From Eledone cirrhosa (lineage: Eukaryota): a stretch of 64,000 nt of DNA. A program made the position numbers and the translations under genes. The stretch spans positions 182,776,001 through 182,840,000 of the forward strand of contig OZ024743.1 of the NCBI GenBank assembly GCA_964016885.1. Reading direction: 5' to 3'. The notes beneath the pieces were generated by a model, which was not told the DNA's origin, made no database searches, and saw only the letters and a program-made list of their open reading frames with translations. Shown piece after piece: positions 1 through 64,000 of this stretch (positions within the stretch are counted from its first letter, which is position 1; every line of letters starts with the position of its first letter).

Positions 1-3000
1 TTTACAGCTAGATGTCCTTCCTAACATCAACCACTTTACAGTACTATTTACAGCTAGATGTCCTTCCTAACATCAACCACTTTACAGTACTATTTACAGC
101 TAGATGTCCTTCCTAACATCAACTACTTTACAGTACTATCTACAGCTAGATGTCCTCCCCAACACCAATCACTTTACAGTACTATTTACAGCTAGATGTC
201 CTTCCTAACACCAACCACATTACAGTACTATTTACAGCTAGATGTCCTTCCTAACACCAACCACTTTACAGTACTATTTACAGCTAGATGTCCTCCCCAA
301 CACCAACCACTTTACAGTACTATTTACAGCTAGATGTCCTTCCTAACACCAACCACTTTACAGTACTATTTACAGCTAGATGTCCTTCCTAACACCAACC
401 ACTTTACAGTACTATCTACAGCTAGATGTTCTTCCTAACATCAACCACTTTACAGTACTATCTACAGCTAGATGTCCTCCCCAACACCAACTACTTTACA
501 GTACTATCTACAGCTAGATGTCCTCCCTAACACCAACCACTTTACAGTACTATCTACAGCTAGATGTCCTTCCCAACACCAACCACTTTACAGTACTATC
601 TACAGCTAGATGTCCTTCCTAACATCAACCACATTACAGTACTATCTACAGCTAGATGTCCTTCCTAACATCAACTACTTTACAGTACTATCTACAGCTA
701 GATGTCCTTCCTAACACCAACACTTTACAGTACTATCTACAGCTAGATGTCCTTCCTAACATCAACCACATTACAGTACTATCTACAGCTAGATGTCCTC
801 CCTAACACCAACCACTTTACAGTACTATCTACAGCTAGATGTCCTTCCTAACATCAACTACTTTACAGTACTATCTACAGCTAGATGTCCTTCCTAACAT
901 CAACTACTTTACAGTACTATCTACAGCTAGATGTCCTTCCCAACACCAACCACTTTGCAGTACTATTTACAGCTAGATGTCCTTCCTGACATCAACCACT
1001 TTACAGTACTATTTACAGCTAGATGTCCTCCCTAACACCAACCACTTTACAGTACTATTTACAGCTAGATGTCCTTCCCAACACCAACCACTTTACAGTA
1101 CTATCTACAGCTAGATGTCCTTCCTAACATCAACCACATTACAGTACTATCTACAGCTAGATGTCCTTCCTAACATCAACTACTTTACAGTACTATCTAC
1201 AGCTAGATGTCCTTCCCAACACCAACCACTTTACAGTACTATTTACAGCTAGATGTCCTTCCTGACATCAACCACTTTACAGTACTATTTACAGCTAGAT
1301 GTCCTTCCTAACACCAACCACTTTCCAGTACTATCTACAGCTAGATGTCCTCCCTAACACCAACCACTTTACAGTACTATCTACAGCTAGATGTCCTCCC
1401 TAACATCAACCACTTTACAGTACTATTTACAGCTAGATGTCCTCCCTAACATCAACCACTTTACAGAACTATTTACAGCTAGATGTCCTTCCTAACATCA
1501 ACCACTTTACAGTACTATCTACAGCTAGATGTCCTTCCTAACACCAACTACTTTACAGTACTATCTACAGCTAGATGTCCTCCCTAACATCAACCACTTT
1601 ACAGTACTATTTACAGCTAGATGTCCTTCCTAACACCAACTACTTTACAGTACTATCTACAGCTAGATGTCCTTCCTAACACCAACCACATTACAATACT
1701 ATCTACAGCTAGATGTTCTTCCTAACATCAACCACTTTACAGTACTATCTACAGCTAGATGTCCTCCATAACACCAACCACATTACAGTACTATCTACAG
1801 CTAGATGTCCTCCCTAACATCAACCACATTACAGTACTATCTACAGCTAGATGTCCTTCCTAACACCAACCACTTTACAGTACTATTTACAGCTAGATGT
1901 CCTTCCTAACACCAACTACTTTACAGTACTATCTACAGCTAGATGTCCTTCCTGACATCAACCACTTTACAGTATTATTTACAGCTAGATGTCCTTCCTA
2001 ACACCAACCACTTTACAGTACTATCTACAGCTAGATGTCCTTCCTAACATCAACCACTTTACAGTACTATCTACAGCTAGATGTCCTTCCTAACACCAAC
2101 CACTTTACAGTACTATTTACAGCTAGATGTCCTTCCTAACATCAACCACATTACAGTACTATCTACAGCTAGATGTCCTTCCTGACATCAACCACTTTAC
2201 AGTACTATTTACAGCTAGATGTCCTTCCTAACATCAACCACATTACAGTACTATCTACAGCTAGATGTCCTTCCTGACATCAACCACTTTACAGTACTAT
2301 TTACAGCTAGATGTCCTTCCTAACACCAACCACATTACAGTACTATCTACAGCTAGATGTCCTTCCTAACATCAACTACTTTACAGTACTATCTACAGCT
2401 AGATGTCCTTCCTAACACCAACACTTTACAGTACTATCTACAGCTAGATGTCCTTCCTAACATCAACCACATTACAGTACTATCTACAGCTAGATGTCCT
2501 CCCTAACACCAACCACTTTACAGTACTATCTACAGCTAGATGTCCTTCCTAACATCAACTACTTTACAGTACTATCTACAGCTAGATGTCCTTCCTAACA
2601 TCAACTACTTTACAGTACTATCTACAGCTAGATGTCCTTCCTAACATCAACTACTTTACAGTACTATCTACAGCTAGATGTCCTTCCCAACACCAACCAC
2701 TTTACAGTACTATTTACAGCTAGATGTCCTTCCTGACATCAACCACTTTACAGTACTATTTACAGCTAGATGTCCTCCCTAACACCAACCACTTTACAGT
2801 ACTATTTACAGCTAGATGTCCTTCCCAACACCAACCACTTTACAGTACTATCTACAGCTAGATGTCCTTCCTAACATCAACCACATTACAGTACTATCTA
2901 CAGCTAGATGTCCTTCCTAACATCAACTACTTTACAGTACTATCTACAGCTAGATGTCCTTCCCAACACCAACCACTTTACAGTACTATTTACAGCTAGA

Positions 3001-6000
3001 TGTCCTTCCTGACATCAACCACTTTACAGTACTATTTACAGCTAGATGTCCTTCCTAACACCAACCACATTACAGTACTATCTACAGCTAGATGTCCTTC
3101 CTTACACCAACACTTTACAGTACTATCTACAGCTAGATGTCCTTCCTAACATCAACCACATTACAGTACTATCTACAGCTAGATGTCCTTCCTAACACCA
3201 ACCACTTTACAGTACTATTTACAGCTAGATGTCCTTCCTAACATCAACCACTTTACAGTACTATTTACAGCTAGATGTCCTTCCTAACATCAACCACTTT
3301 ACAGTACTATTTACAGCTAGATGTCCTTCCTAACATCAACTACTTTACAGTACTATCTACAGCTAGATGTCCTCCCCAACACCAATCACTTTACAGTACT
3401 ATTTACAGCTAGATGTCCTTCCTAACACCAACCACATTACAGTACTATTTACAGCTAGATGTCCTTCCTAACACCAACCACTTTACAGTACTATTTACAG
3501 CTAGATGTCCTCCCCAACACCAACCACTTTACAGTACTATTTACAGCTAGATGTCCTTCCTAACACCAACCACTTTACAGTACTATTTACAGCTAGATGT
3601 CCTTCCTGACATCAACCACTTTACAGTACTATCTACAGCTAGATGTCCTTCCTAACACCAACCACTTTACAGTACTATTTACAGCTAGATGTCCTTCCTG
3701 ACATCAACCACTTTACAGTACTATTTACAGCTAGATGTCCTTCCTAACACCAACCACATTACAGTACTATCTACAGCTAGATGTCCTTCCTGACACCAAC
3801 CACTTTACAGTACTATTTACAGCTAGATGTCCTTCCTAACATCAACTACTTTACAGTACTATTTACAGCTAGATGTCCTCCCTAACACCAACCACTTTAC
3901 AGTACTATCTACAGCTAGATGTCCTTCCTAACACCAACCACTTTACAGTACTATCTACAGCTAGATGTCCTCCCTAACACCAACCACTTTACAGTACTAT
4001 CTACAGCTAGATGTCCTTCCTAACACCAACCACTTTACAGTACTATTTACAGCTAGATGTCCTTCCTAACACCAACCACTTTACAGTACTATCTACAGCT
4101 AGATGTCCTCCCTAACATCAACCACTTTACAGTACTATCTACAGCTAGATGTCCTTCCTAACATCAACCACTTTACAGTACTATTTACAGCTAGACGTCC
4201 TTCCTAACATCAACCACATTACAGTACTATCTACAGCTAGATGTCCTCCCTAACACCAACCACATTACAGTACTATCTACAGCAAGATGTCCTTCCTAAC
4301 ATCAACCACTTTACAGTACTATTTACAGCTAGATGTCCTTCCTAACATCAACCACTTTACAGTAATATCTACAGCTAGATGTCCTCCCTAACACCAACCA
4401 CTTTACAGTACTATTTACAGCTAGATGTCCTCCATAACACCAACCACATTACAGTACTATCTACAGCTAGATGTCCTTCCTAACACCAACCACTTTACAG
4501 TACTATCTACAGCTAGATGTCCTTCCTAACACCAACCACTTTACAGTACTATCTACAGCTAGATGTCCTTCCTAACACCAACCACTTTACAGTACTATTT
4601 ACAGCTAGATGTCCTCCATAACACCAACTACTTTACAGTACTATTTACAGCTAGATGTCCTTCCTGACATCAACCACTTTACAGTACTATTTACAGCTAG
4701 ATGTCCTCCCTAACATCAACCACTTTACAGTACTATTTACAGCTAGATGTCCTCCCTAACATCAACCACATTACAGTACTATCTACAGCTAGATGTCCTT
4801 CCTGACATCAACCACTTTACAGTACTATTTACAGCTAGATGTCCTTCCTAACACCAACCACATTACAGTACTATCTACAGCTAGATGTCCTTCCTAACAT
4901 CAACTACTTTACAGTACTATCTACAGCTAGATGTTCTTCCTAACACCAACCACATTACAGTACTATTTACAGCTAGATGTCCTTCCTAACACCAACCACA
5001 TTACAGTACTATCTACAGCTAGATGTTCTTCCTAACACCAACCACTTTACAGTACTATCTACAGCTAGATGTCCTCCCTAACACCAACCACTTTACAGTA
5101 CTATTTACAGCTAGATGTCCTTCCTGACATCAACCACATTACAGTACTATCTACAGCTAGATGTCCTTCCTAACACCAACCACATTACAGTACTATCTAC
5201 AGCTAGATGTTCTTCCTAACACCAACCACTTTACAGTACTATTTACAGCTAGATGTCCCTCCTGACATCAACCACATTACAGTACTATCTACAGCTAGAT
5301 GTCCTTCCTAACATCAACCACTTTACAGTACTATCTACAGCTAGATGTCCTTCCTAACACCAACCACTTTACAGTACTATCTACAGCTAGATGTCCTTCC
5401 TAACACCAACCACTTTACAGTACTATCTACAGCTAGATGTCCTTCCTAACACCAACTACTTTACAGTACTATCTACAGCTAGATGTCCTCCCTAACACCA
5501 ACCACTTTACAGTACTATCTACAGCTAGATGTCCTTCCTAACACCAACCACTTTACAGTACTATTTACAGCTAGATGTCCTTCCTAACATCAACTACTTT
5601 ACAGTACTATTTACAGCTAGATGTCCTCCCTAACACCAACCACTTTACAGTACTATTTACAGCTAGATGTCCTTCCTAACATCAACTACTTTACAGTACT
5701 ATTTACAGCTAGATGTCCTCCCTAACACCAACCACTTTACAGTACTATCTACAGCTAGATGTCCTTCCTAACATCAACTACTTTACAGTACTATTTACAG
5801 CTAGATGTCCTCCCTAACACCAACCACTTTACAGTACTATTTACAGCTAGATGTCCTTCCTAACACCAACCACTTTACAGTACTATCTACAGCTAGATGT
5901 CCTTCCTAACATCAACCACTTTACAGTACTATCTACAGCTTGATGTCCTCCCTAACACCAACCACTTTACAGTACTATCTACAGCTAGATGTCCTTCCTA

Positions 6001-6344
6001 ACATCAACCACTTTACAGTACTATCTACAGCTAGATGTCCTTCCTAACATCAACCACTTTACAGTACTATTTACAGCTAGATGTCCTCCCTAACACCAAC
6101 CACTTTACAGTACTATCTACAGCTAGATGTCCTCCCTAACACCAACCACTTTACAGTACTATCTACAGCTAGATGTCCTTCCTAACATCAACCACTTTAC
6201 AGTACTATTTACAGCTAGATGTCCTCCCTAACACCAACCACTTTACAGTACTATCTACAGCTAGATGTCCTCCCTAACACCAACCACTTTACAGTACTAT
6301 CTACAGCTAGATGTTCTTCCTGACATCAACCACTTTACAGTACT
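1..6344. repeat. 46-bp tandem satellite array (~138 units, truncated by window start)
   Basis: Unit TTTACAGCTAGATGTCCTTCCTAACAYCAACCACTTTACAGTACTA repeated head-to-tail with point variants and no spacers. Confidence 0.99.
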
Positions 6345-8465
6345 GTGCAATTTGCAATCATATCATATTACTGCGATGAATTAAAGAGATCCTACAAAAA
6401 CAATTTGAAGAAAGTTGAAATGTATCCACCAAGCTAACTTCCTTTACATACACTACATAAAATTGATAAAGTAGGGTGGAGATAAAATTGACCTCAGTGG
6501 GATTGGATAACATCCATGAGTTTGGCTGGTCTCGCTTGGGGATCCAGCTGGATTAGCTGAAGAGGGTTGCTTCTAACAAGACCCACGGGAAGGAGTGTTT
6601 GAGAACTCTGACCACCCCCACGAGCTTCACAGTAATAAGTGGGCAAAGAAGAAGAAAAAAGAAGGGACTGGAACTCAGAACATTCTATTTGATGACTCAA
6701 GCACGTTTATATATAACTCCCACCTCACAAAAAAAAACTCAGAATACTTCTCTTACTGAAGTATTGAAAATAACTCCATATATTAATATACTAAACTATT
6801 TATTGAATTATGGAAAATGTTATAAGAGCTGCTTATCTACTAAAAGTAGTTATGTCCCTTATATCACATCAGCAATGGCTGCAGAAAGATATAGTGTTTG
6901 TCTTTAAACTGATTATATCTGAAACTTTCGTTATCACAAAAGTCTCCCTTTGTTTCTTCCACACAACAAAATTTACAGACAGCTTATTAATCTGACAGTG
7001 CTGCTACATACTTAGGGAAGTCAGTTGGTATATATTAATATCGACGTGGACTGGGGCATTTGAGAGTTTAGTTCCTTAACTGCAGACGCAATAGAGTATT
7101 TTTAACATGTTATTAACTGCCAACCTACTTGGCTCATATTCTATTTTACCTTTGCTATACAATCGCCCATTTTTCTTCTCTGCTACACAACCGCCTATTC
7201 ATGCTGCTTTATTTTTCTTTGTGTTAGTCAAAGTTTATAGCTGGTGCAGTATGGCTGAATGGCTAAAACATTTAAAAGTTTGCTTCACAACCACAAGGCC
7301 ACAGGTTCAATCTATTTATATGGCATCTTGGGTATTTTTTACCATAGCCTCAGGTTGACCTAAACCTTCTGAGTGAAATTGTGTAGACAGAAACTGTATG
7401 GAAGCCTGTCAGATGGACTGTAGTGGTAATTTAAAGAGCCAGCCAATGTCACACAATGTCATGCTGAATCTCCCTGGGAGAACATGTGATATACTCAACC
7501 ACTTCCATGTTAACAAGCAGTTGATCAAATAACTGGGACACTCATCATGGAAAGTGACAGAGATTCATTTTATAATTCATTAGTAAAAGTGTTTAGGTAA
7601 AGATTTGGTAGTGTTGGTGCTATGATCAAATACACCCAGTACACTCTGTAAAGTGGTAATGCTGGTGTCATGATAAAATACACCCAGTACACTCTATAAA
7701 CTGGTAAAATTAGTGGTTGTAGTGTGTTAATCAGACAGATGGTTTTCTTCTGTGTGTGCTCTAGGATCTATACATGGTAAATCACCATCCCAGATATGTT
7801 CACTGTTCTCCAATCTGGACTTTACCTAATCAATACTCAAACAATCATATAAATGTGTATGTTATAAATATGTTATAAATATGTCAGTAAAGTCATTGAT
7901 GCTGACTCTACATAGTTGCTTGACCTGCTAAAAATACCGGGCCATGTGGAGTCATAGTATAGGATCAGATCATTGCACCAATTCAGGAGCTGGAATAAGT
8001 GTAGGACAGGTCCCCTAGTTTCTCCTTTTCCTTACCAAGTCTTAGTGTCACATTTCACAAGGCAACTAAAAGGTTTTAGAGCTTTCCAAGACTGGCTTTG
8101 GTTCTATGAAACAAAACAAACCATTTTAAATGCTTTCTATTTAAATTCAAATGTCTCAACGTGATTTTATATAAAAACCATACGTTTACTTAGTAATGAA
8201 ATAATAATTTTAGTAAATCTTTCAAAATTCTTCATTAATTATTTGAAATACAGTGTTCCTATTTGAATTAAAATGTTTCCATATAATTTTATATAAGAAC
8301 AATATGTAAAGTTAAATTTTAGTAAATCTCTCAAAATTCTTCATTAATTATTTTAAAATTGGATGAAAGCTTTTGCTGTATTCTACAAGACACATCTAAT
8401 TTCAATAATTAATTAAAATATAATATAAACGGTAAATTATTTAAAATAAGTTAATGTGTACTTAC

Positions 8466-8592
8466 CATCTTTGCCTGCCATGTACTGGACATCAGAAATG
8501 AAAATATTTGGGAAACCATCATCAAAGCTGCCCCAGTTAATGGTATTACGTAACTGAACTTGTCGTTTGGTACGTCGAGATTTTTTAACAGC
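8466..8592 (-). CDS. Internal exon of ribose-phosphate pyrophosphokinase, class II/PRS4-like
   Basis: tttactcttag|GCT ... GATG|gtaagt; encodes AVKKSRRTKRQVQLRNTINWGSFDDGFPNIFISDVQYMAGKD, matching from memory the plant PRS3/4 motif INWRSFxDGFPNLFI. Confidence 0.88.
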
Positions 8593-9559
8593 CTAAGAGT
8601 AAATGGAATGTTTTACACCAATGAATATAGGGTGTAAAATAGGTGTGGAGGTGGGGTACTGAAAAAGCAAGAGAAGTTGTGATGGAATGTTTTAATATAA
8701 ACAGTTTACAACAGGTAGTTATGTGTAGTAACACTAAGGGTGGTTTCAGGTGGATACCTATCAAAAAGATTAAACTGATATTGACTTCCTGATTCAAACA
8801 TTGAACAGGACAACTTACTTGACATCCAGCACTTAATACTGTTGTTGGCATCTGTGTGCATGTGCATGTGTCTGTGTGTATATCATGACTCAGACACTGT
8901 TCACTTTCCTGACATTTGTACATTATTCTATGTACTGTACATGCACCTTTGATGAGTCGTAGTGCACCTGAGCACTGTACACAATAATTTACATTATTAT
9001 TATTATTAGCCACACATCAATCTCACAGAGCAGTAGGTGATGTTAGAATCCAGTGTGCCTTCTTGTTCAGCTATAACTGTGTAGTAATAGCATGGCCAAA
9101 TAGTTAAGAAGTTTCCTTCCCAATCGTTAGATCCCAGGTTTAATCCCACTGTGTGACATTTTGGACATGTCTTTTCCTATAACCTTGGGTTGATCCCTGC
9201 CTTGTCAGTGAAACTGTCTGGAAGCCTGTGGGGTTGACTGGACTTGAGTTTGTCAGCCTTATCACACACTATGTCATGCTGAATCTCCCTGAGAACTATG
9301 TTAAGGGTACTCATGTCTGTGAAATGCTCAGCCACTTCCACTATAATACAAGATAGACTGTACCTGTAATTCAAAAGGATCAGCCTTGTCACACATTGTG
9401 TCTTGCTGAATCTCCCTGAGAATTAAATTAGGGGTACATGTGTTTGTGGAATGCTCAGCCACTTACATGTTGATTTAATGAGCAAAGTTTACTGTTGATT
9501 GAACAACTAGGACACTTACCTTCAAAACCAATGGTGGTCCATTCCATCAGTTATAAATT

Positions 9560-9787
9560 TTAACCTTTTAACATTTACATTACTCTATATTGACTATTGT
9601 ATTTTCATGGTAAAGTCTTTATCTCACATAATTATTTCACATAATATTGAATCTACGAGATTTTGATATTATTTATTTTAAAACAATACTTTAATGTCAG
9701 TATGAGTATCCGGTTACAACCAGTTTGAACAGAAATAGGTGAGAGAATTCTGGCTGGATACGGCCGGTTTAACTGCTAAAGGGTTAA
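9560..9787. mobile_element. piggyBac-like MITE
   Basis: TTAA-CCTTTTAACATTT ... TGCTAAAGGG-TTAA; same family as 45461 and 45848. Confidence 0.7.
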
Positions 9788-10499
9788 ACTGGTGAAAATA
9801 AAAGTCAACATTACAAATCTAAAAAAATATCTCCAAATTTAGGTGTCAACTATTAAATGGAAGCCATTACCATGGATTGTAATCAAATGGAACCACCAGC
9901 CTAACAAGGTCCTGATGTAGAGAGGGACTGATGTAGATATGGAGGGGGGACTGATGTAGATATGGAGGGGGGGGGGGGTGGGGGGTGATGTAAATATGGA
10001 GCTTCCAGTGTGATTGAACCCAGGACCTCATATTGCAAAGCAAACATCTTCACTATCAGGCCATGTTACATCCACATATTTACAGTAGGACTTATTTAAC
10101 ATCACTTGTTTTAGCATTGTGAGTTCAGTTGCAAATGTTTTCTTTTCTTCCTAATCATCATCATTTAATGTTCACTTTCCCTGCTAGCAAGGGTTGGATA
10201 GGTCTATATAGACCAAGTCAGTACTGAAGTGGGGCTAAGGACCTCCCAGACTGGCCATGTGTTGTCTGCATCTTGCTTACATACGGTCATACATTCTATT
10301 AAGTGCAGAGATGTCACAACTTCTCACTACTTATAAAAATTCACATAGGTTTGAAAACAATATTCCTTCTACTTGTTCTCCTCATCGATAACGAGGTCTC
10401 ATTCAGGCGTTGATTTTAGCCATAGTAACCCCAAGATCTAAGACATGGTCGACCGACCTCTCCATCTAGGACAGTGAGACATGGTCAACTGACCTCCCC

Positions 10500-10790
10500 T
10501 TACAGAATGGACTAGGTGCTTATTTGTCATGGCACCAGCACCACTACCTTACAGGATGGACTGGGTGCTTTGTTCTGTCACCAGCACTACTACCTTACAG
10601 GATGGACTGGGTGCTTTGTTCTGTCACCAGCACTACTACCTTACAGGATGGACTGGGTGCTTTGTTCTGTCACCAGCACTACTACCTTACAGGATGGACT
10701 GGGTGCTTTGTTCTGTCACCAGCACTACCACCTTACAAGATTGGGCTGGGTGCTTTTTATCATGGCACCAGTACTACCACCTTACAGTGT
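10500..10790. repeat. 46-bp minisatellite (about 5-6 units) inside an RTE/SINE-tail-type repeat
   Basis: Unit CACCAGCACTACTACCTTACAGGATGGACTGGGTGCTTTGTTCTGT. Confidence 0.9.
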
Positions 10791-10898
10791 AGGCTAAGTG
10801 AGCTTTATCCTCTTATCATCATCAGTTTTAATTTTACTGTGTGTCCACACAGCATTACTGAGCACAGCTGTGTTCCTCGAGTATCTGCAGTGTTATTA

Positions 10899-11040
10899 AG
10901 ACATGGTCAACTGACCTCCCTATCTAGGACAGTGAGACATGGTCAACTGCCCTCCCCATCTAGGACAGTATTGGTAAACTGACCTCCCCATCTAAGACAG
11001 TGAGACATGGTCAACTGACCTCCCCATCTAGAAGGACAGT
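10899..11040. repeat. ~36-bp minisatellite
   Basis: AGACATGGTCAACTGACCTCCCCATCTAGGACAGTG about 4 times; also at 10441-10500. Confidence 0.8.
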
Positions 11041-11209
11041 AAGTACTAATTAACTGGTCAGTATTGACCCATCCAACCCATGCCAATATAGAAAACAGAC
11101 ATATGATGATGAATATCTTTAATGTCCATGTGTTACCATATTTGCCTTTCTTTCTGGTTATTGAGAGAGTTCTCAGTAAAACATGTCTAAACAATTAAAT
11201 ATTACTTAC

Positions 11210-11257
11210 TGAACATGAAGTTGAGGCTTCTGGACTCATTTCAGAATTGCTGGATTC
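11210..11257 (-). CDS. Probable 48-nt phase-0 exon of the PRS4-like gene
   Basis: attattag|GAA...TCA|gtaagt; ESSNSEMSPEASTSCS; keeps frame between the two phase-0 neighbouring exons; no homology support. Confidence 0.6.
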
Positions 11258-11559
11258 CTAATAATAATGATAATAATAATAGTAATAATAATGCTTTCTT
11301 TATTAACCACAAGGGTTAACACAAAGTAAGACATTAAGTACAATACAGGACAATACAAGACGGCACAAATGGGCATTTCTGCATGTAAAAAAAAAAAAAA
11401 AATCAGAGGATGTAACAAAAGAAGAAACAATGAAAAATTCCCCAACAAGGGGGAGACTTCCGAGGGACATCCGTGGAGAAAGCCCATTAAAAAAGCCACG
11501 GTGACTCTGACGACCAGGGCAAGTGCCCTCCCCCAGTTTTCCACCTTCAATTTATAGGC

Positions 11560-14500
11560 ACATACTCAGAGTAGGCCCATTTACACGGGCCATTCTTGCC
11601 TCTCTCACCCATCTTTCAACAAAATGTTGGGAAAAGAACCTAGACGCCTAGAGTTTCCCTAAGCACGTCGTCACTCTTCCTCTCCACTAATCCTCTATAG
11701 AACGCCAAGGTGGAGTTTCCACCGATCACATTGCCCGACTGGTCGAGGGTTGTGAGCGCCTGAATACATTCTAGTCTCCAAGCGCTCCCTCTCGGTCTTC
11801 GCTTGACCCAAGACTGCAGCTCCGTCATGGAGACGAGCTGGGGAAAGACGCGTCTAGCAAACGGCGACCATACCTGATCACTGTCGAGGAAGAGGTGGAG
11901 ATGCCATAGCCAGAGCGCGCGTCTGCACATCATCAGCCATGGCATGCCCAGCCCTCCACATAACGGGTGTTGACAGCAGATGGACCGCCTGACCATCGGA
12001 GCGTGTCCCTTCCAGCGCAGTCAGGCAAGGCTTAGGACAAGGCACGACGGTCAGGCGGGAGTAGATGACGGACGCGATGTACGCATTTGCCACCTCCGCT
12101 CGATCTTTCAGGGATAGCTTCCTCTCTGCCCATTTCTGGGTGAGAGAAGCCATCCTGCTCGTCACCTCGTCCCAGTTTTTGTCCGTCTGGAGGTCTGGAC
12201 CAAACCAGACCCCTTGCAATTTAACCGGTCCATCCGTCCAGCGCCCGACGACGCCGTTGGACGGCATGGACCTGCCTCTCCAGGTGCCGAGCTGCAGGCC
12301 CACCGACTTTTCCTGGTTAATCATTGCTCCTGTCACCGCTTCGTATTCTTAGTGTAGTGCCGATCACCTCGATGTGTTTGGCGTTCGACACCACTACGGT
12401 GACATCGTCCACATATGCTGACACGGATCTTCCGCATCCTAGTTCGCGCGGGATGCCCCTCAACGTCTCCAGTTTGTGCAGTAATGGCTCGAGAGTCAAT
12501 ACGTACAAGAGGGACATCCCTGGCGGACCTAGTGCATGATGTTCAACGGTTCCAAAAGGTGACCGTTCACTCTCACCACAGAGCAGATGTCGCTGTGCAT
12601 GGCAGCGATCCAGCCTCTGAAGACGGGCCCAAAGCCAGCCACCCTCAGGACTGCCACCAGATAATGATGGTCGACCCTATCAAAAGCTTTCGACTGATCT
12701 AAATTGATCAAGGACCCACCCATGCCAGGTTCCCTAGCTACCCTCTCCACGATGTATCGCATGAGGTGGAGGTTGTCATGGATGGATCTGTCTGGAATGG
12801 CGCATGTCAGCGCCTCTCCCACCAAACCAACGACAAGCGCCAACCTCTTTGCTAGCACCTTGGCCAAAATCTTGAACTCTGTGTTTAGCAGAGTTATGGG
12901 CCTGAAATTATCTATGTTATCCCCCTTGTTCGGATCCTTTCTCAGCAGCACCACCACTCCTCGGCTCACAGAGCTGGGAATTCTCCCGTTCTGTTGCCAG
13001 TCGCAGTAGACGTCCGCCAAGAGGCGTCCGAACAAGTCTGGCATCTGTACGTAAAGTTCATAGGGCAGACCATCCAAACCAGGCGATTTACTCCTTGTGC
13101 AGCCAGTCATTGCCTCCCGCACTTCAGCGGCTGTTATCGGCTTTTCACAACACTCCGCCTCAGTGGCCGAGAGCCGCGGCAGTCCGTCGAGGTAGACACT
13201 AAAGTCCATCCCTCGATCCGGCCCGCCCCTGCCCCCGAACAGCTGAGCGAAGTGTCGCTGAAAAGCTTCATACATTTGCCCGGGATCGAGTAGCATGCGC
13301 CCGTCGTGGTCCACCAAAGACAGGATCGTGGCTTCGTTGCCACGACGCACCTCCACCACTTGGGCCCATTGAACGGCTTTCATCCCCTCGTGTCTGAGAG
13401 CACACACCCTAGCTCTGACAATGCAGCCTTCATGCTTTGCATTGAAGAATTGGTCAAGGGCCTATTTCGCCACAAGTACGTCGGTCGCGATGCCTTTACT
13501 AAGCACCTCGTCTAATTTTCTAACTAGTTCTCCCTCTGCTTTACTGCTAAAGCCTTACTAAACCTAATGGACGCTATTTTAATCGCTCTTTTCAGAGCAA
13601 ACCACCATTTGTTGTTGACGATGGCCCCCTCAACACCTGCTTAACTAATTCGGTCTCTGTAGGTCTTGCGCACTGTTAATGACGCGTTTAGCTTCCAGTA
13701 GCCGGGTCCCTGTCTATGAAGCCTATCTAAGTCAACCTCACAGATCACAAATTTGTGGTCCATGTAGTCGACTATTTTGAAATGTGGACAGCCTATGCTA
13801 GACCTATCTATTTCCGACATGTCGATATGTAACACAAACTTCAAAAAACCCGACAACCACCTGATCACCTATAGATCAGGGGAGCATTCTCGTCAGATAG
13901 ATTTTATCCTCATCAGAGGACGTGACAGATGGACGGTCGTAAACACAACAGCCTACTCTAGTGAGGAATGTACCAGCTTAGTTGTCAGAGAACTTCAAAC
14001 ATGTGATGCATATGAAGGATGACAGCTGCATAAAAAGGTGCAGAGCACTAGAAGTCAGTGGAAACCACGGAGTGGGGAGACCCAAGAAGACTTGGGATGA
14101 GGTGATAAAAGCCGACCTTACCCAATTACACCTCTCAAAGGCGTTGACACACGACCGTGACCTCTGGCGTCACGCAGTAATACAGAAGACCCGACCTCCC
14201 ATGGGTACAAGCTGAAGCATATAGACAATATGCCCCACACCCTCCCACTGCGAGGTGGTCATGGAGGTGCCACAGCAAAATAGCACCCAGCCCACACTGT
14301 AAAGTGGACGTGCAGGCGCCACGGAAAAAAGCACCCAGCACTCACTGTAAATGAGGTTGGTGTTAGGAAGGGCATCCAGCTGTAGAAATCAAGCCAGAAT
14401 CAGTTCCTGTATGAGCAAGGCATGGTCAGCCGACCAGACACTGCCTACAACAGAACAACCCGCCTAACCCATGCTAGCATGGAAGAACGGACGTAAAACG

Positions 14501-15116
14501 GTGATGATGATGATAATGACCCGATGCGGTTTGTCCTTGTCCACATTGGCACATTCGGGAAATCCAGACAGTACCTGTCAGACAGTTGAAACCGTCTGAG
14601 CAGGTTAGCGAGGCTTTTACACCCTCCTCCCCTATCCGCTAATCCCACACAGTCCCAGCATGCATCTAAGATCCCGTTCCAGTCGCCCACTAACACTAAA
14701 GAGCGGGACGTTCCAAGAAAGGTCTCCAGACGCCGGAAGAAATCAGGCCGCCCTGCTCCTGTCGGGGCATAGGCGGCCACTAGCCTGAAAGCTTGCCCGT
14801 CTCCGCTGGTCACGTCCAGCACCACCAACTTATCTTCTGGGTCCAGGAAGATGGCCCATATGGAGAGATCCAAACCTCTCCGAAAAAACACAGCAACTCC
14901 TACCCCCCCCCTACCACCCGATCCAGAATGGCTGGGAGATGCGTACATATCATAGCTGCCAAAGATCGGTGCAAAGGCTCGTGCTCCGAAGATTCTGGTC
15001 TCGCTGTTGGCCACCACATCTATGTTTAGTGACCTGAGATCATTGAGCAGGTGACCCTGCTTCCATGACGACCCCAGGCCACGCGCATTTATGCTGCCTA
15101 TTCTGAGTGAGGTCAT
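11560..15116 (-). pseudogene. ORF2 (APE-RT) of Tx1 copy A, disrupted
   Basis: APE motifs SETR, AYAP, GDWN, DH..V, GYWKLN; RT ORFs 12529-13407, 12317-12517, 11878-12336. Confidence 0.9.
13816..14515 (+). mobile_element. Internally deleted RTE LINE with 3' UTR and (GAT)n tail, nested antisense in Tx1 A
   Basis: NTNFKKPDNHLITYRSG..QIDFIL (endonuclease C-end) joined to HVMHMKDD..GRPKKTWDEVIKADL (RTE C-terminus); Tx1 resumes at ATGACCCGATGCGG as in copy B. Confidence 0.85.
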
Positions 15117-15150
15117 GTTGAAATGGAGTGGAAAAGATGGGAAAGACCAC

Positions 15151-17078
15151 TTACCTTACTTCTCGTAGAGGAAGGATGGTTTGTCCATCCTTTTCACTGC
15201 TTGTGGCCTCCTCAGGAAGGATGTCCTTATAAATCCTCCTGGAGAGTGTTTGTCGGAAGTCTCCAATGTCCTTGGGGAACTTTTGTTTTAGTGTCGTGTA
15301 CGTTTTCTGTGTGATGCGAGTGATTTGTATGTGTGGAGGTGGTGTGAACTTTTGGGGTGTTGTGTAGTCTTTTTCTGTGATGCTGGTGTTGTGTTGCATG
15401 TAGTGTAATAATTGGTTGTTGTTCAAATTTAATGCTGTGTAGTGTGTATCGTTTTGGTTGTTTTGTTTTGTTTGCATTTGTTGTGGGTTTGTTTGTTTCG
15501 CTTTTTGGTGATTTTTGTCGTGTTGGTGATGGTGGTTGTGGGGTTAATGATGGTGATGATGTTGGTGTTTGTGGTGATGGGGCTGGTGATGTTGGTGGTG
15601 GCATAGCTGTTGGTTTGCTTATTTGTTTCCCCCTGCATTTTGTTTTTGGAGGGCGAAGGATGAGGATTATTTTCTTTTTGGGGTTCTTTTTTTTTTTTTT
15701 TTTCCCGATACCATTTCCCACTCCTTCTCATCGTCACAATCTGTCTCCAGTTGGGATAGGTTGGGGAATGGAAAATCCTCCACAGGCGTTGGTTTTGGTT
15801 GTGGCATGGTGGATGGTAGAGGCGCTGGTGCTAATTCTGGCGCGGTGGGTGGTGTTGGTTTTGCTACTGTTGCTGGGGTTGTTGCTGCTACAGTTGTTGC
15901 TGCCATATCTGCTGCTGGTGGTGTTGATGGTTGAGTCACTGGGGTCGGTAGGAGAGGTGGCCTCAACTCTTTAGCCTGAGGGCAGAAAGCCTTTAGGTGA
16001 GTTCCTTCACCACAAACGACACACCTAGGCCTTCTATCCTCAACGATTACGGTGAGGTGGCTGCCGTCAGTGAGGTCTATCACCTCTGGAATTTCCTCAA
16101 TGTTTTTTTGGTCCGCTTGGATCAGGAGCTCCATCTCAGATCCGGGCCAGTTCTCCTGCTTTTCTTTTGTTACCTCAATTATTTTCGTGTTGGCCTCGAT
16201 GCCAGCGAGGACGGCAGCCATTAGCCAGGGAAATTTGATGGCCGACGGAACGTGGGTCACCCTGATCTTCACGAGTCTCTGACCACAATAGCTTGGGACG
16301 AGTGTAAACTCGTCACTTCTTAATGGGGCCATGGAGTGCTCTCTGGCTTCCTGTGGGGTTCCAAAGAACACGTCCACGGTTCCATATTTCTGCCCATGTC
16401 TGATATGGTTTCTTTTCGACCACACATTTCCCAAAGCTTTTTGTATCTGGGACTCGGATGCCCATTCCACTCAGCGTGATTTTGTGTTTATCGTCCAATA
16501 TGACACGGTGCATAGGCGCCGATGCTCCATTTTATTAGATGGGGGGGGGGGGTGAGGCTGACCCTGTACCCATCTTTTTTTACCATTCGCTTGGCTTCAT
16601 TCAATTCGTCCTGGCTTACCTCGATCGTTTCGCTTTTCTTGGCTGCTTTGGCAAACGACACATTTTGTTTTGCACTGGTGTTGATGTTGTTGTTATTCTC
16701 ATTGTTGTTGTTGCTGTTTTTGTTATTGTTATTTTTAGTTTCAGTTGTGGTGCTGGTAGTGTCAGTGGTGTTCGGCGTGGAAGAGTCGATTCTGGGTGAA
16801 TCCATTTCGATGTCACGAGATAATAATTTATTTTTTGTTTCTGTTGTCGATGTGGTAGTGGTGGTGGTGGTGGTATCAGTGGTGTCGGTTGTTCTTTTTG
16901 ACATTGTGGTGGTGGCGGCTTTAACACCTGCAGTTATTGGTAATGGCGGGAAATCCAAATCTAAATAATTGAGACAGCTTTTAATTATATTTTCAGTGTT
17001 GGCAACCGTGGCAAGGTTTACAATGGTGGTGGTGGTGGGAGATGTTAGTCTGTTAATAACAAGAGATTTGTCGTCCAT
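15151..17078 (-). pseudogene. ORF1 of Tx1 copy A (frameshifted at homopolymer runs)
   Basis: Consecutive ORF pieces 16488-17192, 15667-16470 and 15151-15477 are colinear with ORF1 of copy B. Confidence 0.8.
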
Positions 17079-17291
17079 GTCTTTTTTCAAAAAATATTTT
17101 GTTTGATAAATAAAAAGTTTAAATTTTGGGCTCAAGGCTCCAATATTATTGAGGGTCCTTTTCAGAAAGCAATAATTTTCCATAACTGGCAATTTGAAAC
17201 AACTGAAAACAACAAACCTTTGTGGAGCTCACGATAATACGATTTCCTACGTAGGTCGCCAATAAAAATAATAATAATAATAATAATAATA

Positions 17292-20200
17292 GTTTCTTTA
17301 TTGGCCTCAAGGGGTAACATGAAGAAAAACATTAGAGACAGCACAGGACGATACAAAGTGAGCTTTGGTCGTGTAAACAGGTTATAACAAAATCAGGCTA
17401 GAAATCAAAAACATTCAAACAACAAAAATTCCCCAAGAAGGGGAAAACCTCCGAGGGTCACTCGTGGTGAAAACCACACAAGACCACGGCCACCCTGACC
17501 ACCAGGGCAAGCGCCCTCTCTTACTTTTTCCACTCCTCATACTCAGAGCGGGCCCGTTCACTCGGACCAGACTCACCACTTTCACCCACGTTTCAACAAA
17601 TTTACTAGAAGACAGCACTTGCCTCTCCACCCTGATTTTACTCTTCAAGTGAAACTTGAAAAAGTTAATCAGGGATTGGCCGGAGGCCAGTACGTACAGG
17701 AGGGACGAGAGGGGGCAACCCTGGCGGACCGAGCACATGATGTTGAAAGGTTGCGACAGGTGACCATTTTTCCTCACAATCGAGCAGATGTCGCTGTGCA
17801 TCGCAGCGATCCAGCCCCTAAAAACGGGCCCGAAGTCAGCAGCCTCGACGACCTCAGCCAGGGTCTGATGGTCGACCCTATCAAATGCTTTAGATTGATC
17901 CAAGTTGATCAGGGCTCCACCCGTGCCAGGTTCCTTAACCACCCTCTCTATGATGTATTGCATGAGATGGAGGTTGTCGTGGACGGATCTGTCTGGAATG
18001 GCGCATGTCTGCGCCCCTCCCACCAGATCACCGACGGCAAGCACCAATCTCTTTGCTAACACCTTGGCCAAAATCTTAAACTCTGCGTTTAACAGAGTTA
18101 TGGGCCTGAAGATGTCTATAACGTCTCCCTTGTTCGGGTCTTTTCTCAGCAGTGCCACCGCTCCCCGGCTCACAAGACTGGGAATGCTCTCGTTCTACTG
18201 CCAGTTGCAGTAGACATCTGCCAAGTCTGGCATATACGCATAAAGCTCGTAGGGCAGACCATCCAAACCTGGTGATTTACCCCTTGTGCAGTCAGACATC
18301 GCTTCCCGTATTTCACCTGCTGTTATTGACTTTTTGCAGCACTGCGCTGCAGTCGTCGAGAGCCGTTGCAGTCCATCGAGGTATGCACCGAAGTCCATAC
18401 TCCGATCCAGCTCGCTGCTGCTCCCGAACAATTGAGCAAAGTGCTGTTGAAAAGCCGCACACATCTGCTCAGGTTCGAGCAACATACACCCGTTTTCATC
18501 AAGCAAAGACCGAATTGTGGACTTGTTGCCATGTCGCGCCTCCACCACCCGGGCCCATTGAACAGCTTTCGTCCCCTCGTGTCTCAGAGCACGCGCTCTA
18601 GCACTGACAACGCAGCCTTCATGCTTTGTGTTGAAGAATTGGTTGAGTGCCAATCTCACCGCAAGCACGTCGGTTGCGATGCCTGTCCTAAACACCTCTT
18701 CTAGCTTTCTAACTAACTCTCCCTCTACTCTATTTTCCTCTATCACTACTCCTTTGCTAAACCTTATAGATTCTACTCTAATAGCCCTTTTCAGGGTAAA
18801 CCACCACCTGTTGTTGACGATCGCACCCGTCAATGCATGCTTAACTAATTCGCTAATCCGGCCTCTGTAAGCTTTGCACGCCGGGAACGACGCGTTCAGC
18901 GTCTAGTAGCCGGGCCCTTGACTATGGAGTCTAAGTCAACTTCACAGATCACAAATTTGTGGTCCGTGTAATCAACTACTTTAAATTGTGGACAACCTAC
19001 ACTAGCCTTATCTGTTTCCCTACAGAATACCCTATCTAAATACAATATGGATGACCCGATGCGGTTTGCCCATGTCCACATTGGCACATTCGGATAATCC
19101 AGTCTATACCTGTCAGACAGTTCAAAACGTCTAAGCAGGTTGTTGAGGCCTTTACACCCTCCTGCCCTGTCTACTAGCCCCACATAATCCCAGCGTGCTT
19201 CTAAGATACCGTTCCAGTCGCCCACTTACACTAAAGAGCGGCACATTACAAGAAAGGTCTCTAGACCTGTTGGGGCATAGACGGCTACTAGCCTGAAAGC
19301 ATTGCCTTCGCTGCAATCACGTCCAGCACCACCAACTTACCTTCTGGGTCCAGGAAGATGGCCCGAATGGCGAGATCCAAGTGTCTCCGAAAAAGCACGG
19401 CAACACCTCCCCCCGATCCTCAACAGCTGGGAGATGCGTATACATCGTAGCTGCCGAAGATCGATGTGAAAGCTCGTGCTTCGGAGATTCTGGTCTCACT
19501 GATGGCCACCACATCTATGTTTAGTGACCCGAGTTCGTTGAGCAGGTGACCCTGCTTCCAAGATGAACCCAGGCCATGTACATTTATACTGCCTGTTCTA
19601 AGTACGGCCATGTTAGATGAGAAACAGGGTAAGTGAGAAAGGATCACTTACCTTGCTCGTGCGGTGAAGGGACAGTAGAACCATCCCTTTGGCTTGTCAT
19701 GGGTGTTTCCAAGAGGATGTCGGTGTATATCCTCTTGGTAACCGACCCTCTGAAGTCTCCAATTGCATTGGGGAATTTTTCTTTTCATAGTTTGTAATGT
19801 TCTATTTTGATTTCAATTATGCTTATGTTTTTTCGGGAGAGTTCTTGGTGTTGGTGGAGCGTAGTAGTTTTTTTCTGTGATGTCTGTGTGCTGCTTCATA
19901 TATTGTAAGAGTTCTTTATTTGCTATGTTTATGGCTGTGTACTTTTTGGGGGGAGGGGTGATTTTGTTGCTGTTTTCTTGTTGCTGTTGGGTGTGTGTGT
20001 TTTGTTGTGTTTGCGATGTTGGTGTTATTGGTGATGCTGGTGGTGGTGGTGATACTTGTGGTGGTGATACTTGTGGTGGTGATGGTGATGGTGTTGCTGC
20101 AAGTCTCCTTGCAGCCTTTACCCCTCTTTGTTTGCCTTCGCTTTTGGACGGTGAAGCTAAGGGGTTTTTTCTTTTTTTTTTTTTTTTGTGGCAGACCGTT

Positions 20201-21571
20201 TGCCACTTCCCTCCCACCTTATACTCCATGTCGGATTCCGTGGCACCTGGGAGGGGTATGAGCTCCACTGCTGTTATTGGTGGTAGTGGAGCCCACTCCG
20301 GCAATTTTGCCGCCAGTGTAGCTACTGCGACTGTTGGTGTTGCTGCCACTGCTTCTTTAGTTATCCATGGCCTTGATATGGGTGCTATAGACGTTGCCCT
20401 CCTACTCATCATGGAAGGGTCTTCAGCCTCTGTTGCCTGCCCTGCTCTTGGTATCAACGGATCAGGCGTCGGAAGGAGGGGGCCACGTTCTTGGCTGTCT
20501 TCTGCGGGCAGAAGGCCCTGAGGTGACACTTCTGCCCACAGAGATAGCACTTTGGCCGCCTTCCTTCCATGCTTATAGGGAGTTGGAGTTCGAGGTCACT
20601 TTGACCCTCACAATTTTCTGCCCGCAGTAGGAGGGCACCAAGACCTATCTCCTCACTCTTTAGGGGTTCCAAATAGTACTTTTTGCCTCGGAAGATGTGG
20701 CTTTGCGCGCCCAGACGAACCCCAAGGCCTTTTGGATTTGAGCCTCCGTGGCTCTCTCCACCCGATGTGACATCTTGCTTACGGTGCGGTAAGTCACCGT
20801 GCGCAGCTGCTGGTCTTTGAAGAAATCGGGTGGAGTTTCAGGGAAACTCTATTGTCGTTTCTCGATACCATGGCCCTTGCGACTGCCATCTCCTCCTCCG
20901 TGACTAGCACTGTCTCTATTTTTCGAGCCACACCTGTGAAAGAAGTGGGCCCTTTTTCAGCGGCACCATTATTGCTGCCGCTACTGGTCTTGTTGTTGGT
21001 GCTGTTGCTGTTGCTACAAACGGTGTTGTTGGTGTTGTTGCTGTTATCACTGTTGTAGTTGGTTGTGTTTTTGGTGCCACCGTTGTTTTTTTTTTCGGTG
21101 CAATTTGTATTGTTGCTGTTGGTGTTGTCGTTTATTTTCTTGTTAGTGGTGTTAATATCGTTGTTGCATTTGTTGTCATTTTTTTCTGTTGTCTGTATTT
21201 TGGTTGACGCTGTTCTTGTAGTTGGTGTGGTAATTTTTTTTAAATTCATGTTCTCAGTGTTGTTGTCTTTATTCACATTGTTTGTGGTGGTGTTTGTTGT
21301 ATGAATTTCTGTAACCCTCCTCTCAACTTTTATGCCATTGTCACACGACAGCAGACATATTGTTGGGGGGCATAGCTCAGCCATGTTTTTTTTTTATTTT
21401 TAAAAGTAAAATGTTCAAATATTAATCAAATATTTGGGTCAAAAGGCCCAAATATTATACTTTCCCCTTCACAGGGCAAAATCCAAGGGCTTATATCCCT
21501 TACACAACAAATAATTATAACGGTAAATAAAGCGACTTACTGGGAGCAAGCAAAAAGCGTCCGAACAGACC
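17292..21571 (-). mobile_element. Tx1/L1-clade LINE copy B (5'-intact, large internal RT deletion near 17680)
   Basis: CYLCGQKCHLRAFC knuckle; ORF2 start MAVLRTGSINVHGL at 19611; VRQGCPLS jumps directly to the C-terminal segment; 3' AATAAAGAAACT(ATT)n. Confidence 0.93.
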
Positions 21572-21773
21572 AATAATAATAATAATTGTTTCTACATTTG
21601 GCACAAGGCCAGCAATTACTCAGTGTATTACTGGTACTTTATTTTATCGACCCCATCAGGATGAAAGGCAAAGTTAACCTCGGCGGGATTTGAACTCAGA
21701 ATGGAAAGGGGCGTAACTCTATGCGTCAAAGTATGGCGTCCGACCCTTTACTGATACTGCCAATCCACCGCCC
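21572..21773 (-). mobile_element. SINE family A (tRNA-like head, Meta-like core, (ATT)n tail)
   Basis: GGCGGTGGATTGGCAGTATC..GAGTTCAAATCCCGCCGAGGTTAACTTTGCCTTTCATCC..GTCGATAAAATAAAAGTACCAG..GGCCTTGTGCCAAATGTAGAAACAATTATT. Confidence 0.85.
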
Positions 21774-22325
21774 TTTATAATAATAATAATAATAATAACA
21801 ATGTGCACATACACACAGATAATAGCCCTACTGGGCACAACACACATTATGAAACACACTCTGAATACAATAGAAATAACACTGCACATACCCAAGGAAC
21901 ACAGCTGTGCTCGGTAATGCTGTGTGGGCACACAGTAAAATTAAAACTGATGATGATGATGATAAGGGGATAAAGCTCACTTAGCCCACACTGTAAGGTG
22001 CTATAATAAAAAGCACTCAGTCCATCCTGTAAGGTAGTGCTGGTGCCATGACAAAAAAGCACCCAGTCCACTCTGTAAGGTGATAGTGCTGATGCCACGA
22101 CAAAAACATCCAGTCCATCCTGTAAGGTGGTAGTGCCTGAGTTATGATAAAATGCTCTGAGTACACGCTGTAAAGTGGTTGGCATTAGGAAGGGTATCCC
22201 ACCATAGAAAGTAAGCCAACAGTGGAACATATGGACAAGATTTAGTCACCTGACAATCTAACTTCAGTATGTGGCAATCCGTCTAACCCATGCAAGCATG
22301 TAAAATAGACATTAAACTATGTTGA

Positions 22326-22371
<46 letters not shown>

Positions 22372-22589
22372 AGGGAGTGAAACGTGAAGTTACTGTAGGT
22401 TCACCCAGGTGAGCACTCGATGTTTAGGTTCACGTCAGTGGTGAGGTGTAGAGTTAGATAGAGTGTAATATAGCAAAACACGCGTCACCAATCAATAAAC
22501 GTAATGAAGGCTTAACAAATCGTCATTGTTGATGTCAGCCCTTGTGGCCAATAAAGAAATCATTATTATTATTATTATATATATATATA

Positions 22590-22720
22590 ACGGCAGTGAA
22601 TTGACAGTATCGGTAGAGGGTTGGACGCCATGCTTTGACGCATAGAGTTACGGCCCTTGCCATTCTGAGTTCAAATCCCGTCAAGATTAACTTTGCCTTC
22701 CATCCTTACGGGGTCGATAT
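22590..22720 (+). mobile_element. SINE family A, 3'-truncated
   Basis: Matches head and core of 21572-21773. Confidence 0.75.
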
Positions 22721-22779
22721 GCCGGTGTACTTAGTGTCACGAATGATCAGCATCTTGTGTCATCCGATGATATATATAT

Positions 22780-23120
22780 GGAGGCACATGGCTTAGTGGT
22801 TAGAGCATTGGCCTTGCAATCGAAAGGTTGTGAGTTCAATTCTCAGACCGGGTGATGTGTTGTTTCCTTGAGCAAGACACTTTATTTCACATTGCTCCAG
22901 TTTACTCAGCTGTAGAAATGAGATGATAGAGACTGGGGTCCATAAAGTGGTCGTGCAGGTGCCACGGCAAAAAAAGCACCCAGCACTCACTGTAAATGAG
23001 GTTGGTGTTAGGAAGGGCATCTAGCTGTAGAAATCAAGCCAGAATCAGTTCCCGTCCCACCCTTGCAAGCAAGGAAAAAGCCGACGTAAAATGAAATGAT
23101 GAAATGATGATGAAATGATT
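22780..23120 (+). mobile_element. SINE family B (tRNA head, CORE/V-like body, RTE-like tail)
   Basis: A box TGGCTTAGTGG, B-box-like GAGTTCAATTC, CCTTGAGCAAGACACTT body; near-identical to 33680-34020 and 35967-36312. Confidence 0.9.
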
Positions 23121-23650
23121 CTTCATCTTGTGTAATCCAATGCCTTGATGTGGTGTTGAGTTCTCGGTTGATCATTGCAGCATGCAGATCCATTCCTCTG
23201 AAGCCTATGTTCATCTCAATGATTGACTTCCTGGTGATATACAGTTGGCCAACTCATCTTTTTGCATCCAGAGACAAGAGGAGCAATCTTCCAGCATATT
23301 CATCATGGTGAGTGACATGGCTGACAAGGACCAGACAATGCCTTTCAACATCAGAGATGCAAGGCAGGGATCTATAGAGAGAATTATTTGTTGGATGACA
23401 TCTCCAGGAGACATTGTATGCCAAGCGTAACATTCAGGTATATGTACCATCGAATCTTTTGCGGCAAATAGCATTCAACGTCCATGACTCCATACAGAAG
23501 GATCATTTCTATAAAAGCCAGAAGATACCCTAGTTTTTGTGTCCTTTTGGACGGTTGCCTTCCACACCTTCGGCTAACAGTGAAGTGCACTCCACAACTA
23601 AGTAATCTGAGTGGTTACACTGACTCTGGGGCCATGACATGGATGTCAGG
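23120..23650 (-). mobile_element. Decayed RTE-type LINE 3' fragment
   Basis: Frameshifted AFIEMILLYG/ESWTLN-like post-RT motif. Confidence 0.45.
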
Positions 23651-23979
23651 ATATAATATTTATATATACTATAAATGAGACTGTATATATGTATGTGTGT
23701 ATATGTGTATATGTGTATGTCTCTCAAAGGCTCCGAAATGGTGCATCACAGAGAAAGACGGTTTTCATTTTCGAAACTGCGTCCCAATGAGAATGTTTTA
23801 GGGTTGTTATTTATAAAAAAAATGTAATTGTTACGAGATATAAATCAACTTCAAGATCGCCAATACAGAATATCATTAGAATCCACAACTGTCAGAATAC
23901 CTCTCTCTGTATGTTACGCTTTTCAGCAATGTATCATAATACAGGATGCCAGTCCATCGCAGGGTAAACCTCCAGCTAT

Positions 23980-24158
23980 TGGCAGTATTGGTAGAGGGTT
24001 GGATGCCATGCTTTGACGCAGAGATACGGCCCTTGCCATTCTGAGTTCAAATCCCGCCGAGGTTAACTTTACCTTTCATCCTTACGGGGTCGATAAAATA
24101 AGTACCAGTAATGCACTGGGTAATTGCTGGCCTTGTGCCAAAAGTAGAAACAATTATT
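23980..24158 (+). mobile_element. SINE family A
   Basis: Core and AAACAATTATT tail. Confidence 0.85.
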
Positions 24159-25595
24159 ACTGGTACTAATTTTCAGCTGAGTATACTGGACCAACATGAA
24201 ATAAAGTGTTTTGCTCAGGAAAACAAAACAACCCAGTTGAGGAATCGAACCCACTGTATTATGATCAGAAGTCCAACACCCTTACCACTAGGCCATGCAC
24301 CTCCACGTTTATCACATATCCCAACTACTCAATTATTTTATCTACCCATTTCTCTGTTTATATTACCTATATTGTCATTTCTAACAACCCAGTACTTATA
24401 CCTATGTACCTTACCTGTGAGAAGATTGACTGATGTTCTGCTACATAACTCTTGCATGTAGCACACAGCCCTGCTCAAGCATCTCTAAAATGTTACTGGA
24501 CCTATCTTTCATTGAGGTAATGGTGATTGTTGTGATCCTAATGCAGAGAGGACTAAGTGTCTGGTTTACTGTGTCTTCTGCCTTTGTAAGTAAGAGAATG
24601 TGTGATTACTTGGCTACAAATAGTCACCTGATACACAGAAGTGGTTTTCATTGAAGGATGCTCGTTACCACCACTAATGACCCAAATAACAGAGGTATGA
24701 GTGGGCTGAGACTGTGACAGCCATCAAGGTTTAAACAGACTTCATCAGTAGTCGAGGAAATGGTTTAAAATGTTGGCAACAAAGTGGGGGGGGGGGGGGG
24801 GCTTGAATAAGAATCCTTCCTTCGATCTCATTTCCTCCATTTGACATTACTATAACCTATAAACAACATAAATATTAAAATGTGTTGTCTAGTGTATTTT
24901 GTAATTTACATTGTTAACATTATTTCTAACACCCAATGAAAATGTATTTAGTACTTTGTAGATACGAAACTAAAAAATACACTTCCATTTTCCAGGTATA
25001 AGAAGATATTAAATCAACCAGGTGAGACAGTCCAATATAAGAGTTCTATAAAACAATATTTGCCTAAGGCTCTCTCATATGATTTGCACCTTTTATTGTC
25101 GTGTTTTTTCCTTACAGTTTAATTTACTTTCATGTTGTTATCATTTAATTATACCTAAAGTAAAACGCCATAACTAGTTTAGAGCGCCTGGCTTTATTTC
25201 TTCACAATTTTAAGGTATTTTTTTGTGAATTTATGTAGGGATAGGTTTTATCTAGTATGTAGATGTATGGGTGGAGATAGTTTTAATTTTATTCACAGTT
25301 GTATAAATAACATTACAAATTGTTTAAATTCTTACACAATGAAAATGTAGACATATAATATATACCATATTTGTGAGGTTCCTAGCAATAATTAATTTTA
25401 TTTATGTGTGTTTACATCTTTATACCGTGAGAACTATAAACAATTTGTATTGTTATTTATACAACTGTGAACTTCAGTAAATAAAATTTATTAATTCAAT
25501 ACTTAATTACATAAATATTCCACCTGAGTTTTCACTAAGCTAAATGTGAACACAAATGTCTTCCCCGTCACTTCCAGTGTCATCTTAATTAATAA

Positions 25596-26229
25596 CTAGC
25601 CGAATTACCCACGCCTTGCTGCGTTTAAAACATTTTTTTTTTTTTTTTTGTAAGAAAATGATGATTGATTTTAAATCAGTGATATAATTTATGGAGAAAA
25701 ACTCTGCATTTCAATATTACTCAATGTAAAATGTAATGCATTTTTTGTAATATATCAAATCAAAATTACATTATTAAATCTTATTCTTATTTTGTTTCTT
25801 GTAAATAATTTTTTTTTAAATATCAATTCAAAACTTGATCATTTCATTTTTGTGTAAAGCATTATTTTCAAATTAGAAATTCAAAGTTCCAATACTCAAG
25901 TTATGGGCTTCCAAAAGTTTCGCTATAGGGGTTTAACCCGTTAGGGTGTCTTAATATTATTGAAATTTGCTGAAATTCTGTAAATAGGCATCGTATCTTG
26001 TCATTTACCTATGGTTTAAATTTCATATAAATCGAAGGGAAAAAAATTTCAGCGGGGGTTTGTGCCCTCGGGGGAACCTTTTGATTAAAATGAAATATAC
26101 TTATCAAGTACCCTGGGAAATGTAGCTTCAGAATATATATGGTTGGGGGGGGGGTCTATCTCCAAAACCATAGGAGTTCGTGAAACCAAACAAACAGACA
26201 AGAACTACAAGTTTATATATATATAGAGA
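25596..26229 (-). mobile_element. Non-autonomous Helitron
   Basis: Minus strand A|TCTCTATATATATAAA ... ACGC-agcaag-GCGT hairpin ... CTAG|T. Confidence 0.7.
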
Positions 26230-26804
26230 TAGCAATCAAAATAATGTCACAGATCCTGGAACGAAATGTTTATTCTACAATTAGGAATACGAAAAAATAA
26301 ATTTCTCCCCCTTTTTTTTTTTTTTAATTATCAACACTGTCGCTATCTACACCAAAAACGTGCCTCTAATGAAAGACATTGCTTGTAATTTTAAATAATT
26401 TTGAAAATTAGCAAAAATTTGGAGTGATTTTATAATATAATTTTCACGTTATTAAACTGGTGTCTGGAACATAACAAATATTCTTACACAAAATTTGGGG
26501 GAGGCAGCAGAAAGGATCTCTTGTTGGCTTTGGAGCAGGAAAGAGAGATGGGTAATAATTTGGTCACCACTGCTGACCCACCAGCGAGAGGGTGATGTGG
26601 TCCAGGGTCAAAATACTCAATATACGTTGGACACCGTCTGATGACATCGGCCAAGACAAGGTTTACCGAAGATGAATGAATGTGAATCAACTTCTTGAAG
26701 ATGTAATTATGCCTGATTGAGGGTTTTTAGATAAATATAAACCTTTTAAAATAAACAGTTTTGTATAATAGAACTAGTGGTTTGGTATGGAAATAAAAAA
26801 AAAG

Positions 26805-27155
26805 TTATAATAAATAATTGTTTCTACTTTTGGCACAAGGCCGGCAATTACCCAGTACATTACTGGTACTTTATTTTATCGACCCCGTAAGGATGAAAGG
26901 CAAAATTAACCTCGGCGGGATTTGAACTTAGACCGTAAAGGGACGTAACTACGCTGAAAAGTTATAATAAATAATTGTTTCTACTTTTGGCACAAGGCCA
27001 GCAATTTCCTAGTGTATTACTGGTACTTTATTTTATCGATCCCGTAAGGATGAAAGGCAAAGTTAACCTCGGCGGGATTTGAACTCAGACCGTAAAGGGA
27101 CGTAACTCTATGCTTCAAAGCATGGTGTCCGACTCTCTACCGATACTGCCAATCC
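26805..27155 (-). mobile_element. Tandemly duplicated SINE family A
   Basis: Two consecutive copies, each starting AAAAGTTATAATAAATAATTGTTTCTACTTTTGGCAC. Confidence 0.85.
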
Positions 27156-27664
27156 GAAAATTATTGTGTACAATGGTCAGGTGCATGTACAGTACATAGA
27201 ATAATGTACAAATGTCAGGAAAGTGAACAGTGTATTAAGAAACACGTGGTGGTACACTATATTAATAGTATTATAACTGCACTTTATTACCCCTTCCCCT
27301 AACTTTCTTAAGATATATTTTCTATGGTGTAGATTACGAATATGTTGATAACATTTTAAAAAGATAATTTCAATTTTTTATACTTTCATTATTGAATACA
27401 ATTTTGCTTGTTAATGCTTTCAGTAAACTAATGAATTATTATAAATACAAACGAAATAAATATGCTATTATAAACATGTTTCATATAAAAGTAGAATGTC
27501 ACACAGCACAAGGGACATCGGAACCTCCCCTTAATACTTTAAGATTTGTGTAAGTTTAGGTTAAACATAAATTCGGAAATTTGGCCACCATAACTTCTAA
27601 TCTTATATTGATAAATATCATGTCTGTAAATTTACATTTAAAAAAATATTATTATTATATTTTA

Positions 27665-28140
27665 CTGTGAAATCGTGTGTTGAAACATGTTATATTTGGT
27701 GATGGTCATGTTGCCAATAAAAACAGATTTTGATTTTCCCTTCGGCTTAGTTCGTCAAAGTTCTTTCATCACGTATTCTGTGAGTGACCTCCTCAATGTT
27801 TTCCTCTGTGTTTCTTCTTTCTGTTCTAATAGCAGACCTGTCAACTCTCCCCGTCCGACGAGGAGATCTCCTACCCACTTTGGGATGAGTGAGAAATGTC
27901 TTTTGTGAAAATGAGTATAGCTTTCATTATGTAAAATCTCCCCACTTTGCTTCATTTCTTCCCGTTTGGGGCACCTTTTTTCATGGTACTCTCCGTTTCG
28001 GTTTTTAGAGGTTGGAGGGTCAGTAATAGTTATTGAGAAGGTCACAGAATGTGTGACGAGAGAACTTTGACGAACTAACTAACAATAAAACTGAAGAGTA
28101 AACGAAAGTGTGTGTTATTGGTAATATGGCAACATGTTCG
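27665..28140. mobile_element. Foldback/MITE-like element
   Basis: TTAGTTCGTCAAAGTTCT..GTGACCTCCTCAA inverted at 28033-28078; related arm at 47130-47315. Confidence 0.6.
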
Positions 28141-28403
28141 TCTATACGTTTTGTTAGTACTCTGAGAATAGTTGGCTCGGGTATACTTTCAAACTATTAT
28201 TGAGTGATAAATGTAAGCATCAGTGATTATAGACAATGTATTTCCTATAGCCACGGTAACTAGACTATATTTATATATATTAAATTACGAGTCCAATACA
28301 AGCATAGAAAAACGGGCGAAAAACAATTATATTTATAAAACATTTAAGTATAAGTCAGTAGATTAGAATTTACCCCCATTTATTTGTTACAACACAATCG
28401 CTG

Positions 28404-28441
<38 letters not shown>

Positions 28442-28579
28442 GTGTTAAACAATATTCAATGATTATGTCAAAGAATGAATTTTACAGTAGATTGGAAGCA
28501 CTCTACCAAAAATAATTTTCCGGAGTTATTAATATTAAAATATAAATATAATAAAATAGATGTTCTTTTGATCAATTAC

Positions 28580-28632
28580 ATTTTATTATACATATTTCGG
28601 ATGTACAACAGTACGTCCTCATCAGACAAAAT
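28580..28632 (-). ncRNA. Minimal type I hammerhead ribozyme (mirror copy)
   Basis: Exact reverse complement of 28731-28783. Confidence 0.8.
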
Positions 28633-28730
28633 ATGATACATGACATACCCTGAGATGTTAAATGGTTAAGATTTAATCTACCTTGATTAAATCTTAACCA
28701 TTTAACATCTCAGGGTATGTCATGTATCAT

Positions 28731-28783
28731 ATTTTGTCTGATGAGGACGTACTGTTGTACATCCGAAATATGTATAATAAAAT
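28731..28783 (+). ncRNA. Minimal type I hammerhead ribozyme
   Basis: Stem I ATTTTGT/ATAAAAT; CTGATGA; stem II GGACGTAC-tgtt-GTACATCC; GAAA; short stem III TATGTA; AUA cleavage triplet ending at 28776. Confidence 0.8.
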
Positions 28784-29221
28784 GTAATTGATCAAAAGAA
28801 CATCTATTTTATTAATATTTATATTTTAATATATATATATATAACCTAGCGTAATGTATTCGACAAATTTCAATTCAGTTATATAATGTTTGCAATAACA
28901 AAGAAAAAGAAAGAGGGAAAAAATTAAATGACGAAAGTAAGGAAAAGGTTTAGGGGAAGGGAGAAAGGCAATGTTTAAATAAAAGAGAGGGAAAAAAACT
29001 GGAAACTTAAGAAGGAATACCAAACAGTACTAAAAAAACAAATCCTCGTTTAAAACAGTAATGAAAAAGAAGGGGTGAACAACCGAGCCAACGCCAGAGC
29101 AAAAGACAACAGCGAGGGGTACTGGGCGACTTCTCTAATGACTTTTGAGGGAAGCCAGCACACTCGCAGCGTTGCTCCGGCTGAGGTGCTGGAACAGCCA
29201 AGCGCCCTCGCGGGATTCGCC

Positions 29222-29260
<39 letters not shown>

Positions 29261-29267
<7 letters not shown>

Positions 29268-29337
29268 TCCCAAAAAATGTATACACACTTTGATTAGAAT
29301 GCTGTTGGAGTGTGTATACATTTTTGGGGACACCCTG
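29261..29337. mobile_element. 77-bp Tc1/mariner MITE
   Basis: TA|CAGAATGTCCCAAAAAATGTATACACACT ... AGTGTGTATACATTTTTGGGGACACCCTG|TA. Confidence 0.85.
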
Positions 29338-30997
29338 TATGTCACTTTTCTTTTTTGCGTAAAATAAGATTCAACCACAAAGTTGGGGTTGGGAATAGAC
29401 TGTAGTTATAGCACTATTGTAACACATGCGAACTATCACCACCATCACTACCACCACAAAAAACTCAATGAATGACTTACGTAGTGGTGGAAGGGCACGA
29501 CGGTTACTGAACGACGTACTACTAGCTGTTGGTTAATGAACGAAATACTACAAGTTGGTTGACAAAAGTGAAAGTAAAGCCCTCAATTTAATGCTCACAC
29601 CCCCATAAAATGTACAACAAATAGGCGCATACACAAAGAGAGTTAAGGAATCCGCCTCGTAACAAGTTACTTCTAGGTTCCATCACGTTCTGTGGCACCT
29701 TGGGAGTCTTCTACAATAGACTTGGGTTGACCAATGCCTTGGGGTGAAATTTCGTAGACGAAAACTATAGAGGTCTGTCGTATGTGGGCGGTGCGGGTGA
29801 TGTCCCATCTTTTCTCGTTCAGTGAGTTCATACACTCTTATTATTAGACTATTTTATTTACTCACAGTTACGGCGAAATTTTCAAATTCCGCTCGCCGTT
29901 ATCTAAACATGTTATATATACATATATATATAGATACGTGTGTGTTTATGTCCTGTAACATTAATAGTCCGACGAAGACGAGGTCGATAAAATAAGTACT
30001 ATTGTCGATATGTTAGACTAAAACATGTTGAAAGAATAATAATACCAAAATAATTCTTAGCTGCACTAAAATATCCACCATGTATGGAATACTGACAACA
30101 GTGGAGTGTGAAAGACATTTTCCCCACGGTCACTAAACTGATAATTAGGGAAGTTGGACAAAATATGACACGTTTAACACAGTTCGTTAAAATTTGAAAA
30201 ACCGTTTACACACACATTATATTATATATATATATATAAAGTGAACAGAAATTAGAAAACAAATGACAGTACATTGAAGAAATAATATATATATAGCAAA
30301 CTACAATTTTATCATATATAAGAAGTTGACTGGGCTTGCATGAGTTTCACTGCTAGTATCGGTTGCATCTCAGTGTACTCAATAGGTAATGTTATGTAAA
30401 AATCCCAGAGTAGACACAAAGTTATTGGCTTCAATACAACACACGTTTATTGCCTTAAAATAATCTAAAGGTATATTCCTTTTTTTTTTTTTTTTTGTGA
30501 GAAATCCTGGTGTAATTTAACGAGGCACCTCCTACCTTTATACAGTTTAGAGCCTCACCAAGTTTTGGCACTGATTTAAAGGGATAAGTGTACTTAACCC
30601 TGAGCTACCTGTCTTTAACATACAATTTATCATGTATATAAATACTTGGAACATGTTTGTTTTTTCAAGCCAGTTCTTGAATCTACATTGAAACCACCTT
30701 CAAATAAAAGTACGATGAAAATACAGAAGAAAAAAGTTATGTAGCACGAAAGAAAATTATATTTTTGATTAAATAAAGTTTCCAAAGTTGTTTATTTGCT
30801 CTTTTTTACCTCTCCGGAAATATATTTTTCATTTAACAACTTAAATATACTTTAAAATCAAACTGGCAAATTCTTTCAGAATGAAAATATAAACATATAA
30901 TAAATACAACTAAGTATTGAGATGTTCCTAGAAATAGTTAATTGTATTTAATATTTATATATTTTGATTCAGAAAGAATTGTGAACAATTTCTAATG

Positions 30998-31038
<41 letters not shown>

Positions 31039-31199
31039 AAATATAAAGATTTGTAATGTTATTTGTGTATATATTTAAAATAATATATATATATATATAT
31101 AACTGTGAATATAATTTTCGTTAGACCTAACAACTGACAAATTTCTTCAGCAAACGCAGGTTTAAAGCAAAAGGTCAAAAGATATAATATTGGTCTTAC

Positions 31200-31343
31200 T
31201 TGAAGTGAAGAGGAAAAACAATCGGATAATTTTGTACAAGTAGAGACTATTTTTTTAGCTAACATTTCCATTGTAGGGTGAACATAAAGCAACACAGGAG
31301 GCAGGCCTGTCTCTGTCCGAGTTTTATATTTTTCTGGATTCAT
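31200..31343 (-). CDS. First coding exon of the PRS4-like gene
   Basis: ATG..MNPEKYKTRTETGLPPVLLYVHPTMEMLAKKIVSTC..SLQ|gtaaga, phase 0; VLLYVHPTMEMLAKKI resembles the PRS N-terminal strand-helix. Confidence 0.75.
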
Positions 31344-31731
31344 TTTATATTATATTTTAGTTGCAGCCCTTAAGTAAAGTCTAAAGAGAAAGTTTCGCAA
31401 CTGATCCGTTAATTAAATATAGTTGAAGATATTTACATTAGTTTCTTGCAGGGGAAATAACAACTTTGGACATATCTAAGTTTCATTTTCACTTGTAAAT
31501 TCTTTGAAAGATAACATTTTTTTTTCTTTCGAACTTGTGAATTCCTGAAAAAATAATATTTTCACTTTACTTAGAATATTCATGATGTAATTAAGTGATA
31601 TTTTCTGACATTGTACTGTTATAATAATTTAACTAGAAGATTACTTTTAAAATATTACAAAGAACGGAGTTAATTTGAGTGAGAACACTCAATGTTTATA
31701 AGGTTGCTTAGATACTTGTACTACATGTAGG

Positions 31732-31767
<36 letters not shown>

Positions 31768-33679
31768 AACCTTGTCGCGTGACTCGGAGTTGTGTAGATG
31801 TTATAATAAATGAATTGATCTACTAAATAATTAATAATAATAGCTTTAGTTACAATGTAAGTGGCTATTAATAAACCTAACAACTGTACCGAGAGCAGGA
31901 AACTAAATATAGAAATGATCCTAGAATACAGTTTTTATAATAATTTACCCAGTGGCTTTCTTCGGACCTTAATGCCGCATACCAACGAACTGGCTCCACC
32001 CCTCGACAGTTTAGTAAATATCTTTATTATTCACAATTGTCTAAATAACGTTACAATTTGTTTATAATTATTTCAGAAGGAAAATATACTCATAAATAAT
32101 TTATACAATACTTAATTACATAAATATTCCACATTAAAATATAAATTCAAAACGAAATAAAATATATTATAATCATGATGTTTCACATAAAAATAGAATT
32201 TGTGGAACCTTATAAATATAATACACATGGAAATATAGAATCGAAGGGGGAAAAAAAACTATTCAATACTGGGTGCCTCAGTTGGTCATACACCACAAGG
32301 AGTGACAGAGCCTCCATCTAATTTTTTTTAGATAAGCCAATATGCTCGCAGTAGTGGACTGGGGTCTGGAGGACTTATCTGGTGATGGGTAAAGTGTTAG
32401 GACATAGGTTGTGTATAGCAGGGAAAGGTAGTGCATACTAGATGTATGCTTCAACCCTTGCCCATGGGCAGGTGGGTCTTCTATATTACTGCATAACGCC
32501 AGAGATCATGATCCTGTTTTATCACCTTTGAGAGATGTAATTGTGCAAGGTCAACTTTTATCACCTCATCCCAAGTCTTCCTACTACATAGCTTCCATCA
32601 ACTTTGAGTAACCTGCACCTTTTTATACAGCTGTCATCCTTCATATGTATCTCATGTCCATATCACCACATCTTCTCACATTATATCCTATCAACTCACC
32701 CAGCTACAATATATAGTACCAGTGATACAGGAGGGGCATTATGTCCTATCAACTCACCCAGCTACAATATATAGTACCAATGATACAGGAGGGGCAATAA
32801 TGCCCCTCCTATCTACTTGCCCAGCTGCAAGAAAGATGCAATTGTCAATAAAACAGTACTGTTATTTTTATGAGTGCTAAACTGTGTAACTTCTGTTTAC
32901 TTTATGGCTAGAAGCTGGCTATTGAGAGTTGTATGCTATCATAACAATGCTAACAGGATATAAAAGACTTGTTGATTTGGTCAGTTGCTACTCTGTCGTT
33001 TATTTACAATATTTTTACCTCTATCTCTTCCTCACACAAACCAGTCTCATGAAATCAACAGGTTATTGACATCTTGATGTTGTTTCAATGAAAACATCTA
33101 AAATAGGAGGAATTTGCTTACTGAGTGGGACGGACCTTGTCGAATGTTTCCACTGCTGATACTATCTACAGGCAGCAACAGCAATATGAAATAAAGTATC
33201 TTGCTCAAGGACATAATGCATTACCCAGTCTGGGAATCAAATTCGCAACTTCGCAATTGCAAATCTAATTAACTAAGAGTTACTGACCTCTCAGATGGGC
33301 CGAGAGCCTACATCTCACATATTTTCCTGCACGGGATACATTTTATCATGGCACCCACACTAAGGAGGCAGTTATGTCTTTGACACAGCTGAAAATCCTA
33401 ACTGCCTAAAAGGTCAGTAGCTCTGCTTAAGTACTGATTGTGGAGACCCATCCAACTCAAGTAAAATGGACTTTAAATGATGATGATGATCACTACCACT
33501 TCTACTCTTGCCACCACCACTATTGCTAATCTTGCCATCACTACTACTCTTACCAACACCAACACCACCACTACTCTTGCCACCATTACCAGCACCACTA
33601 CTACTACTCTTGCCACCATTACCACCACCCTATTCATTTATAACAAGAAAAGAAGATATTTTCATCTCATCTGACTTAA

Positions 33680-34020
33680 TTCATTTCATCATTTCATTTC
33701 ATTTTACGTCCGCTTTTCCCTGCATGCAAGGGTGGGACGGGAACTGATTCTGGCTTGATTTCTACAGCTGGATGCCCTTCCTAACACCAACCTCATTTAC
33801 AGTGAGTGCTGGGTGCTTTTATGCCGTGGCACCTCCACGACCACTTTGCAGTGGAATGATATGGACCCCAGTCCGATCATCTCATTTCTACAGCTGAGTA
33901 AACTGGAGCAATGTGAAATAAAGTGCCTTGCTCAAGGAAACAACACATCACCCGGTCTGAGAATTGAACTCACAACCTTTCGATTGCAAGGCCAATGCTC
34001 TAACCACTAAGCCATGTGCC
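33680..34020 (-). mobile_element. SINE family B
   Basis: Reverse complement of 22780-23120. Confidence 0.9.
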
Positions 34021-34094
34021 TTATTTAAATAATATCATAATGAAACAACAAATTCCACTGATGACACATAGATGAAAATAAAAAAAAACTTTTC

Positions 34095-34480
34095 TTCTTC
34101 ACCCACTTATTCCTGAGAGGGTCGTTGGGGTAGAGTCCTCAAACACTTCTTCCAGAGGGTCCTGTCAGAAGCAACCGTCTCCAACTGATCTGGCTGAATC
34201 CCCAAGTGAGACCAGCCAAGCTCATGGATGTTATCCAACCATCTAGCTCGGGGTCTACCCCTGGGTCTCTTGCCGGTTGGTTTTGCTCATAAAATCTCTC
34301 CAGCGATTCTTTCCTGAGATATTCTAACCACACGGCCATAGTATCTGAACTGTGATCTCTTAATTCAGAGAAGTAGTGGCTCTACCTGGAGTGACTCTCT
34401 GATCTCTGAGTTATACACTCTCTTAAGTAACATTACTTCAAAGACCTTTCGGAGGAGCCCCATTTCAGCCATTTGTATGT
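34095..34480 (-). mobile_element. RTE-type LINE 3' fragment
   Basis: GR..RPRGRPR.RW.DNI-like end; related fragment at 6500-6640. Confidence 0.6.
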
Positions 34481-34666
34481 AAATAAAAAAATTGAAAAAT
34501 AAAAATAAAAATAATTATTTTATTAACATAGATCCAGAAGATTATCATGGATTTATATATATATAATTTTATTTCATAATCAACATTATTTCATAATCAA
34601 CACAAAAAATGACTAGCCACAGAAAAGATTTTTGGAAACATAGACATACATATTATAAACACAACG

Positions 34667-34700
<34 letters not shown>

Positions 34701-35903
34701 CTAGCTGCAGTACCCGGTAAAGGTAGGGTTATTCGCAATTCCCAGAGTACGCCTGAAAATGCTAGTGACCCTGGGTGCCCATACTGGATTTTCAATAGCA
34801 ACCTTTGCTAGGTGTTTATGGCAGATCAATTTTTTGTGTGGAACTATCAATAGTTGTTTAAGCCATAAGTCCTTCTTCCAACCAGCTTTCTTATTCAAAG
34901 AGGGAATAAGCCAGGGAAGTTTGAGCTTATTCAACAAACTTATGTATAAGAATAACAAACTTACTGCCTTAGCGTTCAAGAACAAACAGAACAATTGAGG
35001 AAGTCATCGCAATTATTGAAGAAATTATAACCAAGTAAACATATTCAGGTACTGCTCAAGCAGCCTGTGTATCACTGTTTGTAAAGCCCTTCAAATGACT
35101 GAAGCAACTCAATAAAACCATCCCGTTTTTCCCCTATAGTAGACATAACCCGAGAAAAACACACCATAAGTCGGATAAACTATCAGAAGTGTTGGCCCTA
35201 AAGAGGTCCTTGTAACATTCACTGTTGCAAAGTGTCAATAATAGGGGAGAAGTTACATCTTAATTCGTGTTAATCTCCCCATGATCCGACACCTGGAAAT
35301 ATCGACAAAATAGACTTTACTCTCAAATATGGCATGTTACAATTGACATGCCGGGAGTACGACTAATCTCATGGTAAGCCAACTTCCAGGTCGTCATTGA
35401 TCATCACACTTTTTTGTAACTTAACACTGATTCCTGCAGTTGACCTTAATGTGACCTAAGCATGTGCACATGTTCAGAATCCATATCAGTGGATGTGAGA
35501 TATATATATATATATATATATATACAGAGACATCTGTTCAGTCGTCAACCAAAATTAGATTGTCGCCTGCTTTGTTTGGAATTTCTAATAAGTTGTTGCC
35601 TCGTTTTGGAGAACTGAGTTGTGGGAGGAGGAAGGAGAGTAGAGGGAGGGAGGGTTTAACATACAGTCGTAGTATCTCCTCTTCCCCATCTCTCACTGAA
35701 ACGTCTTCTCTTTCCTCCTCCATTGTAAAGATGTCCCCAGGAGTTCCAGCATTGATTTTTATTGAAATCCAATTAGCCAGTCCTGTTTCTGAATATTAGC
35801 TTAATATGTGTGTAAAGTTTCATCAGGATCAGATCACTGGTGTAGGTGCCAACTGGTTATACACATTACACAGACAGACAGAAATTGCCATTTATATAGT
35901 AGA
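34701..35903 (-). mobile_element. Non-autonomous Helitron (~1.2 kb)
   Basis: Minus strand A|TCTACTATATAAATGGC..(TCTG)n start; ACCC..GGGT hairpin and CTAG|T end. Confidence 0.6.
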
Positions 35904-35966
35904 TTATATATATATATAATCCATTTGCAACCACGCAGCATGCAATTTCTTCATATATTTATATAT

Positions 35967-36312
35967 GGAGGCACATGGCTTAGTGGTTAGAGCATTGGCC
36001 TTGCAATCGAAAGGTTGTGAGTTCAATTCTCAGACCGGGTGATGTGTTGTTTCCTTGAGCAAGACACTTTATTTCACATTGCTCCAGTTTACTCAGCTGT
36101 AGAAATGAGATGATAGGGACTGGGGTCCCTATCATTCCACTGCAAAGTGGTCGTGGAGATGCCACGGCAAAAAAGCACCCAGCACTCACTGTAAATGAGG
36201 TTGGTGTTAGGAAGGGCATCCAGCTGTAGAAATCAAGCCAGAATCAGTTCCCATCCCACCCTTGCAAGCAGGGAAAAGCAGACGTAAAATGAAATGATGA
36301 TGAATGAAATGA
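35967..36312 (+). mobile_element. SINE family B
   Basis: Near-identical to 22780-23120. Confidence 0.9.
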
Positions 36313-36768
36313 TTTTCCTCCGCTGTGACCCATCTGTTTCTTTCTTACTGCTTCCCCTTTCTCTATATCTCTCACTTTCTTTTTACTCCCTCTGCCAGTC
36401 ACTCTCTCAGTTAGCCTCTTCCTCACACTCACTCACTCTCTGATACTCCCTCTCCCTCACTTCCCCCCGTTTGACCTGTGTGAAATTTTTTTCTCGCTCA
36501 CATTTCACCCAGGTTGGATGGTCTTTATCTCTCGCCTACGATTTCACAGAACTTAAGTTCATCGATTTCAGGGACTTGACTCCTCCTTCCTCACTTTTCG
36601 TTGCATTACCATCTCTGTTTGTTTACATGTCTCGCTCGTTTCCCCCTATTTTACGTGTCCCAACGACTTTCTTTAGCCGTTGCTCGCACTAACCAGAGGT
36701 ATATGGTCTTTAAAGCGATGAAATACCAATGAAGGCTGGAAGATCACTGATGAAGGACTAATTTTATT

Positions 36769-36843
<75 letters not shown>

Positions 36844-39767
36844 ATAAATTGTGAGCTAATGATGGAGCTTCTTTGAGGTCACTCACCCTGCTGCTAGTAA
36901 TAGCAGCCAAACCTCCCTCAATCCATACCCAATAGATCAGCTTCTTTAGAGGCTGACCTCAGTTTAAACAATAACAACAACAATAACATATTATTTATGT
37001 ATATACATATGTAGATTGAGAAAAAAACATTAACTGAAATGAAATACTGATGTGTTTTGAACCCAAATGAATTTTTTTTTACGGGGGGGGGGGGGGGGGT
37101 TCCTCCTCCCCAAGATTTTGTTTGATTGGAAAAATAAAGAACTACGAAGAACTGACAAAATTTCCCTACGTGGTTATTTTTTGTTTATGTACCACAGTTG
37201 CAACTTAGTGCTTGAGTCTAAATTCTGTCTCAAGCCAGGATGATCGTTAAGCCGCCACTTATCCCAGTTTCATTGCGTGAAGCAACTGAGAGTACATATC
37301 TCCCCTGAACAGGACATCAGTCCATCGCAGAGTTAAACCCCCCAGGTACTCCTTCAGGTAAGTATACTGGAGCAGCATGAAATGAAGCGTTTTGCTCAAG
37401 AACACAAATCAGGAATCGAACTCATGACATTATGATTGTAAGTCCAACACCCTTACCATAATTAAAATGTTTTTTCATATAATTATTTAGTTTTCATTAT
37501 TTTTGTGACTGGTTATAAGGGACAGATGCCAAAGGTCTCCTTCAACTGAAACAATATACAATGGACAAAATGTTAAATACCACCAGTGTTACATTTAAAC
37601 TTAGTCCTTAACTCTTAACATCCTGTAATGTTTTGGCAGAAAATATCTTAAAATGGGTTCGTTAATTCAAATGTTTATAGTATCTTTAGTGGTTGAGCAG
37701 ATCGTTGTGAAAATTTGCACTATGAGAGTAAACACTTTGAATTTTTAATGCAAGCCTAGAAAAGTGGATATATGATGATGTCCACTTTTCCACGCCAGTA
37801 CGGTTGAATGGGTCTAGACCAAATCAGTTCCGAAGCAAAGCCACTGATCTCCAGGCAGGCCAGGGACCTGAAACTCGCTTTACATACGGTCGATGCTCCA
37901 CCAAGTGCACATTAGAGGTTGTCTCGGTGGTGTGTTAAAATAATCGTTATATTAAAAATAAATAATTTTTCATAAACATATTCCATGGCAGATATTGCAC
38001 TTTTAGTTTTAAAAGTTCAGTTTTTTTTATAAAATCTTCTTATCCAGAAATGAATAAAATAATTAAACTCTAAACGACATCAAGGTAATTTTACTTAATA
38101 TCTATATCACTGTTAACATAACAAAATTTACCTGGGAATGGAGTCTGTCTGACTCTCTGTGAGTGTGTGAGTGTTAAATATGTACATACTAGCCTAGAAC
38201 CTGTCAAAAATTAGAGTGTATAGTAAAAAAAAATTCAATTTAATAATTTCTTGATTACAACATTGAAGATGCTTAAATCTTCAAGTTTTCCTTCATCTTT
38301 GTAAACTTCAATCTACCTTTTTTTCTTCTTCTTGATGGTAGTAGTAGTAGTAAAAACTTTTCTTTTTTTTTCAGAAGAGAGAAAACTATGTAACTATTTC
38401 CTAGACTGCTAAACATACAATTTCTTGTGTTCTATTTTTTCAGAAACATTAAATCGATTTTATTATCTCATACAGGCTTCTATGTGTAATTACCTAATAC
38501 ATTAATTTACATATTTTTTACACAAGAGAGAGAGAGACAAATAGACAGACAGACAGAGAGAGGGAGTCCATTATCTAATTCAATGCCACCTTTACAATAA
38601 GTTCATTCACATGAGAATTTAATCCAGAAAAATATCTGTTAGATTGCTTTCATACATATTTTACATGTCAAATGTTATTCATAAGTCTAAAAAGCAAGTA
38701 ATAAATATGATTTTAACAAGTCAGGAAGCCTGGTAAATTTAATAGAGTTAGAAAAGAAAATATTGTTATAATCTTGGCAGAAATAAAGTCACTGAATATA
38801 CAGTATAACTAAATGGAAGCTTCAAGGGAATTTGTTGCTTTACCCCCCACCCCCACCATCAAAATACCAAACAGTAAATGTAATTATGTATGAATGAAAC
38901 ATGAGACTCTTTCAAATAGCCATACAAAAACAATATATATAAATATTATATAGACTGTCTGTGGTACAAAGACTGGGAAGACCACAAATAAGAGTAATAT
39001 TCAATGCATGGCTTGAAGCAGAGTCGGTATATTTGTGAAATGGAGTATCGACTGCAAGATTGAGTGTTTGTGGTATGGAGACTGGGAAGACCACAAATCA
39101 GAGTAGTACTCTATACATAGTAAGATATAGAGTCGGTATATTAGTGAGGTAGAGAATCAACCGCAAGCTGAGACAGTTTCAGCTAATAACCTCTTCAAAA
39201 AAGGTAAGAATCTCTCAAGAGAGCTGGATAGCTTGCAGTCAATAGTAGTCTACCTCATTAAATATTTTATATATATAACCCATGCTAGCGTCGAAAATGG
39301 ACGTTAAACGTTAGAGAGAAATATCCTGTTATTTGTTTTCAAAACACTAGTCACTACCTGAAAACAACGTTGAACCTCACACAGATGATGATGAAAGAAA
39401 CACAATAAGTGGATGGAGGCTGTGTTGCAAAAGACCCTTCCAACCCATGCAAATATGAAAAAAATGCACATAGTAAAATAATACTGGTGATCTATTCACC
39501 TTTAATCAGGATTTAATCATTCATTATGAAACATTGTCATGCCCAAGTCTATTACACATCTGTTTGTTAATCATTGGTGTGTCAACATTATAATTTATAC
39601 ACAGACCAGTAAAGAAAAAAATATTAAATTCCCCAAATTATATAACTCTTTCACAGATTTACTTATTAGCACCTAATTAGATTCACATAAAAATACATTT
39701 AAAAATAATTATAGCAGTTCAAAGAAATAATGTTCCTTTTCTTTTAAAACAAAAAGTTTAAGAAATA

Positions 39768-40247
39768 TTACGTATCAAGAACTACACAATTATTTGATAC
39801 ATTACTATTACAGTCTCCATTTATGGTTGGTTTTGTTGAAATAGTATCTGTCCAGTGGTTTCGCCATTTTAGATAGAGGATACTGGGCCAGAGCAAGGCA
39901 AAGCTTAGTCTTGGATCTGGTTTTGTACATGCCAATAGTAAGAAGAAAACTTGGAAATATGGTATCATGAATAAGATAATCCAGATCAACAAAGGAATAT
40001 CGGTCAGGTGGGAAAATATGCGGTACAGCATTGAAGTCTCAGGAGAAGAGGTTTCCATAATGGTATTCTTTGCAACTCCAACCTTACGTCCCAGTTTCGG
40101 GTCCAAGTGGAATTTTGATGAATGATCAAAGGCATATTTAGTATATTTCTCATGAATCTCAAAGATATAATATGTCAAAGCACAGGTTATACTGAGGTAA
40201 GCAACAATAGCAATCCATGCAATTCTTTGGCGGAATTTCATTGTCAT
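39768..40247 (-). CDS. LYSET: Lysosomal enzyme trafficking factor (TMEM251/LYSET/GCAF)
   Basis: MTMKFRQRIAWI..Y..YYIFEI, IPYFQVFFLLLACTKPDP and C-terminal LDT match remembered human MMNFRQRMGW..YYVFEI..VPYLQMFLFLYSCTRADP..IDT; acceptor ttattttcag ending at 40281. Confidence 0.93.
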   Translation of the reverse strand: MTMKFRQRIAWIAIVAYLSITCALTYYIFEIHEKYTKYAFDHSSKFHLDPKLGRKVGVAKNTIMETSSPETSMLYRIFSHLTDIPLLIWIILFMIPYFQVFFLLLACTKPDPRLSFALLWPSILYLKWRNHWTDTISTKPTINGDCNSNVSNNCVVLDT

Positions 40248-42087
40248 GTGACACAATCATAATTCCAGCAGTCTTTTACACTGAAAATAATGACGGGAAA
40301 CAATATTAATATCTTCTTTGGTTAAATTAAATCATAAATGACAAATTAAACAAAAAAAGTATCAGTATTCTTAAAAACAATAGAAGAACAAACTAACAAC
40401 TTTGAAATATTTAACTTTGTTATTTCATTTTTCCACACTAGCATGGGTTAGATGAGTTGTCCCATTGTGAGACGAGTCAGATCAGATAACCGTGACTTAC
40501 TCATACATAACCGATTTGGGCTTGGTTTCTACAGCTGGATGCCTTTCCTAACACCAACCACATTTACAGTGAGTACTGGGTGCTTTTTGTTGTGACACCA
40601 AACCAATCAACTGACAGATTGGACTGGGTGCTTTTTGTCGTGTCACCATTATGATCACTTTACAGAGTGGACTGGGCGCATTTTGTCATGTCACCAATCC
40701 GACTACTTTACAGGGTGGACTGTGAGCTTTTGTGTATATTAACGGTGGTACCCTGAGAAAAGAAATTCAGTAGACGCTGTGAAGTGGTTGGTGTCAGGAA
40801 AGAAACAATGCCAAAATGGAATGTAAGAGCAAGACACAGTGACCTGACTGGACTGTTTAGCCAGAGAATTGTCATGACCCAACATTGTCATCTAACTGAC
40901 CTGTTTTGCCAGAGAATGTGATGACCCAACAACCATGGAAGATAGATGTAAAACAGTGATGATGATGATTAGCAATAAAACATCACTTTACAATGATCAT
41001 CCTAGATATTAAAATCATCAATTTCGGACTAAACACAGCAACAATCAGTCAGCTTCTTTCTACTTTTTGTCTTAATAAAATGCAGCAAATGCACTCTTTA
41101 TGGTGGTTATGCTGGTGCCATGGTAAAATTAACCTAGTACACAATAAAATATTCCCAATACACACTGTAAAGTAGTTGGCAGTAAGAAGGGTATCTAGCA
41201 GTAGAAACCATGGAAAAATGAGAATGGTGTGGTCCTCAGATGTATCTAGTATTAGACTATGACAACCTGTCATAGAAATTAAGCCAAAATACAGTTCCGT
41301 ATGAGCAAGACATGGTCACCTGACCTGACTTGTCTCAATATGACATGTCTAAGCGATGAACAAGTGGAAAATGGACATTAAATTATGAAGTATGTATTTG
41401 GTAGTGAACAGAATAATATATTAGTAAAGTATAATTGTCAAAAGGAGTAAAAAAAAAAACAGTTTGTCACTTGGGTAAACATTTTAAAAAATCTATATAA
41501 AAGCTATAATTTGAATCTAGCACATTTGTCCTTCATGAGAAGTACCAAGATATATTTGTTGTTATTAAAAGGGTAGACAACTTCCAGTTTGTCAAAATGA
41601 ATATAGGTATGTACATATGGACTGAGTGGGGCATGTGCACGAAAACAAACAAATGTGTATATATATATACAAGAAGATCAGAAAAACAAGTCCTACCAGA
41701 CGACACATCTGCTCCAATTAGCAAACTGAATTGAAATTAAGACACGTGGTTTAGTAGTTAGGGATGGTCTCTTCTAGAAGTTAAGGCCGTGAAATTGGTT
41801 GTAGACAGCGTGTTGTGTCAACATGAATTATACCTGTAATTCAAAGGACTAAGCTTTTGTCACACACTACTATATCATGCTGAATCTCCCTGAGAAATAC
41901 GTTAAGGGTACTCGTGTCAGTGAAATGCTCAAACACTTGCTCATTAATATCGGGAACAGGTTGTTGTGTTGGCCAACTCGCACACTCATCGTCACAACTG
42001 ATGGACGTCCAACACATATTAAACAGCTGTTTATCGACACACATTCATTCTATTATAGTCTATTATATCCGTCTCTAATATCGGTAT

Positions 42088-42335
42088 AATAATTGTTTCT
42101 TCTTTTTGGCACAAGGCCAGCAATTACCCAGTGCATTACTTTATTTTATTGACCTCCGTAAGGATGAAAGGCAAAGTTAACCTCGAATAATGGTTTATGA
42201 TTTAGGCACAAGGGCAACAATTTTGGGAGAGGAGAAAGTCGATTAAATCGACCCCAGTATTTTATTTTATTTTATTTTATCGACCCTGTAAGGATGAAAT
42301 GTAAAGCTAGCCTCGACGGGATTTGAACACAGAAG
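42088..42335 (-). mobile_element. SINE family A fragments
   Basis: GGCACAAGGCCAGCAATTACCCAG and GGATGAAAGGCAAAGTTAACCTCG motifs. Confidence 0.7.
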
Positions 42336-43084
42336 ATAAAAAGCCATAATTATATTTCCCTTAATTTTAAAGTCTTGCTACACGACACTTTTTGGAAAGT
42401 GTCTTCTACTAAAGTATCGGCTTGACCAATGTCTTGTCATAGGAATTTGGTAGACGGAAACTGTATAATAAGCCCGTCATGTGAGTGTAAGTGCACGCGT
42501 GTCAGTATCTGTTTATGTCACGTACCCTAGGGGTTCGATACAAAAGAGATCGATAAAATAATTACCAAACTTGAAAAGTAAGTACTGGGGGGTCGATAAT
42601 ATCGATCTAACCAAGACGGTGCCCCCGTATGGCCGCAGTCTAATGACTATGCAAGTTTCTAATGCATTCCTTTTCTTTCCATGCCTCTCATTAAATTTAA
42701 CTCACCAAGATTACAGTCATTCCTTATTATTATTTCATTACTATCACTCTTAATTGCTATTACATTGGAAAGACTGGAATTATTGTTATACAGCGAAATC
42801 ACTCTTTATAGCAAAAGATGGCCAATACATGGAGTTAGTTTGTTATATAACTTTTAATTTTTATTGCAATTATTAAATATTATTTAAATAAAATAATAAC
42901 AATTAGTATATATATATATTAATAATTTGTTTAGTTTATCGTTGTTTTTAAAAAAATCAACAAAAAATACGATAATTGAGAGGAGTCTGTAATTCCAAGC
43001 TTAATTCATTTTAATTTACTAAACAGACAAAATTAATTAACATTTCAGGAAGAGAAAACAAAATAATTCGTAAAAACCAACCTC

Positions 43085-43150
43085 AAAATTACGACATTTC
43101 CTGGAGGACAACATTTACTAAACTACTGAAAACAACTTCACTTCCGCTTA
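43085..43150 (-). promoter_or_regulatory. Candidate LYSET promoter / non-coding first exon
   Basis: ETS-type GCGGAAGTG at 43139-43147, possible donor gtaatt near 43092; an upstream exon is implied by the acceptor at 40281. Confidence 0.35.
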
Positions 43151-43159
43151 GTACCTTCC

Positions 43160-43375
43160 CATACAAAGGTAATAACGACTGTATATTCCAAACAAAGGTA
43201 ATATCGAAAGGGCTAGCCCCAAAGATATATTGAAAGTGTCCCCCAAACAAAGGTAATATAGAAAGTACCAGCCCCCAAACAAAGGTAATATCGAAAGTGC
43301 CACTCCCAACAAAGGTAATATGGGAAGTGTCACACCCCCAAACAAAGATAATATTGAAAGTGCCGCCCCAATCCC
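43160..43375. repeat. ~30-bp minisatellite (about 6-7 units)
   Basis: CAAAGGTAATATCGAAAGTGCCNCCCCAAA repeats. Confidence 0.85.
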
Positions 43376-44129
43376 CACCCACTCAAAAAAAAAACAACAA
43401 CGGTACTGTTGAAAGCTGTATTGATTTATTTATTCATTTAATTATTTAATAAATTTAAATGTCCGTATAGAGCTAGTAAGCCAAGACAGACTAGGAGAAG
43501 TATTGAGTACTTCTTATAGTGGAAAAACAAAACAAGTTATACACAGATAATCATCATCATCATCATTTTACGTCCGCTTTTCCCTGCTTGCAGTGAATAT
43601 AAAACATCAATTTAAACGTCTGTATAGAGCTAGTAAGCCATGACAGACTAGGGGAAGTATTGAGTACGTCTTACAATTGAGAACCCCCCCCCCCCAATAT
43701 ATATACACAGAGATACGCGAATATAAAGATAGAATTAAAATTAATAAAACAAAATAGAATTAAAAATTAAACAGGGAAGGGTAACATGAGGTAAAATAAA
43801 CATAAAATAAAATGAAAAATAAAATATTTATTACATAGAAATAGTGTCTGTATTTAATACAAACGACAGGACAAGATAAAATGAAAAAGGAGAAAATAAA
43901 CGGGCTTTTTCGTTAATACACTTCATTTCAAATTGAAACTAAAATTACATAAGTTAAGATTAGATGAAGTTTGTTTTAATTTGAAATGCAGCATAATAAT
44001 GAATAAGAGTGGAGTATTTATTTAATAAGTGTTGCACTCCTTAGTTAAATGTTCACTGCGGAGAGGACACAACACAATCTCTTGGCTTATTGTTAATTCT
44101 CAATTTAAAATACTTGAGAGGTCTTTTTT

Positions 44130-44720
44130 TGTTCACTTTCCCTGCTAGCAAGGTTTGGACAAGTCTACATAGACCCAGTCAGTAAGTCAGTGCTGAAACA
44201 GAGTTACTGATCTCCCAGACAGGCCAGGGGTTCTGCACCTTGCTTGCATACAATCATACGTTCTGTCGAGTACACATGAGTTGTCGTGTCTTTTGACACA
44301 AACTTAAGAGTACTCTCAACCCTTTGTTTGGCAAGCTTTCTAGAGCATGAGACCTTGTGAAAGGCCTTCTCCAGATCAATGACTATGAAGTATAGGGGCT
44401 TATTCTTAGCTAAGGACTTCTGATGGTATCATCAGCAGTATTTCTTTCTGCTAAAAATTTGAACTGCATCTCATCTATTTTCATTCTACTTCTGATCAAT
44501 TTTGTAATAGTTGTTTCTGTAACTTTCATAACCTCTAGCAGCAATTTAATGCCTCCATAGTTACCTAGTTCTGAGGTATCATCTTTGCCCTTGTAGTAAT
44601 TGAGAATGTGCTGCTATACTTTCCTGTATTAACTTGTTGACAATGCTGCCCTAATACTCCAGATGTTTTAAACAACTGTTTCTCACAAGACAGCTGCATT
44701 CATACAGACTTGATGTTTTC
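44130..44720 (-). mobile_element. Decayed RTE LINE fragments
   Basis: YYKGKDD..GNYGGIKLLLEV RT motif and RTE-like 3' end. Confidence 0.55.
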
Positions 44721-45460
44721 ATATCCTTGAACCCTTCATGACCACAATTCTAATGAAATACACTATTTTAATTAGTTAATGAAGAATTTTGAGGGATTTG
44801 CTAAAATTACAAAAATAATAACTTAATGTAAGGTTCTTATATAAAATTATATTAGAAGATTTTAATAAAATTGGAAAATCTTTAAAACGGCTTGTTTTAT
44901 TTCATAGACCCTCTTTTTTCCTTGCATTCTCCATACCTAGCAACCTCCCATATTAGCATTTCCATTATTTTTTTTTTTTTTATTCATTTGTTGTCAGTAA
45001 AAGCAAGTATCCAATATTATTCCATAAACACTTCTCCCAAATGTATTGATTCTCTCTAGTATACTGCTTTACAATTAGATACACTTCACACTTCTGATTC
45101 CCACGTCATAGAACATATGTAAACCTCTTTCTGTCCCTCCTCCTCTTCTGGAGTAGTATACTTCATGTTTAGGTTCTGTTTTAGTTACTTCATATTTGTC
45201 GACAATCTTTTAGGCTTTCTAAATCTGTCTCAGCTTTTATAGTTCTATATCCAGCACTATTCTATCACCATGTCACCATCCCTCTGGCTTGAACCTTGAT
45301 CACCATCCATCTGGCTTGAACCACAGATCTGATCTGTAGCTTTCAGCAGATTCTCCTATAGAAACTTCCAGTTGTCCTCAATGTTATATATTTTTTAGCT
45401 CCTCCTCCTTGATACACATCAATTAGATCTTCTCTGAATCTATAACAAATCAAGGCATCT

Positions 45461-45662
45461 TTAACCCTTTAGCATTTAAACCAGCCATATCCAGCCAGAA
45501 TTCTTTCACATTATTCTCTTTAAACTGGTCATAACAGGCCACGCATACTTATGTTCTCAAAATAAATATCAAAATCTCATAGATTCAATATTATGCAAGA
45601 TGAAGCCTTTACCATAAAAATATAATAGTAAATATAGAGTAATGTAAATGCCAAAGGGTTAA
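45461..45662. mobile_element. piggyBac-like MITE (right end duplicated to ~45752)
   Basis: TTAA-CCCTTTAGCATTTA ... AAATGCCAAAGGG-TTAA. Confidence 0.8.
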
Positions 45663-45847
45663 ACTTCCATATCTTCCTTCTTTACCATAAAAATATAGTA
45701 AATACAGAGTAATGTAAATGCTAAAGGGTTAAACTTCCATATCTTCCTTCTTAATACCATCTCATACTTCTGGGTTTTTAGCAAGTTTGTAGTAATGATA
45801 ATATTATTTGTATTTATATCAACAGAGGTCACCGATATAGCAGACAT

Positions 45848-46061
45848 TTAACCCTTTAGCATTCACATTACTCTATAAATACTATTATATTTTCATGGTA
45901 AAGGCTTTACCTCACATATCTCAAATAATATCGAATCTATGAGATTTTGAAAGTATTTATTTTGAGAACAATACCTTAACATCAGTTTGAGCGAGTAGTT
46001 ACAGCCAGTTTCAACAGAAAGAGGTAGTGAATTCTGGCCGGTTTGAACATTAAAGGGTTAA
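45848..46061. mobile_element. piggyBac-like MITE, inverted relative to 45461
   Basis: TTAA-CCCTTTAGCATT ... TAAAGGG-TTAA. Confidence 0.8.
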
Positions 46062-48344
46062 TAGTCACCAGTTTAGCTGTTAAATAATATCAACGACAAT
46101 AATAATAATGATGTATTTTGTTGTAACAGGAAAGGTATGGTTTGTTATATCAATAAATCTAAGTTGAATTGATGTTCGGCTGTAAGTCTCGGGTTATGTT
46201 GCTGCTGTGATAATAACTCTGGAAAGAATCTTTCCATATCACATTCAAAGGCTATGGCTGTGGTAATAGCATCACAAGACTTTACAATGGTTTTACATAT
46301 TTTATTTACAAACCGATTACAAAGATTGAGCTGGGTTGAGCTGGCATGCCAAACAAATGAATAAACACATTAAGAGTTTAGAAGGTACAGTCAACTGGCT
46401 GACGTTTTGGCCAGGCCTGTAGTTATGTTGTTGTCGTTACATGTTGGCTAGTGGTTTCACGACAAAAGGAAAATGTGTTTACATTTCCACAATCAAAGCT
46501 GCAAGAGATAGAGTTTATCGAAAGTAGCGAGAAAATATCTGTTTGGGCAGTTGCAAATACATATCCGTGTGTGGCTCACGATTGGCCTCACTTAGCCAAA
46601 TCACACATGAATAGCCTATCAGTGCACCAAAGGAAAGTAGCTTGCTACAGGTTTGTCTTGATCTTACTTTAGGTAAAACAGCCCGTAGCATAGGAGAAAG
46701 GATAAGTGAACACTGGTAAGAACTCCAGGATGGGAAAAACTCATCAGTATTCCATCAATATGCCAAAATAGAACATAGGGGCACATTAGAGAACATAGAG
46801 ATAAAAATTATATCCACACACAGAAAAGATGCAATGCTCAGATAAATCACAGAGGTGAAAAATATAAACGAACTCCAACCAAAATTAAACAGAAAACATG
46901 AATGGAATAGCAACATCACAACTAGTAATTTAGGATAAAATGAAGACATACAGACACACACAAAAACCAAACTAACAAAACAAATCAGACACATACAGAT
47001 AGAATAAACAACCAACTAGTGACAAGTAAATAAAAACATAAATAAAAACACACACACAGATGTAATGCATGCAACACACAACACACAAAAACAAGATGGT
47101 GTAGGACAGACACAAAATAAAAACCTAATCACTGAGGAGGTCACAGAATGTGTGACGAAAGAGCTTTGACAATATATAAACGACCATCCAGTTATCGAAC
47201 CAACCAACCAGAAATTTATAATAAATTAAAGTGAAAACTAACAGGTACATATGTTTTTATTAGCAGCATGACCCTCCCAATGTATAAAAATATGTTTCAA
47301 CACACATTTTCAGATAAGAAATCCTGCAAAACAAATTAAAATCAAAGTATTATATATATATGCATACATGTTCCCATAACTCTTGATGGAAATGTAGGGC
47401 ACCGTATTGATATGCACAGTTTCTTGGTCATTTTTAAACCTGGCAGTATCCATATCCTCTCCAGCTCTGACACAACAGATTTCTTCCAGATAGAGAGAGT
47501 GAGAGAATGGAAGTGAGAAAGAGATATAGAGGAAGAATTGATCCTAGTGGTAGACTGGTACTTTTTTTATTGACTTTGAATGGATGAAAGGCAAAGTTGA
47601 CCTTGGCAGGATTTGAACTCAGAGAGCAGAGAGCTGAAATGAATACTGCAAAACATTCTACCTGACGTACTAACGACTGCCAATTCGCCACCAATCTATG
47701 TATATATCATCATAATTTTTTTGTTTCCTCAGCATAGCCACTCTACTGGCTGAAGTGTGTTGCTATATCTTTATAGTAGCTAAGGTCAATGTAGTTAGTG
47801 TTGATATCAAATACAACCAGAATTTGTACTTTGACTGCTATATTCATTTTTCTTTTTTTGTGTGACTGGTGTATATTGTCTTTATGTAATTGCATGATTT
47901 TAGACTTGCCTGGTGCTCAGAGTATAACTTCCACCATTAATTATGTATTTTTATGGCGGATTCTCTGTCTCTCTCTGATAATAAAGCGACTCACAGAACA
48001 GATGACGAAGGAACGCGGAAAGTGGAGAGATGCTATGTTGAAAAGAACCCGTCCAATCCATGCAAGCATGGAACAACGGACGTAAAACCGATGGTGGTGG
48101 TGGTAGTGATGATGATTGTGATGTTACTTCTCTGTAAATTTAACCAATCTATCACTCTCATTTGAAGTTAGTAGAATGGACATTGTTAGAACCAATGGCC
48201 CTGTTGTTTTGAAGCAACTGAAGGAGCTTTCACACCTGGCATATATTGAGTAATTGTTGGTGAACCTGATTGAGTGGAAAGAAATAGTTTTGGGAGAGAT
48301 TTATTTTGTGTATTTAGATGGATACAAAACAGACAAGAAATATG

Positions 48345-48530
48345 ATGGTGCTGCTTAGAGGATCTTGTGAGGGTGCTGTTTAGAGGACCTTGTGAGGGTG
48401 CTTAGAGGACCTAGTGAGGGTGCTGCTTAGAGGATCTTGTAAGGGTGCTGCTTAAAGAACCTTATGAGGGTGTTGTTTAGAGAACCAAGTGAGTATGCTG
48501 AACCTTGTGAGGGTGCTGCTTACAGAACCA
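48345..48530. repeat. 25-bp minisatellite
   Basis: GTGCTGCTTAGAGGAYCTTGTGAGG about 7 times. Confidence 0.85.
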
Positions 48531-49199
48531 TCATGATGAAGAAGTTCTAGAGATCCCTTTGGCAAAAGACCCCCCACCCCACCCCCCTAAAAAAAAAGCT
48601 ATAGTTTGGTCAGCAGGAGGGCTTGCAAGCTGTGCAATGCATGGAAGCATCATTTGTTGTTTGTTTGATGACCTTGTAGGAGTTGTAGTTCCTTGTAGAT
48701 AAGGTTGGGCAGAGGGGTGATTGTCTTCAAACATTCTAGGCCATGTTCTTTCTTTACTTTTCATACATGTAGGAAGAGGTCAATAAATAATTTGTATCAA
48801 CAATAACCTTCCCAATATTTATAATTTTGTACTCATGTTGGAAATCAATTATATTGTGGAGGTAGATTGTAGAATTAACGAAGTGTTGGATTACATGCCT
48901 TGTTTGGGTATCTCCTTTCCAATGAGTTAGATATTATGTTGGCATGTAATATATTATTTCTAAGAACAGGGTCAGACTTTCACCTGCTGGGGCCCTAAGC
49001 TATACAAAATTTCAGGCCCTTCTCTAACATGAATATTATTCTTTATATTGATGTTAATGATAAAGGATAAATTATATATATATATATATATATAATTTTT
49101 GATGATTTATAGGTAAGCCCAATCAAGTCCTAGGGTACTTCTTCTAGTCTTTGTTACCCTTTACTGACCTGTTTACTTTTGTTTCCTTTTCAACATCTC

Positions 49200-49405
49200 T
49201 AAATGTTCATATTTTCATGTGTTTAACTTGAGTTCATACCATCTGTTCATGTGTTTAACTTCAGCTCATACAATCTGTTCATGTGTTTAACAGCTCATAC
49301 AATGTGTTCATATTTTCATATATTTAACTATAGCTCATACAATCTGTTCAATACATCTAACAGCTCATACAAGCTGTTCATACATCTAACTGCAGCTCAT
49401 GCAAT
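49200..49405. repeat. ~30-bp degenerate minisatellite
   Basis: TTTAAC..AGCTCATACAATCTGTTCA repeats. Confidence 0.75.
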
Positions 49406-49788
49406 CTTTCAGTTGATTCTCTTCATGATGTTCATAAGCATTAGAAATAGTTTTAACTTCATTTGTTAACAATATTTTCATCTTTACATCATGCACAATA
49501 AATGTGATGTTAAGATACTGAACTATAAACTATAGTCACTGTGTTGTGTGGTAAGTCAAGGCTTATATCTCTTTTTGCCTCAGCCTATCTGACTGACAAA
49601 CAGGTTCCTTTCTTACTTTATGGTTGAGAGTATCTCGCTGTAATAAATTATTCAAACATTATGCAAAAATATCTCAATTTAAAATATAAATTAACCTGTA
49701 CTCACAGAAGAAATGATGCAAGTGTGTAAAAAGAAATTTGAAAACTTCAGATGAGATTAAATTAAAGTCAATTTATTGTTTTGATTTC

Positions 49789-49907
49789 TTTAACACTCGT
49801 GTAAGTGCACACTTTAACACTTGTATAAGTGTACACTTTAACACTCGTGTAAGTGTACACTTTAATGCTCATGTAAGTGTACACTTTAACACTTATGTAA
49901 GTGTACA
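49789..49907. repeat. 24-bp minisatellite x5
   Basis: TTTAACACTCGTGTAAGTGTACAC. Confidence 0.9.
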
Positions 49908-51663
49908 ATACAGAAAATACTATGAAAGATAACATAGATGAGCAGAATCTCTCCAGCATGCTAATTACTTCTGGATTTTATTTCCACAATAACCAATTTT
50001 ATCGTGATATTTATTAGTAAGTCATTCTTAATATTGATTTATTACATAAACACAAAGCCTCAACTTTATAAGAGGCTACTAAGAATGAGATTGTGTGAGG
50101 TTCATTCATACCTTACTCAAGAGTGACATATTTAAAGTGACATGTCAATACCTGGGAATTAAAACTGAATTGTAGATTTGGTTAGATTCCCTTACAGTTT
50201 ATAACACTCACTCTTCTTTTTCACCAGAGACAAAAGCCCTATGATTTAGGTAGAAGAGATGAGGTGAATTTCTGACATAATATTAACAAGTTTTAGCATT
50301 AACATTTTCAATACGTAAAGTATATTTCTTGTTTTGTTTGTGTTTTTTGTTTCAGCAATTATTATTTTTTTTAATTATTTTTCTATTTTATAATTATCAT
50401 AAAAAATATACTGATTGAACAATTTAAACTTTTTCAAAAACACCAAATTACAGGTAAACGATGACATGATAGCTAAGATGCAATAAAAAAAAAAAAGTCA
50501 TCTCTCTCTCAGGTGAGTAGATATAAGAAAAATATTCATAAAGAAACAAATACAATGAAGATTATGAAAAGAGAGAGAGAGAGACTATATGGCGCAAAAT
50601 ACTGTAAATAATGTCAAAGAGGAAAAAAATATTTATCACAGAAACACACCGTCTGGCAAGAGGTGCTATAAAGTCTGTTATATTAATTGTTGTACTCAAT
50701 ACTTCCATACAAACTTCTCCAAACAGTTACACTTGAATAAATATATAAATAACAACTTGCAAACATCCATTCATGATTGAGGACATCCAAAAGCAGAGAT
50801 TGACAACTACTAAGCACATTAAAAAAACTAAACTCTGTGTTTGTGTGCATGTGTGTGTGTATGTTTCTGTTTGTGCACGTGTGTATTTGTATGCATGTTT
50901 GTGCATTATATTCAAAACTATGACCATCACGCTGAATTGAGGCTGGTTAAGTAACATGTATTATATATAGTTTCAGGTAGCTATATAGTTGCAAGCAGAT
51001 ACAGTCACCTTGCTGACCCACCAGCCTTGACCTACCAAAACATCTAGGATATGATAGCTAGGACAGAGAGCCATACCATCACTCAGATGGTACTTTCTTT
51101 ATTGACACTGAAAGGATGAAAGGCAAAATTGACCTCAGTGGAATTTCAACAGTCATTGCAATGCATTTTATCGATGCACTATCAATATATATATATAAAG
51201 GAAAGTATAAACATGACAGTAACACCTAGCAGTTTTGGATTCCTTGAAAAGGAAGCCAAATACAAGCCAAAACTTCTAGGTGTCACAGTTGAGTTTATAT
51301 CTTCCTTTATACCCACTCTGCTCCTTCCCATACAAAGAGTACTACCCTAATCATATAGTCTGACAAAATGATAGGTTAACCAAAGTGCTATATATAGTCA
51401 CTATTAGAACCTAAAATCAGCACGGTAAAATTTACGAATTTTCATTAGAAGCAGTAACATAATAATTTGTTTAGACAATCTCTCACCCTTGAATTATATA
51501 TATATATATTATCCATCAACATTGAATTATTTCTCAACAATCCTTGTATTTATTTTATCAACCGCAGAAGGACTTGAACTCACAATTGTAATAGGCTGCA
51601 ACTAAATAATGGATATCTGATAGTCTAATGATTCTGCCAATCCTTATATATATATATATATAT

Positions 51664-52060
51664 AGTCAGTAGGCACCTCTTAACCAAATATACACCCCAA
51701 TCCACTACCCCTACCCTATCCTCCCACTCCCACCAACACCTCCCTCTCTCTGTAAAGTTGGTACCACAACATCCAGTCCAAATAAATGAGATAATGAGAT
51801 CGAGATCGTGTAGGTGTCACGAGAAAAAAAACACACAGTCCACGTTGTAATGTGGCCGTGTAGGTAGCACGGTAAAAAGTTCCCAGTTCCACACTGTAAA
51901 TGTGGTTGGTGTTAGGAAGGGCATCCAGCCGTAGAAAACCTGCCAGATAGTCTTATATGAGCGAATCACGGTCACCCGACTAACCTTGCCTCAAGTGGGA
52001 CAACTCCCGTCTAACCCATGCTAGCGTGGAAAATGGACGTTAAACGAAGATGATGATGAT
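51664..52060 (+). mobile_element. 5'-truncated RTE 3' UTR with (GAT)n tail
   Basis: First half matches the UTR after the RTE ORF at 60650-60790; second half carries the GGTGTTAGGAAGGGCATCCAGC tail. Confidence 0.75.
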
Positions 52061-52960
52061 ATATATATATATATATCATTATCATCACTGTTTAATGTCT
52101 ATTGTTCCATACTTGCATGGGTTAGACGGGTCACCTATGTCATGAGACAAGTCTGGCCAGTTAGTCACGCCATATTTTGCTCAGATAGAACTGTATTTTA
52201 GCTGGGATTTTTACAGCTGGATGCCCTTCCTAACACCAACCACTATATATATACATATATATTCTGTATTTGAAGCTAAAGCTTTACTCCGTATTTCCTA
52301 TTCTGTGCACATTCTTCAAGGCAAGAAATTGGCAGAGCCATTAGTGATAGATTAAATGCCCTATTTATTCCTGTGCTCTGAATTCAAATCCTGGCTCCTC
52401 CTCTCACTTATATGATAAAACTGAAGCCCCTATCATTAAAATACCCAAGAAACCATTTGTGAGATGCAACATCATAGGAGGCTGGTGTAAGCCCATCACC
52501 AGGTTCTGGTGTTCGAGGTAGGGGCTTCACATTTTCAGAGGACACCTCTTTGCAAGGAACATATTTCAGAGTTCTTTTTATAAACTTTACATATCCAACA
52601 AAGTTTGTTCACTTTTCTTACTATCAGTCATTATTCAAGAGTGGCAGCTTGATGAAAATATATAAAATTACTAAATTTCTTTTAGCTTAATTATATTGTT
52701 CTCTGCAAAATATTATGCGGTTTCTTATATTGGCAGTGTGTAACAGCTCTGAGGTTTTGGATTTTAGCTTTAATTATCTCATTGTGCGATAATAGAGTCA
52801 TATGATTGTTATTTATTATATATTGAACTCTTTATATTGATTCAATATATATATATATTGGCTGACTGGACACATACATGCTTTTTCAGCAAAAAGATAT
52901 TTTTGTTTATTCCTCTTCTTACTCTCTATCTTTCTATTTCTTCTTTTATTTTTCATTCTA

Positions 52961-52996
52961 TCTTCTGATGAAGGACAAATGTCTGAAACATAAAGA
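52961..52996 (+). ncRNA. Minimal hammerhead ribozyme motif (Penelope-type, probably decayed)
   Basis: TCTT-CTGATGA-a-GGAC aaat GTCT-GAAA-CATA-AAGA. Confidence 0.55.
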
Positions 52997-53206
52997 CTCT
53001 TTTCCTACCATATCAAGCGTTAAACTAATATATTTATTTATTGTACTGTATTGCTTGCTTTGTTGTTTCCATTTACTTTTTGCATATATATGTACATGTA
53101 TGTGTGTGTATATATATAAATATAAATATATATATATCAGATAAGGTGTGGTAAAAACCAGCTAGACCATAACCCACTAGAGTACTCGATACTTGGGGGA
53201 GTGGGT

Positions 53207-53237
<31 letters not shown>

Positions 53238-53730
53238 AAAGAAACATATTTGTTGATTTTATTTAAAGAAAAAGATGGCATTAGTAGTTTGTTGATCTAT
53301 AATGTAGGAGAAACATATCAATCTTAACTAAATGATGTAAAGTATTCAGTAGTTAGAATTGTTATTGAAAATCACATATGGAAATTGAACAGTTAAGCAA
53401 AATTGTCAGCAGTTGAAAACCTTTGTATCAACTATTGGAACAAAGATAACTTCTGTTGCATCAACTATTGGAACAAAGACACACTTCTGTTGCAAGTTCA
53501 CAGTGCAAAATGTAACCATTTTTATATCGAGCAATGATGTGTGAATATGAAAGGGGGAAAAAAAAGATGGATTTTTTAAAATAAATAGCGAATGAATAAT
53601 TTCACAATATATTCAGTATTTTGTTTTGAATAAATCTCTCTCTATCTTTTTCTTTTTTTTTTTTTTTGTTTTAATTACCAATGCTTGACAACAGTGCTCA
53701 GATAGCATATATTCCATAAAGTTTAAGAAT

Positions 53731-56700
53731 TTAGGTAGCATACGTATTCTGAAGATTTTTATAGTGTTCATGTTGACTTTCAGATACAGATGGAACTAGA
53801 TTTGCTAAAGCTTCCAAAAAATCAGTCTCTTCAACAATTACTTTGGATGTATCTACATCTCGACCAACTTCGAGTTTTTGAATGAGTTTTTTTGTGGCAT
53901 TCATCCAAGCATCTGATGCTAAGGCATAAAAATCAGCCCCAGTCAAATCCATATCACATTTGTCCACAATAGACTTCAGTGAGAAATTACCAAGTATGAA
54001 CTTTCTTGTGACAGCTTCAAGTATCTTTAATTGGAAATCTTTGTTTTTACAAACCCCCATGTAAAGAACTTTGTCAAATCTGCCAGGTCGAAGCAGGGCT
54101 GGATCCAGTAAATCAACCCGGTTTGTTGCACCAATAACAAACACATTATGTGACTTGTGTAATCCATCAAGTTCAGCCAGTAACTGTGAAACAATACGGT
54201 CCATTACACCCCCTGTATCTCCATTACGACCCCTATTGGGGGCTAATGAATCAAGTTCATCAAAAAAAATTACACACGGCACTGCATCACGAGCTTGTTG
54301 GAATACTTTGCGTACATTTTCTTCACTTTGTCCAACATATTTGTTCATAAGTTCTGGTCCTTTGACACTGAAGAAATTCAAAGAACATTCTGTTGCAACA
54401 GCTTTTGCTATCAATGTTTTCCCTGTCCCTGGTGGACCATGTAAGAGTATACCAGAACGTCTTAGACCAGCTGCAAGAAGCTCAGGACGCAGAAGAGGCA
54501 ATTGAATTGTGTCTAAAATCTCTTGTTTTACCTCATTTAGCCCACCAATATCTTCCCATTTGACTTTAGGAATTTTTGGTGTTCCAAGTTCATCGGCGTG
54601 TGACGATTGTAAGCTGTCAAGTGCATTTTCAAAATCAGAATGTTGTATGACTACACCTGAAGTACAAAGATCATTATGCATTTCTTGCCACTTCTTGTCT
54701 TTAACTCCCAGAAAATCAGTCACTCGTTTATAGGCTTCTGCTTGTGCCCTTTTCACCAGATCCACCATATCCCCTAACACGTAACCTGCAGTACGTCGGC
54801 TGATATAAGTAGAAGATACATCACCAGAGAAATATATATCTTCTGTTAAATTGGTGAACATAATTGCACGGTCAGCTTCCGAGGGAACTTGCATTTTCAT
54901 ATGATGTAGAAATCCTTCTGGAATGTTAGGTTGCAATTCTTGTGCATTTTCTGTGGTGCCAACAATCAACATCGGGTAATCTAAAGCATAGCGTTTAGCT
55001 TGTTGCAAAATGTCAACAAAGAATGTACCAATCTTCATATCAATGCTATGCTTTTCTGAACGACCCAAAAATTCTAAATTTTTCAACACTAAAATACATG
55101 GGGCATAATCTTTTGCACTGCGAACAATATTTTTTATTTTCTCAATCATAGCAAATGGTGACATACTGCTGAGATGTTGACAGCTTACTTTGATGACCTG
55201 CAGACATAATGTCCTTGCTACAGCATCTATTACAGTTGTCTTACCAACACCACTAGGACCAGATATTAATATAGTGGGAGATAGAATTTCTTGAACTTTT
55301 GCATCCAATGTATCATTGAGAAATGGTAAGATCAATTTTAACAAATTTTCCACATAAAATTCCAATCCTGCAGGTCTAGACTGACACCAATAAGGTGGTG
55401 AATCATTAAGAAGATAAGGTACAAAGCTATGAGCAGTATAATTTTCTTTCAAAGTCCTAGTTGTAAACTTTGGATGTACAAGGTGTCTGTCACCATGTTC
55501 AAGACTTGGTTTAATATTTTCAACCTTAAGATAGAAAATTGAGCTTTTTTCAAAGGAAAGGTCAGTCTGAGAGAAGTTGTTATTTTTTATTTTTATGCAA
55601 AAAATATCACCCTTTTCCATTAGACGGGGATATTCAAAATATTTATCAAGTTCTTTAGAAGGTAAATCCTCACTGCCAGGAGTTTTAATTAGACTGAATA
55701 TGACCTTTTTAGCAATCACTACATTCCATAGTTTTAAATTATCTAAAAACGAATCATTTGTTTGCTTTCCATTGACATTTTGTAGTTTCTTAATAACAAT
55801 TGCTACACTTGTAGTAGGTAGATGTTGTGGATGTACTTGTATATTGAACAGCAGAATGGGAGAAATGAAAGCAAAGCGAGATTTATCATACCGTCTTCCA
55901 AGACATTTCACCATAGCCATCTTAGAGCGAACAATTGTGGTCCTTTTTGGAGAGGATTCAGGAACATTGTCAAAGACATCATCTCTTTCTCGGAAAAGCT
56001 CAACTTTATTCCCTATACAATACACTTCAACAATACTGCTGTCAAACAGTTTGTTGGCCAACATCAATTTTCTAGACATACATATAATATAGTTTGGATC
56101 AAATTCTTGATCAGAATCAGTTTGTATCATCACATCTCTTAGTCGTTTGTCACCAACAATTTTTGCAGGTACCATTATATTCTTAGCATCTAAACAGTTG
56201 TCCTTAGGTTTTTTGCTCCATGGACAGAAGCTTGAAAAGAATAAGCTGTCTTTAGATAAACAGTCCATACGAGGTTTATGTGGGTTTGAATTATTAGTCT
56301 CCTCGTGTACTGTAAATATTTCAGTTTTAGCTGTGAGTAGTCCCTGTCTAAAAGGACAACACTCAGTCACCACAATATGTTGATAATAATTCGGTACAGA
56401 AGAACTAACCTTCCCAGGCGACCACAATGCAAGAAACAAGTCATTTGTCCGCACCAAAACACCATGTTTACATACTTGCAGAAGAAGATGGTGAAAATCT
56501 AAGTTTTTTATAGCCTTATACGTATCTAAATCTTTAACAGACAAAATAACTTTCTCCAGAGGAAAAGGTATTATTCTCCGGAAAACTATATTTTGAGATG
56601 GTTCCCAACCATAATGTTGTAAAAACTGGTTAGTACAGTATAGATAGACTTTCGTGTTGATTATACTTGATTTCTCATCTACTTCACTACCTTCATCTAA

Positions 56701-57066
56701 CTCCAGATTTGTCGGGAAAGGTGAAGGGAGCAAGGTTTCATCAATTGATACAACACAAATTAAATTTGCATCTTCATCAACTTTGGGTTCTATATCTTGA
56801 TCATCAGTGAGGGTGAAATAAAGACCTCCAACTGGTAAAGTACTCTTCCTCACCTCAGGACGTCGGAAAGCAATAAAAAAATATTCACAATCATTTTCTA
56901 GAAACAGAATTGATGAAGCAGTTTTTTTATCGACATTTAAATGAAGTGGGTGTTTCGTTAAGAAAGATTCATCTACGCCCTCAACATTGTTTTGCTGTTG
57001 TGCTTTATCCTCCCGATTGATAAATTCACCGAGAAACGATGATTGATACATATTTTTTATAATCAT
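53731..57066 (-). CDS. PEX6: Peroxisomal AAA+ ATPase PEX6, single coding exon, 1111 aa
   Basis: D1 GPSGVGKT with degenerate Walker B; PKIPKVKWEDIGGL; D2 GPPGTGKTLIAKAVATECSLNF, GPELMNKYVGQSEEN, FFDELDSLAPNRGRNGDTGGVMDRIVSQLLAELDG; TGADFYAL. Confidence 0.96.
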   Translation of the reverse strand: MIIKNMYQSSFLGEFINREDKAQQQNNVEGVDESFLTKHPLHLNVDKKTASSILFLENDCEYFFIAFRRPEVRKSTLPVGGLYFTLTDDQDIEPKVDEDANLICVVSIDETLLPSPFPTNLELDEGSEVDEKSSIINTKVYLYCTNQFLQHYGWEPSQNIVFRRIIPFPLEKVILSVKDLDTYKAIKNLDFHHLLLQVCKHGVLVRTNDLFLALWSPGKVSSSVPNYYQHIVVTECCPFRQGLLTAKTEIFTVHEETNNSNPHKPRMDCLSKDSLFFSSFCPWSKKPKDNCLDAKNIMVPAKIVGDKRLRDVMIQTDSDQEFDPNYIICMSRKLMLANKLFDSSIVEVYCIGNKVELFRERDDVFDNVPESSPKRTTIVRSKMAMVKCLGRRYDKSRFAFISPILLFNIQVHPQHLPTTSVAIVIKKLQNVNGKQTNDSFLDNLKLWNVVIAKKVIFSLIKTPGSEDLPSKELDKYFEYPRLMEKGDIFCIKIKNNNFSQTDLSFEKSSIFYLKVENIKPSLEHGDRHLVHPKFTTRTLKENYTAHSFVPYLLNDSPPYWCQSRPAGLEFYVENLLKLILPFLNDTLDAKVQEILSPTILISGPSGVGKTTVIDAVARTLCLQVIKVSCQHLSSMSPFAMIEKIKNIVRSAKDYAPCILVLKNLEFLGRSEKHSIDMKIGTFFVDILQQAKRYALDYPMLIVGTTENAQELQPNIPEGFLHHMKMQVPSEADRAIMFTNLTEDIYFSGDVSSTYISRRTAGYVLGDMVDLVKRAQAEAYKRVTDFLGVKDKKWQEMHNDLCTSGVVIQHSDFENALDSLQSSHADELGTPKIPKVKWEDIGGLNEVKQEILDTIQLPLLRPELLAAGLRRSGILLHGPPGTGKTLIAKAVATECSLNFFSVKGPELMNKYVGQSEENVRKVFQQARDAVPCVIFFDELDSLAPNRGRNGDTGGVMDRIVSQLLAELDGLHKSHNVFVIGATNRVDLLDPALLRPGRFDKVLYMGVCKNKDFQLKILEAVTRKFILGNFSLKSIVDKCDMDLTGADFYALASDAWMNATKKLIQKLEVGRDVDTSKVIVEETDFLEALANLVPSVSESQHEHYKNLQNTYAT

Positions 57067-57459
57067 ATCCTTGATTAATTAAAATATTAAAATATGTGAA
57101 ACCAAAGAAACATTCAAATCTTGCCTTTTCTCACCTTTAGATCCATTTCTAGTTAAGATACAACATAATAAAAATGAATGTTTTCCATCAGTATATGAAT
57201 GACGCAAAAGGAGAGTTACCTCCTCTTAGTTAGGTGGTTTTGTCGGTAGAGGGCATCATATGTGGCCAATATAATATTTTCGTAATCTTTCAAATTCATA
57301 TTTTATTTACTCTTTACTATTTTTTCGACGTTAGGAAACTTTCATTATATTTCTCTTTATTCTTCCAAAATTATTTACAAAAGCTTGTTTCGTTAACAGG
57401 TGAATTCGATGGAAATTTTAGTCGGATTTTTTTTTGTAGTTGGAATAGGAGCATAGTCC

Positions 57460-57888
57460 TATTTGAGGGTTCTATTAAAGTGAACGTGAAATTTCCAAAC
57501 AGGAAAATCGAAAACGGAAATGTACTTACTTTCTGATTGTATGGAAATAACGTAATGTCTATGTTTTGTGAATACACACCTCTACAATAATACGGATGCA
57601 TTGACTTTCTGATTTTGCCACTGAAATGAAAACAACGAAATCTGAATAGTGTATTTTACAATTATGATATAATTATTTCTTACACAAAGACAATATATAT
57701 ATGGTATTTTGTGGATACGAAGCTAAATAAAAGCGATGGTAACGGTAGTCAATCATACATAATAAATTTACTTCTATTTTCCACGTACCAATAACAAAAG
57801 ATTACCTAATTTTGTTCCATCGTTTCTGTTTACGTTTCTATTTTTTATATGGAAATTTTACTTTCACTTTAATGGAACCTTCTAATAA
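57460..57888. mobile_element. MITE-like element with ~55-bp imperfect TIRs just upstream of PEX6
   Basis: GAGGGTTCTATTAAAGTGAACGTGAAATTTCC versus GGAAATTTTACTTTCACTTTAATGGAACCTTC. Confidence 0.6.
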
Positions 57889-58005
57889 GTATTTAAAAAA
57901 AATATTATTTATCATTTCAATAGAAAGTATACAAATAAACACAATTTAAATATATTCATATAAAAACAGGAATGAAGAAAAAAAGGATATTATCATAGAA
58001 GAACA

Positions 58006-58125
58006 TTCTGAGTTCAAATCCCGCCAAGGTTAACTTTGCTTTCATCCTTACGCGGTCGATAAAATAAAGTACCAGTAATGCACTGAGTAATTGCTGGCCT
58101 TGTGCCAAAAGTAGAAACAATTATT
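58006..58125 (+). mobile_element. 5'-truncated SINE family A with 11-bp TSD
   Basis: ATAGAAGAACA at 57995-58005 and 58126-58136. Confidence 0.88.
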
Positions 58126-58130
58126 ATAGA

Positions 58131-58664
58131 AGAACACACCCTTCGATTTCAGCGGGGAAAAAATATTTTTTCCTCTATTTTTTTTTTTTTTTTTGTGCTA
58201 TCAACTAATCTGACCTCCAAGATGCTCGCAATCGAATTTTTCTAAAGATTAGGGTTTCTGTTTTCCGAGGAGGGGTGAGTCGATTGCGAGCATCTTGGAG
58301 GTCAGATTAGTTGATAGTACACCAAAAATCCGAAGAAAAATGATTATTTCCCACCAAACGTAAGAAGAGTGTAGATCTGCGTAACTCCGATGGTCTTTCC
58401 GCCACCTTTCCCTCACTTTTTCCAACAAATCCAGTCGTTTCTGACTGGTTTGGAGGTCATATTTGCTTTGATAACATGTGGAGAAAAAAAATTGTAGAGA
58501 AATCTCGAGGAGGGGAGGGGGCACTCAGTTTCCCTGGAAAAAAAGTTGATTGTGAGCGTCATGCAGGTCAGATTAGTTGATAGCACACGGGAAAAAAAAA
58601 AAAAGAAAGAAAAAAAAACGAGGGAAAATTTTTTTTTCCCCAATGAAATCAAGGTGGATGTTCT
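58131..58664. mobile_element. Non-autonomous DNA transposon with ~100-bp TIRs and an extra internal TIR copy
   Basis: GTGCTATCAACTAATCTGACCTCCAAGATGCTCGCAATCGA at ~58195 is inverted at ~58280 and ~58548. Confidence 0.7.
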
Positions 58665-59029
58665 ATAACTTTACCGAAAATTAGGGGGAAAAGACTTGCA
58701 GACAACAAGGAACGCTGGAGTTTCCCCTCTTACAATTGTTTAGGTAAACCAAACACTCTTTGGCATTGCTGCAGTTGATAGCGAGACTAAGATGCTGGAA
58801 TAGCCAAACACATTAGTGGACATCACATGATAGATATATCAAAAACGTGCTTTTCATTTAAGAAATAAACCAATTTTTCGTAAATTAATATTAATTAACA
58901 TAAAATTTACTGAAATCAATATTTACCTATCTATAATTTAAAATTGAATGTTATCAATACATTTAATTACTACACTACTGAGACTGTGCTATATGGACTA
59001 ATTGTGAATAAGTTGTATCTTATATTGCC

Positions 59030-60330
59030 AAATGTGTGTGTCTTCCCTATTTCAGTTTTATGTGACAACTACCAGCTCTTCCACTGCTATCTTACTTAAA
59101 TGACTCCCTCATTTCTGAGCTACACTCTCTATCAAGTAATGTTACTCTAAAGACCTTTCAGCGGAACCCTATATCAGCCACTTGTATTAGAAATTGTAAA
59201 AGTAGGCACGAATACTGAATTGAAGATAAAGAGTTTACATCCCTTTTACTGATGACTGAGTGCTAAAGTTGGTGAATTACTTACAGTCAATCACTTATGA
59301 AAACAGCCCTGAGATATTTGAACTTCTCTACCTACTTCTGTGTGACTCCATTCACATGCACAATGTACTGGACAAGTGTCTTAGTCTTCACATACTGATT
59401 TTCATTTCTGCCATGCCACACTTGCCTGCAAACCTATCCAGTACATGTTAGAGATCACCTTTCAGCAATTTAAGTAGTACCATGTTGTCTACAAATTCCA
59501 GCCAATTTATCCTATAACTGTAGACTTTGAAACCCTTTCCAGCCTGGCTGCTCGTGTCAATCCTGTTCATGAAGATTATGAATAATAGAGATAACCATAC
59601 ACACCATTGGCAGAGTCCAACACCCACCTTGAATGGTTTTCACATAGCACCATTTACCTGAAAACAAATGTTTTGGCATTCATATAAGGATTTCAAGGCA
59701 ACAAGAAACTGTCCATTGATCCCATACTCATGCAGAAACTTTTACAAGTTGTATGTTTTGTCAAAGTCCATGAAACAAACATACACCACTTGGCAATACT
59801 CCTATGACTTTTAGAAGATCTGACACAGTGTGAATATTTGGTAGGTTGTACTGTACCCAGAGTGAAAACTATACAGTTTGACAGCAAGCTTGGACTTGAC
59901 AATATACCTTCATCTCTTTGTCAGACACTTAACATAGACTTTACTGGGGAGGTTCAACAAGGCGATCCCTCTACAGTTAGAGCAATTTCTTGTCTCCCCT
60001 TTTGAAAATTGGGATTATCACTCCCGATTGCCATTGCTTAGGTGCCTTTCCAGAGATCCAGGCCACCCGGCTCATATGAATCAGCCAGAGAATACCTTCT
60101 CTATCTTAGACTTTTAACAACTCAGGCTGAATTTCATCTTCCCTAGAGGCCTTGAGCACTTCATTTGCCCTGACATCCGAGAGATTAGTTTTCGCTCCTA
60201 GATGCACCTAATGTACCTTTTATGTTCCCTGATTCTTCCATATTTCCTTTTGTTGATATTTCCATACCTTCTCTCGCATTTCCAAATCATTTATGTCTAA
60301 TATTTCTTGAAATTACATTTTGTTTTCACT
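59030..60330 (-). mobile_element. Decayed RTE LINE RT region
   Basis: VAWISGKAPKQWQSGVIIPIFKRGD / SNCRGIALLNLPSKVY around 59930-60070. Confidence 0.75.
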
Positions 60331-60649
60331 TTTTCTTCACCTTATAACTTCAGGTCAGCAGCAGACAGTTAATAATTTCATTCTACGAAGCTGTGTAGCT
60401 TCTTATTTTATTTTTTTTAAACTTTTATAAAAAAAATGTTTCCCTCAAATTTTTAATACTAAAATATTTCATACTAAAATATTTCACATTATGTTGTAAA
60501 ACAGGAGAGAACACTTACTAAATTTCTTTCTCTTTGACTTACCATTTATGGCTCTCCAATGACATGAGACTAATGGTTAAACAGTTTATGCCACATGTCA
60601 TTGTGGTAATTATTATTGCTGGGTGTATCAAAGGAGAGAATTCCACTGT

Positions 60650-61272
60650 TTTTTTTTTTTCGTGACACCTACACGATCTCATTTATTTCGGCCTGGATTT
60701 TGTGGAACCAACATAACTTTACATTGAAAGGGATGGGGTGGGGGTGGTGGGACAGGGGTGTATTTTGTTAGAGATGCCTACTGACTGTAGTAGGTTTTAC
60801 TTTGTATTTAGGTAACGCGGGTCTTCTCTATTACTGAGTACCGCCAAAGGTCTCGGTCCAGTGACATTGTCTTGGTGAGGTGTAAGTGTGTGAGGTCGGA
60901 GTTTATCAGCTCGTCCCAGGTTTTTCTGGGTCTGCCTATTCCGTGGCTACTGTCTATCTTTATTGCCCTGCACTTTGTTATACAGCTATCGTCCTTCATG
61001 CGCATCACGTGACCATACCAACGTAGCCTTCTCTCTAGTAAACAACATCTGATCCCTCTTATTTCTAATTTTTTCCTTAGTTCGTTTATGCTTTGTCGTT
61101 CACGTATATTACTAATACACATCCAGCGGAGCATGCAAGCTTCGTTTCTCTCTAGTCTGCGTATATCCTCTGCACACAATGCCCAGGTCTCACTGCCATG
61201 CAACATTGCTGTTCGTATGCAGGCATCGTACAGCCTGCCTTTCATTTTTAGGGAGAACCCTTTAGCGGCTAA
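60650..61272 (-). mobile_element. 5'-truncated RTE LINE (ORF C-terminus plus part of 3' UTR)
   Basis: KGRLYDACIRTAMLHGSETW..RRLRWYGHVMRM..GRPRKTW. Confidence 0.9.
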
Positions 61273-62569
61273 GATATATATATATATATATACACACACA
61301 CATATACACACAAATTTAGAAACCCTTCCTATTTAGCAGGAAATATTCGCTACACACATCCTGTCCTAACACAAGTTATATGATAAATATGACTTAATAT
61401 TCAGTTACCAAATTTTAGCTAGATACAGTAATTCTGTATTCGATTCTTTGAAGTCGCCTGTTATAATTTCAATCAACAACACCACTGCTCTCTCTCTATG
61501 TCTCTCTTTTAAACTACTCCCTCACAACCACTATCTCTTTATCTCTTTCTATTTATGAAGGTATTCAGAAAAAGTCCGCATCTTGGGAACCCATGCTCCG
61601 ATTTACACGAAACTTGTTTTATTCCATTTGTATTCCCATTTCAGGGGCAACTTCCTTTCATATTTCCCATTATGCGCCGTTTTGACTGTGTTAAATTACA
61701 GACAAGCACATAATCACAGAGTTTTAGCAGTATATAGATAGATAGATAGATAGATAGATACATACTTGAATTTGTATAAATAATTGACACAACATGGTGT
61801 CAGCCGGATGGCTGAACAAGTAAAAGAGTAATCAAATTTTGAAATATACTGTTCATATTAAGTTTGTATCTGTAGGACAATGTCTTAGACAGGACAGGAC
61901 TGCTAAAATGTAGTGGAAAAACATTTCATTTCTTACATGGCAGATAACGTTTCAAGAGAAATCAAAACCTGTTCTATTAAACCAAATATATCTCCATTAT
62001 ATAAAACTCTGGGTTATTTATGGCTAGTTTTCTGTTTTGGCAAATTTTGTACACTTGTACTTATGTTGCTGTTAATATGAGATGGGTTAAGCCAGCTTTA
62101 AACAGTGAATCTACAACATTGTATATATAAGATGTATGGCATACATTGTATATATAACATGATTGTCAACCAATCATTGAAAGCAATGATGGATACCACC
62201 GTTAGCTATTGTAATTCCCAATAACATGGTGTAAGAGACAAGCTGAGATCTGTATGGTTCATGTAATTTATCTCATGTTCATAGGTTATACTGACACTGT
62301 TGTATTATTGAAGACGAGATGTTTAGATTCCCATCTATCATATTCCGGGCAATCACTTGTTAATTCCTACATTAGACAAACATTAGAGTGTGTCACATCC
62401 CTTAAAAGAGACACCTCTCTAAACCTACCAATCACCAAGTTGGAGGGAGGTCATAAGATGCTTAACTTTAGTATAAGCACTTCACTGCTATGGGCTTGTG
62501 ATCTGTCATGGGAGGCATGAGATGGATACACAAAGGCTATGTTTCTCAAGGCCCCAAAATAGGGTCCAG

Positions 62570-63400
62570 AAGCGAGCAACCTTGACAATTGGAACCTGGA
62601 ACATTACAACCCTTACAAGTAAGGAACAGTAACTTGTAGAGGGGGCTAGATGCTACCAGCTAGATGTAGTCCCATGGTTCTGGTACTATAGATTTAGATC
62701 AGAGGTTCTCAAAGTGGGCGCCCCACCAGGGAGGCATTGAGATCTAAGGGGATGCTGGGGCCTAAGACAGCGAGAGATGATATAATAGTATATTAAATAA
62801 CAAATGATACATATAAATAAATGTAGTAAAGTAAAAACATATATATATTTATTTATACATAGTATTTATTATATATATATTAACGATTTTATTTATTGTA
62901 TGTTATTTACAATTTGCGTGTAGGCAGATAGATACCTCTGGAAATAATTGTTTCTACTTTTGGCACAAGGCCAGCAATTATCCAGTGCATCACTGGTACT
63001 TTATTTTATCGACTCCGTAAGGATGAAAGGTAAAGTTAACCTTGGCGGGATTTGAACTCAGAATGGCAAGAGCCGTAACTGTATGCTGCAAAGCATGGCG
63101 TCCGACTGTCTAATAATGATGGTATTACATGGCCGTGAGGGAGGCGGGGAGAACCTTTGATTTAGATGGAGGATGGAAACTACTATTCAGGTGAGCAGGT
63201 CAGGTGCCAGAAATGACTTGCACAGGCAGGAGTGGGGATACTCACAAGCCCCCCCCCCGATGTGAGAATGTGTTATGGACTGGATCCTATTGTGAGGGAG
63301 GATTTGCCTCTTGAAGCTTAAGCTGAAAGAAAGGTGTCTGTGGGGAGTGCAAGTTTGTGCGAAATAGGGAGTCCGAATACAGATCCCTCCTTGATGAAGT
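62570..63400 (+). mobile_element. Decayed RTE endonuclease region, interrupted by a hAT MITE
   Basis: LTIGTWNITTL before and DGGWKLLF..AQAGVGILTSP after the insertion. Confidence 0.65.
62700..63159. mobile_element. hAT (Charlie-like) MITE containing a SINE A at ~62943-63110
   Basis: TIRs CAGAGGTTCTC/GAGAACCTTTG; 8-bp TSD ATTTAGAT at 62692-62699 and 63160-63167. Confidence 0.9.
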
Positions 63401-63736
63401 CATAGCAGAGATAGATATAGTTAAGACAGTAATAATAAAAAATAACTTCAAAAATTTATTTTATAATTAAAAATTCATTTTATTTTTTTTTAAAGATTCT
63501 GAAAATCCGAAGACCGTTGGCCGTTGGAAAATATATGAAAAATAAATGCATTTAAAAAAATCTACATTGAAACGAATAAATGCCGGATAACGTAGTCTTA
63601 TATGCATATAAAAAAGTGAGGATGGTCACGTCTGGAATACTTTTCATCATAGGCCGGCTCGATCAGCGTTAATATGGAACGAAACATCCTTAAAAAATGA
63701 AAGTATTAAAGTTTCGAAGTCTTTTATCATCTGACG

Positions 63737-63845
63737 TCGAGGTTAACTTTGCCTTTCATCCTTACGGGGTCGATAAAATAAAGTACCAGTAATACACTGA
63801 GTAATTTGCTGGCCTTGTGCCTAACTTAGAAACAATTATTTATTA
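63737..63845 (+). mobile_element. SINE family A 3' half
   Basis: Core and tail match other copies. Confidence 0.8.
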
Positions 63846-64000
63846 AACGATAACATATATTTATGATATCTATAAATTATATTAGATTATTGCTCTAAAA
63901 TGAAAGATTAAATTTACTTAGTCTCGTTTTAGAATACAGTTAATTGAATACGAGTTATGTCCCCTCAATGTGTATATTTTGTCGATAGGTGGCAGCAGAG

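What the first reader, a model, noticed from the sequence alone, without database searches (positions are those of the whole stretch)
11259..21800. Self-regenerating (ATT)n landing pad: SINE, Tx1-B and Tx1-A chained head-to-tail
Seen: every junction in the 10.5 kb block is an (ATT)n run (21777-21800, 21572-21586, 17261-17291, 11259-11292). Both LINEs start ATT|GG, end AATAAAGAAA..(ATT)n and share orientation. B sits in the tail of a SINE and A sits in the tail of B. Known: the Tx1 clade includes target-specific families such as the microsatellite-specific Kibi and Koshi. Inference: an (ATT)n-specific Tx1 lineage that uses SINE tails as targets and recreates its target at each insertion.
Basis: partly seen in the sequence, partly recalled or inferred. 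Interest (0 to 1): 0.72.

Follow-up and report, generated by a model that had tools for sequence, protein, structure and literature searches.

The report
ATT-seeking LINEs with passenger SINE
Two decayed long jumping genes and a short one sit head-to-tail on ATT repeats, a landing site that this family of jumping genes uses across this probably octopus-like genome; each insertion likely doubles the repeat by copying the site itself rather than by bringing a tail, and the same enzyme likely also spreads a very abundant short element.

Summary
The chain is real (minus strand): SINE, (ATT)5, LINE-B, (ATT)10, LINE-A, (ATT)11. One correction: a 700-bp opposite-strand insert inside A has non-ATT junctions. 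The family sits on ATT genome-wide. 578 of 604 exact A heads follow ATTATT (random 0.11%), and 27 of 42 5'-truncated copies have ATTAT at the 5' junction (random 4%), so ATT is a target and not only a tail.

(1) The pad is likely renewed by target-site duplication: in 6 of 6 informative LINE duplications the 'tail' is all target. (2) SINE tails are not a special target: 2/30 hosts for A, 9/30 for B, 7/60 background. One locus shows the SINE arriving after the LINE.

The SINE (at least 150,743 copies) shares the LINE's tail motif, strand and ATTAT site, so these LINEs likely move it. An R4/Dong-like element uses the same tracts on the other strand (47/47). Full-length heads always join in register (ATT|G), which suggests target bases on the RNA.

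Tx1-clade membership could not be tested against named references. This scan already reported the system at eight or more other places in this genome.

The parts
21777..21802 (-). Outer 5' (ATT)n pad, about 8 units with one GTT
21587..21776 (-). 190-bp SINE with A- and B-box-like motifs (read by eye); ends ...CCTTGTGCCAAATGTAGAAACA; likely passenger of the LINEs
   Evidence: Rfam gave no real match
21599..21611 (-). Predicted 3' hairpin of the SINE, loop CUUGU
21572..21586 (-). (ATT)5 pad between SINE and LINE-B
17291..21571 (-). LINE-B, L1/Tx1-type, full-length head (ATT|GGTCTG), decayed, ~1.28 kb of ORF2 3' part missing
17261..17290 (-). (ATT)10 pad between B and A, one TTT variant
11293..17260 (-). 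LINE-A, L1/Tx1-type, full-length head (ATT|GGCGAC), decayed ORF1 and ORF2 (APE endonuclease about 15116-14516, RT about 13461-12320), ~490 bp missing near the 3' end
13816..14515 (+). Later insert inside A, ends (GAT)n, junctions not ATT; RTE-like by recall only (Pfam gave no hit)
11299..11319 (-). Predicted 3' hairpin of A (loop CUUGU) overlapping an AATAAA signal 6 nt before the element end
11259..11292 (-). Outer 3' (ATT)11 pad with ACT and ATC variants
22527..22719 (+). Second small chain of the same system outside the finding: 35-bp LINE 3' stub, (ATT)5, SINE piece

Best explanation
The block is a head-to-tail stack of two L1/Tx1-type LINEs and one SINE that sit in one (ATT)n tract, and it likely formed by repeated insertions, in unknown order, by an endonuclease that is predicted to nick the AAT strand at ATTAT(T). 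Shown: the strand-specific ATT context of heads, tails and truncated junctions; target duplications of 12-21 bp (LINE) and 9-25 bp (SINE) that begin at the first base after the element; several LINE subfamilies; an R2/R4-type element in the same tracts on the other strand. Inferred: (1) the freed ...AATAAT-3' end primes reverse transcription on a few AUU units at the RNA 3' end; these would come from read-through into the downstream pad, since AATAAA lies only 6 nt before the element end; (2) second-strand cleavage 10-20 bp downstream duplicates part of the tract, so every insertion leaves a pad on both sides; (3) full-length RNAs carry some AUU in front of the head, which anneals to the target and fixes the ATT|G register; (4) the LINE protein recognises a small CUUGU-loop hairpin that the SINE shares, and so moves the SINE in trans. 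The SINE accepts bare ATTAT sites; full-length LINEs are found almost only in tracts of three or more units.
For: 578 of 604 exact A heads follow ATTATT (random 0.11%). 105 of 109 distinct heads have ATTATTATT within one mismatch. Truncated copies: 27 of 42 with ATTAT within 25 nt (random 4.4%); control repeat family 0 of 19. 49 of 60 position-sampled 3' ends are followed by ATTAT, none by poly(A) (by eye). Six informative LINE duplications (L067 21, L072 19, L089 19, L117 17, L286 17, L340 12 bp) all start at the first base after the element; in L340 that first unit is the target's own ATC variant. SINE: duplication found in 23 of 30 best-hit copies, 18 of 23 with no extra tail base; 36 of 45 background copies are followed by ATTAT. 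Register: LINE heads join ATT|G in all four head types seen, while at least 9 of 22 SINE heads in pure tracts join ATTAT|. Non-ATT duplications: 6 of 43 truncated against 0 of 109 full-length junctions (p=0.0004). Tail: SINE matches a B tail better than 4995 of 5000 shuffles, the Dong-like tail not at all; stem pairs change on both sides around an invariant loop (0 of 500 shuffles). Opposite-strand element: 47 of 47 sense-strand ends followed by AAT, weak hit to R2 endonuclease domains (E 6e-4). Open 1152-residue ORF2 with APE, RT and zf-RVT in L386.
Against: 15 of 42 truncated junctions lack ATTAT; some look like later deletions, which I did not prove. No junction with a non-ATT duplication followed by an ATT leader was found in 80 long loci, so step 3 rests on register alone; long tracts plus a few fixed ATT-like bases in the head would explain the same data. 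The hairpin is weak (z -1.5 to +0.2), the window's B copy does not fold it, and the covariation control ignores relatedness. The SINE-to-tail match for the window's own A and B is modest (95 and 122 of 5000 shuffles). 5 of 23 SINE duplications have 1-6 extra bases, so a short own tail exists at least sometimes. No empty-site alleles and no enzyme assay.
Confidence: 0.8

Rival explanations
1. One reading: the LINEs aim at the ATT tails of SINEs and of each other, and each insertion writes a new (ATT)n tail from its own RNA, giving a fixed order SINE, then B, then A.
For: B heads lie behind SINE tails more often than background tracts do (22 of 59 against 7 of 60, p=0.001; the 59 include the window copy). 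LINE tails host 17 of 60 position-sampled heads. Some SINE copies carry 1-6 extra tail bases.
Against: A heads: 2 of 30 behind SINEs (p=0.71). LINE-tail hosting is not above background (17/60 against 5/29, p=0.30). 39 of 45 background SINE tails hold two units or fewer and only 23,724 of 150,743 exact tails hold three or more. 6 of 6 informative LINE duplications show no added tail. L007 shows the reverse order.
Confidence: 0.12
2. ATT is part of the element at both ends (head and tail) and expands by slippage after insertion; insertion itself is only AT-biased, and stacks arise by recombination between pads.
For: The fixed ATT|G register shows that some ATT-matching bases belong to the head. 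15 of 42 truncated junctions lack ATTAT. Head/body chimeras occur.
Against: Truncated copies have no head yet 27 of 42 still have ATTAT (random 4.4%). Duplications begin with target ATTATT. Stacks mix unrelated elements, including an opposite-strand R4-like element, with their own duplications.
Confidence: 0.05
3. The LINEs target ATT, but the SINE is moved by another element (for example the Dong-like one) and shares sites by coincidence.
For: The shared tail is only about 28 nt and the hairpin is weak. The SINE accepts shorter sites than full-length LINEs.
Against: The SINE has the LINEs' strand (ATT), the Dong-like element the other (AAT, 47 of 47); no tail similarity to it (4333 of 5000 shuffles score as high); duplication start and length match the LINEs. 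Other LINE families of the genome were not surveyed.
Confidence: 0.15

Closest known systems
Kibi (TC)n, Koshi (TTC)n and crocodilian (TTCC)n/(TTTC)n Tx1 families (PMC4494074: passages and section 15; PMC3812793: passages)
   Same: APE-type non-LTR elements that insert into one microsatellite
   Different: Target is (ATT)n, host is probably an octopod; a very abundant SINE shares site and tail; kinship to these families not tested
Dong (TAA)n of silkworm, mosquito and snail (PMC3812793: passage)
   Same: Same repeat as target
   Different: Dong is R4/RLE-type (recalled; Dong-R4 named in octopus in PMC13282606 and PMC8967140, passages). Here the APE element uses the opposite strand and coexists with a Dong-like element in the same tracts
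SINEU with Tx1-Mar of crocodilians (PMC4494074: passages and section 15)
   Same: SINE inferred to be moved by a Tx1 family from shared target preference
   Different: Target there is a Mariner element and heads are snRNA-derived; here the SINE also shares the LINE's 3' motif
Stringent L1-clade SINE/LINE pairs of maize/sorghum and Chlamydomonas (PMC3747384: passages)
   Same: Shared 3' hairpin with invariant loop and variable stem
   Different: Plants and algae, poly(A) ends, no microsatellite target
R1A of the melanogaster group (PMC2718515: passages)
   Same: Full-length copies join precisely because the RNA is proposed to carry upstream target sequence; truncated copies have ordinary duplications
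   Different: rDNA target; there rearranged junctions show the leader directly, and I found none in 80 loci

Membership tests
L1/Tx1 group of non-LTR retrotransposons | Two ORFs; ORF2 with N-terminal APE endonuclease, RT and C-terminal zinc motif | tested here: met
   Window pieces hit Exo_endo_phos and RVT_1; L386 ORF2 has Exo_endo_phos, RVT_1 and zf-RVT
L1/Tx1 group of non-LTR retrotransposons | ORF2 closer to L1 ORF2p than to other clades | tested here: met
   Homolog P0004 (46% to window A): human L1 ORF2p E 9e-63, R2 1e-27; L386 endonuclease hits L1 endonucleases first. Few clades have solved structures, so the comparison is narrow
Tx1 clade proper | RT/APE phylogeny groups it with Tx1L, Keno, Kibi, Koshi rather than L1 | not testable with these tools
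   No named Tx1 reference was returned; Repbase not available; supplement of PMC4494074 not held. The label rests on recall of domain layout
Microsatellite-specific APE retrotransposons (Kibi/Koshi type) | Copies inserted in one microsatellite, one orientation | tested here: met
   578 of 604; 105 of 109 and 27 of 42
Microsatellite-specific APE retrotransposons (Kibi/Koshi type) | Target is (TC)n, (TTC)n, (TTCC)n or (TTTC)n as in the named families | tested here: not met
   Target is (ATT)n, so it works like Kibi/Koshi but is not filed as one of them
Microsatellite-specific APE retrotransposons (Kibi/Koshi type) | Specificity set by the endonuclease | not testable with these tools
   Needs a cleavage assay
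Stringent SINE/LINE pair | Shared 3' sequence and stem-loop | tested here: met
   short (28 nt) and weak in energy
Stringent SINE/LINE pair | Same insertion signature | tested here: met
   Same strand, ATTAT start, duplication 9-25 against 12-21 bp
Stringent SINE/LINE pair | Trans-mobilisation depends on the tail | not testable with these tools
   Needs a cell assay
Dong/R4 (for the opposite-strand element, not in the window block) | RT followed by CCHC zinc motif and restriction-like endonuclease; (TAA)n target | tested here: inconclusive
   L099 frames show RT, CCHC and PD..D motifs, weak hit to R2, AAT flank 47 of 47; no named Dong sequence returned
tRNA-derived CORE SINE of octopus (OR1/OR2) | tRNA-related head and CORE domain | not tested
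   A/B boxes by eye only; Rfam no real hit; no reference sequence available; name recalled and seen in PMC4758252 and PMC4824008 passages

The most novel reading that the evidence does not exclude
A tail-less, head-less LINE lineage that borrows both ends of its RNA from the microsatellite it sits in: transcripts start in the upstream pad and end in the downstream pad, so only copies on (ATT)n stay mobile, each insertion doubles the pad, and the same enzyme drives one of the genome's dominant SINEs while an unrelated RLE element works the other strand of the same tracts. Target choice would then be enforced by RNA-DNA pairing at both ends and would explain a large share of octopod repeat architecture.
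Probability: 0.35. Interest if true: 0.7.

Novelty: new variant of a known kind. Interest (0 to 1): 0.5.

Why it matters
It adds (ATT)n to the targets of APE retrotransposons and names a likely engine for a SINE with more than 150,000 copies. The review passage read (PMC3812793) says the mechanism of microsatellite targeting is not well understood; young copies with open ORF2 frames and thousands of junctions make it testable. An APE enzyme and an RLE enzyme share one repeat on opposite strands, which gives a natural comparison. The concept itself (microsatellite-specific Tx1, SINE riding a Tx1) is known.

Tried and rejected
SINE tails as a special target: rejected for A, explained otherwise for B. 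Order of insertion from divergence: unresolved, all 3-7%. Search for leader-revealing junctions: 0 of 80 loci. ATT runs next to broken Dong-like bodies first looked like leader evidence; rejected, because a 5'-truncated opposite-strand copy inside a tract explains them. A-to-G editing of pads: GTT 13, ATC 10, CTT 9 among variant units in 5' pads, and GTT also dominates background tracts, so no sign. Expression: no RNA holder listed; contigs laid on both ends could not show starts, ends or the pad; runs coded as two other organisms hold pieces of the element. Named Tx1 references for a tree: none returned. Motifs first taken for new LINE heads (C, E, F) were reread as opposite-strand ends; only C was checked by protein. 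My script mislabelled four SINE hosts as LINE tails and wrongly dropped L067; both were corrected by hand. Rows dropped: L030 and L045 (damaged heads); 5 of 47 truncated junctions whose flank matched LINE or insert sequence; one double-counted background tract; one of 30 SINE-pad-head units had no alignment. Literature searches listed no paper on an ATT-targeting Tx1 or an octopod Tx1-SINE pair; Repbase, Dfam, Kojima and Fujiwara 2004 and most subscription journals were not searchable.

Full report
What is there. On the minus strand the block reads pad, SINE (21776-21587), (ATT)5, LINE-B (21571-17291), (ATT)10, LINE-A (17260-11293), (ATT)11. Both LINEs hold pieces of an APE endonuclease and an RT but are decayed. 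A carries a 700-bp opposite-strand insert (13816-14515) with a (GAT)n end, so not every junction is ATT. The genome is a 3.0-Gb animal assembly. The nearest named homologs are from Argonauta hians (74%) and a cuttlefish (48%), so the host is probably an octopod.

Is ATT a target? An exact 23-mer of the A head occurs 604 times, 578 times directly after ATTATT; random positions give 0.11%. Of 109 distinct A and B heads, 94 follow ATTATTATT exactly and 11 with one mismatch (two damaged heads left out). Heads could carry ATT themselves, so I tested 5'-truncated copies: 27 of 42 have ATTAT within 25 nt of the junction, against 4.4% at random and 0 of 19 for another repeat family. Fifteen do not. 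Exact 3' ends number 2006 for A and 394 for B; 49 of 60 position-sampled ends are followed by ATTAT.

How is the pad renewed? Six truncated LINE copies have duplications that include non-ATT bases (12-21 bp). In all six the duplication starts at the first base after the element, with no extra unit, and in L340 that first unit is the target's ATC variant. For the SINE, 23 of 30 best-hit copies show a duplication of 9-25 bp, 18 with no extra base and 5 with 1-6. The apparent tail is therefore mostly target. I infer a nick on the AAT strand, priming on a few AUU units, and a second cut 10-20 bp downstream, which leaves ATT on both sides. AATAAA lies 6 nt before the element end and no poly(A) follows any of 60 ends (by eye). 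From general knowledge of polyadenylation, the RNA would end inside the downstream pad; this is inference.

Are SINE tails the target? Among position-sampled heads, SINE tails host 2 of 30 A and 9 of 30 B copies and LINE tails 7 and 10 (counted by eye). Background tracts of three or more units are SINE tails in 7 of 60 (one double count removed). A is not enriched (p=0.71); B is (22 of 59 with the best-hit set, p=0.001). But 19 of 29 SINEs in front of a head also have three or more ATT units in front of them (by eye), while 39 of 45 background SINEs end in two units or fewer. In L007 the SINE's duplication includes the first bases of the B head with its private change, so that SINE came second (one case). 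The simplest reading is a shared target with any order. In the window the order is open.

The full-length junction. Four head types join as ATT|G, apart from single mutations, whereas at least 9 of 22 SINE heads in pure tracts join as ATTAT|. Non-ATT duplications occur at 6 of 43 truncated and 0 of 109 full-length junctions. This suggests that full-length cDNA ends in target-matching bases, as proposed for melanogaster-group R1A (PMC2718515, passages). I found no junction that shows such a leader directly (0 of 80 loci), so I give this step about 55%.

The SINE. Its exact 24-mer tail occurs 150,743 times. It has the LINEs' strand, site and duplication type, and about 28 nt of similar tail (5 of 5000 shuffles for a B tail; 95 and 122 for the window's A and B; 4333 for the Dong-like tail). 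A CUUGU loop is kept while stem pairs change on both sides across 11 tail types, but the fold is weak and is lost in the window's B. Mobilisation by these LINEs is likely (about 80%) and untested.

Neighbours in the tracts. Stacks are common in the 80 long loci fetched. They include an unrelated element with RT, CCHC and restriction-like motifs whose sense strand ends in AAT in 47 of 47 cases; I call it Dong-like from recall and from the (TAA)n target listed for Dong (PMC3812793, passage). An RT tree of 50 copies separates A (100/100) and B (100/98), shows B heads on A-type RT in three copies and on a third RT type in two, and holds a young A group with end branches under 1%. Two of these have an open 1152-residue ORF2.

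Known and new. Microsatellite-specific Tx1 families and a Tx1-moved SINE are known (PMC4494074, passages and section 15; supplement not held). Octopus repeat papers name L1-Tx1 and Dong-R4, and the passages found give no target (PMC13282606, PMC8967140; PMC12988792 held none of my terms). Nine searches listed no ATT-targeting Tx1; Repbase and Dfam could not be checked and may hold it. PMC3747384, PMC4758252 and PMC4824008 were seen as passages only. Tx1 membership proper is untested. The scan's earlier notes report the same LINE, SINE and Dong picture at eight or more other places in this genome; they gave me the Dong reading and the hairpin lead, which I then tested. A word search of the notes for the register and tail points found nothing.

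Verdict. A real and general system, a new variant of a known kind. The targeting claim stands; the 'own tail' and 'SINE tail target' parts are replaced by target duplication and a shared site. Interest 0.5.

Noticed in passing
window 53731-57078 (-): Single open frame of 1115 aa with two AAA domains; best solved relatives are p97/VAT, PEX6 and NVL types. A PEX1-like gene by recall; a frame this long without introns is notable.
   Followed up: partly
window 3-6344: Tandem array of about 138 copies of a 46-bp unit, 94% matches; related 46-48-bp units recur in short arrays at 10498-10787, 22008-22136 and 40563-40731.
   Followed up: no
window 10630-10897 and 21875-22136: Inverted copies (81%) of one repeat flank the block at some distance; probably two independent copies of an abundant family.
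   Followed up: no
window 26800-27155 (-): Two SINEs head-to-tail with the duplication ATTATTTATTATAACTTTT after each: SINE-only chaining at a short ATTAT site.
   Followed up: partly
L091, L371, L382 (also L100, L183, L186, L379): B-type 5' head of about 410 bp joined to an A-type body at the same point; head swapping between subfamilies.
   Followed up: partly
L096, L312, window 22527-22561: Extremely short insertions (about 10-35 bp of SINE or LINE 3' end), the one in L096 with its own duplication.
   Followed up: no
L060, L064, L091, L227, L245, L246: Another repeat ending ...GCACTGTACACAATAATTTC before ATT often hosts these elements; not identified.
   Followed up: no
L285, L303, L362: Tracts that switch from (AAT)n to (ATT)n, where elements of both polarities meet.
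   Followed up: no
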